Origin: Nemertoderma westbladi
Taxonomy: Eukaryota; Animalia; Xenacoelomorpha
Assembly (NCBI GenBank): GCA_032718475.1
Contig: JAUCBJ010000538.1
Location: 1-56,026, forward strand
Length of the DNA: 56,026 nt
Direction: 5' to 3'
The notes under the pieces are model-generated. The model was not told where the DNA came from. It searched no databases and worked only from the letters and a program-made list of their open reading frames with translations. Positions 1 to 56,026 of this stretch are shown piece after piece (position 1 is the first letter of the stretch; each line of letters starts with the position of its first letter). A program made the translations under genes and the position numbers.

Positions 1-199
1 GTGTGGGAGATTTGAGAACTGCATACGGAACAGACACCATCATTAAATAAAACACCACCCCCATAAGAGATAACTGTCAAGTTTCAACTTTAGGCAGATT
101 GTAAATAACAAAATTTCCAGAAAATGATCACTTTCAGATCCACCCTCTACCTGCGGACTGGTGAAATGCAGACGGCGCTGCAGTTTGGTAAAGATTGGG

Positions 200-2115
200 T
201 TTATGGTGAAGTAAAATGCCTGCCTTTCAAGTTTCAGCTTAAACAGATTGTAAATAACAAAATTGGTGTAGATGTTCACATTCAGACATTTCACCCTCTA
301 GCGGTAGACTGAAGAACTGTAGACGACTCTGGGACTCCGTAAAGATACAGAATATGCTGTAGTAGACTCCTGCCAAGTTCCAGCTCAATAGGATTAAAAA
401 GAACCAAATGGGATGAGGTGTTCACTATCAGATATTTCGCCCTCTAGCGGCAGATATGGACTGCCACCAGCGGGGATCGAACCCGCGTCTCCCGAAAAAC
501 GTTCAGTTATGCTAACCACTTAGAACTCTGTGACTCCGAAAAGGTACAGCCTATGCTGTAGTAGAAGCCTACCAAGTTTCAGTCTAAACCGTTAGTAAAT
601 AACAAGTTGGAGAAGATGTTAACTTTCAGACATTTCACCCTCTAGCGGTAGACTGGGGAAGTGAATAGGATTCTGCAACCCCGTAAAGATACAGCCTATG
701 ATGTAGTAGATACCAACCAAGTTTCAGCTCAAAATGATTAAAAAGAACCAAATGGGATGAGGTTTTCACTATCAGACAATTCGCCCTCTAGCGGCTGACT
801 GTGGAACTGTAGATGACTCTACTACTCCGCAAAGATATAGCCTATGCTATAGTAGATGCCTACCAAGTTTCAGTCTAAAAGGATTGTAAATAACAAAGTT
901 GGAGGAGATGTTAACTTTCAGACATTTCGCCCTCTAGCGGTAGACTGGGGAATTGTAGACGACTCTGCGACTCAGTAAAGATACAGCCTTTGCTGTAGTA
1001 GATGCCTACCAAGTTTCAGTCTAAACGGATTGTAAATAACAAAGTTGGAGAAGATGTTAACTCTCAGACATTTAGCCCTCTAGCGGTAGACTGGGGAATT
1101 GTAGACGACTCTGTGACTCAGTAAAGATACAGCCTTTGCTGTAGTAGATGCCTACCAAGTTTCAGTCTAAACGGATTGTAAATAACAAAGTTGGAGAAGA
1201 TGTTAACTCTCAGACATTTCGCCCTCTAGCGGTAGACTGGGGAATTGTAGACGACTCTGCGACTCAGTAAAGATACAGCCTTTGCTGTAGTAGATACCTA
1301 CCAAGTTTCAGTCTAAACGGATTGTAAATAACAAAGTTGGAGAAGATGTTAACTCTCAGACATTTAGCCCTCTAACGGTAGACTGGGGAATTGTAGACGA
1401 CTCTGCGACTCAGTAAAGATACAGCCTTTGCTGTAGTAGATGCCTACCAAGTTTCAGTCTAAACGGATTGTAAATAACAAAGTTGGAGAAGATGTTAACT
1501 TTCAGACATTTCGCCCTCTAGCGGTAGACTGGGGAATTGTAGACGACTCTGCGACTCAGTAAAGATACAGCCTTTGCTGTAGTAGATGCCTACCAAGTTT
1601 CAGTCTAAACGGATTGTAAATAACAAAGTTGGAGAAGATGTTATCTCTCAGACATTTAGCCCTCTAACGGTAGACTGGGGAATTGTAGACGACTCTGCGA
1701 CTCAGTAAAGATACAGCCTTTGCTGTAGTAGATGCCTACCAAGTTTCAGTCTAAACGGATTGTAAATAACAAAGTTGGAGAAGATGTTAACTTTCAGACA
1801 TTTCGCCCTCTAGCGGTAGACTGGGGAATTGTAGACGACTCTGCGACTCAGTAAAGATACAGCCTTTGCTGTAGTAGATGCCTACCAAGTTTCAGTCTAA
1901 ACGGATTGTAAATAACAAAGTTGGAGAAGATGTTAACTCTCAGACATTTAGCCCTCTAACGGTAGACTGGGGAACTGTGGACAACTCAGTGACTCCGGAA
2001 ATATACAGCCTATGCTGCTGCTGCAGTATATAGCAACCAAGTTTCAGCTCAAAAGCATTAAAAACAACCCAATGAGATCAGGTTTTCAGTATCGAACAAT
2101 TCGCCCTCTAGCGGC
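200..2115. repeat. 146-bp tandem array inside Helitron A (~13 units)
   Basis: TAGCGG recurs at 935, 1081, 1227 and onward (period 146). Each unit carries (C/A)GCCCTCTAGCGG. A shorter array of ~8 units lies at ~3210-4340 in copy B. Confidence 0.95.
461..523 (-). repeat. tRNA-derived (SINE-head-like) fragment inserted in Helitron copy A
   Basis: Minus strand reads AAGTGGTTAGCA...GGGAGACGCGGGTTCGATCCCCGC (A-box-like and B-box). Absent at the matching position of copy B (~3470). Confidence 0.6.
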
Positions 2116-2890
2116 AGACGGTGGAACTTCAGACGGCTCTGAGTATTACGTTGCAACAAGTTAGGGCAAGACCTATCTAACGAGCTATAGTAAGCGAGAT
2201 TTCATCGAGATTAGATGTATAATATTAGATAAAATAATAATACAGTAAGTATAGGCCTACAGAAATAATTATTTTACTTTTAATATTCATAACAGTAAAA
2301 CAAAAATGTTATAAACCTCTCCTTTTCCATGCAGCCAATGATTGAGAAAGCAGAATTACTCTGAGCAATTCGCAACAGACAACCCAAACCCACCCCAATC
2401 AACACTCCAGCCTGCTTGCTCCTTATCTGTGCCCAGCCAGCTAGCTGCGAGTTCAATAATTACCTTAACCTTGCTATGAAACAGAAAACAATCCTTCCCT
2501 ATTCAATACCAATAGGCCAATTCGATCGTGCTTGGCGAATATGACATATTTATACACTATTTGGTTTTTAATCAATAAATAATCATACATATTTATATTA
2601 AACACTCGAATAAAATAAAAACTTTGTGAGAATGGGACACGGCGAATCTACTCATGTTAATTTTATACCAGATGGGATAAATGTTAGCCCTCTAAATAAT
2701 TAATTACCGATAGAAGAACCGAAATAATTCGATAAATTTCGCCCGAAAATCACGAAAATCGCCCTCTAGCGGCAGACGGGTGAACTTCAGACGACTCTGA
2801 GTATTACGTTGCAACGAGTTAGAGCGAGACCTTTCTAACGAGCTATAGCAAGCGAGATTTCATCGAGATGGGTTCGATTGTATAGCTGAT

Positions 2891-2927
<37 letters not shown>

Positions 2928-2948
2928 TCGAGATTTATATATATTAGA

Positions 2949-5176
2949 CTAGAAAGCCTGTGGCCCTTCGGGCCACAGCTTTCTAGTGCACGTGCAGATG
3001 ATATATGAATATGTGTGGGAGATTTGAGAACTGCATACGGAACAGACACCATCATTAAATAAAACACCACCCCCATAAGAGATAACTGTCAAGTTTCAAC
3101 TTTAGGCAGATTGTAAATAACAAAATTTCCAGAAAATGATCACTTTCAGATCCACCCTCTACCTGCGGACTGGTGAAATGCAGACGGCGCTGCAGTTTGG
3201 TAAAGATGGGGTTTATGGTGAAGTAAAATGCCTGCCTTTCAAGTTTCAGCTTAAACAGATTGTAAATAACAAAATTGATGTAGATGTTCACATTCAGACA
3301 TTTCACCCTCTAGCGGTAGACTGAAGAACTGTGGACGACTCTGGGACTCCGTAAAGATACAGAATATGCTGTAGTAGATTCCTGCCAAGTTCCATCTCAA
3401 TAGGATTAAAAAGAACCAAATGGGATGAGGTGTTCACTATCAGATATGTCGCCCTCTAGCGGCAGATGGGGGGACTGTATACAACTCTGTGACTCCGTAA
3501 AGGTACAGCCTATGCTGTAGTAGATGCCTACCAAGTTTCAGTCTAAACCGTTAGTAAATAACAAAGTTGGAGAAGATGTTAACTTTCAGACATTTCACCC
3601 TCTAGCGGTAGACTGGGGAAGTGAATAGGATTCTGCAACCCCGTAAAGATACAGCCTATGATGTAGTAGATACCAACCAAGTTTCAGCTCAAAATGATTA
3701 AAAAGAACCAAATGGGATGAGGTGTTCACTATCAGATATGTCGCCCTCTAGCGGCAGATGGGGGGACTGTATACAACTCTGTAACTCCGTAAAGGTACAG
3801 CCTATGCTGTAGTAGATGCCTACCAAGTTTCAGTCTAAACCGTTAGTAAATAACAAAGTTGGAGAAGATGTTAACTTTCAGACAATTCGCCCTCTAGCGG
3901 CTGACTGTGGAACTGTAGACGACTCTACTACTCCGCAAAGATATAGCCTATGCTATAGTAGATGCCTACCAAGTTTCAGTCTAAAAGGATTGTAAATAAC
4001 AAAGTTGGAGGAGATGTTAACTTTCATACATTTCGCCCTCTAGCGGCAGACGCGGGTAATGTAGACAACTCTGCGCGACTCAGTAAAGATATAGCCTATG
4101 CTGTAGTAGATGCCTACCAAGTTCAGTCTAAATGGATTATAAATAACAAAGTTGGAGAAGATGTTAACTCTCAGACATTTAGCCCTCTAACGGTAGACTG
4201 GGGAACTGTGGACAACCCAGTGACTCCGGAAATATACAGCCTATGCTGCAGTATATAGCTACCAAGTTTCAGCTCAAAAGCATTAAAAACAACCCAATAA
4301 GATCAGGTTTTCACTATCGGACAATTCGCCCTCTAGCGGCAGACGGGGGAACTTCAGACGGCTCTGAGTATTACGTTGCAACGAGTTAGGGCGAGACCTA
4401 TCTAACGAGCTATAGTAAGCGAGATTTCATCGAGATTAGATGTATAATATTAGATAAAATAATAATACAGTAAGTATAGGCCTACAGAAATAATTATTTT
4501 ACTTTTAATATTCATAACAGTAAAACAAAAATGTTATAAACCTCTCCTTCCATGCAGCCAATGATTGAGAAAGCAGAATTACACTTGAGCAGTTCGCAAC
4601 AGACAACCCAAACCCACCCCAATCAACACTACAGCCTGGCTTGCTCCTTATCTGTGCCCAGCTAGCTGTGATTTCAATAATTACCTTAACGTTGCTATGA
4701 TACAGAAAAAAATCCTTCCCTATTCACTACAGCACTAAGAATATGCCAATTCGATCGTGCTTGGCGAATATGACATATTTATACACTATTTGGTTTTTAA
4801 TCAATAAATAATCATACATATTTATATTAAACACTCGAATAAAATAAAAACTTTGTGAGAATGGGACACGGCGAATCTACCCATGTTAATTTTATACCAG
4901 GTGGGATAAATGTTAGCCCTCTAAATCATTAATTACCGATAGAAGAACCGAAATAATTCGATAAATTTCGCCCAAAATCACGAAAATCGCCCTCTAGCGG
5001 CAGACGGGCGAACTTCAGACGACTCTGAGTATTACGTTGCAACGAGTTAGAGCGAGACCTTTCTAACGAGCTATAGCAAGCGAGATTTCATCGAGATGGG
5101 TTCGATTGTATAGCCGATGACAAACACACAGACAGACAGACTGACTGACAGACAATCGATATTTATATATATTAGA
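2949..5176 (-). mobile_element. Non-autonomous Helitron, copy B (complete, 2228 bp)
   Basis: 5' TC at 5176 is preceded by A. The 3' end has the hairpin TGTGGCCC-GAA-GGGCCACA followed by CTAG at 2949-2952. No TSD. Confidence 0.9.
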
Positions 5177-6775
5177 TTACCTGTATATTATATTTAGTGC
5201 GACGGCGAGAAATAATTCTTTTTCTCTTTCCTTACTGTCCGTATTACATTATAAATACGTGACTACAGTAAGATGAAATATCCGTACTTATTAAAGTACA
5301 ATAAAGCTCCTACTATATTCAAGTATTAATGGTAAGCAGAGTATTAGGAATGCAAAGTTCAGATCCTCGTGTCTCGGCTAAACCAAGCTCTGGGTAGACC
5401 TTGGAAACGACTTGCCTCTTCTCACTGACATTGCTTCGTGCGATATTGCTCTCATACCGTATATTAAATAATACATATAGTAGCGTGATGTCCCTTTAAC
5501 AGTAGCGTATAACGCAAAATAAATCTGTTAAACCCTTTGACCATCTGCAATTCTAGTCGATTAAGATATCGCGGCACCCACCGATATACTTGAAAGGCAA
5601 ATTCTAGAATCAGTGGTTAACGTCCCCAGACAAGTTCTGGAATAAACTGGTGCCCATCCTAAATATTAATTATTAATATTTACAAAATCTGTCAAATTTC
5701 AGATCCTTTAAAATTCTAGTCAATTAAGATATCGTAGCACTTACCGATACTCTTAAAAGGACAAATTTCCTAGAATCAAGGATCCCAGTCCCCAGACATG
5801 CTCTGGAATAAAATTGTGTCTATTTAATATTAAATAATAAAATTTACGGGAATAAATTTAAATTCATATTTTAATGAATTTGATAAATTGTCATTTTTAT
5901 ACAATTTATAACATTCCCAAAATTCCATAAATTAATAGATCATGGGAGCGGAGATTCACCCTATTAAGTATATTAGTGTGCGAGAATCTCCAATATATAG
6001 TCAATAGCCAATAAAATTCATAAAATCATGTATAGAGAGAAATATTGACAATTAAAGAATTACTATTAAATAGCATCCCAGATCTGTATGCATGAGAATT
6101 ACCCTAATTCTACCGCTAGCTTTCCATAATTTCACCATGGCAACAACCACGCTAGAATTAGAAGTGAGTTAAAAGAACAATAAAGCTTGCCCATTGAATA
6201 GCATAAGGAATAAATAGCACAATGCTAGTATCCCAGGATACCCAATAATAACGTGGCATTCTGGAAGGCACTGACTAACGTACAAATGGCCCGAATGTGT
6301 ACAATTTGTGACAGTTGCGTGGAATTTGTGCGTTTATAGGTGAATGTTACTACTAAAGTGTGTTTACAGTAGCAAGTCGCAATTGTGAAAGTAGCCCTAA
6401 CTCTCCAGTAAGAACCTGAAGTAAATCTAAGCCTTTGGGATGGACGGTGGAGTGACTAGCGCTGGTTGTTGTGGTCGTTGTGCAGCTACGACGTTGGCGA
6501 TAGGCACATCGGCGAAAGTACACCAGCGCTGAGGATCTTGCGCTGTCCGGGGGCCGAGAGGGGTAGGCAGTGACGCCCGCTAGCCTAAATATAAACTCAT
6601 TATAATATTGATAAACTCACATAGCAGATATGACTGAGTTGATAGAAGATGATCTTGGTATCAGGGAGCGATATACTCTACCTTTACAAGCGTTTGTTGA
6701 TAGCTTGATACTAGTATACGCGGCGACGCTGGTCCAACTACTACGGAGGACGATGGTCATTATATCGAACCGCCA

Positions 6776-8165
6776 ATGTCCCAGGAGCAACTTACGCGTG
6801 AATTGGACTATAGAAAATTCACCGCTCGCTATACGCATCATAATGGTATGTATATGGACTTCTTAACTACTAGTCATTCTATCGATTTACACGATACGGA
6901 CGATGTCGACACCGAAAGGGAAATGGTTTTATTTAAATATCATACCCAGCGGAAGCGGAACGATAAACTGAGACTCGAACACGAAAATTCTATTCGAAAC
7001 CGACTCGAAAGTGAAGATGTTGAAGAGCCGGATAAACGCAGCGACTTCAACAAATATCTGGAATTCTTGAGAGAAACATATCTCAATATTACCAGTTACC
7101 ATTACAGAATCTAGAAACTCGATATCCTCAAGGTATACATCATGACCGCATGGTGGAACTCAAGCGGCTCTGTTCCACTATGATGTATCTTACCGCCGAT
7201 CGACCGCTACCTGTTGTACCGGATGGCTTCGAGCAGATGGGGGAGTGTTGTGAACTGGAGAGAGATCACTCACGTTTCCCCTACAAGACGTGCGTCTTTG
7301 GTATTATTGCGATGGTGCCCTTGACCCAACCAACAAACGGAAAGACCTAAACATCCGCGGAGACGTTGCACTAAACACGGTTTTACTCGCTATACTTACG
7401 GGTGTTTTGAGCGAAATTTGTTTGACGTATCACCTACGCTCGTTCGACTCAGACGATCCTTAAATAAACCAATGATCAGAGTTCTGGAATACTCGATCAG
7501 ACCTCCTCATTCCCTAGTGAGACCTCAGACTCTTGATCCTATTAGTATGACGGATCCTCCCGAACTGTACTCACTGTTCAAAGATCTAGTGTTACCTGAA
7601 CAGTTAGTCGGTGGCACCCCGGTTGTGGTCTTCCTAGATATTAGCCCATCCTACCTAGCCAGATTGGGATGCGGACATTTAATGTCGCCGTTTGACCCTT
7701 GCCATCGTCCCGTTTAAACACCGATACAACCTGTCACCAGAGTGGAGGAGAGCGTTGTGCCAAGCGCGTTAGACGCTATTCTACAAAAGATCAGAAAAGG
7801 AACCTACGCTTGTTCAGATAAACGTAAATTGCACTAGCAGGTCCAAGCGGTAAACAAAGTAACTTTATCTCAGTTCGATCGGGAAATCCAGAATCTCTAA
7901 GAAGTTATCGAACTTGGACGACCCTATTCTCCGCGAGAATTTTTGGATGGACACATCCAACGACAAGCGGAGGAAAATCAGCTCGAAGAGAAGCATATCG
8001 AAATGGACGAGACACCGACTGTAACCCTAACCTTCTGATGCAATTGTATTGCACCCTTCGCCCAGGAGTTATAGCTCTCCTAGTAAAGTGGCTCGCCCCA
8101 AAGAGAAAAGGACTCTCGCTAGCCTCAAAAAACTGCGTAAACGCCGTCCGCGCGGGAGAGACTGA
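6776..8165 (+). pseudogene. Decayed extra 3' ORF region of the BEL/Pao family, copy 1 (unknown product)
   Basis: ORF pieces 6776-7114, 7150-7350 and 7418-7717 match pieces at 36775-38156; frameshifts and stops are present. Confidence 0.55.
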
Positions 8166-8243
8166 CTGTTTAGAGTATTTTTATATTTTAGAAACTGTGA
8201 TTTTTTATATTTTATAGAATTAAATCCCATTTTCTGGGAGCGG

Positions 8244-9401
8244 TGTAAAAGCTTTTGCGGGATGTAACTGGCCCTTTTTCTCCGCAATCCAGTTTTCCCT
8301 CAATGCGCTCAAATACTCTAAAACTGCCTTGCTCGAGTGATGCATTCTGCTGGCTGATTGGCCGATTTGCTGTACGTATGGCCTCTTTGTTCTGTTCGAT
8401 TAACCAATCAGAACAATGATCGACCAATCAGAGCGATTTAGCCTTGTGTTGGCTATGGGCTGCAAAGGCTAGGGAGGTTTGGCATTTAGACGTTCGTGGA
8501 AACTATAGAATCTGGAGTTCTGCCAATGAGAGCTATTTCTCTTTGTGTTGAAAGCTGCCTACAATGGCCCACAGGTTTCAGTGTGTTGGTTTTCCTGATG
8601 CCATGAACATCGGCTATGGAATTATTCTGTTTCAGACTTTAGCCAAAACATTAGAACGGCTTTGATTACCGGAACGTATAACTGTTATCCTGCCTGTCAA
8701 CTGCATTATATACACACCGCATTATTTTACTGCTATTTACTGTCGGTTATTAATTGTATCTGTTGATGGAATATCGTTATATTTGGATAATATCAATAAA
8801 TAATTATAAAACCCCATCTTCTTGATATACTGAAGGTAAGAGACCGGTTACATATAGCAATTGCGACTTATATGATATTGGTTTTGGAGTGAATCTAATG
8901 CTATTTCATAGGCACTACATGGGTCAATTGCTATTCTCTTTATATGTGACTAAAATTAGTAAAGGTCGGCAGATCAGTGTGCAGTATTGTGCGGTACCGG
9001 TAGTGTGCATGATTGGGACAGATAACAAAGCATCTCCTAAAGAATGCGCCTTATACGTGAATCATAAGCCATCCCGTTGTGTTTAGTGTAAGTCATAGCT
9101 CTGTTTATATATTTAGAGCGCCACGTCCTAAAGGAACTGTTAATATTTCCCGAAAGTGAATAATATTGTCAGAAATTATATATTAACGATCAATCGAATA
9201 ATACAGTAGGCCTACACCGCAATAAGGTCAGAGCCCCCGAATCCATTCTCCCGGGTATATCCAGCGGGTGAATGATCGCGCATAGGCTGGCTTCGGCTAA
9301 TGTAGTGTATCAAATACTCGTCGTAGGCTAAAGTCGATATACAAACTAAAAGACACCTAAAATTAGCGGGTTAAACTGCTAAAGGTCTAAAAGCGCGAAC
9401 A
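8244..9401 (+). repeat. 3' LTR (subfamily 1, 1158 bp)
   Basis: TGTAAAAGC...GCGCGAACA. The 3' half is similar to the other LTRs and the 5' part is divergent. Confidence 0.92.
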
Positions 9402-9559
9402 GCTATTTTTACACTAACCAACTTAATTAATTTTAATTTAATGCCAATTTTATGATAATGCCTATGCTGGCTTGAAAAAAATACTTTTGCCACCACCATG
9501 CAGTCCACAATTGGCGTGCCCAATGATGTGTGATTTAAGAATGCTGTAATATGTCTGCT

Positions 9560-10450
9560 TATCAACCGTACTTGCTTGCACCGCCACAACTCCCTATCCC
9601 TCATGACTTTAGCGAGATTATCCGCATCTTCAAGACCATTCTCAAGAAAGTCATGGGCTGTCCACCTTGCTTATACTTACTACCACTTATACTTACAGTT
9701 ACTTTACAACAATTTAGTTCTGTACTGTTCTACTGTAAAGTACTTAAACACTTTAAGGTTTATCTTGTCGTAGGTACTACAATCACTGCTGATTGTGTTT
9801 TACTTTTCTCACCTGATGACGGTGATATTATGTTTATATATTTTCTAATATAGTCAATTACGATTATGTATAAGAAAGGTGCAGGTGTGTCACCCTGTAG
9901 CACTCCCCATAACACTTCGAATGGATCTGTGTCACCGTCAACAGTAGACACAAATGTTGTCGAACCATCGTATACTGATCTGATTGCTGCAATAATTTCA
10001 TCAGGAATCCCATATAATGAAAGTATGCTGAACATACGTGAGCGAGAGACTGAATCAAAGGCCTTGAAGAAGTCAACAAAGATAACAGCCAGATGCCTGT
10101 CTTTCTTTTTGAAACTTCTTCAATTATCCTTCTAAGTGCCAAAATGGGCTCCATGGTCCCACGACCTTTACGGAACCTGATTTCCACGGAGCAGTCTCTC
10201 AATGGGATCCCTGCGATCTAATATAATTCTATTGTATAGCTTTGCAGCAATCGAGATCAATGAGATTCCCCGAAAAGAACAACCATAGTGTTAGGTTGCC
10301 CTCTCTGGAACTGGCACCAACTTATTTGTTTTCATTTCTTGTGGGACTTTTGTCGTTCGGTACATGTCTACTATAATGAGATAAATGAGCTCCAAACACT
10401 CAGGTATTTTAATGACCTAAGGGGGGACCATCTACTCCACAAACTGCAAA
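9560..10450 (-). mobile_element. RTE-clade LINE reverse transcriptase fragments (degenerate)
   Basis: Motifs RGISLISIAAKLYNRIIL, FRKGRGTMEPILALRRIIE, FVDFFKAFDSV, YGIP, GVLQGDTPAPFLYIIVIDY and C-terminal MRDRELWR, spread across frames. Confidence 0.88.
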
Positions 10451-10574
10451 CAGATGATTATGTGACAATGTTGCCAAGGCCAACATTCCTACTAATTATT
10501 ATTACAGATGATAGAAAAAATAAAGTATTGAGGGTCTTTAGCTGGTTATATTATATTAGATAAAGATACAATAG

Positions 10575-10608
10575 TAAACGTTTTCGACCTACCGGTCTGC
10601 ATCAGAGT
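10575..10608 (-). ncRNA. Degenerate minimal hammerhead ribozyme core
   Basis: Minus strand: CTGATGCA-GACC-GGTA-GGTC-GAAA-ACGTT. One core substitution versus CTGATGA; stem I is not evident. Confidence 0.45.
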
Positions 10609-10713
10609 ATGTACTGGCAACTAACAGGAAAAGGTGGGGGTCTATATATATATATATAAGTTTTAAAGGGGAATACCTGATAGGTGAATCCCAGAAAGGT
10701 TAACGTGTATGTA

Positions 10714-12414
10714 TGTGGGGCGAGCCACGAAGTTGGCGGAGCCTTAGCGAATTGACACTGTTAGGGGGTGGGTCAATTTATGCAAATAGTTGCCACGAAG
10801 TTGGCGGAGCCTTAGCGAATTGACACTGTTAGGGGGTTGGTCAATTTATGCAAATAGTTGTCGTCGTCGTCGTCGTCGTTGTCGTCGTCGTCGTCGTCGT
10901 CGTTGTCGTCGTCGTCGTCGTCGTCGTTACGATTTTGACATGCTAATAACTTTGTCGGATTTAAAGCTGCCAAGTTGAAAATTTGTAGGTATCAATATGA
11001 GCAAAGGTTGATATTTTTGAGAGACTTTCAGACACCATCAGTGCAATGGTCTCCCGCTAGAGGGCCACATGTCTAAACATTAAATGCCCTCCCATTTCTT
11101 TGCTTTTAATCCGTTTAAGCTGAAACTTCGCAGATATGTATTAGACCATTAGCTGTGACTTTCAAAGGAGGCGAATCCATCTGCAGTTCTCCAGTCTGCC
11201 GCTAGAGGGCCAAAGGTCTGAAAGTGAAATCGTTGTCGTCGTTACGATTTTGACATGCTAATAACTTTGTCGGATTTAAAGCTGCCAAGTTGAAAATTTG
11301 TAGGTATCAATATGAGCAAAAGTTGAGATTTTTGAGAGACTTTCAGACACCATCAGTGCAATGGTCTCCCGCTAGAGGGCCACATGTCTAAACATTAAAT
11401 GCCCTCCCATTTCTTTGCTTTTAATCCGTTTAAGCTGAAACTTGGCAGATATGTATTAGACCATTAGCTGTGACTTTCAAAGGAGGCGAATCCATCTGCA
11501 GTTCTCCAGTCTGCCGCTAGAGGGCCAAAGGTCTGAAAGTGAAATCGTTGTCGTCGTTACGATTTTGACATGCTAATAACTTTGTCGGATTTAAAGCCTC
11601 CAAGTTGAAAATTTGTAGGTATCAATATGAGCTAAAGTTGAGATTTTTGAGAGACTTTCAGACACCATCAGTGCAATGGTCTCCCGCTAGAGGGCCACAT
11701 GTCTAAACATTAAATGCCCTCCCATTTCTTTGCTTTTAATCCGTTTAAGCTGAAACTTGGCAGATATGTATTAGACCATTAGCTGTGACTTTCAAAGGAG
11801 GCGAATCCATCTGCAGTTCTCCAGTCTGCCGCTAGAGGGCCAAATGTCTGAAAGTGAAATCGTTGTCGTCGTTATGATATTGACATGCTTATAACTTTGA
11901 GGAATTTAAAGCTGCCAAGTTGAAAATTTGTTTTGTTGAAAATCAGTTCAACAGTCACCCGCTATAGGACTACTTTATGCCTGAAAGTGAATAGATTCTC
12001 CCGTCTCATTGATTTTAATCAGTTTAAGCTGAATCTTGCCATATATTCTGGACCACATGCTGCGTCTTTGTGGGGGGGGGGGGGGGGGGGGGAGATTTAA
12101 TCGGCCTGCCGCTATACGACGAAATTTCTGAAAGTGAGATCCGTCTCTCATTTCGTTATCCGTTATTCAAGAGGAAACTTGGCCGATGTACGTATGTACT
12201 ATTCATCCATAGGCTGTGTCTTTGTGGGGCTGGAGACCCTAATCCATCTTCAGTTCTCACTATACCGCTAGAGTCAGAAATGTCTGAATAGAAATGAAAG
12301 AGGTAAAAAGTGATTAGGCGAAATCTGCTTAAAATTTGCTAATACAGTAATACTTTCGAATTAGTACTTAAATTAAATTTAAGTCACGTGCTGCGCGAAG
12401 GCCCCACTTCGTGT
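10714..12414 (+). mobile_element. Non-autonomous Crypton-V-like or Helentron(HINE)-like element
   Basis: Ends TGTGGGGCGAGCCACGAAG and CGTGCTGCGCGAAGGCCCCAC are shared with other copies in the window. Contains (GTC)n at 10858-10929 and a 315-bp repeat (10926, 11241, 11556, 11871). The superfamily is inferred. Confidence 0.65.
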
Positions 12415-13427
12415 ACTGTATAACGTAAGGTAATTGTGATAGGAAAAATACACCGAGATAGTTGTAAGCTGTCAATCTAAAGTACAAATATAGGGTTGCA
12501 GGTTGGGTTATAAGGTTGGGAGAAGTTGATAGGGAAATCCCAGGAGTGGTCATGTGTCTACATACTGAATGGTCTAATTGGATTAGGTAGGTTACATAGG
12601 ATTATGAGGTATCTACTTAAAGCGCATGGTTAGGTAGAATGCAACATAATGATAGCTGTCTACATATTGGTTAAGGTGATGGGTTGCCGGGGAATTTTTA
12701 CAGAGTAAGAAATCACAAGAAACAGAAAAACCAAGACAAAAACAAAAAGGAAGATAGGGGAAAAGCACATAAAAACCCCGGAAATTCGCTATAGAGGGCA
12801 CTGTAGTTGTGTAAGATATAGAATATAGTGTGTATTATATAAAACGTTGGGTTTAGATTGCTGGTCTTGCTACGTTAAGTGGGGGGTTGTATGTATAGAT
12901 TAGGTAAGCTTTTCCGTAGTATTCATCCGTTCGTTTAATTATTATTACAGTACATTTACATTCACAGCCCAATCCCAATTCATTTATTTCTAAAGTGCCG
13001 ACATCGAATGTGGTGTGGAAATGGTGTGTAATCCCAAATCCCATACGATCTCAGCACTAGAGTTTCTTTATAAACTACTTTCTCTTATTGGTCCTTGCTT
13101 TCAGGTTGAATTACATTGTTAGTGTAGAGACTGTATGGGGGGTTTAGAAATATGCTACCGGGTAGGACTTCAAACCCACAGCGATTTCATAAAATTGGGA
13201 ATTAAGTATTATTTCCTATGGTAATGTTTATTTGAATTTATATAAATTTGGCATAGGGCCTAATATAATATAAAATAAGTTATTATCATTATTAATAATT
13301 ATCTATACTTGTATTGATTAAAACAACAGCTGGTCAATTACTTTATCAATTCGATGCGGATTAAGTCTCACCCACACTTAACTTTCATTTTGGAAGTATC
13401 AAATTTATGTATTTATTTTTATTTTAC

Positions 13428-13918
13428 TCCACAAAAATCTTGTAACTCATTCTTCTGTTTCAGCAGTTTATCGGTAAAAGTTTCCTCTTGTTCTTTCAGC
13501 CGGTCTGCTAAGATGTTGCCTTGCTCGCTTATTTGATTACTCAGATAGACTTTATTGGTGGCCAATAAAGTACTAACTATTACAATGCCAACTATTATTG
13601 CTACAAGTATTCCTGTAGTTACAATTAGTATCTTCTTCAAGTATTTTGACTCCGCTTGAGTTTTTTTGAGTTTGTTCGATACAGATTTCTCAAATCCTGG
13701 TGGCTGACCAACTTTCCAATCATAAATAACGCTATGATGAGGTTTTGTTGACCCAGCAAACTCAGTATCGGCATATGTATCGGATATTCTATTAACATAA
13801 TTAGTGTCTTCTTCATTTTTCATACGATTGGTTGGTCTATTTCCATAAGTTGAATAGTCAGGATTGGAGACAAGGGATGAAGTCAGTACAATGTCTCTTG
13901 GCAATGTCGAGGACATGC
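13428..13918 (-). CDS. Putative first coding exon of a type II single-pass membrane protein (Tyr-motif cytoplasmic tail, TM helix, coiled-coil neck)
   Basis: Acceptor TTTCAG|GC then ATG at 13916; open for 163 codons to a candidate donor GA|GTAAAA at 13427. Contains NPDY, a hydrophobic stretch ILIVTTGILVAIIVGIVIVSTLLA after KYLKK, then a heptad-like segment. Confidence 0.6.
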
Positions 13919-14084
13919 CTGAAATTTTATGATCAAATATTAAAAAAGTATCATTTAGAATTATATGATTAATAACTATTGTGTTTATTAAAAAAATACA
14001 GTTTAGTATAGAAACAGTATAGATATATTTATACATTATGTTAACACGATAACAATACACCAAACAAGGTATATGGGTATTCTC

Positions 14085-14117
14085 CATGGCCTACTACACA
14101 CTGTGTAGTAGGCCATG
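14085..14117. mobile_element. P-element-type excision footprint (17 + 16 bp of TIR ends)
   Basis: CATGGCCTACTACACAC-TGTGTAGTAGGCCATG matches the TIR ends of 20638-22482. Flanked by 8-bp GTATTCTC and GTATTGTC. Confidence 0.85.
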
Positions 14118-14132
14118 GTATTGTCCAACATA

Positions 14133-14521
14133 ACACATTCGTGCGGCCTTCGCGCAGCACGAGTCTCAGTTAACCTGAGAAGATGTAATCCGAGTACTTG
14201 TTTGTATATACAATACGCCGCCACAGAACATCAGAATCTTTCTATACATTTGACAGACATGTTTACCAAGTTTGGTCTAATTTCCTCAATTATTGATCGA
14301 CTTATTTCGACTAACGGTACCGACCGTCTGATTTTTCACCAAACTTCATATTGATTCTAAACTTTTGACTACATATGTACTAAGTTTAAGTTTGGTTAAA
14401 TTTCATCAAGGAATGACTGAGTTATTAGCGATCAAAAATTGAACGACGACAGACGACGCCAGACAACTCGTTAATCGTACCCATATGTTAAGGCTTCGCT
14501 CACTTCGTGGCTTGCCCCATA
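14133..14521 (-). mobile_element. Short copy of the Crypton/HINE-like family
   Basis: Reverse complements of both family termini (GTGCGGCCTTCGCGCAGCACGAG ... CTTCGTGGCTTGCCCCATA). Confidence 0.7.
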
Positions 14522-17057
14522 TATAGGATTACCGTAAAGCTTTGCAGCTTATTTACAACGGGGTCCTTTATGTTACTTTGTTACAAATAGAATATTTCTC
14601 AAAATTACTACACTATCCTAAAACTAATATAAAATGTATGTAATTATTCTACGTACAACTGCGTGTGACAATGCCTGACTCAACGGTAAAGATGTAAATA
14701 TATGCCTACAGTACTATTTATAAAACGTAATTAAAGTATACTGTAAATTATTAATAACCTAATAACTTACTGTAGTAGCCCACTATTGCATTTATTTTTA
14801 CATCGTTTTACACCGTTTACACCGTTTATTTCCAGCCGTTTATAATTTCTTAAGGAAGTTTTAATAAACAATCAATATGTAATAATTATATAAATATAGA
14901 ATAATTAGCAACTATAATCATCAAATCAAATTACAGTATGTCTATCTATGATCTCACCTTTGGTTTTATGTAGTTGGAAATACTTAACATTATTGCCTAG
15001 AATGTACACATATATCGTATAATATTCTGCTGATAACACTACATATTAACTTGAACTTTACTAATGTCTCCCATTCAATGTAGATTAATTGGTAGCCTCG
15101 TCTCAGGAACAGGTTCATAGTACTTCCTGGTGCTCAAGATATATATTCCAACTATGACAACTAGAACGCCATTAAGATGGCTTTAAACGAACCTGTCTTA
15201 AACAGACTCCAAGAAACAGATGGGATTGGAAGATGCCTAACCAAGAATGACTTGCATCAACCAAAAACTGCCTCCCATTTAATGTAATTATTATTATTAT
15301 TATTTATTTTAATGCAGCCAAAAAGCCATAGTAAAAATACAGAGTCAAGCACAAAAGTAAAGTATGTACATACAAGGTAATATTATCATTAAGGTACATA
15401 ATTAAGAATGTGGGGCGAGCCACGAAGTGAGTGAGCCTTAGCGTAGTGGTACCATTAATCAACCTGTGGGGCGAGCCACGAAGTGAGTGAGCCTTAGCGT
15501 AGTGGTACCATTAATCAACCTGTCGTTCTGTCGTTCTGTCGCGTTTTTTTTCAGCATTTTATTTTAAACGTTAATAACTCGGCCAATCCTTGATGAAATC
15601 TATCCAAACTTGGTACACATGTTGTTTGGCAAAAGTTTGAAAATTTTCCAAGTAGAATTTGCGTGGGGCCTTCGTGCAGCATCAGTGTAACTGTTATTGC
15701 AGTTATAATAAATTTATTTATCCAAATTTAAAATGCGTTAAATTATTATTACTGTAGGATAAATCAGCTGGGTTTCCCTGTCAAATTTTGCAATTCTGCA
15801 TGTACCATGTGTACCGGTACTGTCAGGCTGTACTCAATCCCTGAATCGAGAATCCTGCAATCAGTCAATACTGCAATACTGGTCAGCCGGTACCATACAC
15901 TGCAGACATGCCATATCATGTAATCTAATTAAACATGGCCCCGGAACCCTTGCGGTGATTATAGTTTAGGCCTAATTAGCCCAGTACCGGCACCGGTAAT
16001 AATAATATAATAGTTTAGATAGTTACCGCTAATCATTCAGTCATTGGCACGGTACACCGTATTGCTGTACTGCCGTTGTAGTGCGCACCGTAGGTACCAC
16101 CCATGGCCTACTACACACAGGCCATGACAAGGACTTTGCTGTGAAATTAGCGTAGGCTGACTGTGCTGATTATGGTACTGTCAGACTGTGGTACCTAAGC
16201 TATATACTGTTAGGTATATTGCTGTATTGGGGTGGGGTTAGGAATAATCCATTTGTTTTAGCATTGAACTGTTGAATCCCCTTATTTATTATAAAACCAT
16301 TGGAAATATTCGCAAATGCCGCTCCATTACTGTCTGAAACGCTCCCGACAGTCCGATGTATCTGGACCCGAGCAGCTGAGTTGCTTCAAGAGGTGATTAA
16401 CGGGGGAATACTACGGAATTGCTTGTTTGTCAGTACGATTCTATTTGGGTATTTACTACACTCAGACACTGGGAATACGGCGGTCGGTCAGATCGTAATG
16501 CGGGCCACTGCCAAGTTCCTCATGCCTCACTCCGGTCACGCACCTTCCACCTTGGAGTGCGGTGGGAAGAGTCCCACTTACTGACTTACGTCGACGACTG
16601 GACGAATCGACGAGGATTGTGATCTGGGTTTAGCGGCGGCCCGGATCCTGGGATCGCCTGGGGGAAATGGTTGAACGTTGGGCAGACGTTATCGCACTGG
16701 ATTACGTTCTCTGTGACGCGAAAGTGTGAAGCGAATTCGTTGTCGAATTGGGTCAGAAGCTGCGGGAATTCTACTGTTCTACGGGAGTAAACCGCAGCGG
16801 TCCGGTGACTACGGACGGATACTACTGGGATAAGCAGGTATTTCGATCGAGTTTCTCGTATTCTCGATGCTCGAGGCGGATAGAGAGTTGGTTGTGTTGG
16901 GCGGTGTTGTTCAATTCTATCAAACATATTAAATAATTGGTAAAATAATAAAAACACACCAGATAAAGATACTGAGCTTATGGTAAAGAGATAGGCCGAA
17001 CTTACAATTTCCAAATAGATTGTTCATATAATAAATATATTTTTGGTATTTGATTTC

Positions 17058-17314
17058 AAGATAGGGGGGGGGGGGGGGAACTGGACGCAATAAAAATTCA
17101 TCCCTCTCCAGGGGAAATTGGACGCAAATAACAACAGCTGATTACTCTCAAAAATAAAACTGTAACCTGTTCTATTGTGTTTACTTTATTGTTTTGGTTA
17201 AAATAACGTGCCACTGTAACCTGCTCCTTTCCCAAAATTTAGAAATTAATATTGAGGCGGGATATTAATTCGCCAAGATGGGATTTGCGTCCAGTCCCAC
17301 CCCCCTCCTATCTC
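17058..17314. mobile_element. Small MITE nested in the P-like element (second copy at 21587-21843)
   Basis: Inverted ends AGATAGGG...ACTGGACGCAA and TTGCGTCCAGT...CCTATCT; flanking direct repeat TTGATTTC(A). Confidence 0.65.
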
Positions 17315-17654
17315 TTGATTTCACTAAAAAATAGAATACATTGCATTTTACTGTTATAATTACTGTATTGAATAAAATAATTAATTGATTGTTTATTAAA
17401 CCGTGCTAAGCACGTTGAACTGGAGCTCTAACAATTCCCCACTAGCGGCAGGCAGGAACTGTAAAAGTCTCTGTAGAATTTCTAATTAAGCAATGCTCTT
17501 AAGTAACTACTACTAAATTTCAGATGAATCTGATCTTTGGTTCTATAATTACAGCTATTTTTACGTTTCTGTTAATTCGCCCCCTAGCGGCAGACCGGGG
17601 AACTGTAGAAGTCTGTCTGTGTGTAGAATTTCTAAATTTTTTATAGACTACATG

Positions 17655-18889
17655 TGTAAAAGCCTTTGCTGAATTGCCCCGTTATTTTTATTATCTTTTA
17701 CATTAAAATACTCTGTAGTTGATTTAATAAGTGTAAGAGACCGTATTATTGCTGTATCGGTGTTTTTAGAGGATCTAAGACCTATTTCCTCCGTATGTGT
17801 ACTGTGAAAGGCATATTTTATGATTCTATGGCAATTCGTGACGCAAAGGGGTGATAGCTACTCTTGAACAGTAGTTACTATGACTACGGTTAACAGCTGA
17901 CATTCATACGTGTTGATTTCCTTTGTTCTACGGCGTCTCTCAGTTCAGTCAGCCAATTAGAGCGTTTTTGTGGCTCCTTGTACAGAAAATTTCCGAGAAA
18001 TGACGCAATGCCTATGTGCAGTGTTTACATTCAGTCCTGAGCCAAAGAAAGAACGGCTTGGAAGTATTTTGTGCTTTACTGTTTTAGCCGTACACTAGTA
18101 GGCTTAATCATAAGGACATATATCCGTTATCTAACTTGACTAACCTAGCTCAATGCAATCAATGCATACTGCAGTACTGCATACACTGCATACTGTGTAA
18201 CACTGTGCATACTTTATATTGTTATACTGCTATTTGCTGTCTGTACTTCATAATTTGGTTGATGAATTATTATATTTGGAATAACGATAAATAACCCCGA
18301 AAACCCAATATTCTTGATATACTGAAGGTAAGAGAGAAAGGTTATACATAACGATTGTGACTTATGTTAAAGTGGTTTGAAGTGAATCTAATGTTATTTG
18401 ATAGCCCCTACATGAGTCAGTCTGTGTTCCTTTTATATGTAACTAAAATCAGTGAAGATCGGCAGATCAGTGTGCAGTATTGTGCAGCATTGTGTGCGGG
18501 TGATACTGATAACGAAGCATTTCCTAAAGAATGTGCCATATATGTGAATTATAATTAAGCCATATCGTTGTGAGTAGTTTAAGTCATAACTCTGTTTATA
18601 TAAATAAAGCGCCACGTCCTAAAGGAACTGTTGATATTCCCGAAGGTGAATAATATTGTCAGAGATTATATAATACTGTCAGTCGAATAATACATTAAGC
18701 TTACATAGCAATAAAATTAAGCCGTCGAACCCAATCTCCCGGGAATTATCCAGCGGGTGAATGATCGCGCACAGATTGGTTTCGACTAGTGTAGTGAATC
18801 AAATATTTGTCATCGGCTAAAGTGATTTATTATCTAACAGACATCCTAATTTGGCGGGTTAAACTGCCAAAGGTCTGAAAGCGCGAACA
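17655..18889 (+). mobile_element. Solo LTR of the BEL/Pao family (subfamily 2, 1235 bp)
   Basis: TGTAAAAGC...GCGCGAACA flanked by 5-bp TSD ACATG. The empty site (single ACATG) is at 22179-22183 in the duplicate. Confidence 0.95.
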
Positions 18890-19258
18890 ACATGTATACC
18901 AAGTTTGGTTCCATTTCATCCATGATTGACCGACTTATTAGCTTTTCAAACATTCCTGCCACAAACATAGCCAGAGGCAGCCACAAACAAATAAAAGCTG
19001 CAGGGTAGTTGGCCATGGTACCACCCTACTACCGGTACTGGCTGACCGCGTGACCGGTGGCAACTAGTACTTCAGCACTTGCACAGCAACAGCACTACCG
19101 GCGATACACAGGTTGAAATTTATGTAGAGTTTGCTCAACAGTACAGATATAAAATAGTTATCTAAATTATATATATTACTATTGACAAGTATTGAAATAT
19201 ATACCGTTATTCGTGTTATCAGTATTTGCAACATCTGACATTGAAGAGGTGAGAGAAG

Positions 19259-19720
19259 ATGAATACCGGCACTCAACAAAACCAACGCTTATCACAGGTC
19301 GGTATGGTTACCTCGAAACCAGCGCGACTGTCCACTCGAATACAACTTCAAAACACAAACGCCAACAATAAACTGAAAGCGAATCGAACGTCTTCAGAAG
19401 AATCTGTCATTGGGACGAAGAAAAGGAAGCCGAAACCACGGGAATGGACCACAGCTAAGATTGAATGCTCCCATTGTCAGAGTTCCTGGACCGAAATTGA
19501 AACACCAATTGCCGATGGGCTTGATCTCTCAAACCAAAACTTCCACTGCGGGGTTTGCGTGGCAGTAAAGATTGAAAGTCTGGAAGCTGGCATCCCTAGG
19601 TATTATTATTATAAAGAGCGTCAGCCTGCGTTTAATAAATATAATATTTTAATACAAAACAGGTCGAACGCAAAGAGGCTTATAATGAAGACGAGTACTG
19701 CATTGATTATATTCCTATAA
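19259..19720 (+). pseudogene. LINE ORF1-like fragment with PHD-like Cys motifs (duplicate at 22724-23182)
   Basis: IECSHCQSSW...FHCGVC...KIESLE resembles CR1/L2-group ORF1 N-termini; basic patch KKRKPK. Confidence 0.45.
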
Positions 19721-20018
19721 ACCACCTGGCTTTGCATATTGAACGTGCGTTTGGAAATAAGTTCGTGCTACCCTTCCGTGGGTGGTAGATGTCGCGGTAA
19801 TGTATTGGTGGGTGGGGGGAGGGGGGGGGGGGGGGGGGGTGCAGATTAAAAGGGGTGAGCACGTACTGTCCCCCTTTCTTTGATTAATTGGTGGTGTGGG
19901 TTAATCTCTCATAACCTGATTTTGTGATACAGTCGCACAATTTTAATTTGTATCTCATAACTGGGCCTCGTGCTGCGCGAAGGCCCCACGAACGTGTCGT
20001 TCTGTTGTTCTGTCGCGT

Positions 20019-23000
20019 GAGCCACGAAGTGAGTGAGCCTTAGCGTAGTGGTACCATTAATCAACCTGTCGTTCTGTCGCGTTTTTTTTCAGTATTTTAT
20101 TTTAAACGTTAATAACTCGGCCAATCCTTGATGAAATCTATCCAAACTTGGTACACATGTTGTTTGGCAAAAGTTTGAAAATTTTCCAAGTAGAATTTGC
20201 GTGGGGCCTTCGTGCAGCATCAGTGTAACTGTTATTGCAGTTATAATAAATTTATTTATCCAAATTTAAAATGCGTTAAATTATTATTACTGTAGGATAA
20301 ATCAGCTGGGTTTCTGACAAATTTTGCAATTCTGCATGTACCATGTGTACCGGTACTGTCAGGCTGTACTCAATCCCTGAATCGAGAATCCTGCAATCAG
20401 TCAATACTGCAATACTGGTCAGCCGGTACCATACACTGCAGACATGCCATATCATGTAATCTAATTAAACATGGCCCGGCAACCCTTGCGGTGATTATAG
20501 TTTAGGCCTAATTAGCCCAGTACCGGCACCGGTAATAATAATATAATAGTTTAGATAGTTACCGCTAATCATTCAGTCATTGGCACGGTACACCGTATTG
20601 CTGTACTGCCGTTGTAGTGCGCACCGTAGGTACCACCCATGGCCTACTACACACAGGCCATGACAAGGACTTTGCTGTGAAATTAGCGTAGGCTGACTGT
20701 GCTGATTATGGTACTGTCAGACTGTGGTACCTAAGCTATATACTGTTAGGTATATTGCTGTATTGGGGTGGGGTTAGGAATAATCCATTTGTTTTAGCAT
20801 TGAACTGTTGAATCCCCTTATTTATTATAAAACCATTGGAAATATTCGCAAATGCCGCTCCATTACTGTCTGAAACGCTCCCGACAGTCCGATGTATCTG
20901 GACCCGAGCAGCCGAGTTGCTTCAAGAGGTGATTAACGGGGGAATACTACGGAATTGCTTGTTTGTCAGTACGATTCTATTTGGGTATTTACTACACTCA
21001 GACACTGGGAATACGGCGGTCGGTCAGATCGTAATGCGGGCCACTGCCAAGTTCCTCATGCCTCACTCCGGTCACCCACCTTGGAGTGCGGTGGGAAGAG
21101 TCCCACTTACTGACTTACGTCGACGACTGGACGAATCGACGAGGATTGTGATCTGGGTTTAGCGGCGGCCCGGATCCTGGGATCGCCTGGGGGAAATGGT
21201 TGAACGTTGGGCAGACGTTATCGCACTGGATTACGTTCTCTGTGACGCGAAAGTGTGAAGCGAATTCGTTGTCGAATTGGGTCGGAAGCTGCGGGAATTC
21301 TACTGTTCTACGGGAGTAAACCGCAGCGGTCCGGTGACTACGGACGGATACTACTGGGATAAGCAGGTATTTCGATCGAGTTTCTCGTATTCTCGATGCT
21401 CGAGGCGGATAGAGAGTTGGTTGTGTTGGGCGGTGTTGTTCAATTCTATCAAACATATTAAATAATTGGTAAAATAATAAAAACACACCAGATAAAGATA
21501 CTGAGCTTATGGTAAAGAGATAGGCCGAACTTACAATTTCCAAATAGATTGTTCATATAATAAATATATTTTTGGTATTTGATTTCAAGATAGGGGGGGG
21601 GGGGGGGAACTGGACGCAATAAAAATTCATCCCTCTCCAGGGGAAATTGGACGCAAATAACAACAGCTGATTACTCTCAAAAATAAAACTGTAACCTGTT
21701 CTATTGTGTTTACTTTATTGTTTTGGTTAAAATAACGTGCCACTGTAACCTGCTCCTTTCCCAAAATTTAGAAATTAATATTGAGGCGGGATATTAATTC
21801 GCCAAGATGGGATTTGCGTCCAGTCCCACCCCCCTCCTATCTCTTGATTTCACTAAAAAATAGAATACATTGCATTTTACTGTTATAATTACTGTATTGA
21901 ATAAAATAATTAATTGATTGTTTATTAAACCGTGCTAAGCACGTTGAACTGGAGCTCTAACAATTCCCCACTAGCGGCAGGCAGGAACTGTAAAAGTCTC
22001 TGTAGAATTTCTAATTAAGCAATGCTCTTAGGTAACTACTACTAAATTTCAGATGAATCTGATCTTTGGTTCTATAATTACAGCTATTTTTACGTTTCTG
22101 TTAATTCGCCCCCTAGCGGCAGACCGGGGAACTGTAGAAGTCTGTCTGTGTGTAGAATTTCTAAATTTTTTATAGACTACATGTGTACCAAGTTTGGTTC
22201 CATTTCATCCATGATTGACCGACTTATTAGCTTTTCAAACATTCCTGCCACAAACATAGCCAGAGGCAGCCACAAACAAATAAAAGCTGCAGGAACTCGA
22301 GCGTTAATTAATTTATTAATTATTAAATACTGTTTCAATTAAATTCTTTACGAAAATCTAGTCATCTTCTTTTAAATATGGACCCTGCATTCATGGAAAA
22401 TATAATATTTGATAATTCATCAGTCAGCCTACGCTAATTTCACAGCAAAGTCCTTGTCATGGCCTGTGTGTAGTAGGCCATGGTACCACCCTACTACCGG
22501 TACCGGCTGACCGCGTGACCGGTGGCAACTAGCACTTCAGCACTTGCACAGCAACAGCACTACCGGCGATACACAGGTTGAAATTTATGTAGAGTTTGCT
22601 CAACAGTACAGATATAAAATAGTTATCTAAATTATATATATTACTATTGACAAGTATTGAAATATATACCGTTATTCGTGTTATCAGTATTTGCAACATC
22701 TGACATTGAAGAGGTGAGAGAAGATGAATACCGGCACTCAACAAAACCAACGCTTATCACAGGTCGGTATGGTTACCTCGAAACCGGCGCGACTGTCCAC
22801 TCGAATACAACTTCAAAACACAAACGCCAACAATAAACTGAAAGCGAATCGAACGTCTTCAGAAGAATCTGTCATTGGGACGAAGAAAAGGAAGCCGAAA
22901 CCACGGGAATGGACCACAGCTAAGATTGAATGCTCCCATTGTCAGAGTTCCTGGACCGAAATTGAAACACCAATTGCCGATGGGCTTGATCTCTCAAACC

Positions 23001-23453
23001 AAAACTTCCTCTGCGGGGTTTGCGCGGCAGTAAAGATTGAAAGTCTGGAAGCTGGCATCCCTAGGTATTATTATTATAAAGAGCGTCAGCCTGCGTTTAA
23101 TAAATATATTTTAATACAAAACAGGTCGAACGCAAAGAGGCTTATAATGAAGACGAGTACTGCATTGATTATATTCCTATAAACCACCTGGCTTTGCATA
23201 TTGAACGTGCGTTTGGAAATAAGTTCGTGCTACCCTTCCGTGGGTGGTAGATGTCGCGGTTATGTATTGGTGGGTGGGGGGAGGGGGGGGGGGGGTGCAG
23301 ATTAAAAGGGGTGAACACGTACTGTCCCCCTTTCTTTGATTAATTGGTGGTGTGGGTTAATCTCTCATAACCTGATTTTGTGATACAGTCGCACAATTTT
23401 AATTTGTATCTCATAACTGGGCCTCGTGCTGCGCGAAGGCCCCACGAACGTGT
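20019..23453 (+). mobile_element. Composite Crypton/HINE-like element, tandem copy 2
   Basis: Direct near-identical duplicate of copy 1, without the solo LTR. Confidence 0.8.
20638..22482. mobile_element. P-superfamily-like non-autonomous DNA transposon (1845 bp)
   Basis: Perfect 62-bp TIRs starting CATGGCC (20638-20699 and 22421-22482); 8-bp TSD GTACCACC; no transposase ORF. Confidence 0.88.
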
Positions 23454-23951
23454 AACCTGCACCTCCTCAATTATTGGTAATGATAGAAATGCATTATTGT
23501 AATGACGTTACCTGTTTACCGGGTGTTTGAAAAATGTGGACTGGATACAGAAAACATGGACAATGGATAGGACAGACCAATCGCGGGCGAGTTGCGTCAC
23601 AAAGCATGTCCACCTTGACCTTATTCAGCTTTGTTGTCTACCTTTTTCAAATTTGAAAAAAGGTGGACTGGGTTGAGAAAGAACAGGTAATGAAATGACC
23701 AATCAGATTGATTTGCACATTATATTGTACTGTAGCAGCTCTGTCCACATTCTTCAACAATTTTCAGGAGGTTTTTAAGGATTATTGTTATTATTATCCC
23801 ATACAGTACTTACTGTGACCAACCGAAGTTATCCAAGTAGAGTAGTTCAATAATCTGGGGCGAGCCACGAAGTCTGTGAGCTGAGCCTTAGCATCAATAT
23901 TTGAACGTTAATATTCTAACACATTACGCGTTAATTAATAACTACTGTATC

Positions 23952-24094
23952 TATTGTACGGTAAATATATGCTTTATTTAATGTACCGTTTGTCCAGAGA
24001 TCTGTTATTAAACTACCGAGCGCAGCGAGTTTGGGTAAATAAGACAGATGGAGGCGCAAAAAGGTCAATAAAGTATTTTATTTATAGTACAATA
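23952..24094. repeat. Long imperfect palindrome with CGAGCGCAGCGAG centre
   Basis: Arms TATTGTAC/GTACAATA, CTTTATT/AATAAAG and ATCTGT/ACAGAT. Confidence 0.7.
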
Positions 24095-24116
24095 TAGGCC
24101 CCTATGTAGTTTTATT

Positions 24117-24343
24117 GACACTTGTGTCAAAAAGGGGACCCTTCTTCTAACCTGCTAATCTTGAAATCGCCTAAACTGAAGTCACTAGTGCCCGGTTAGT
24201 AAAGGAGAAGGTTACAGATGCGAGTTGAAAGGAACCAAAACAATAAACGAGAGTTAGAAATATTGTTATCACCTGATAAATTGGTGATAAACAGGTGATT
24301 TCAGTTAGCAGATTAGGAGGGTCCCCTATTTGTCACTAGTGCC
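24117..24343. mobile_element. Small MITE with ~55-bp imperfect TIRs
   Basis: GACACTTGTGTCAAAAAGGGGACCCT... versus ...AGGGTCCCCTATTTGTCACTAGTGCC. Confidence 0.6.
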
Positions 24344-26044
24344 GTTTTATTGTTAAAATCATGCTTATTATTATTATAATTACTGTTCTAAAAGAAATTG
24401 TTTAATAAATAAATTTTGTCAATATTGTACCAGTCGCACCGCAGTTTTTCTTCATCCTTATACAGTAGTGATTTGTTCGTACGTAGCAATGGAAATCTGC
24501 CCTTGCAACGATTCTAAATAATATGTAAGATAATTATTAGTTTCGTTCAGAAATATATTACTTAATATAAATATTAATATTGTATGTTCTCTTTATCTAT
24601 TAATATTTTGATGTCATATTACTATTGCGTAGCTACTCATTAAATAAACGAAATATTCCAGAATATTATATATATTACTGTACAGTGCAGTATACAGCTG
24701 ACTAATTGAAGACCATGACTTTCTTGAGACGCCTAAAGACACTTGCCTTGAAGTTGCGGATAGTCATGGGTGATAGGGAGTTGTAGCCGCGCTATTTTGT
24801 CGACAGACCAGAATAGGTCTCTTAATGCAGCTGCTTCCGGCATGCCGATTATAGATAGATAATTGAAACCTGAAAAAGGTGGACAGTACAATCACTACGA
24901 AATAGCATTGCTTTAATACGTTTCTGATTGGTCAGACTATTATCTACTGTAGGCTATATGTGTTATGTGCCTGTGTCCTTCTTTTTCAATCACACACTTA
25001 TTCCCAATTATGTAATTAAGAAAGCGAAATCTTGAAAAGGGTGGACAGACCAATCGCTAGAAACTGCTTTGCTTAATACGTTTCTGATTGGTCTGTCCGT
25101 TGTCCATGTTTTCTCTGTCCACTACACCTTTTTCAAACACCCCCTGTTTACCTGTACATACATTATTGTTTTTGTTAGAAAATGTGATAGTAATATTTGT
25201 AATACTGTAATATGATATCATAACTTTAACTAGTTTTGGTTGAGGTACACCGAAAATACTACCGGTACTATTTGCAAAACCATGTTGAGCAAACTCTACC
25301 TTACCTAAATTGGGGATACACGTACTGTACGTACAGTTACTTGGGCTTGCTCTGCTTGTCAGAGAATCCGGTCTGCCTAAACACCAAACTACACGACTAC
25401 ACCCAACTTCCACCCAACAATGATCATAAAGTTAACTATACTGTATAATACTTATGTCTTGATAAAATAATGTAAATGAAAATGTACGGTATATACTCTT
25501 AGGTAAACATACTGTACTGTATAGTCATCTTATTCCTGTGTAACTTACATAATCCAATTATACCAAACAGTAACAGTGTAGACACATCATCACCTTTCCT
25601 GGGATTTACGTATTTACCTATCAAGTATTCCCAATTCAACCTTATACAGTATGCACAGTATTTGTACATTAGATTGACATCTTATAACCCTGTGTAATTT
25701 ACCTACAGTACAGTATCATAATTATACCATACATTATACAGTATATAGGCCCTACACATTAACTTTTCTGGGATTTACCTTTCAGGAGGCCCCATTGAAA
25801 TAACTTACATTTATATAGACCCTCTACTCTTATTTGACCCCACCTGGTACGTAGCGTGGGAAAAAAACCTGGGCAGGCGTGAGTTAAATATGTGAACGTC
25901 ATCCAAGCGTCAATTTATCAACAGGTTCATATCCATACGGTTCTATAATCTACTGTATCAAAACATGATGGGGTCTGCCTTTTGCACGGGGGGGGGGGGG
26001 GGGGGGGGGTCTGCCTTTTATACAGGTCTTTGGCGCGCAATATT

Positions 26045-26498
26045 TGTGGGGCGAGGGGCTAGCCACGAAGTGAGTGAAGTCTTAGCATATGGCTACCATA
26101 CACGAGTTATCTTTCATTTTTGATCGCTACTGTAATAACTTGGTCATTCCTTGATGAAATTAAACCAAACTTGGTACATATCGTCATGTACTGTAGTCTG
26201 CAAAAGTTTAGAAATTTTACACATAAACATATTTTCATAGTTCCTCTGTCTGCAGCTAGGGGATGAATTGTCATAAACGTAGATGTTGCTGTAATTATAC
26301 TGTAGAGTACAGTACAACCATCCGATTCATCTGAAATTTGGAGGAGTACGCCTATCCTATGAGCATTGCTTAAATAGAAAATGTAGGCAAGCTAACGAAG
26401 TAGTAGAGCAAAAAAGTACTCGGAATACAGATTTCTCTGTTTAACCGTTCTTGGGTTAGCCGAATCTCGTGCTGCGCGAAGGCCGCACGAACGCGTGT
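26045..26498 (+). mobile_element. Short degenerate copy of the Crypton/HINE-like family
   Basis: Both family termini are present; internal similarity to 14133-14521. Confidence 0.7.
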
Positions 26499-27171
26499 CC
26501 CATACTGTTTTTAAACGGTACCACTGCCTGGACTTATCGGTAAGGCATAGAGGCATTAATATTACCTACAGTACGTTGGTATAGAGGCCCATGTGAAGTA
26601 TACCAGACTTTCTGCTGTTATATTTCACTTTGCAGATACCCCCCATGGGAAGGATACCAGGTTTTCATTAAATTGATCCATATTCATTCATTTTTGGATG
26701 CTACTATAAAATATAATTATTTTTATTTTCAAATGGATTAACACAATTATTTTAGATAAGGAAAATACTAATTGGCCACAAACTAACTCCGTAGTAATCT
26801 CACCATAATATAAATCAGTTTGCATTAATTATCATTAGCTATTAATATTGCCTAATTTGATTTGGCCTATTTTGGAACATATTATTAAATAATGACCTTC
26901 ACATTCGTGGCACCTACTGTACTACATTTCCATCAGATTTAAGTATGAGGCATAATGCCGATATCCCCATCCACAAGAAGATTTATGAAGGCCTACCGTA
27001 TTTATTTATTATACTAAATTAATGTTCTGTCCTAGTCCCTGTATGCTGCACCTGAAGGCTGCTCTAGTTTAGAAAACCTTTGAACTGAAAGAAAATTGTA
27101 CAATAATTCGATAAAATAATGGGGTGCCAACAGTATTACAGTATACTTACAGGTAGATTGATAGATTGCAG

Positions 27172-28344
27172 TGTAAAAGCTTTTGCGTAATTAGCCGGTT
27201 ATTTTCCCTGTAAAGTACTCTGTAGTTGGTTTACTGGGCATAAAAAGGCCGTGTCCTTACTGTACTGGTGTTTTAGAGGACATAAAAGCCTTTCTTCTGT
27301 ATTTGTACTTTAGAGGACATAATCCGCAATTTCGGGACGCAATAAGCTCGATACTCTTGAAAACAGTGTCGCTACCATGACGACGGCTAACAGCTGATAT
27401 TGCCACGTCGACATTTCTTTGTTTCTTTGTTCTCTCGTTGTTCGGTCGACCAATCAGAGCGTTTTTTGTCTCTGTGTTGGAGGTGGATACAGAAACTCAG
27501 GAATTCAGTGTTATGTTTTTGCCCAGAGCCTAAGAACACCGGCTTTTGGCACCTCCGTGTTTCAGTCTTTAGTCTTACATTAGTAGGCTTAATTATAGAA
27601 CGTATATCTGTTATCTAACCTAACCATACCAATGCAAACGAGCTACTTACTTACTCAACAAACTTAATTATATCTTATTAACTTTACTGCTTTTACTGTC
27701 TGTTATTCATTATATTTGTTGATGGAAGATTATATCGGAATACTGATCAATAGTCAGATACCCCACCTTCTTGATATACTAAAGGTTAGAGAGACCGGTT
27801 ACAGATAAACGATTGCGACCTATGTTAAGTGGTTTGAAGTGAATCTAATGCTATTTCATATGCCCAACATAAATCGTCTGTTGCTCTCTTTATACGTGAC
27901 CAAATTTAGTGAATGTCGGCAGATTAGTGTGCAGTATTGTGCAGCATTGTGTATGAGTGTAACTGATAACAAAGCATCTCCTAAAGAATGCGCCATATAC
28001 GTGAATCTATAGCCTTTTCGTTGTGTCTAGTTTAAGCCATAACTCTGTTTACATATTTAGAGCGCCACGTCCTAAAGGAACTGTTAATATTTCCCGAAAG
28101 TGAATAATATTTGTCAGAGATTATATATTACGATCAGTCGAATAATACAGTAGGCTTACACCATCAATCATTAAGCTCCGAACTCAGTCTCCCGGGTATA
28201 TCCAACGGGTGAATGATTGCGCATAGACTGGCTTCGGCTAATGTAGTGTATCAAATACTCGTCATAGGCTAAAGACTATCTATCATCCAAAAGACATTCT
28301 AATTTTGGCAGGTTAAACTGTCAAAGGTCTTAAAAGCGCAAACA
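27172..28344 (+). repeat. 5' LTR (1173 bp, subfamily 3)
   Basis: Matches 38235-39408; four differences seen by eye. Confidence 0.97.
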
Positions 28345-28355
28345 ATAACAGATAT
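28345..28355 (+). promoter_or_regulatory. Putative self-complementary primer-binding site (Tf1-type)
   Basis: ATAACAGATAT abuts the LTR end and is the exact reverse complement of ATATCTGTTAT at 27604-27614. No TGG-type tRNA PBS is present. Confidence 0.7.
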
Positions 28356-28639
28356 TGCTTCTGGATTGCGGTGTAAGCAATCTAGTCGAAAGTACCGGTC
28401 GAACGGTAACCTGTACTGCTGTAACCAGTAGGCCTGACTGCCTGATCACCCGAACCGGTACTTACAGTACAGGTACAGCAGTATTATTCGATTTTGATAA
28501 TTATATACCGGTAGGCCTTAATAATTAATCAGGGACTGCAGCCCTGGTTTTTTATTGAGATTTTACTTATTTCTGTCAAGTTTTATTTGTTTGTAGGCCA
28601 GTATTGAGCAGAAGGCGTGTAAGCCTGCTCAGATTGTAC

Positions 28640-29210
28640 AGATAATTTGTAGGCTTGACTGTTGGCTAACTGTTGATTAGGTCTGAACGGATTGCAGTGC
28701 ATGTAGAGTGTATGTCCGATAAAGAACAGTTAGGAAGTAGGGGCAGCCATAGCTGTAAGGTAAACCCCATCTAAAGAATAAGTCGTACTACTGGGTTAGA
28801 ACGCATACTACTTAACCATTTCGGAGTCTGCATGTCCTGTGGTTTATTTAGGCCTGATAGGAGTCCGCCAGCGTTTGGTCTGTACTTTTTTTGTGTAGTC
28901 TGTACGGGTAGCGTATAATTTTATTTAGATAATTTGTAGGCTGGATAGTTGTCTGGCTGCTGTTGGGTTTGAGGAAATTTCGGTGTGTGTAAAGCATCTG
29001 TCTGATAAAGAACGGTTAGGAAGTAGGGGCAGCCATAGCTGTAAGGTAAACCCCCATCTAAAGAATAAGTCGTACTACTGGGTTAGAACGCATACTACTT
29101 AACCATTTCGGAGTCTGCATATACCGTAGTTTGTTTAGGCTTGATAGTAGTCTGTCAGTATTTGGTTTGCATTTTGTTTGAGTAGTTTGTACACGTAGCG
29201 TAATATTTAT
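28640..29210 (+). repeat. ~287-bp direct duplication in the 5' leader
   Basis: GATAAAGAAC...GGAGTCTGCAT at ~28718 and ~29004. Confidence 0.9.
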
Positions 29211-30543
29211 TATTCAGAGTTTATGCGATTATTCGCAACATTCATTCCCCAAGTTTGTTCCTACAGTAATTGTGTTTGTTATACATACCGTTATAGTTAA
29301 ACTAACCCCGGTACTACATCAGGGCTGCTCGGCGTAGGTAAAGACTGGAGATTTTGTGCTTTGGTCACTCCGGCAGATACCGTGGTTCTTTTAGCTGTTC
29401 AAGTATTTTAACTACTAATTATTTGTTGTACAAGTACTTGTACCTAATTTAGGGTTTAGTGTACAGTGCTTTCCGAAAGCAATTAGTGTGTAGGCAGTAT
29501 ATTTGTGTTGTAAAGTGGTTAATAGGCACGTTGGTTCTGGTAGACCTCGGTAATTAACTTCTAGGTAGGGACACTCCGTGATACATAACGTAGTACCTAT
29601 AGCGATACGGTTATAGGTCGTCAGGCGGTGGTATTTTCCTATCTGGACAACGCAGTATATTTACTACTACTTATTATTTTCAAATACCGTAGTAACCTGT
29701 CCGTTGTAATAACCAGATATTCTAACCCTTTGTTAGGCTGGTTAGTAGACTTCTTGTAAAATTACCCTAAAAATTCGTATTTGTGTATTTGTAATTAAAT
29801 TTTTGTGTTTATTTAGAGATTGTAATCTCAACCCGAATTGTACGTAATTTGTAGTATTAAGTAACTTAGGTAAATCAGAATTATTTGTTTTAGTGTCCAA
29901 CAAGTAGCACTCCACTGAGAGCGCACAGCTTCTGTGTAGTGACTCCCCCCAGAAATAATAACATTTATTTCAAACATTGACAAAACCCATTAAACGGGTA
30001 TATATATATTATAAATCAACTCAAACGATTTATAAATAGTAGGCCTGCCATATAACAATTAGGTCTCAATATCAGTTGGACTACTGCTCGAATGACAGTA
30101 ATAAAGTAAGTAAAGTAACCAAGTAACCCTTAAAAATTCAGAAATTCAATTATTTAAAATAATTGACATACCGGTATTTACGATAGGCCTATTATCTTTA
30201 TTTCTATAAATTTAGGCTGAAATCATACCGGTACTCTGCAATTAATTCTAGTCCAGAATTATACTTATATATACTATAAGTAGGCTGTATACCGGTATTC
30301 ACGATAGGCCTATTATATATTTATATATTTGTGCTAAATTTATACCGGTATTCTGTAACAAACCTAGTCTGTAATAATACTTATATATATACTATAAACA
30401 TACCGGTATTCTAATATATTATATATATCACGCTACACTGAGTAGCAGTATCGGTAATTAATTGTTAGGCTAACAGTGATACTGAATTACTAGACTTGCT
30501 TTAACTGTAATATAGCAGTAGGCATTCAACTATACAATCAAAC

Positions 30544-33500
30544 ATGGCTGACACAAGGCAAACTCTGTCAGATAGTCTCCTAGAAACAACAGCCTGTTTC
30601 TCAGATCAAAGTGTAGAGAATCCCAGACCGAGGTCTGAAACCCCTCATACTGTAAGAAGGGTGACCCCTGCAGTGGTTGTGTCAGAACCTAGGTTGGTAG
30701 AAGCGATTTCGCAATTTGCGAAGTTAGTGAAGCGCCGTTGGTCTGCCATAGGCACTCGGGCCCAAGTCAAGCGGGATCAAGAAGCAGCTGTCAAACAGCA
30801 GCAACATCCTAGCCAAGAACCTAGTTTTCAGCGGCCCGATAGCTCCAGTAGTTCGGATACTGATGAGCGGACGCCCGAATGCGGAGCGAAGATGGTGGAT
30901 AAGGTTTATGATGAGCGGCCAACCTATGAAGAATCAACCGACGCCACTTTTTCTCAAGAAGAAAGCGAAGTGACAGCAGAGAAACCGCATAAGAGGGATG
31001 CTATTGACATCTATCTGTCAGACTATCAACGCTTTGTAGGAGATGAAGAGTTGAGGAGAAGGTTGGAGGGGCTTAGCCCTAATAGTGAAGGAACCAAGCT
31101 TGTGCTGGACGCAATCGATGCGGAAATGTTAGCTGCGAACCAAGCTAAATTTGATGAACTCCTCCGCATCATTAGAGTCCAAGAAGAGCAAGTAAAGAAA
31201 AAACTTATAGAAGACAGAAAGAAAATAGCAGCAGCAGTGGCAGCTGCAGAAGCAGAAAGAAAAGCAGCCGAAATGGAAAGAAAAGCGGCAATGGCAGCGG
31301 CCGAAGCGGAAAGAAAAATAGCAGTGGCAGAAGCAGAACGGAGGGCATCTGAAGAGACAACCCAACTAGAGTTGGAAAATCTTCAAGAGAGGCAAGACAA
31401 CTTCAATAAACAGTTAACAGCTAGTAATATGCAGAGGATGAGTCGATCTACTCCCAAAAGACAGGGGTATACATCATCTGAGGAAGGCGATACTACCGAT
31501 CCTGAAGGCGGAGGAAATCGATCTCGCCTAAGCAGACGTAAAAGAATGTCCCACCGTCAGAAATTGCCTGAATTGCCTCCAGCTGTTCGAAGGCAACTAA
31601 ATAACACCAACTTAGGTAGTACAGAACCCACAGACCAAATAATTACAATAGAGAGACTCCCTACTATAGTAGATGAGCCTGAAATAATTAGGCCTATTCC
31701 CGAAGCCACCCTTTCGGTCGTAGAGACACCTGTACTCCCTGAACCTACCTCTCAATTCCCTTTGCACAGCACTAAGCTACCTGTGCCTAGAGGAACAGCC
31801 CTTGAAACAGTGTCGGTCCTGGACTCCGAGCGAAATATAAAGGATATATCGCCCGTAGTCCCTCGTCTGCCCGCTACGACGTTGGCGGATCCCGCTTCGG
31901 CGGTTGATTGGGTGGACGAGAGACGGCGGGGGATGGACATTCTCCTCGGAAAGATGGATGAGAATCGAATGAGCTCCTCCCAACAGGTCCGAGAGCTAGA
32001 AGGGACTGTTCAACAGTTAAAGGGAACCGTAAAGGAAAGTAGGTTAGAGTTGCAAGAAGTGCAGCAAAATATCGCGCTAGAACGTGATAAATTAGTAAAT
32101 TTACAAAAGGGTATACTACCACCCCCTGTAACAATGTGTCAACCTGTTAGGTCTGAAGTATCTCATGCGCAAGGTGTGGAGCCTACACGCATCTATACTG
32201 CTAGCGAAGTAGAAACTCCTATAGTGAACCCTATTAAGAGTAATTATAGACCTATTGATAATGATATTCCCTATAGACCGGATCATAATCCGAGAAATTT
32301 ATATACCGATAACTCGATATTAAATAACACGATGGCCCAAGAAAGTTTTACGCGTCAAATGGCTAGAACCGAAGCCCGGCAAGCGGTAAAGGTGGGAGAG
32401 ATCGTCAAGTTCAATGGAGATGAGATGAAATGGTTACCTTTTAATGAATATTACAAAGATAACATACAGAACTCTGTGCTATCTAATGGAGAGAAACTTA
32501 GATTCCTCATCAAGTGCTTGGAAGGATCTCCCAAGTTAATGGCGTTAAAGTTTATTGGACATCCAGACGGATTAAGACAAGTTTGGGATACACTAAACAT
32601 CAGGTATGGTAATAGGAATAATATAGCTGGGTATTTGTATGCAAAGTTAGTAGCGCCCCGAAAGTTTATGAGCAGCGGGATTATAGAGTTTTCCGATGAG
32701 ATTCAGGAGATCTGCAGACAATTAGATTGGCTAGGTAAGTATCATGAGTATCAGAGTGCTATGCTTATTAGAGCAGTGGCTTCTACTTTACCGAAGGGTG
32801 GAGTAGGTACACGCTGGGATAAGAAAGTGTTATATATGATGGAACAACAACGACGAGACCCTACCATGGCTGATCTTATGTCATTCTTAGATGGAGAAGT
32901 GAAATTACAGCTCCTAAGGCAGTCCAGAGAGAAGACACTGGAAAACAAGGTAAGTGAGAAACCCGTTTCTAGGAGAAGGGTAACACCAGTGTGTTATACA
33001 GACGATGGCGAAAGCCAGACTTCTCAAGGAGAGGACAGCGGAAAAGACACTGAAAGATCTTATTATGGCAATAAAGCGCCTATAGAACAGGTAAGTAAAT
33101 TCAAGTCTCGACCCAATGACAGAAGAGAACTGGTAAGAAAAACCCCTCCTACGTCTCCCAAGAGAATTCATGTAAGAAAGCCCGAGGAAAGAACAAGTGT
33201 GCACCACACAGCACAGGTTAAAGTAAGTAACATCAAACCCAAATGTGTGCTGTGCGACGGGCCCCACCGCTTGAATATGTGCGATGAATTCTTAAAGAAA
33301 TCATTAAAAGAGAGACGGGAAGTCATGTGGGATAAGCGGTTGTGTTATAATTGCCTCAGACGAGGACACCAACGGCGAACCTGTTACTTCGACGCAAGGT
33401 GTGCAAAGTGCGGTGCAAAACATCATATCTTGTTGCACACTGAATTCGAACGAAGCAGCCCGAGTCAGGTAAGTGAGTCCGAACAACTACATGTCCAATT

Positions 33501-34989
33501 CAGTGATGTGAACGACACTGACCAAAGTTCTGAGATGGAAGGATTCTATACGGACGAATTCTCCGACCAAAACGAATCCTGTTACTTAATAAACACCACC
33601 GCAGTGTATCGAGCACTCATGTATGAGAAAGACACAGACAGCGACCTCACCCTAACTACTTCAGATCAACAACAATCTTGGAAAGCGCAAACTTCAAATG
33701 TAGGAATCCGAGAATTTCCTGTAGTCCAGTTACGGGTCCACGGACCTCAGAAGAGCTATATAGTGAACGCCCTCCTGGACTCCGGCAGCACAGGAACATT
33801 CATCGATAAAGAACTAGCCGAAGACATCTTTGCTGGACAACCCAAGTTCCGAACCAAGCTGAACATGTCAGGGATCATGCAGGTTTGGAAATCTGCTGTG
33901 GCTGCCGACTATTATATAGGTGAGTTGTCCACTCCACAGGATAAACTAGGAGAACACAGTATAAGGTCAGTCAAAATGGTGGCAATAAAGAACTTCGCTA
34001 CCACCCAAGTGGAACCTTATAATTGGGACGAAGATGATCATGCCCAACGACTTAACATTCCTAGATTCGACACCGATTATCCTGGAGTACAAATATTAAT
34101 CGGTCAAAACGCGCATGAGGCGCTGGAGACATTGGAGAAACGACCTGCTCAACCGCAACCACTTCAGACCTATGCGGTAAGAACTAGAGTAGGTTGGTAC
34201 CTTACTGGACCTTCCCGAAGAACGCTCAGAGAAAGACTGCTTCAAGATCGCGTCTTCCAGGTGAGTGAATGGGAAGATGATACTAGTGAGGGAGACGACC
34301 CAACTGAGGGAACACCATACTCCTCAGATAATGACGATATTAGCTCCAATGTAGATCAATGGAGATATTGCCCCAAGAAGTTTAATCCAACTGACATCGC
34401 TTCCAGAGGAGCAACTCCTCAAGAACTGACAGATACTACAGACCGGTTAGGTGAACCCGACTTCCTGAGTAAGGAGGATGAATGGCCTCCCCATCTTACT
34501 CCGACTGAGATTAGACCAGCCAAGGGAGCGGAGAAAGTCAAACCTAAAACCCGGACGGGTGGATCGGAGTTATTTGAACCCGGGATAGATCTGTCGGTAT
34601 TACATATTGCCAGGGACGACGCCGTGGATCTGGACCTCCCCACCGCGAGTGGATCCTTCATGAAGATCAGAGAGAGCGATCGGAGCTCTGGAACATCAGA
34701 CGTCTCGCAGGGACTCTCACCTCTCCTGCAGGGAGCGACGGACCACTATAGCTCCTGGAATCGGCTTTGTAAGGCCGTCGTGTACCTAGAGCGATGTTTC
34801 TATCGTCACTATTCCAGGACGAAGAGGAAACCTGGAATTGTATTCGGGATGCAGCGACTCAATCACCCAGTCGGTCGTTTGTGTTTACCGGAAGGGAATG
34901 GAGGACTCTCCGGAAACTGTGGAAGGCAAGATTCTCTTCCCACGACCACCTCCCTAATCCTTCAAACATCTAGGGACTCCATAACGTAA
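30544..34989 (+). CDS. BEL/Pao Gag-aspartic protease polyprotein with RNase H C-terminal remnant (1481 aa)
   Basis: Gag core FNGD..KW..F...LSNGEKL.FL..CLEG...RYGN; three knuckles CVLCDGPHRLNMC, CYNCLRRGHQRRTC and CAKCGAKHHILLH; protease ALLDSGS, ILIG and RTRVGW; then QWRYCP..FNPTDIASRG. No YVDD-type RT motif and no DDE integrase. Confidence 0.93.
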   Translation: MADTRQTLSDSLLETTACFSDQSVENPRPRSETPHTVRRVTPAVVVSEPRLVEAISQFAKLVKRRWSAIGTRAQVKRDQEAAVKQQQHPSQEPSFQRPDSSSSSDTDERTPECGAKMVDKVYDERPTYEESTDATFSQEESEVTAEKPHKRDAIDIYLSDYQRFVGDEELRRRLEGLSPNSEGTKLVLDAIDAEMLAANQAKFDELLRIIRVQEEQVKKKLIEDRKKIAAAVAAAEAERKAAEMERKAAMAAAEAERKIAVAEAERRASEETTQLELENLQERQDNFNKQLTASNMQRMSRSTPKRQGYTSSEEGDTTDPEGGGNRSRLSRRKRMSHRQKLPELPPAVRRQLNNTNLGSTEPTDQIITIERLPTIVDEPEIIRPIPEATLSVVETPVLPEPTSQFPLHSTKLPVPRGTALETVSVLDSERNIKDISPVVPRLPATTLADPASAVDWVDERRRGMDILLGKMDENRMSSSQQVRELEGTVQQLKGTVKESRLELQEVQQNIALERDKLVNLQKGILPPPVTMCQPVRSEVSHAQGVEPTRIYTASEVETPIVNPIKSNYRPIDNDIPYRPDHNPRNLYTDNSILNNTMAQESFTRQMARTEARQAVKVGEIVKFNGDEMKWLPFNEYYKDNIQNSVLSNGEKLRFLIKCLEGSPKLMALKFIGHPDGLRQVWDTLNIRYGNRNNIAGYLYAKLVAPRKFMSSGIIEFSDEIQEICRQLDWLGKYHEYQSAMLIRAVASTLPKGGVGTRWDKKVLYMMEQQRRDPTMADLMSFLDGEVKLQLLRQSREKTLENKVSEKPVSRRRVTPVCYTDDGESQTSQGEDSGKDTERSYYGNKAPIEQVSKFKSRPNDRRELVRKTPPTSPKRIHVRKPEERTSVHHTAQVKVSNIKPKCVLCDGPHRLNMCDEFLKKSLKERREVMWDKRLCYNCLRRGHQRRTCYFDARCAKCGAKHHILLHTEFERSSPSQVSESEQLHVQFSDVNDTDQSSEMEGFYTDEFSDQNESCYLINTTAVYRALMYEKDTDSDLTLTTSDQQQSWKAQTSNVGIREFPVVQLRVHGPQKSYIVNALLDSGSTGTFIDKELAEDIFAGQPKFRTKLNMSGIMQVWKSAVAADYYIGELSTPQDKLGEHSIRSVKMVAIKNFATTQVEPYNWDEDDHAQRLNIPRFDTDYPGVQILIGQNAHEALETLEKRPAQPQPLQTYAVRTRVGWYLTGPSRRTLRERLLQDRVFQVSEWEDDTSEGDDPTEGTPYSSDNDDISSNVDQWRYCPKKFNPTDIASRGATPQELTDTTDRLGEPDFLSKEDEWPPHLTPTEIRPAKGAEKVKPKTRTGGSELFEPGIDLSVLHIARDDAVDLDLPTASGSFMKIRESDRSSGTSDVSQGLSPLLQGATDHYSSWNRLCKAVVYLERCFYRHYSRTKRKPGIVFGMQRLNHPVGRLCLPEGNGGLSGNCGRQDSLPTTTSLILQTSRDSIT

Positions 34990-36774
34990 CAACATATGGA
35001 GTGGGTGTGTGACTCTATTATTTTGTATTTGTTTTATTTTTATATTTATGTATGTATTATTATGTAATTTTATTTTAATCGTTTTATTTAATTTTATTTA
35101 GTAGTATGGTATTTTAGAGATTATTTAGTAGATTAGTGCAATATATTAGTGTTTATTACGTACGTAATTACTTATAATATATTTAGTGCGACGGCGAGAA
35201 ATAATTATTTTTTCTCTTTCCTTACTGTCCGTATCATATTATAAATACGTGACTACAGTAAGATGAAATATCCGTACTTATTAAAGTACAATAAAGCCAC
35301 TGCTATATTTAAGTATTATTGGTAGGCAGAGTATTAGGAATGCAAAGTTCAGATCCTCGTGTCTCGGCTAAACCAAGCTCTGGGTAGACCTTGGAAACGA
35401 CTTGCCTCTTCACACTGACATTGCTTCGTGCGATATTGCTCTCATACCGTATATTAAATAATACATATAGTAGCGTGATGTCCCTCTAACAGTGGCATGA
35501 AACGCAAATAAATCTGTTAAACCTTTTGACCATCTGTAATTCTAGTCGATTAAGATATCGCGGCACCCACCGATATACTTGAAAGACAAATTCTAGAATC
35601 AGTGGTTAACGTCCCCAGACAAGTTCTGGAATAAATCGGTGCCCATCCTAAATATTAATTATTAATATTTACAAAAATCTGTCAAATATCAGATCCTTTA
35701 AAATTCTAGTCGATTAAGATATCGTAGCACTTACCGATACTCTTAAAAGGACAAAATTCCTAGAATCAAGGATCCCAGTCCCCAGACACGTTCTGGAATA
35801 AAATTGTGTCTATTTAACATTAAATAATAAAATTTACGGGAATAAATTTAAATTCAGATATTTCAATGAATTTAATAAATTGTCATTTTGTACAATTTAT
35901 AACATTCCCAAAATTCCATTAATTAATAGATCATGGGAGCGGAGATTCACTCTATTAAGTGTATTTGTGTGCGAGAATCTCCAATGTATAGTCAATAGCT
36001 GATAAAATTCATAGAATCATGTATAAAGGGGATATTGACCATTAAAGACTTACTATTAAATAGCATCCCAGATCTGTATGCATGAGAATTACCCTAATTC
36101 TACCGCTAGCTTTCCATAATGTCACCATGGCAACAACCACGCTAGAATTAGAAGTGAGTTAAAAGAACAATAGAAGGCATGCCCCATTGAATAGCATAGG
36201 GAATAAATAGCGCACTGCTAGTATCCAAGGATACATAATAAATACAGTGACATTCTGGAAGGTACTTGACTAACGGACAAATGACCCGAATGTGTGATAG
36301 AATGTGTACCATTTGTGACTGTTACGTGGAATTTGTGCGTTTGTAGGTGAATGTTACTACTAAGGTGTGTTTACAGTAGCGAGTCGCAATTGTGAAAGTA
36401 ACCCTAACTCTCCAGTAAGAACCTGAAGTATATCTAAGCCTTTGGGACGGACGGTGGAGTGACTTGTGCTGGTTGTTGTAGTCGTTGTGCAGCTACGACG
36501 TTGGCGATAGGCACATCGGCGAAAGTACACCAGCGCTGAGGATCTCGCACTGTCAGGGGGCAGAGAGGGGTAGGCAGCGACGCCCGCTCGCCTAAATATA
36601 AACTCATTATAATATGGATAAACTTATATAGCAGATATGATTGAGTTGATAGAAGATGATCTTGGTATCAGGGAACGATATACTCTAACTTTACAAGCGT
36701 TTGTTGATAGCTTGATACGCGGCGACGCTGGTCCCACTACTACGGAGGACGATGGTCGTTATAACTAACCGCCA

Positions 36775-38156
36775 ATGTCCCGGGAGCAACTTGCGCGTGG
36801 GTTAGACTGTAGAAAATTCACCGCTCGCTATACGCATCGTAATGGTATGTATATGGACTTCTTAACTACTGGTCATCCTATCGACCTACACGATACGAAC
36901 GATATAGACACCAAAGGGAAATGGTTTATTTAAATATCATACCCAGCGGAAGCGGAACGATAAACTGAGACTCGAACACGAAAATTCTATTCGAAACCGA
37001 CTCGAAAGTGCAGATGTCGAAGACCCGGATAAATGCAGCGACTCCACCAAATACCTGGAATTCTTGAGAGAAACCTATCTCGATATTACCATTCAACAGA
37101 ATCTAGAAACTCGATATCCTCAAGGTATACATCATGACTGCATGGTAGAACTCAAACGGCTCTATTCCACTATGATGTATCTTACCGCCGATCGATCGCT
37201 ACCTGTTGTACCGGATAGCTTCGAACGGATGGAGGAATATTGTAAGCTGGAGAAAGATCACTCGCGTTTCCCCTACAAGACGTGCGTTTTTGGTATTATT
37301 GCGATGAATGCCCAAGACCCAACCAACAAACGGAAAGACATAAACATCCGTGGAGACGTTGCTTTAAACACGGTTTTACTCGCTATACTTACGGGAGTTT
37401 CGAGCGAAACTTGTTCGATGTATCACCTACGCTCATTCGACTCAGACGATCCTTAAATAAACCAATGATCAGAGTTTCGGAATACTCGATCAGAACTCCT
37501 CATTCCCTAGTGAGACTTCAGACTCTTGATCCTATTAGTATGACGGATCCTCCCGAGCTGTACTCACTGCTCAAAGATCTAGTGTTACCTGAACAATTAG
37601 TCGGTGGCACCCTAGTTGTGGGCTTCCTAGATATTAGCCCATTCTACCTAGCCGGATTGGGACGCGGACATTTAATATCGCCGTTTAACCCTTACCATCG
37701 TCCCGGCTTAACACGATATAACCTGTCACCAAAGTGGCGGAGAGCGTTGTACCAAACGAGTTAAACGCTATTCTACAAAGATCAGAAAGGAAACCTGCGT
37801 TTGTTCAGATAAACGTAAGTTGTAACAGCAAGTCCAAGCGATAAACGAATTGTCTTTATCTCAGTTCGATTGTGAAATCCAGAATCTCTAAGAAGATATC
37901 GAACTTAGACAACCCCATTCTCTGCGAGAGTTTTGGATGGACGTATCCAGCTACGAGCGGAGGAAAATCAGCTCGAGGAGAAGCATATCGAAACGGCGGA
38001 TACCCCGACCATAATCCTACACCTTCTGATGCAATCATATTGCACCCTTCACCCAGGATTTATAGCCCTCCTAGTAAAGTGGCTCGCCCCAAAGAGAAAA
38101 GGACTCTTGCTAGCCTCAAAAAACTGCGTAAACGCCGTCTGCGTAAGAAAGACTAA
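36775..38156 (+). pseudogene. Decayed extra 3' ORF region, copy 2 (env position, unknown product)
   Basis: ATG in CCGCCAATGT at 36775; ORF pieces 37064-37456, 37282-37764 and 37872-38156 parallel copy 1. Confidence 0.55.
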
Positions 38157-38226
38157 CTGTTTAGAGTATCTTTATATTTTAGAAACTGTGATTTGTTATA
38201 TTTTATAGACTTAAATCCCATTTTCT

Positions 38227-38234
38227 GGGAGCGG
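38227..38234 (+). promoter_or_regulatory. Polypurine-tract position
   Basis: GGGAGCGG directly precedes both 3' LTRs (also 8236-8243). Confidence 0.65.
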
Positions 38235-39408
38235 TGTAAAAGCTTTTGCGTAATTAGCCGGTTATTTTCCCCGTAAAGTACTCTGTAGTTGGTTTACTGG
38301 GCATAAAAAGGCCGTGTCCTTACTGTACTGGTGTTTTAGAGGACATAAAAGCCATTTCTTCTGTATTTGTACTTTAGAGGACATAATCCGCAATTTCGGG
38401 ACGCAATAAGCTCGATACTCTTGAAAACAGTGTCGCTACCATGACGACGGCTAACAGCTGATATTGCCACGTCGACATTTCTTTGTTTCTTTGTTCTCTC
38501 GTTGTTCGGTCGACCAATCAGAGCGTTTTTTGTCTCTGTGTTGGAGGTGGATACAGAAACTCAGGAATTCAGTGTTATGTTTTTGCCCAGAGCCTAAGAA
38601 CACCGGCTTTTGGCACCTCCGTGTTTCAGTCTTTAGTCTTACATTAGTAGGCTTAATTATAGAACGTATATCTGTTATCTAACCTAACCATACCAATGCA
38701 AACGAGCTACTTACTTAGTCAACAAACTTAATTATATCTTATTAACTTTACTGCTTTTACTGTCTGTTATTCATTATATTTGTTGATGGAAGATTATATC
38801 GGAATACTGATCAATAGTCAGATACCCCACCTTCTTGATATACTAAAGGTTAGAGAGACCGGTTACAGATAAACGATTGCGACCTATGTTAAGTGGTTTG
38901 AAGTGAATCTAATGCTATTTCATATGCCCAACATAAATCGTCTGTTGCTCTCTTTATACGTGACCAAATTTAGTGAATGTCGGCAGATTAGTGTGCAGTA
39001 TTGTGCAGCATTGTGTATGAGTGTAACTGATAACAAAGCATCTCCTAAAGAATGCGCCATATACGTGAATCTATAGCCTTTTCGTTGTGTCTAGTTTAAG
39101 CCATAACTCTGTTTACATATTTAGAGCGCCACGTCCTAAAGGAACTGTTACTATTTCCCGAAAGTGAATAATATTTGTCAGAGATTATATATTACGATCA
39201 GTCGAATAATACAGTAGGCTTACACCATCAATCATTAAGCTCCGAACTCAGTCTCCCGGGTATATCCAACGGGTGAATGATTGCGCATAGACTGGCTTCG
39301 GCTAATGTAGTGTATCAAATACTCGTCATAGGCTAAAGACTATCTATCATCCAAAAGACATTCTAATTTTGGCAGGTTAAACTGTCAAAGGTCTTAAAAG
39401 CGCAAACA
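38235..39408 (+). repeat. 3' LTR (1174 bp)
   Basis: Direct repeat of 27172-28344, followed by TSD TGCAG. Confidence 0.97.
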
Positions 39409-40238
39409 TGCAGTAATATGTGTTACAGTATTAAAAGCATTGAATTTGTCCCATCATAAAATTTATGTTTATTCTAATATCAAAGCTACATAAATCTTCG
39501 ATAATAAATTATCCCGGTTTGTACTGTGTGTAGTTATTTGTAATGCCCTAAAAACTGTCATATCATTTTATCAAAAATAATCCCAGCCATGGCCTGGGAG
39601 TAATGACGTTTATTCTCCTCTGTGCGGTACTGTACGTCATGTAGGCCTAAGCTTATACAGTAGGCCTAAGTGCCTATGATTACAAAATATGGGGGATTGA
39701 ATGAATATGGGGACGGGGGGAGGGGGGGGGGGGGGGGGGGGGTGGGTTGAAAGGGGACAGGAGGGATCTGACCCCAGTTGCAGGCCCTGCAATGTGTATA
39801 GACAGACAGGTCCAGTACGTGCTAAAAACCGGACTCCCCTATACTCATACTCAGCTATATTCATCTAATACTCAGCTATACTCTCACATATACCAAGATA
39901 TACTCAGCTAATAAATCATAGATTCACCTATACACAGCTATATACAGTTAGTCCCGTAGTAGGATGTCCAGAATGAGCTACTGTACATACCGTATTACGC
40001 TACTGTAGTAGACAATGAGCTATAAATCATAAAATTACCCGAGAGGGCAGATGGTGGTTCGGTTGACAAATTAATGGTTCTGGGCCAGACAGACCAGACC
40101 ACAATTGGACCGGACCAATGTCCATAAGATGGCCAAAGTACTGTACTGTAGGGTTGAGCGCAGTGGCAGCATATGATGGTAATGACAGATGGGAGGCCAC
40201 GATGAGTAGCAGTAGTCAATAGAGTATTCCACCATAAG

Positions 40239-40382
40239 TAGCCCTGAGAACTGAACTATGGAACTAAAATTGTTTTTGACATTTTACTCAACTGAAACTG
40301 ATACTTTAATTTTTTGAAACTGAATTTAACAGGTTTATTCAAACTGAAACTAGTACAATTTTTGGTTCAGTTCGCAGCGCTA
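40239..40382. mobile_element. Small hAT-like MITE nested in the foldback element
   Basis: TAGCCCTGAGAACTGAAC and GTTCAGTTCGCAGCGCTA; flanks ACCATAAG and ACAATAAA (6/8 match). Confidence 0.5.
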
Positions 40383-40839
40383 ACAATAAAATTAAGCGTT
40401 TGTCATGTGTTAACTAATGCTTAGTGCTGCCCTTACTAATTTTGTCAGTAAATTTGTAAGCACTGTAAAATAAAATATCTGACAATCCTGAAATCATCAG
40501 TTTGACAGTTAGAAGAAATGCGTACGTACATAAAAAGTCATTCAGCGGACAACAAAAGTTATTATGGTAAATTCGTAAATATATGCAGACAAAAAGTCAG
40601 AACAACGAACATGCAAAAATCGCTGCTCTTAAAAACGGCAGAATCCAGCAATTGCATATTAGTCAGATATGGACATTGGCCATTGTATTTTCCTTTACGT
40701 CCCTATTCAACTGTAGTCTGTCTGGCCCAGAACCAGTCTTGTCAACCGAACGACAATCTGCCCACAATTGCCATTGTATGAAGTTTTTATACTTTAGCTC
40801 ATTGTCTAATATTTGTACCTCATTCTAGGTCATAACTGT

Positions 40840-41757
40840 ATAGCTGTGTATAGATGAGTATAGGTGAATCTATGTTTTATTAGCTGAGTATAGCTGAGTA
40901 TATGGGAGTATAGCTGAGTATAGGGGAGTATAGCTCATTATTAGGTGAGTAGGCCTATAGCTGAGTATAGGTGAATCCATATTGTATTAGCTGAGTATAG
41001 GTGAATCTGTATTGTTTAGCTGAGTATAGGTGAGAATAGCTGAGTATTAGGTGAGTATAGCTGAGTATAGGTGAGAATAGCTGAGTATAGGTGAGTATAG
41101 CTGAGTATAGGTGAGTATAGCTGAGTATAGGTGAGTATAGGTGAATCTATGATTTATTAACTGTGTATAGGTGAATCTGTATTGTATTAGCTGAGTATAG
41201 CTGAGTATTAGGTGAGTATAGCTGAGTATAGGTGAGTATTAGGTGTGTATAGCTGAGTATAGGTGAGTATAGCTGAGTATAGGTGAGAATAGCTGAGTAT
41301 TAGGTGAGTATAGCTGAGTATAGGTGAGAATAGCTGAGTATAGGTGAGTATAGCTGAGTATAGGTGAGTATAGCTGAGTATAGGTGAGTATAGGTGAATC
41401 TATGATTTATTAACTGTGTATAGGTGAATCTGTATTGTATTAGCTGAGTATAGCTGAGTATTAGGTGAGTATAGCTGAGTATAGGTGAGTATTAGGTGTG
41501 TATAGCTGAGTATAGGTGAGTATAGCTGAGTACAGCTGAGTATAGGTGAATCTATGATTTATTAACTGTGTATAGGTGAATCTGTATTGTATTAGCTGAG
41601 TATAGCTGAGTATTATGTGAGTATAGCTGAGTATTAGGTGAGTATAGCTGAGTATAGGTGAGTATTAGGTGAGTATAGCTGAGTATAGGTGAGTATAGCT
41701 GAGTATTAGGTGAGTATAGCTGAGTATTAGGTAAGTATAGCTGAGTAAAGGTGAGTC
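40840..41757. repeat. 10-bp-unit satellite (TATAGCTGAG/TATAGGTGAG) with higher-order repetition
   Basis: Read directly; a short inverted copy lies at 39835-39950. Confidence 0.95.
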
Positions 41758-42492
41758 CGGTTTTTAGCAGGTACCGAATAGAAAAGTCAAAAAGTCATTT
41801 CGAACAAATGTTACAACAAAACGAACTTAAACGCCTTCCCCGAATAAACGCCCCGGCTTTTAGTAAAGTTAATATTTTGAAATTGTTATTTTTAATATTT
41901 TGTTTTACAAATATTTCTAAACAAGTTTAAAACATTTAGAAATCGCTACTTTCATTAATAAATTTCACTAATTTAGAAAAACAACCCTGTCAGAGACGCT
42001 TATTATAATAAATATGAAATATGTCTGATAATATAATAATTAGGCATAACAAAGTAACAAATTCATTTACGGACCTAAATTCAATTTATATTATAATTTT
42101 ATTCATTAAATTTATGCTGCCACTTAAATGAGATCCCATATGAATGAATGGCTGTTTGCAATGTTTCTATGGTGGGTTAATCATTTCGCAGCGACTATAC
42201 AAAGGTTGCACAAACACAGGTAGCGGTAAACATAATACTTTTATTTCATTATAAAAAAAGGCAAAATATCACAATGTTATGTTTCCCTATGTTTAATTGA
42301 GTAGCGGAATAGCACATTGTATGCAATATTAATAATAAACTAGATAATATAACATCTAGCATCTCCCACTCCCACAAAAGTCTGGCAGTAAGTAAGTTGA
42401 GGTATGCAGTAAGGTTAGCAATTATTGTTAAAAAATATGTGATGAAAATTAAGGGAGTTACTCTGTACTCCGGTTGACATAGGGACATGGCT

Positions 42493-43059
42493 TCAATTCT
42501 GTTCCACGGAAACCCCTGTTTCTCCTCCACTGTCGGTCTTCGATTCCTCCTCCTCCCCAGCGAGTATAAAGTGAGTAATCCGCTCCCACAGTCGCTGCCA
42601 TGAGTCCTCCACTGCGGGGGGCAGTCTCCCTCCGTTCGACTGCTCCACCAGCCAGATAACCGCCTCGCCCAGGTTAACCAGGTGTTCAGTGTCTATGTTG
42701 TGCCGGTAATGAGTTCGCCCGATAAATTTGGATAATTCCACAAATAACTCTGGGTCGTCTAGCCCATCAACCAACGAGTTCAACGTGTTCATCACGCGGA
42801 TTACGTGAGCCCGTAGCATCTTAGATTCACGGAGTTCATCGTCCGATAGTTTTAGGAACTTAGTGAAGTAGGGCCGAGCTGCTGGGTCCAGAGTGAAGAA
42901 TTTAAGGAAGAGTTTAATCCCGCCTTGCTGGAGTCCATCGTCGATCACCAACATCCACGAGTCAACGAGTGCGTTCTTCTCGGAAGGCGTAAGTTTAGTG
43001 AGTTCGTCCGGAATGTCTGGGACGGAGTTCCACAGCAGGCCACTCAGGTAACCTCCCAT
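42493..43059 (-). CDS. Globin (188 aa), intronless CDS, predicted N-myristoylated
   Basis: W35 (A12), F51 (B10), P59 (C2), F65 (CD1), H85 (E7) and H117 (F8); N-terminus MGGYLS fits MGxxxS; candidate AATAAA at 42240-42245 (-). Confidence 0.93.
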   Translation of the reverse strand: MGGYLSGLLWNSVPDIPDELTKLTPSEKNALVDSWMLVIDDGLQQGGIKLFLKFFTLDPAARPYFTKFLKLSDDELRESKMLRAHVIRVMNTLNSLVDGLDDPELFVELSKFIGRTHYRHNIDTEHLVNLGEAVIWLVEQSNGGRLPPAVEDSWQRLWERITHFILAGEEEESKTDSGGETGVSVEQN

Positions 43060-43266
43060 GATCTAATGTTGTAATGACTGGTCTGCTGGTACGGTACAGC
43101 AAGTCAGCACCATTGGTGGGTAGAAAGCTTGAAAGCTATGCCTATTACCTACAGCTGTACTGCTATAGACAGAGAGGACAACATCAGGACTGCCGACAGC
43201 ACACTGCTGGAGCTGGACTGTTAAATCAATAAAATTATGAAAAATGTTAAGGGTAAATCTTTTCGA

Positions 43267-43486
43267 CCTACGCGTAGCTACGCGTTGTTTGTAACTTCCA
43301 TTCCTGTCATTTACCGGTAGGGCCAGACTTACTGCCTTTGTAACAACTACGCGTAGGTGTTTTAAAACTACGCGTAGTTATTTTGGAACTACGCGTAGGT
43401 ATTTTGAAACTCCGCGTAGGTGCTACGCGTAGTTACGCGTAGGTGCTACGCGTAGTTACGCGTAGGTGCTACGCGTAGCAGTCCTG
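43267..43486. repeat. Cluster of CTACGCGTAG-type palindromes, possibly a hAT-like subterminal array
   Basis: About 11 ACGCGT-centred motifs; ATCAGGACTGC (43183) and GCAGTCCTGAT (43478) form an inverted pair. Confidence 0.65.
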
Positions 43487-43873
43487 ATAACAATAATTTT
43501 TCATTTCAGGTCCGGTAGGGTTGAGTTGTGAAATTGCAGAATACAGAATAGGAAAGCGTCAGTCTGAGTCTATTACGGTAGTCTGGTAGTAGGTCTGTAC
43601 AGCTGTAGGTACTGCAGTATTGTAGGTTAATTTGTTATTATTACCGGTAGTGTAAGTAGGCTACAGTATTGTACGTTTTGGTGTTCTCTAGCTTTCAATA
43701 CTACTGTACGACTAACTGATATTTGTTTTTTGTTATCTTTAATTGTCTTGAAGTGCTAGAAATATAATTTTAAGTATTAGTAATAACTTAAATTTGTCAC
43801 TAATTAAATATATATAAAAAAAAGTTACCGGTAGAGTACAGGAGTAAAGTAAAATACAGTACCATTTTAATTA

Positions 43874-45354
43874 TCCATTCCCCTGGATGCATATGTACCA
43901 ACTTTTATCCATGTCTTCCCCATTGCACACAATGTAGACCTGTACCAACTTGGAAAGCCAAACTACCCATAAAACCAGACATCAGGGCACTTGGATATAT
44001 ACTGTTCAGTACCGGTACCCGGGGTTAACGTTTTCATGCAACTCCAATGTTCAATTGACTTTGAACATACCGCGATTTGGGCTCGCTTTGGGTTGATTGA
44101 CAGTAGTACTGTACAACTCTGGTTAACAACAGCTGTGGTTTGGGGGGCCTTTTTTTACATAAGCTCCATTATAAGCAGCAGTCAAACTCTGTTCTAAAAT
44201 GGCGCCGAAATACAAACTAGCATACCAGCAACAGCCAGGAATACATATAGAGAAATAGAGAAAAATATAGGACACTGGCTACGGTTAGTGCCCAGTCCCA
44301 ATGATAGTGTACTTGTTCAGAGAGAGGCGCTTTCTTTCCTTCTATGGAATATGGGGCCTTAACCCACCACATTATGCTAAGCTAACTTGATCATGTATTT
44401 TCATGTGGGTGGTCGCAAATATCTTTAAACTAAACTTGATAAAGTTTTATTTATGTAGGGATGCCATATACAGTAACTTAAATAAATATAATAAATCCAG
44501 TATAGAAGTGAGAATAAGTATATTATTTCTTAAACAAATTAATTATCAGTAATATACCGGCAAATAGAAACAAGATCACTATTATTTCTATACTACAAAT
44601 CGTGATGAAATTTATTATATGCAATAATGAATAGTATTTCTGTGTTTTTAATTAATTTTTAATTAATTTTATTTATTTTAATGTCACCGTTTTTATAGTT
44701 TAATTTTAAAGTGTGAACTAATAATGTAATTTTAATGGAGTTCAGGATATTAAATGAAAGTAAATACACTTCTTGTTTACTACTGTAATAACTTATGTTA
44801 ACTAATACATTTTTTGTTTATAACCGCGCCATTTACATGAATTATGGATTATGGATTATGAATCTGAATTTATTTTAATCCCATAACCCACGGAATATTA
44901 GTTAAATAATAATACAAATGGATAACAGGGTAACACTCATACGAGTAAGATAATTATATACAATACAGTAAGTATCCTACGTATGAATTCATATAATTTA
45001 AATATACAGTAGTATGGATTATTAGGAAACCATTTAAAACATTATACATTATAAAGGCACAGGTGGAAGGAAGACTATGTTATGTGCACTGCTGCTACAG
45101 CAGTTCACATAACATACTGTAGTTAGCAGTTAGCAGAGCCAGCAAGAAAGCTCCCTTTTAGACGCTTAGCCCACCCACCACTCACATCAGAGTACTTCCC
45201 ATTCAATGATTGACATTTCATAACGGTAGTTGGCTAGCTTTGATGAGCGCCGCTGTCCCATAGGTTTAATGTAAAAATACTCTCTCTTGGAAGACGATTT
45301 TCTGAGTAGAAACACTTGGACCCATATGTACCAATGTGGGTCCAGGGGAATGGA
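43874..45354. mobile_element. Degenerate piggyBac-like TIR element
   Basis: TCCATTCCCCTGGA and TCCAGGGGAATGGA inverted ends in a TTAA-like context. Confidence 0.5.
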
Positions 45355-45419
45355 TTATTAAATTCGTACTGTACGTTTGTGATTGTGAGAGTGGTGGTGT
45401 AAATTAACGAGACTTGAAA

Positions 45420-45630
45420 ATTATCGAGAGTAAAAATATTGAGAGTATAAACATCGAGAGTAAAATTATCGAGAGTAAAAATATTTAGAGTATAAACATC
45501 GAGAGTAAAATTATCGAGAGTAAAAATATCGAGAGTAAAAATATCGAGAGTAAAAATATCGAGAGTAAAAATATAGAGAGTAAAAATATCGAGAGTAAAA
45601 ATATCGAGTGTAAAAATATCAAGAGTAAAA
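45420..45630. repeat. ~15-bp minisatellite GAGAGTAAAAATATC (~14 copies)
   Basis: Read directly. Confidence 0.95.
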
Positions 45631-45739
45631 TGTGGTTTAAAAATTAGTTTGATAAAATTTAGTTTTGACCAATCCTCCTAAATTTTGGTTCTACAAAAAA
45701 TTTTAATAGGGAAAAGTTGAAAGTCGAAAAATAACTATT

Positions 45740-45885
45740 TACATCATTGCATTGTGTGCAAAGTAGCACTTTGCAGTGTTATGACCCGAGTTTATTTATG
45801 TACCGAGCGAGCGCAGCGAGGGAGGTTTACATAAATAAACAAGAGTCTTTAACGCTGAAAAGTGACCTTTGCAAGCAATGATGTA
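45740..45885. repeat. Long imperfect palindrome with CGAGCGCAGCGAG centre
   Basis: Arms TACATCATTGC/GCAATGATGTA and GTTTATTTATGTA/TACATAAATAAAC. Confidence 0.75.
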
Positions 45886-45986
45886 TGTAATTTTGTTACA
45901 TTATGTCAACTTATCAGCGTTCGGTATGTGAAGGAAGGATTTTATGGATGCTACTGTACATGTATATAAGTGAAATTTATTAACAG

Positions 45987-46204
45987 GTAAGCAAGCAAAC
46001 AGTCGGCCGAAGCCGGAGGCGACCCGAAGGCTCCTCTTTCGATAGCTGCTACCCGAGGGTAGGGGTGGGCGCTACTCCTATCCCATGATTTGCTCACTCA
46101 TTTTATCGACCCCAGTGGATGAAAGGCTGAGTGGACCCTGGCGGGGCTGAACCTACAACCAATAGATTGAAGGCCCGGCGCTCTACCAACTGAGCAAACC
46201 CGCC
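45987..46204 (-). mobile_element. tRNA-headed SINE with Deu/Nin-type central domain
   Basis: A box GCTCAGTTGGTAGAGC, B box GGTTCAGCCCC, core CTCAGCCTTTCATCC...GGGGTCGATAAAATGAGT, and a LINE-like tail ending in (TTGC) repeats. Confidence 0.82.
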
Positions 46205-46671
46205 TTTTCAATTATTGCTTTTTAATTATAAATTTAAATCGAATTAAAGTTTATTGGAAGTTATCTCCTGCATGGATGTGATAAATCATTAACTTGACTT
46301 GACTTAACTTGACTATAGTCGACTGAAGCAAACATAGTCACCGTCTGTGTCAGTTTAGTTTTATTAAACACTGTCGCCATTTTCTTTGGTCATTTTCTCT
46401 AAAGTGTTTTCTATTGGACGTTTCGCCATAATGGATTACAGTAAACGTTAAATAATTATTTACATACTGTAGCTAGTCCCGTCACTGCAAACTGAATACA
46501 GTAATAAAGCAGCACTCATTATCGTAAATGGAAATAATACATTCTAGAATACGGTAATTGAATTAGTTTCCATATCATTGATTACTTTGCAGCGTTCCGC
46601 CCTATAGGCCGATTCAAAGATTGCAAGAATTATCGTTCGCTGAGGGCCATTTACTGTATTCTATTTATTAA

Positions 46672-48818
46672 CCTTCTATTTCTCAACCCTCTTTGAATCA
46701 GAGAAAATTTGTTGAAATTTTCGAAACAGTTTAAAATCGAGTCAACTTAAACTTAGTAAAAAAAAAAATGATTCCATTGCGCTTGTTAGCTTTCTCAAAA
46801 AATACCTGTTCCCATTTGGGAACAGTGGCAGGAACAGCGAATTCTATATTGTAGAAAATAACAAAAACAAAAAGTAGTATCTCAAAACATTGAAAACCAC
46901 AAACAGACTCCAATTTTATGGACTATTATACAATTTTATTGGTCTAGGGACCGCTTTTATGTCCCATTTGGGAACACTGGTGATGTTTTTTGTTTAATTT
47001 GAATTAGTAAACGATGGTGACGGATTTTTTTATATTTGATTTAGTAAACAATTTAGGGAGATGCTTTGGTTGAAATTATATTTTACTATTAAGAAACAGG
47101 TCAGTCCCACTTGGGAACACTGTGCTCCATTAGATCTTTTTTTCGAGCCCTGAACCGAGCCACCATGCTCTACTGTACTCAATTAGATCTATTTTCGAGT
47201 CCTGAACCGAGCCAACATGCCCTACTGCGCTCCTTTAGATATATTCTCGTGCCCTGAGCCGAGCCAACACACCCTACTGTGCTCCATTAGATGTTTTTTC
47301 GAGCCCTAAATCAAGCCACCATGCTCTACTGTGCTTAATTAAAGATATATTTTCGATTCCTGAACCGAGCCAATATGCCCTAACTGCGCTCCATTAGATA
47401 TATTTTCGATTCCTGAACCGAGCCAACACGCCCTACTGCGCTCCATTATATATATTCTCGTGTACTGAGCCGAGCAAACACGCCCTACTGCGCTGCATTA
47501 GATCTATTCTCACGTCCTGAACCGAGCCAACACACAGTACTGCGCTGCATTAGATCTTTTTTCGAGCCGTGAACCAAGCCACCATGCTCTAACTGTGGTC
47601 AATTAGATCTATTTTCGATTCCTGAACCGAGCCAACATGCCCTACTGCAATCCATTAGATCTAATCTCACGCCCTGAACCGAGCCAACACGCCCAGTGCG
47701 CTGCATTAGATCTACTCTCATGTGCTGAACCGAGCCAACACTCCCTACTGCGCTGCATTAGATCTATTCTCACGTCCTGAAGCGAGCCAACATGCCCTAC
47801 TGCGCTCCATTATATCCTTTTCGAGCCCTGAACCGGGCTACCATGCTCTACTGTGCTCAATTAGATCTACTTTCGAATCATGGACCGAGCCAACATGCCC
47901 TACTGCAATCCTTTAGATCTATTCTCACGTCCTGAAGCGAGCCAACATGCCCTACTGCGCTCATTAGATCGTTTTCCGAGCCCTGAACCAAGCCACCATG
48001 CTCTAACTGTGGTCAATTAGATCTACTTTCAAGTCCTGGACCGAGCCAACATGCCCTACTACGCTCCATTAGATCTAATCTCACGCCCTGAACCGAGCCA
48101 ACACGCCTATTGCGCTGCATTAGATCTACTCTCACGTCCTGAACCGAGCCAACACTCCCTACTGCGCTGCATTAGATCTTTTTTCGAGCCCTGAACCGAG
48201 CCACAATGCTCTACTCTGGTCAATTAGATATATTCTCGTGTCCTGAACCGAGCCAACACGCATTACTGCGTTCCATTAGATCTATTCTCACGTCTTGAAC
48301 CGAGTCAGCATGCCCTATTGCGTTCCATTAGATCTACGCTCACGTCCTGAGCCGAGCCAACATGCCCCAATGGGCTCCACTAGATCTATTCTCGTGTCTT
48401 GAGCCGAGCCAGCACGCCCTACTGCGTTCCATTAGATCCTTTTTCAAGCCCTGAACCGAACCAACATGTTTTACTGTGCTCCATTAGACCTATTCTCGTG
48501 TCCTGAGCCGAGCCTATACAATACACCCTACTGAGAAACTGAAGTTCTGGTAAAGTGTTGGCCTAATAATTGTTTGCCCTAATAATAGTTCCCTATTGTT
48601 TGAATGTCCCAAAAATCGAAAAAAAATGAGAATTGGCATAATTTGGCATGCCAAAACACTAACTTGAAGTTCGAAAACACTTGAAGTTGAAAATAAAAAA
48701 CAATATTCCACTCTTCCTAAACATATTAACATTAAAAAAGTAATAGAAGCCTATATTATATTTCCTCCAGTTGAATTTAAAAAAATGCTCCCAATTGGGA
48801 ACACTGGGAGATAGAAGG
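46672..48818. mobile_element. piggyBac-like non-autonomous element carrying a minisatellite
   Basis: TTAA|CCTTCTATTTCTCA ... TGGGAGATAGAAGG; repeated subterminal TCCCAWTTGGGAACA palindromes. The right TTAA is degenerate. Confidence 0.55.
47119..48514. repeat. 52-bp minisatellite (~27 diverged units)
   Basis: TTAGAT at 47183, 47235 and onward; consensus CCATTAGATCTATTCTCACGTCCTGAACCGAGCCAACAYGCCCTACTGCGCT. Confidence 0.95.
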
Positions 48819-48820
48819 AT

Positions 48821-51800
48821 TTATTCATTCTTTCAGCATGGAACCCAGTCCAGCTGGGACTTTAATTAATAAAAGTACATATTTTTATATATACATGTGG
48901 TACAGCAGAATATAAAATTAAGAAGTAAAATGCTTAATAAAATGTGCAGTTCACGCACTAATGGTTAAAAGAACAAAAAAAGACATGAGGGGGAGCAGTT
49001 CCCTGAATATGGTTAGAGTCTAGGTGCTTTTGTCCTGTGTAGCGGTGAGGGGCCATCAAGGGTCGGGCACATCTGGACTGCTGCAGACTATTAATAGATG
49101 GGGGGTCTATGAGGTTGCGTAATAATCCCTGGTCCTTTGAAGTCTGACCACGAATGGTAAATTATGTGAGTCTAGACAGTCACGGACGAAATCCGCCTTG
49201 ATTTTTTCCCTCATTCCTGGTCGGTCTATATGGGCCCTTTGTTTTAGTGAATGGGTGTCGTAGTTAAATGTGAATATGGAGGTGAGTCGGGGAAGCGAGT
49301 GTTGAGTGACCCCATTAGAATAGCCACTTCCAATTCCCCGGTATGGGCATTTATGATCGTTATTCTGGATAAGGGAGAGTCTAAATCCGAGCTGCAGGGT
49401 GATGCCTGGGCAATTCAGCAGCTGGATCATCGTTTCTATGCAGTTTTGGATGGCAACTGAGGTTATTATGTTACAGCCAGATATCAGGTAGAGAGTCGAG
49501 TTGTTGATGTCGCGACCGCAATGTGCCAACCCACGGAGAACTTTCCTATAGAACCTGTCGAGTCGCTCCTGGTCCTTTCCATTGAGCGCACCAATGTTGA
49601 ACTTTAGTTGGTAGTTGATTACCAAGACGGCCATGGCGGACCACAGGGTGAATACCACATTGCTCTTGAGCCAGCGTGTTGTCCAGTCATTGCTGTGGAA
49701 AGTGTTGGAAAGTGCCGATAAGAGCTGTATTGCTTCACCAAGGATGTCATTGGAGGAGACCCGGTCAGATAGCTCGTAGCCGAGGAACACCATGTTGCTA
49801 CTTCTCTTTATAAGATTCCCACATTAAGTTTAGGAGGCAGGGCTTATGATTGGGTCCCCGGTGGTTGTTGTCTACCATTATCCATTTAGTTTTGCTGGCT
49901 TCAAAGTGAAGGTGTACCTCGGCAATTTTCAGGGACAGTATTGATGCCATTGATTCTATTGCCTGGGGAGAGGTAGCTAATAAAAGGAAGTCGTCCGCGT
50001 ATACGACTGAGCCCAGCCAGACAGAGCCGATTTAACATCCGAGGCCTGTTAGTCGCAGTCCAGTGATTATATCCTTAGTATAAAAGTTGAAGAGACCTGT
50101 GAGCCCTGCTTTAATCCTTTCAGAGTTGGGGTGATGGGAACTGCTTCGATGTGTTCTGAGAACGTCAGAAATATCCGGCTGCATGAGTAGTACGTCCAAA
50201 TAGTAGAGACAATATGGGGATTAATATCTGCATCAAGCAGCTTCCAGGCTAGGATCACAAAGTCCACGTTTGGGAATGCGGATTCCATGTCAAACTGGCA
50301 GACCTAGATCTGAGAGCCCTTGAGTTGGTAGTGCTGCAGACATTCTAGGGCAGTGGCCACTATGGCATTGGTTCCGTACTTCTTCTGGTAGGAGGTTTGG
50401 TCTCCATTTGGTTGGAGTGTTGCTAGGTAGTTGGTTAAAATGACATGCTCAAAAATCTTGGCAAATATACTTATAGAGGCTATTGGCTGGTAGGATGATG
50501 GGCCGTCTATGTCTCTGCCTTTCCCCTTGTAGTGGCTAGTCAGGACTGAGTCTCCAAAGAAGTTTGGCACTGTACCTAGTTTGATGCATTGGTTTATGAT
50601 AGCGGCTAGGGTTATACAGATTGGCCCTGGATCTAGGTGTAGGAAATGCTCAACTACCAATGATGAGACGTCTCCAGCTTTCCATGTAGACAGGGAACTG
50701 ATTGCGCGCTGTATTGATAGTGGTGATATGTTGGGAACTGGGGCAGTGCTACGTGCTTTCTCCAGGCCTTTGAGCAGTGTTAATCTGTAGTCCTGGTCAC
50801 TGGCAGTACTGGAGGTACTTTTACATTTATATTGGTCCCATAATGACTGTTCTATTGTGTGGGATATTGACTGGTGTGGGTCCCTTCTGTTAATGTTGCT
50901 CCAGAAGTGGCATGGGTTGGATTTTGAGCTGGCTGACCACCTATTAATCCGACTGGCCACTACGTTTTTATATATAAAATTTCTCAAGTGGTGGGTGGCC
51001 CCCTTAGATTCTGTGAATGTCTTTGCTAGGGGGTCATGTTGGTTGATTAGGGACACCAGGCGGCCCAGAAGGTTATTATACTCGACGGTACCTTTACTAC
51101 TGTCCGGTGCGTAGCAGGATAGGATCAAGTATTGATGGCCATTTGGTGTCCTCCCAAGAACTCCGACTATATCGTCTCTGCAAGCGATTCTATTCCAATT
51201 CTCGAGGATGTCCTTGCTGAAGAGCAGGGCAACCCCGCCAGCCCCTCTTTTCCTATCCGGGTTAGACATCCTATCACTCACACTGTACACGCATTCAAGG
51301 TTATTGCCCATGTTCTCCAGTAGGGTTTTTGCTTCGATGTTGTCTAGCCAGTGCTCTTGAATGCCAAGAACTTTGTGGCCTTTGAGAAGGTCTAGAATAA
51401 ATGTGGAATTTGATGGAAATCTGTGTGTATTGAAAGAGCAAACTTTTAGAGGCTGTTCCGACTTGTCTAGGCTCTCCGCTTGGGTATAATTTCTGTTAAA
51501 CCCGCTGTCCGGGGTGTCGTGAGGGGTGTTAGTTGGGACATTGTGGTTGATTAGGGCTACTGCATTGATTGCTCTGGTTCCTGTTGTTGTGGATCCATTC
51601 ACAGCAGGTAATACCAGGGGGCCAGAAACCTTGGGCAGTTACGAGTTTAAGGTCGGTTCTGTTGATTGTTATTCTCATGTTCTTAGCATTTGTGAAGTTA
51701 TTAATTCATGTGGTTAATCGGTGAACTTGTACCCTGTTTCTATCTAGGAACTGTAGGATGTTGCCTACTGTTTCAGAGATTGAGATTCTGTTGACAAACA

Positions 51801-54016
51801 CAGAGCAGACGTTTGAGGGTTTGGATCCCTTGTTCAGGATGTTCAGGATTCTATTGGGAGGCTGCTGTTGGGTTGTTGGGCCTTTGTGGTCCTAGTGTGT
51901 ACCGTTGCGATGCCTGCTTTGGATGAAAGCTGGGGGGGGGGGGGGGGGGGGGGGGGTTCAGGCATATGGGGGTATGGTGTTTGGATACTGCCTGTTGACT
52001 GTCCATTTGGGTTCTGGGCCTGTATGTTTCATTTTATATGGCTGCGGCGACTCCAGTGTGTCGTCACTCCAGGGTTGTCATACTGCGACCAGGGGGCTTT
52101 GAGGTAGTTTGACCCATGGTTATTCGTCGTTAGGTCTTGTGAGGAGCTAGTATGTGGTATAGTTTTTACATGGGCTTGTCGGTATTTTGGTCTTGACTGG
52201 TGGTGTTAGTCACTGTCAGGAGATATAGAGGCAATTTCACATAGGCGATTATCGATACTGCTTACTCGGGGAGGGAGTCTAGGTCTGCTGGGGATGCTGC
52301 AGTTAGGGTTCACCCTTGGGACAGGGGATTCCTTTGGTTCCACATGGGAAGGTTGGTCCCAGTTGTTTGTATTGATTTCCCTGCGGTTGTCATAGATGTT
52401 ACTCGACGTTTTTAATTGATTGTGCACTGGTTGTGTTGTGGAAAGCATGCCTTTTTAGGGGTGCCATCCAGGTTTTGTAATATAGCTGGGATGTCTCCTT
52501 ATTGAGTTCTTCGGCTGTAGGTCTGGGCTTGGGGTTGTTGCTAGCGTGTGGTTGGTGTACAGGAGCGTCTGCCTTGAGTACTCTGCTAAGCCGGAGTTTG
52601 AGGAGTGTTCTAACTTGTCGTTCCTGTTCCAGATCAGATTCCAGAGATTTGACACGTGCAATTATTATGGTGGGGTTGAGGCTGTTGTTGTCCTCCAGCT
52701 GGGATACTGTGGCAGTCGGCTTGAATGTGGTCTCCTTCGCGATGGTTTCTAACCCTGTGAGATGGTGTTCGAGAACTGTTCTACCATGTCAATCCAGTTC
52801 CAGTTCAGCTTCCAGTGTTTTGATGCGTTCATCCATCAGGCTGTTATCCCTTTCAGTGATGCAAATCCGAGATTGAAGTGTGGCCACTGCTGATAGGAAG
52901 TCATTTCGCAGCCCCTCTATGGTAATATCTGAATCACCCATCGTTTCCACTTTGCATAGGCGTTTTCTGCATGATTCCAAGAAATGATGTTCTTCCTGGC
53001 AACGTATCAGCTCCAGGATGTCAACTGCTAGCTCTTGACTAGACGTACGTGGGTGGAGTTTCAAGGTAAGACTCTGTACTGGGGACATTAATGGCTTCAC
53101 TTCTTCTAACAGACTGGACCGGGTTAAGGTGATGGTGTCTGTGTTTTCAGACATTCCGGGTCCGTTATATCTGTGGGATGTGGTGATATGCTTAGTTGTG
53201 CTGGAATTCGTGGGCCCTGTTTATCAAGGCAGTGGATTGCAGCTGTTTCATTGATCTCTTCGATATTTGTTTCATATAAGCAGTTCCTCAACCAGCAACG
53301 GAGTTTTTGGCTGTCTGAATGTAATCCGAGTATACTCCCGCTTTTGGAGGCTATGGCAAGGGTGTATACAGTAGGCTGACGAATGCGCCGCAGTCATGGC
53401 TGTTCGATTGACTGGGTAGGGTCTTGTATATTGTTCATCAACTGTCCAGGGAGTGGAGTCTGAGTTTATCCTATGAACTAGATTGAGTAGCTTGGATATC
53501 GATGTGGCTATTCTGTTAGTGTAAGTGGATGAGAGGCTACAGAGTGTGTAGATTTTCTTTATTTGTTGGTTTGCGATATGTAGGACAAAGTGTGAGAGGT
53601 GGCAATCTGGGAATAGGATAAATGGTGTGGTGGCAGGATCACATGAGTTAGTAATGTATGAGACTGCGCTTGCAGTGTCGCAGGTGGGTTGTAGTAGCTT
53701 AGAGCAGAGAGAAGAATCTATGCAGCTGACTGTTCCAAATTTGCATTTGAGAATTTATAGGAATGAGTCAATAATTACTGTAGACAAGTAGGCATTGTTG
53801 TCGAAATATTTCCAGTCCGGATCCCAGGGTTTTAGGAGAACTAGGCCTCTCTGGGTGGTTGGCTTTGTCGTGGCCGCGATGATGACTGCTTCTTCATGAA
53901 AACCATCTTCTATGTCGGGGTAGGTGAAAATATGTTCGGCTTCCCGCGTGGGGGGAACTTCTTTTATTAGATTAGCTCGTCAGCATGGGTGGTATTGGGC
54001 TGGCTGGGTCCTGGGC
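48821..54016 (-). mobile_element. Degenerate two-ORF APE-type LINE (RTEX-like, clade tentative)
   Basis: ORF1 remnants at ~51600-53154. ORF2 pieces: endonuclease CSFN, GIQEHWL, GGVALL and CYAP; RT YQPIASISIFAKIFE, GLKQG and VVYADDFLL (~49982-50008). Many frameshifts; boundaries approximate. Confidence 0.85.
50304..51602 (-). pseudogene. LINE ORF2 N-terminal part (internally deleted endonuclease plus RT start)
   Basis: The endonuclease lacks the GDxN and SDH motifs; the ORF stops inside RT. Confidence 0.85.
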
Positions 54017-54630
54017 ACTTAATATTGTAGCACCAATTAAAGAAATTAGTCTTAAACAACGCACTGAGCCCTGGATGACCTCGGGTATTCTTAGTAATAT
54101 CAGAGAAAGAGATAACTATTTGTATAAATTTAGGAAATACCGTGTTTTAGCTGATTATAATAATTACTGCAAATATAGAAACCTTGTCAAACGGGAAATA
54201 AAAAAAGCTAAATCTGAATATTTGTACAACAAAATAAGTGAGAATAGAGATAATCCTAAAAGTCTATGGTCTACCCTAAAATCTTTAGGTTATAAAAACC
54301 TTAAATCTAAATCGAATATTGTTCTGCAAGATAACGGTGAGCTGATTCATGATCATACTCTAGTTAGTAATTTATTTAATAATTATTTTACTAATGTTGC
54401 CTCTAATTTAGTTAAGAAGTTACCGTTATCAAGTATTAAATATAGTATAGGGTCTGAAACTCTAAATAATTTTTATTTAGAAAAGTTACAAAATTCAGAA
54501 AAGTTATTTTTAAAACCCGTTTCTGAGGATTTCGTTTTTCAAAATCTACTTGGCCTATCAGCCTCAAAAAGTACCGGTCTAGACCTAATACCTGCCCGTT
54601 TTCTTAAGGATGGTGCTGAAGTACTTACAT
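54017..54630 (+). pseudogene. CR1/L2/Crack-group LINE ORF2 fragment (endonuclease-RT linker)
   Basis: APIK...EPWMT...IRERD...KYRNLV...NPKSLW...FNNYF...KSTGLDLIPARFLKDGA. Confidence 0.88.
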
Positions 54631-55356
54631 AGGCATACCGTTGTTGCCAACCAACTCATAAAATAAATTACTCGATCTAGAATTTTGTGTAGAATGAATG
54701 GCCTTCAGCGAATGATCGTTCTTGCAATCTTTGAAAGCCTATATCTCAGCTGTTTCTCAACGAAATTCAGATATTGTTACATATATATGGAATCCTCGCA
54801 AAGCAATATTTGTAATGATATGAAAAAAATACGACTAAATGTGAAGAGTGGCCACGATACGGAGGGTGCGATTTCGCGAAAGACACTTTTTTAAAACGAT
54901 TATAAAAAATTGCAGGCAAAATTGAAAATTCCTGCTTCATGTGGACATCGATGGTGAATGGAACTAGTTGTGTTTCAAATTTCAAGTAATATGATCAAGA
55001 TTTGTAGAAAAAGTTGGGGGGGGGGGGGGGGGGGGGGTCCGTGTCATCTGAAAATGACACTATATTACGGGTCTTGGACTGTGTTCGGTAGTCCCATGTC
55101 CTGTAGTACAACAAAAGTACATTCTTTTTTAGTATTTTATGTAGATAAACAATGATATGAAAATCAATTCCTTATTTCACATTATTAATCCTTTCCTTGT
55201 GAGGGTCTAAAGCGTTCTATTAAGATACTTGGAGCCTGGTGTGTACATACAGGTAAGATAATTAACGCTCTAAATTAGAAGGGCGAGTGTTTTCCACAAT
55301 CTGGACATTAGTATTTTAGAGACCCGACTGGAACGAACAGATTCGATGTTGGGGAA

Positions 55357-56026
55357 GCATCCGCACCCATTCCGCATCAGCACCTATTCCGCATCCGCAC
55401 CCCTTCTGCATCCGCACCCATTCAGCATCCGCACCTATTCCGCATCCGCACCCATTCCGCATCCGCACCCATTCAGCATCCGCACCTATTCCGCATCCGC
55501 ACCCATTCCGCATCCACACCCATTCTGCATCCCCGCACCCATTCAGCATCCGCACCCATTCCGCATCCGCACCCATTCCGCATTCACACCCATTCCGAAT
55601 CCGCACCCATTCCGCATCCGCACCTATTCCACATCCGCACCTATCCCGCATCTGCACCCATTCCGCATCCGCACCCATTCAGCATCCGCACCTATTCCGC
55701 ATCCGCACCCATTCCGCATTCGCACCCGCACCCATTCCGCATCCGCACCCATTCCGCACCCGCACCTATTCCGCATCCGCACCCATTCCGCATCCGCACC
55801 CATGCAGCATCCGCACCTATTCCGCATCCTCACCCATTCCGCATCCGCATCCGCACCCATTCCGCAACCGCACCCATTCCGGATCAGCACCTATTCCGCA
55901 TCCGCACCTATTCCGCATCCGCACCCATTCCGCATTCGCACCCGCACCCATTCCGCATCCGCACCCATTCCGCATCCGCACCTATTCCGCATCCTCACCC
56001 ATTCCGCATCCGCATCCGCATCCGCA
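55357..56026. repeat. 17-bp minisatellite CCGCACCCATTCCGCAT, running off the window
   Basis: Read directly. Confidence 0.97.

Follow-up and report, generated by a model that had tools for sequence, protein, structure and literature searches.

An LTR retrotransposon derived from BEL/Pao, one of the three big LTR-retrotransposon superfamilies, probably primes its reverse transcription with an 11-nt stretch of its own RNA and not with a tRNA. The element lies in the window, by which we mean the whole stretch of 56,026 nt that was analysed, and the 11 bases that directly follow its 5' LTR are the exact complement of a segment inside that LTR. The mechanism itself is known, and it would be new in this superfamily, for which no report of self-priming appeared among the full-text matches listed (an earlier remark in subscription papers, Repbase or GyDB is possible); at the level of sequence and modelled structure it is well supported. 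The earlier note on this DNA had read the element as a case of self-priming in a new superfamily. That reading holds, with the correction that BEL/Pao would be the third such superfamily, after Ty3/gypsy and, by prediction, plant Copia, and not the second.

Self-priming has been shown for Tf1 and proposed for Tj1 and the Tf1/sushi group (PMC4600332, PMC10085805, PMC3601003, PMC2864245). According to the accessible parts of these and related papers, the first 11 bases of Tf1 RNA anneal to its primer binding site (PBS), the RNase H cut falling between bases 11 and 12 (PMC7175516), and the process needs, besides the central primer:PBS duplex, two duplexes between PBS-adjacent sequence and U5 (PMC10085805). 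A published criterion, as worded in the excerpted source, asks for at least 10 nt of complementarity within 0-5 nt of the LTR, and the same excerpt predicts self-priming for the plant Copia TAR lineage, Houba and Osr-1 (PMC6317226). For the Belpaoviridae, the ICTV profile gives priming by host tRNA-Arg or tRNA-Gly at an 18-nt PBS and describes replication as poorly understood; tRNA priming of BEL/Pao is assumed there, not shown (PMC8742986). PBS, tRNA and priming go unmentioned, by term, in the accessible portions of the main texts of four BEL/Pao surveys (PMC554778, PMC3118150, PMC8556966, PMC6238403).

Identity and age of the element

The element (Table 1) is, judging from its sequence, a young and recent insertion of a non-autonomous BEL/Pao derivative that needs the reverse transcriptase (RT) of a helper. 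Its two LTRs share 1170 identities and differ at four places (three mismatches and one indel), and the target site duplication (TSD) and the LTR pair agree on the 5' LTR end at 28344 from which the earlier note had started. The long internal ORF matches DUF1759 in a Pfam scan (E=6.6e-11) and carries three Cys-His knuckles and the protease motif LLDSGS. When the BEL polyprotein P0002 was compared with the window by tblastn, residues 408-651 matched and the alignment then jumped to residues 1217-1261, so that the element lacks RT and most of RNase H; nor did this comparison give an integrase match in it. What remains, the protease and a C-terminal remnant of RNase H, stands in BEL order, and all four homologues found are BEL/Pao polyproteins with the Pao-type PF05380 and DUF5641.

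Table 1. Features of the element and of related LTRs in the window (positions are those of the window).
Feature	Position	Strand	Remarks
LTR, subfamily B	8244-9401	+	3' LTR of a copy truncated at its 5' end; U5 arm from 9210; primer segment at 8678-8688
Solo LTR, subfamily C	17655-18889	+	TSD ACATG; primer segment 18120-18130; U5 arm from 18699
5' TSD	27167-27171	+	TGCAG; identical 5 nt at 39409-39413
Complete element	27172-39408	+	LTR pair and TSD TGCAG; sole complete copy in the window
5' LTR, subfamily A	27172-28344	+	TG..CA, 1173 nt
CCAAT box island	27450-27460	+	likely promoter element; ~150 nt upstream of the candidate primer
Candidate self-primer	27604-27614	+	predicted first 11 nt of the RNA; exact complement of 28345-28355
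U5 arm of outer pretzel stem	28154-28176	+	predicted pairing with the leader just 3' of the PBS
5' arm of U5-IR-like stem	28215-28222	+	predicted; pairs with 28336-28343
U5 terminal hairpin	28303-28326	+	predicted; LTR B has A-U for G-C; LTRs B and C show wobble changes
3' arm of U5-IR-like stem	28336-28343	+	predicted; at the LTR end
PBS adjoining the LTR	28345-28355	+	not TGG-type; unpaired between two stems in the local fold
Leader arm of outer pretzel stem	28357-28378	+	predicted
BEL/Pao gag-protease ORF	30511-34989	+	1492 codons stop to stop; ends in a short RNase H C-terminal remnant
T-run and short purine-rich tract	38221-38234	+	adjoins the 3' LTR; likely polypurine tract (PPT); same stretch precedes LTR B
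3' LTR	38235-39408	+	1174 nt; primer segment again at 38668-38678
3' TSD	39409-39413	+	TGCAG

With its DUF1759 capsid region, three knuckles, protease and RNase H remnant in BEL order, its LTR length (1173 and 1174 nt, within 0.2-1.2 kb), the purine tract before the 3' LTR and its host, which the element type and a cytoglobin-like globin ORF in the vicinity indicate to be an animal, the element resembles the Belpaoviridae as described by the ICTV, and it differs from them in having no 18-nt PBS for tRNA-Arg or tRNA-Gly and in the deletion of RT, most of RNase H and integrase (PMC8742986). We file it as a BEL/Pao-derived non-autonomous element on account of protein homology, and it departs from the ICTV description of the PBS. 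Close protein relatives are absent from the best 150 of 11502 matches, which are mostly 24-37% identical (two reach 46-49%, over one short knuckle stretch only), and an autonomous partner or helper is likewise absent among the best of these matches, all of them distant. The Gag-protease has 0 loci in viral contigs and 0 matches in the PDB, and the exact pattern of LTR end and PBS has 0 matches in metagenome contigs.

The LTRs and leader might instead stem from a Tf1/sushi-type Ty3/gypsy element that captured a BEL gag-protease or hosts one as a nested insertion. The copy lacks an RT by which it could be classified, its Gag-protease forms a long, unplaced branch in a tree of 18 rows that is uninformative on placement, and the offset of 0 and length of 11 nt of the match are those of Tf1. 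However, no inner LTR pair surrounds the BEL ORF, the internal ORFs scanned against Pfam gave no gypsy or chromodomain match (those other than gag-protease had no Pfam match), and the same kind of site is present in intact, RT-bearing BEL/Pao elements. We consider such an origin highly improbable; the element would work like Tf1 and, to go by its BEL-type Gag-protease, is not a member of Tf1/sushi.

Two parts of the internal region deserve mention in their own right. The 2.2-kb leader contains two diverged copies of a 290-nt unit (28640-29218), and a coding-like region before the 3' LTR, at 36700-38200 and again at 6700-8217, is common to subfamilies A and B; it breaks at different places in the two, has no Pfam match and is possibly an accessory gene.

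The 11-nt match and the start of the RNA

The observation at the centre of the earlier note, that 28345-28355 is the perfect reverse complement of 27604-27614 with pairing that ends at exactly 11, proved correct. The 11-mer of the primer segment occurs once per LTR, the 12th base does not pair, and the match is thus 11/11 at offset 0, where a Tf1-type site has at least 10 nt of complement at the LTR border. The partners lie 730 nt apart and would form an A-U rich helix of -10.5 kcal/mol. Homologous segments are indeed present in the diverged LTRs B and C, as had been claimed, and form a conserved island there, since 9 of the 11 positions are identical in LTRs A, B and C against 23/50 upstream and 5/50 downstream.

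The earlier estimate for a chance match, about 3e-4, was too low: dinucleotide shuffles of the LTR gave a match of at least 11 nt at offset 0 in 9/5000 cases and at offsets 0-5 in 23/5000. A coincidence in an AT-rich LTR would therefore occur in 0.2-0.5% of elements, and many elements were inspected. Such an explanation is nonetheless largely refuted, and we find it barely credible in view of the second matched pair of primer and PBS, the flanking stems, the four of four predicted changes, the conservation island and the recurrence of such sites in other BEL/Pao families.

Nor does a TGG-type tRNA PBS follow the LTR, in agreement with the earlier note; the first TGG stands 17 nt away, at 28362, which is likewise at odds with the 18-nt site for tRNA-Arg or tRNA-Gly of the ICTV description. 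The window holds no tRNA gene, and an Rfam search over 27172-30600 found no family beyond one chance-level match. Priming could also come from a fragment of a host tRNA, such as the half-tRNAs with an end in the anticodon loop that certain Copia elements use. In its 3' part the segment is similar to the anticodon loop of tRNA-Asn(GTT), of which presumably only some 6 nt would pair, the first base of the PBS excluded, and this counts against a tRNA. Half-tRNA priming does exist in Copia, as described in excerpts of two papers (PMC6317226, PMC5445492), and the ICTV lists tRNA priming for the family (PMC8742986). A PBS set by a tRNA, however, would leave unexplained both the perfect complement in the LTR and the fact that the eighth PBS letter follows the LTR letter, and common variants at 28363 and 28364 disrupt the TGG at 28362, so that we regard this explanation as very unlikely.

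Other sources of a primer were tried and rejected. Splicing could not build one here, given that the junctions of 130 donors x 68 acceptors yield no more than 10 Watson-Crick pairs, and the single junction that reaches 11 nt, by means of a G-U pair, uses an acceptor that is absent from LTRs B and C. Priming from an RNA 3' end at the copy of the segment in the 3' LTR was discarded because neither AATAAA nor ATTAAA occurs anywhere in LTR A.

The hints as to where the RNA starts are indirect. The lack of a clear TATA box 25-30 nt upstream of 27604, conceded in the earlier note, was borne out over 25-31 nt both here and in five relatives with a self-complementary site, and TATA was accordingly dropped as support for the start site. 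An Inr-like TCAGTC at 27562 is confined to LTR A; CCAAT is retained in LTRs A, B and C within otherwise diverged sequence, and a pyrimidine-purine step occurs at the predicted +1 in all three. Identity across the LTRs amounts to 165/432 upstream of the primer and 478/645 downstream of it, and this change from low to high conservation is the pattern expected of U3 versus R-U5.

In the mechanism that we propose, RNA polymerase II would start at or slightly upstream of 27604 from a TATA-less promoter, the two U5 stems (28215-28222 with 28336-28343 and 28154-28176 with 28357-28378) would keep the PBS accessible, and the RNA would pair into it with its 5' end to give a pseudoknot, the 'pretzel'. 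A helper element would supply the RT, whose RNase H would then cut between 27614 and 27615 and which would extend from 27614 over 28344 back to 27615 (~730 nt) before jumping to the 3' LTR. Plus-strand synthesis, begun at the purine tract, would copy the primer and in this way renew the PBS, a coupling that would account for the joint changes of the two sites. Taken jointly, start site, cut and extension are likely, and they make predictions that are precise to the base: a cap at 27604, a cut at 27614/27615 and the three stems named.

Predicted fold and paired changes

Folding from 27604 predicts an inner stem of 28217-28222 with 28336-28341 (P about 0.91-0.95) and, given enough leader, an outer stem of 14 bp between 28154-28169 and 28364-28378 (P 0.96-0.98), to which four weaker pairs are added that reach 28357. 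In the local fold the whole PBS is unpaired between these two flanking stems. Because the primer:PBS helix is crossed by the outer stem, the three helices together form a pseudoknot, which lies beyond the nested folds of ViennaRNA. In those folds the primer:PBS pairs have a P of 0.39-0.58 when the fold stops at 28400 and of at most 0.01 in three longer folds, in which the primer pairs with 27965-27971 instead (7 bp, P 0.97).

The 25 nt after the PBS are predicted to bind the LTR at -24.7 kcal/mol, a value equalled by 12/300 LTR shuffles, and the outer stem taken alone is therefore modest in strength; among other 25-mers of the leader, 0/80 bind the LTR as well. The best duplex site for this arm lies at the homologous place in LTR B as well, and not so in LTR C. 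For the inner stem, the pair 28218:28340 is U-A in LTR A and C-G in LTRs B and C, i.e., a compensatory change. The two U5 duplexes that flank the PBS in the pretzel of Tf1 thus have predicted counterparts here, and both these stems and the open PBS between them are modelled features accompanied by covariation.

We also considered that the pairing is a real, selected RNA structure that serves packaging, a dimer/translation switch or site protection, the primer being something else. All of the evidence concerns base pairing, and a competing helix is available to the primer segment at 27965-27971. Set against this, the helix ends on the first base after the CA of the LTR, exactly where minus-strand synthesis must start, no alternative primer site was seen, and both the length and the three-stem layout match Tf1. 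A purely structural role is thus unlikely, and priming by the segment remains our preferred reading.

A separate observation concerns the leader arm, of which 28359-28378 resembles the purine tract and LTR start at 38223-38243. By virtue of this resemblance, the genomic RNA could offer the U5 arm at 28154-28162 a further pairing partner at its 3' end.

Self-priming would predict that PBS and LTR segment covary between subfamilies, as the earlier note had proposed. Public sequencing contigs over 28140-28480 were drawn from runs X1-X4, which are four of the seven runs listed and represent at most three samples and at most three studies; one of them may be the window's own source. Coverage of the PBS amounts to between one third and one half of the depth summed over the last LTR bin, a measure that gives no copy number and nevertheless implies that this PBS is common in the family. 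Within 28345-28378 the contigs list eight variants. For perfect pairing, LTR B predicts changes at 28352, 28363, 28364 and 28376, and all four are listed in X1, X2, X3 and X4 (4/4 among 8 variants; hypergeometric P 4e-5 under a uniform null that ignores transition bias, with an outer-stem register that was set once the data were known). LTR C predicts five changes, three of which are listed, the absent ones being 28350 A>G in the PBS and 28370 G>T. The leader-arm variants at 28363, 28364, 28371 and 28376 fit LTR B or C, and those at 28353, 28370 and 28372 (3/8) fit none of LTRs A, B and C.

The PBS variant 28352 A>T occurs in all four runs (6, 3, 5 and 1 contigs). It is linked to a B/C-type LTR end in loose contig ends from X2 (12 contigs) and X4 (1), and one X4 contig carries 28352, 28363, 28364 and 28376 together. 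A PBS with 28352 A>T matches LTR B over 11/11 positions, after which pairing stops. The predicted covariation is accordingly borne out for the first subfamily, whose PBS is found in the contigs, and not for the second, whose PBS (28350 A>G) is absent from them. No X1-X4 contig spans both sites, and none has primer and PBS variants on one molecule. With the pretzel stems, the compensatory changes and the predicted PBS of the first subfamily, the self-priming reading of the earlier note has gained evidence.

Other BEL/Pao families and known systems

A scan of metagenome contigs yielded 312 BEL relatives, the best 80 of which were kept. Among these, 35 have a long-range direct repeat, and nine loci, corresponding to seven families, have a fixed 5' LTR end. 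Five of the seven families have a self-complementary site of 10-12 nt (two contiguous and three across a GT-AG intron), in a sample that is biased to relatives of four query proteins and gives no family-wide rate. The contiguous LTR matches are 12 nt long and lie at offset 2 (L041) and offset 5 (L039), with 0/1000 shuffles as good in each case. For L015 (12 nt), L073 (11 nt) and L029 (10 nt) the match exists only once a GT-AG intron, whose splice sites are plausible, is removed (0/100 shuffles each). L044 has 8 nt, likewise across a GT-AG intron, and L051 has a TGG/tRNA-type site and no LTR match.

The intron, 77-100 nt in length, lies inside the LTR in L015, L029 (=L030), L073 (=L071, L072) and L044, and three of these four splice-form families have intact polyprotein ORFs. 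Pao-type domains were found in 6/6 families scanned with Pfam (all seven but L044). The six self-site or fixed-end families other than L041, which is absent from the tree, are spread over a quick version of the RT tree comprising 55/78 loci with an RT match of at least 330 columns. Ten further loci without a fixed LTR end, for which 9-35 ends were tried each, were left out of the five of seven; five of them have a candidate of 11-13 nt, one has 9 nt and four have none.

The earlier note had taken self-priming for a convergent or acquired property of this element. Instead the signature is spread over distant BEL/Pao families, which suggests that self-priming characterises a broad part of BEL/Pao. 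On balance we lean towards self-priming as the usual, possibly ancestral, mode in a large animal branch of BEL/Pao, with two forms, one ready-made with a pretzel and one assembled by splicing; tRNA priming would then be only partial, and RT-RNase H would cut an RNA:RNA duplex. The element in the window is of the ready-made form, as no junction beats its contiguous match.

The relatives differ in the spacing of their sites. Where the PBS adjoins the 5' LTR, the purine tract adjoins the 3' LTR (28345 and 38234 in the window, and the candidate L011), and where the PBS is 2-5 nt off the LTR, the tract is 2-3 nt off (L015, L029, L041, L073 and L039), with L001 as an exception; this link may reflect whether integrase trims the cDNA ends. 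The 12-nt LTR match of L039 runs straight into a short tandem repeat, right behind which lies a 5-nt match to the first PBS bases, and the repeat may have split the primer.

The PBS next to the 5' LTR is complementary to a stretch of the LTR in the element as in Tf1 and Tf2 of S. pombe, Tj1, Tosmo1-3 and the Tf1/sushi group. Tf1 is also matched in the length of 11 nt and, by prediction, in the central duplex and two U5 stems. The element differs from Tf1 in its primer-PBS spacing of 730 nt and its 1.17-kb LTR, and from Tf1/sushi in a BEL/Pao-type Gag and protease without a chromodomain match. That the primer sits at the RNA 5' end and is cut by RNase H has been shown for Tf1 and is inferred here. 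Going by the title of one Tf1 paper, the self-primer is reportedly not removed.

Plant Copia TAR elements (Houba, Osr-1) and Tcn1 chromoviruses are comparable in that self-priming is predicted for them from complementarity alone, by a criterion that also takes in the 11-nt match at offset 0; they belong to other superfamilies and hosts, and the excerpted source contains no structure or covariation analysis of them (PMC6317226). The hairpin of the fungal GalEa Copia elements, as far as the accessible part of the paper describes it, likewise replaces a tRNA PBS with a conserved structure at the PBS position, but its partner lies downstream in the leader, with no LTR complement found, whereas here the partner is in the LTR (PMC5445492).

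If the reading is true, each of the three superfamilies has members that prime without a tRNA, and this matters for the question whether self-priming or tRNA priming came first and how often RT RNase H gained the ability to cut RNA:RNA. Such elements would escape silencing by 3' tRNA fragments and would be overlooked by annotation tools that require a tRNA PBS.

The neighbourhood of the element is rich in repeats. The internal part of the LTR-B copy, at 5184-8243, is 92% like 35173-38234. Duplicated segments (15464-17658/20010-22187 and 19005-19997/22470-23453) are 98-99% alike, and the solo LTR C sits in one of the duplicate copies, the other being a near-identical empty site. Tandem arrays occupy 1-5179, 10915-11931, 40828-41756, 45372-45671, 47119-48533 and 55286-56026, with units of 146, 315, 10, 15, 52 and 17 nt, respectively; on the opposite strand, the 315-nt unit resembles the 146-nt unit at ~65%. 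Within 49107-54632 lie several ORFs (129-444 codons) that have no Pfam match, the longest at 50304-51638 (-). An uninterrupted globin ORF of 189 codons is located at 42496-43062 (-), and its best PDB matches are cytoglobin (E 3.5e-17) and nerve haemoglobin.
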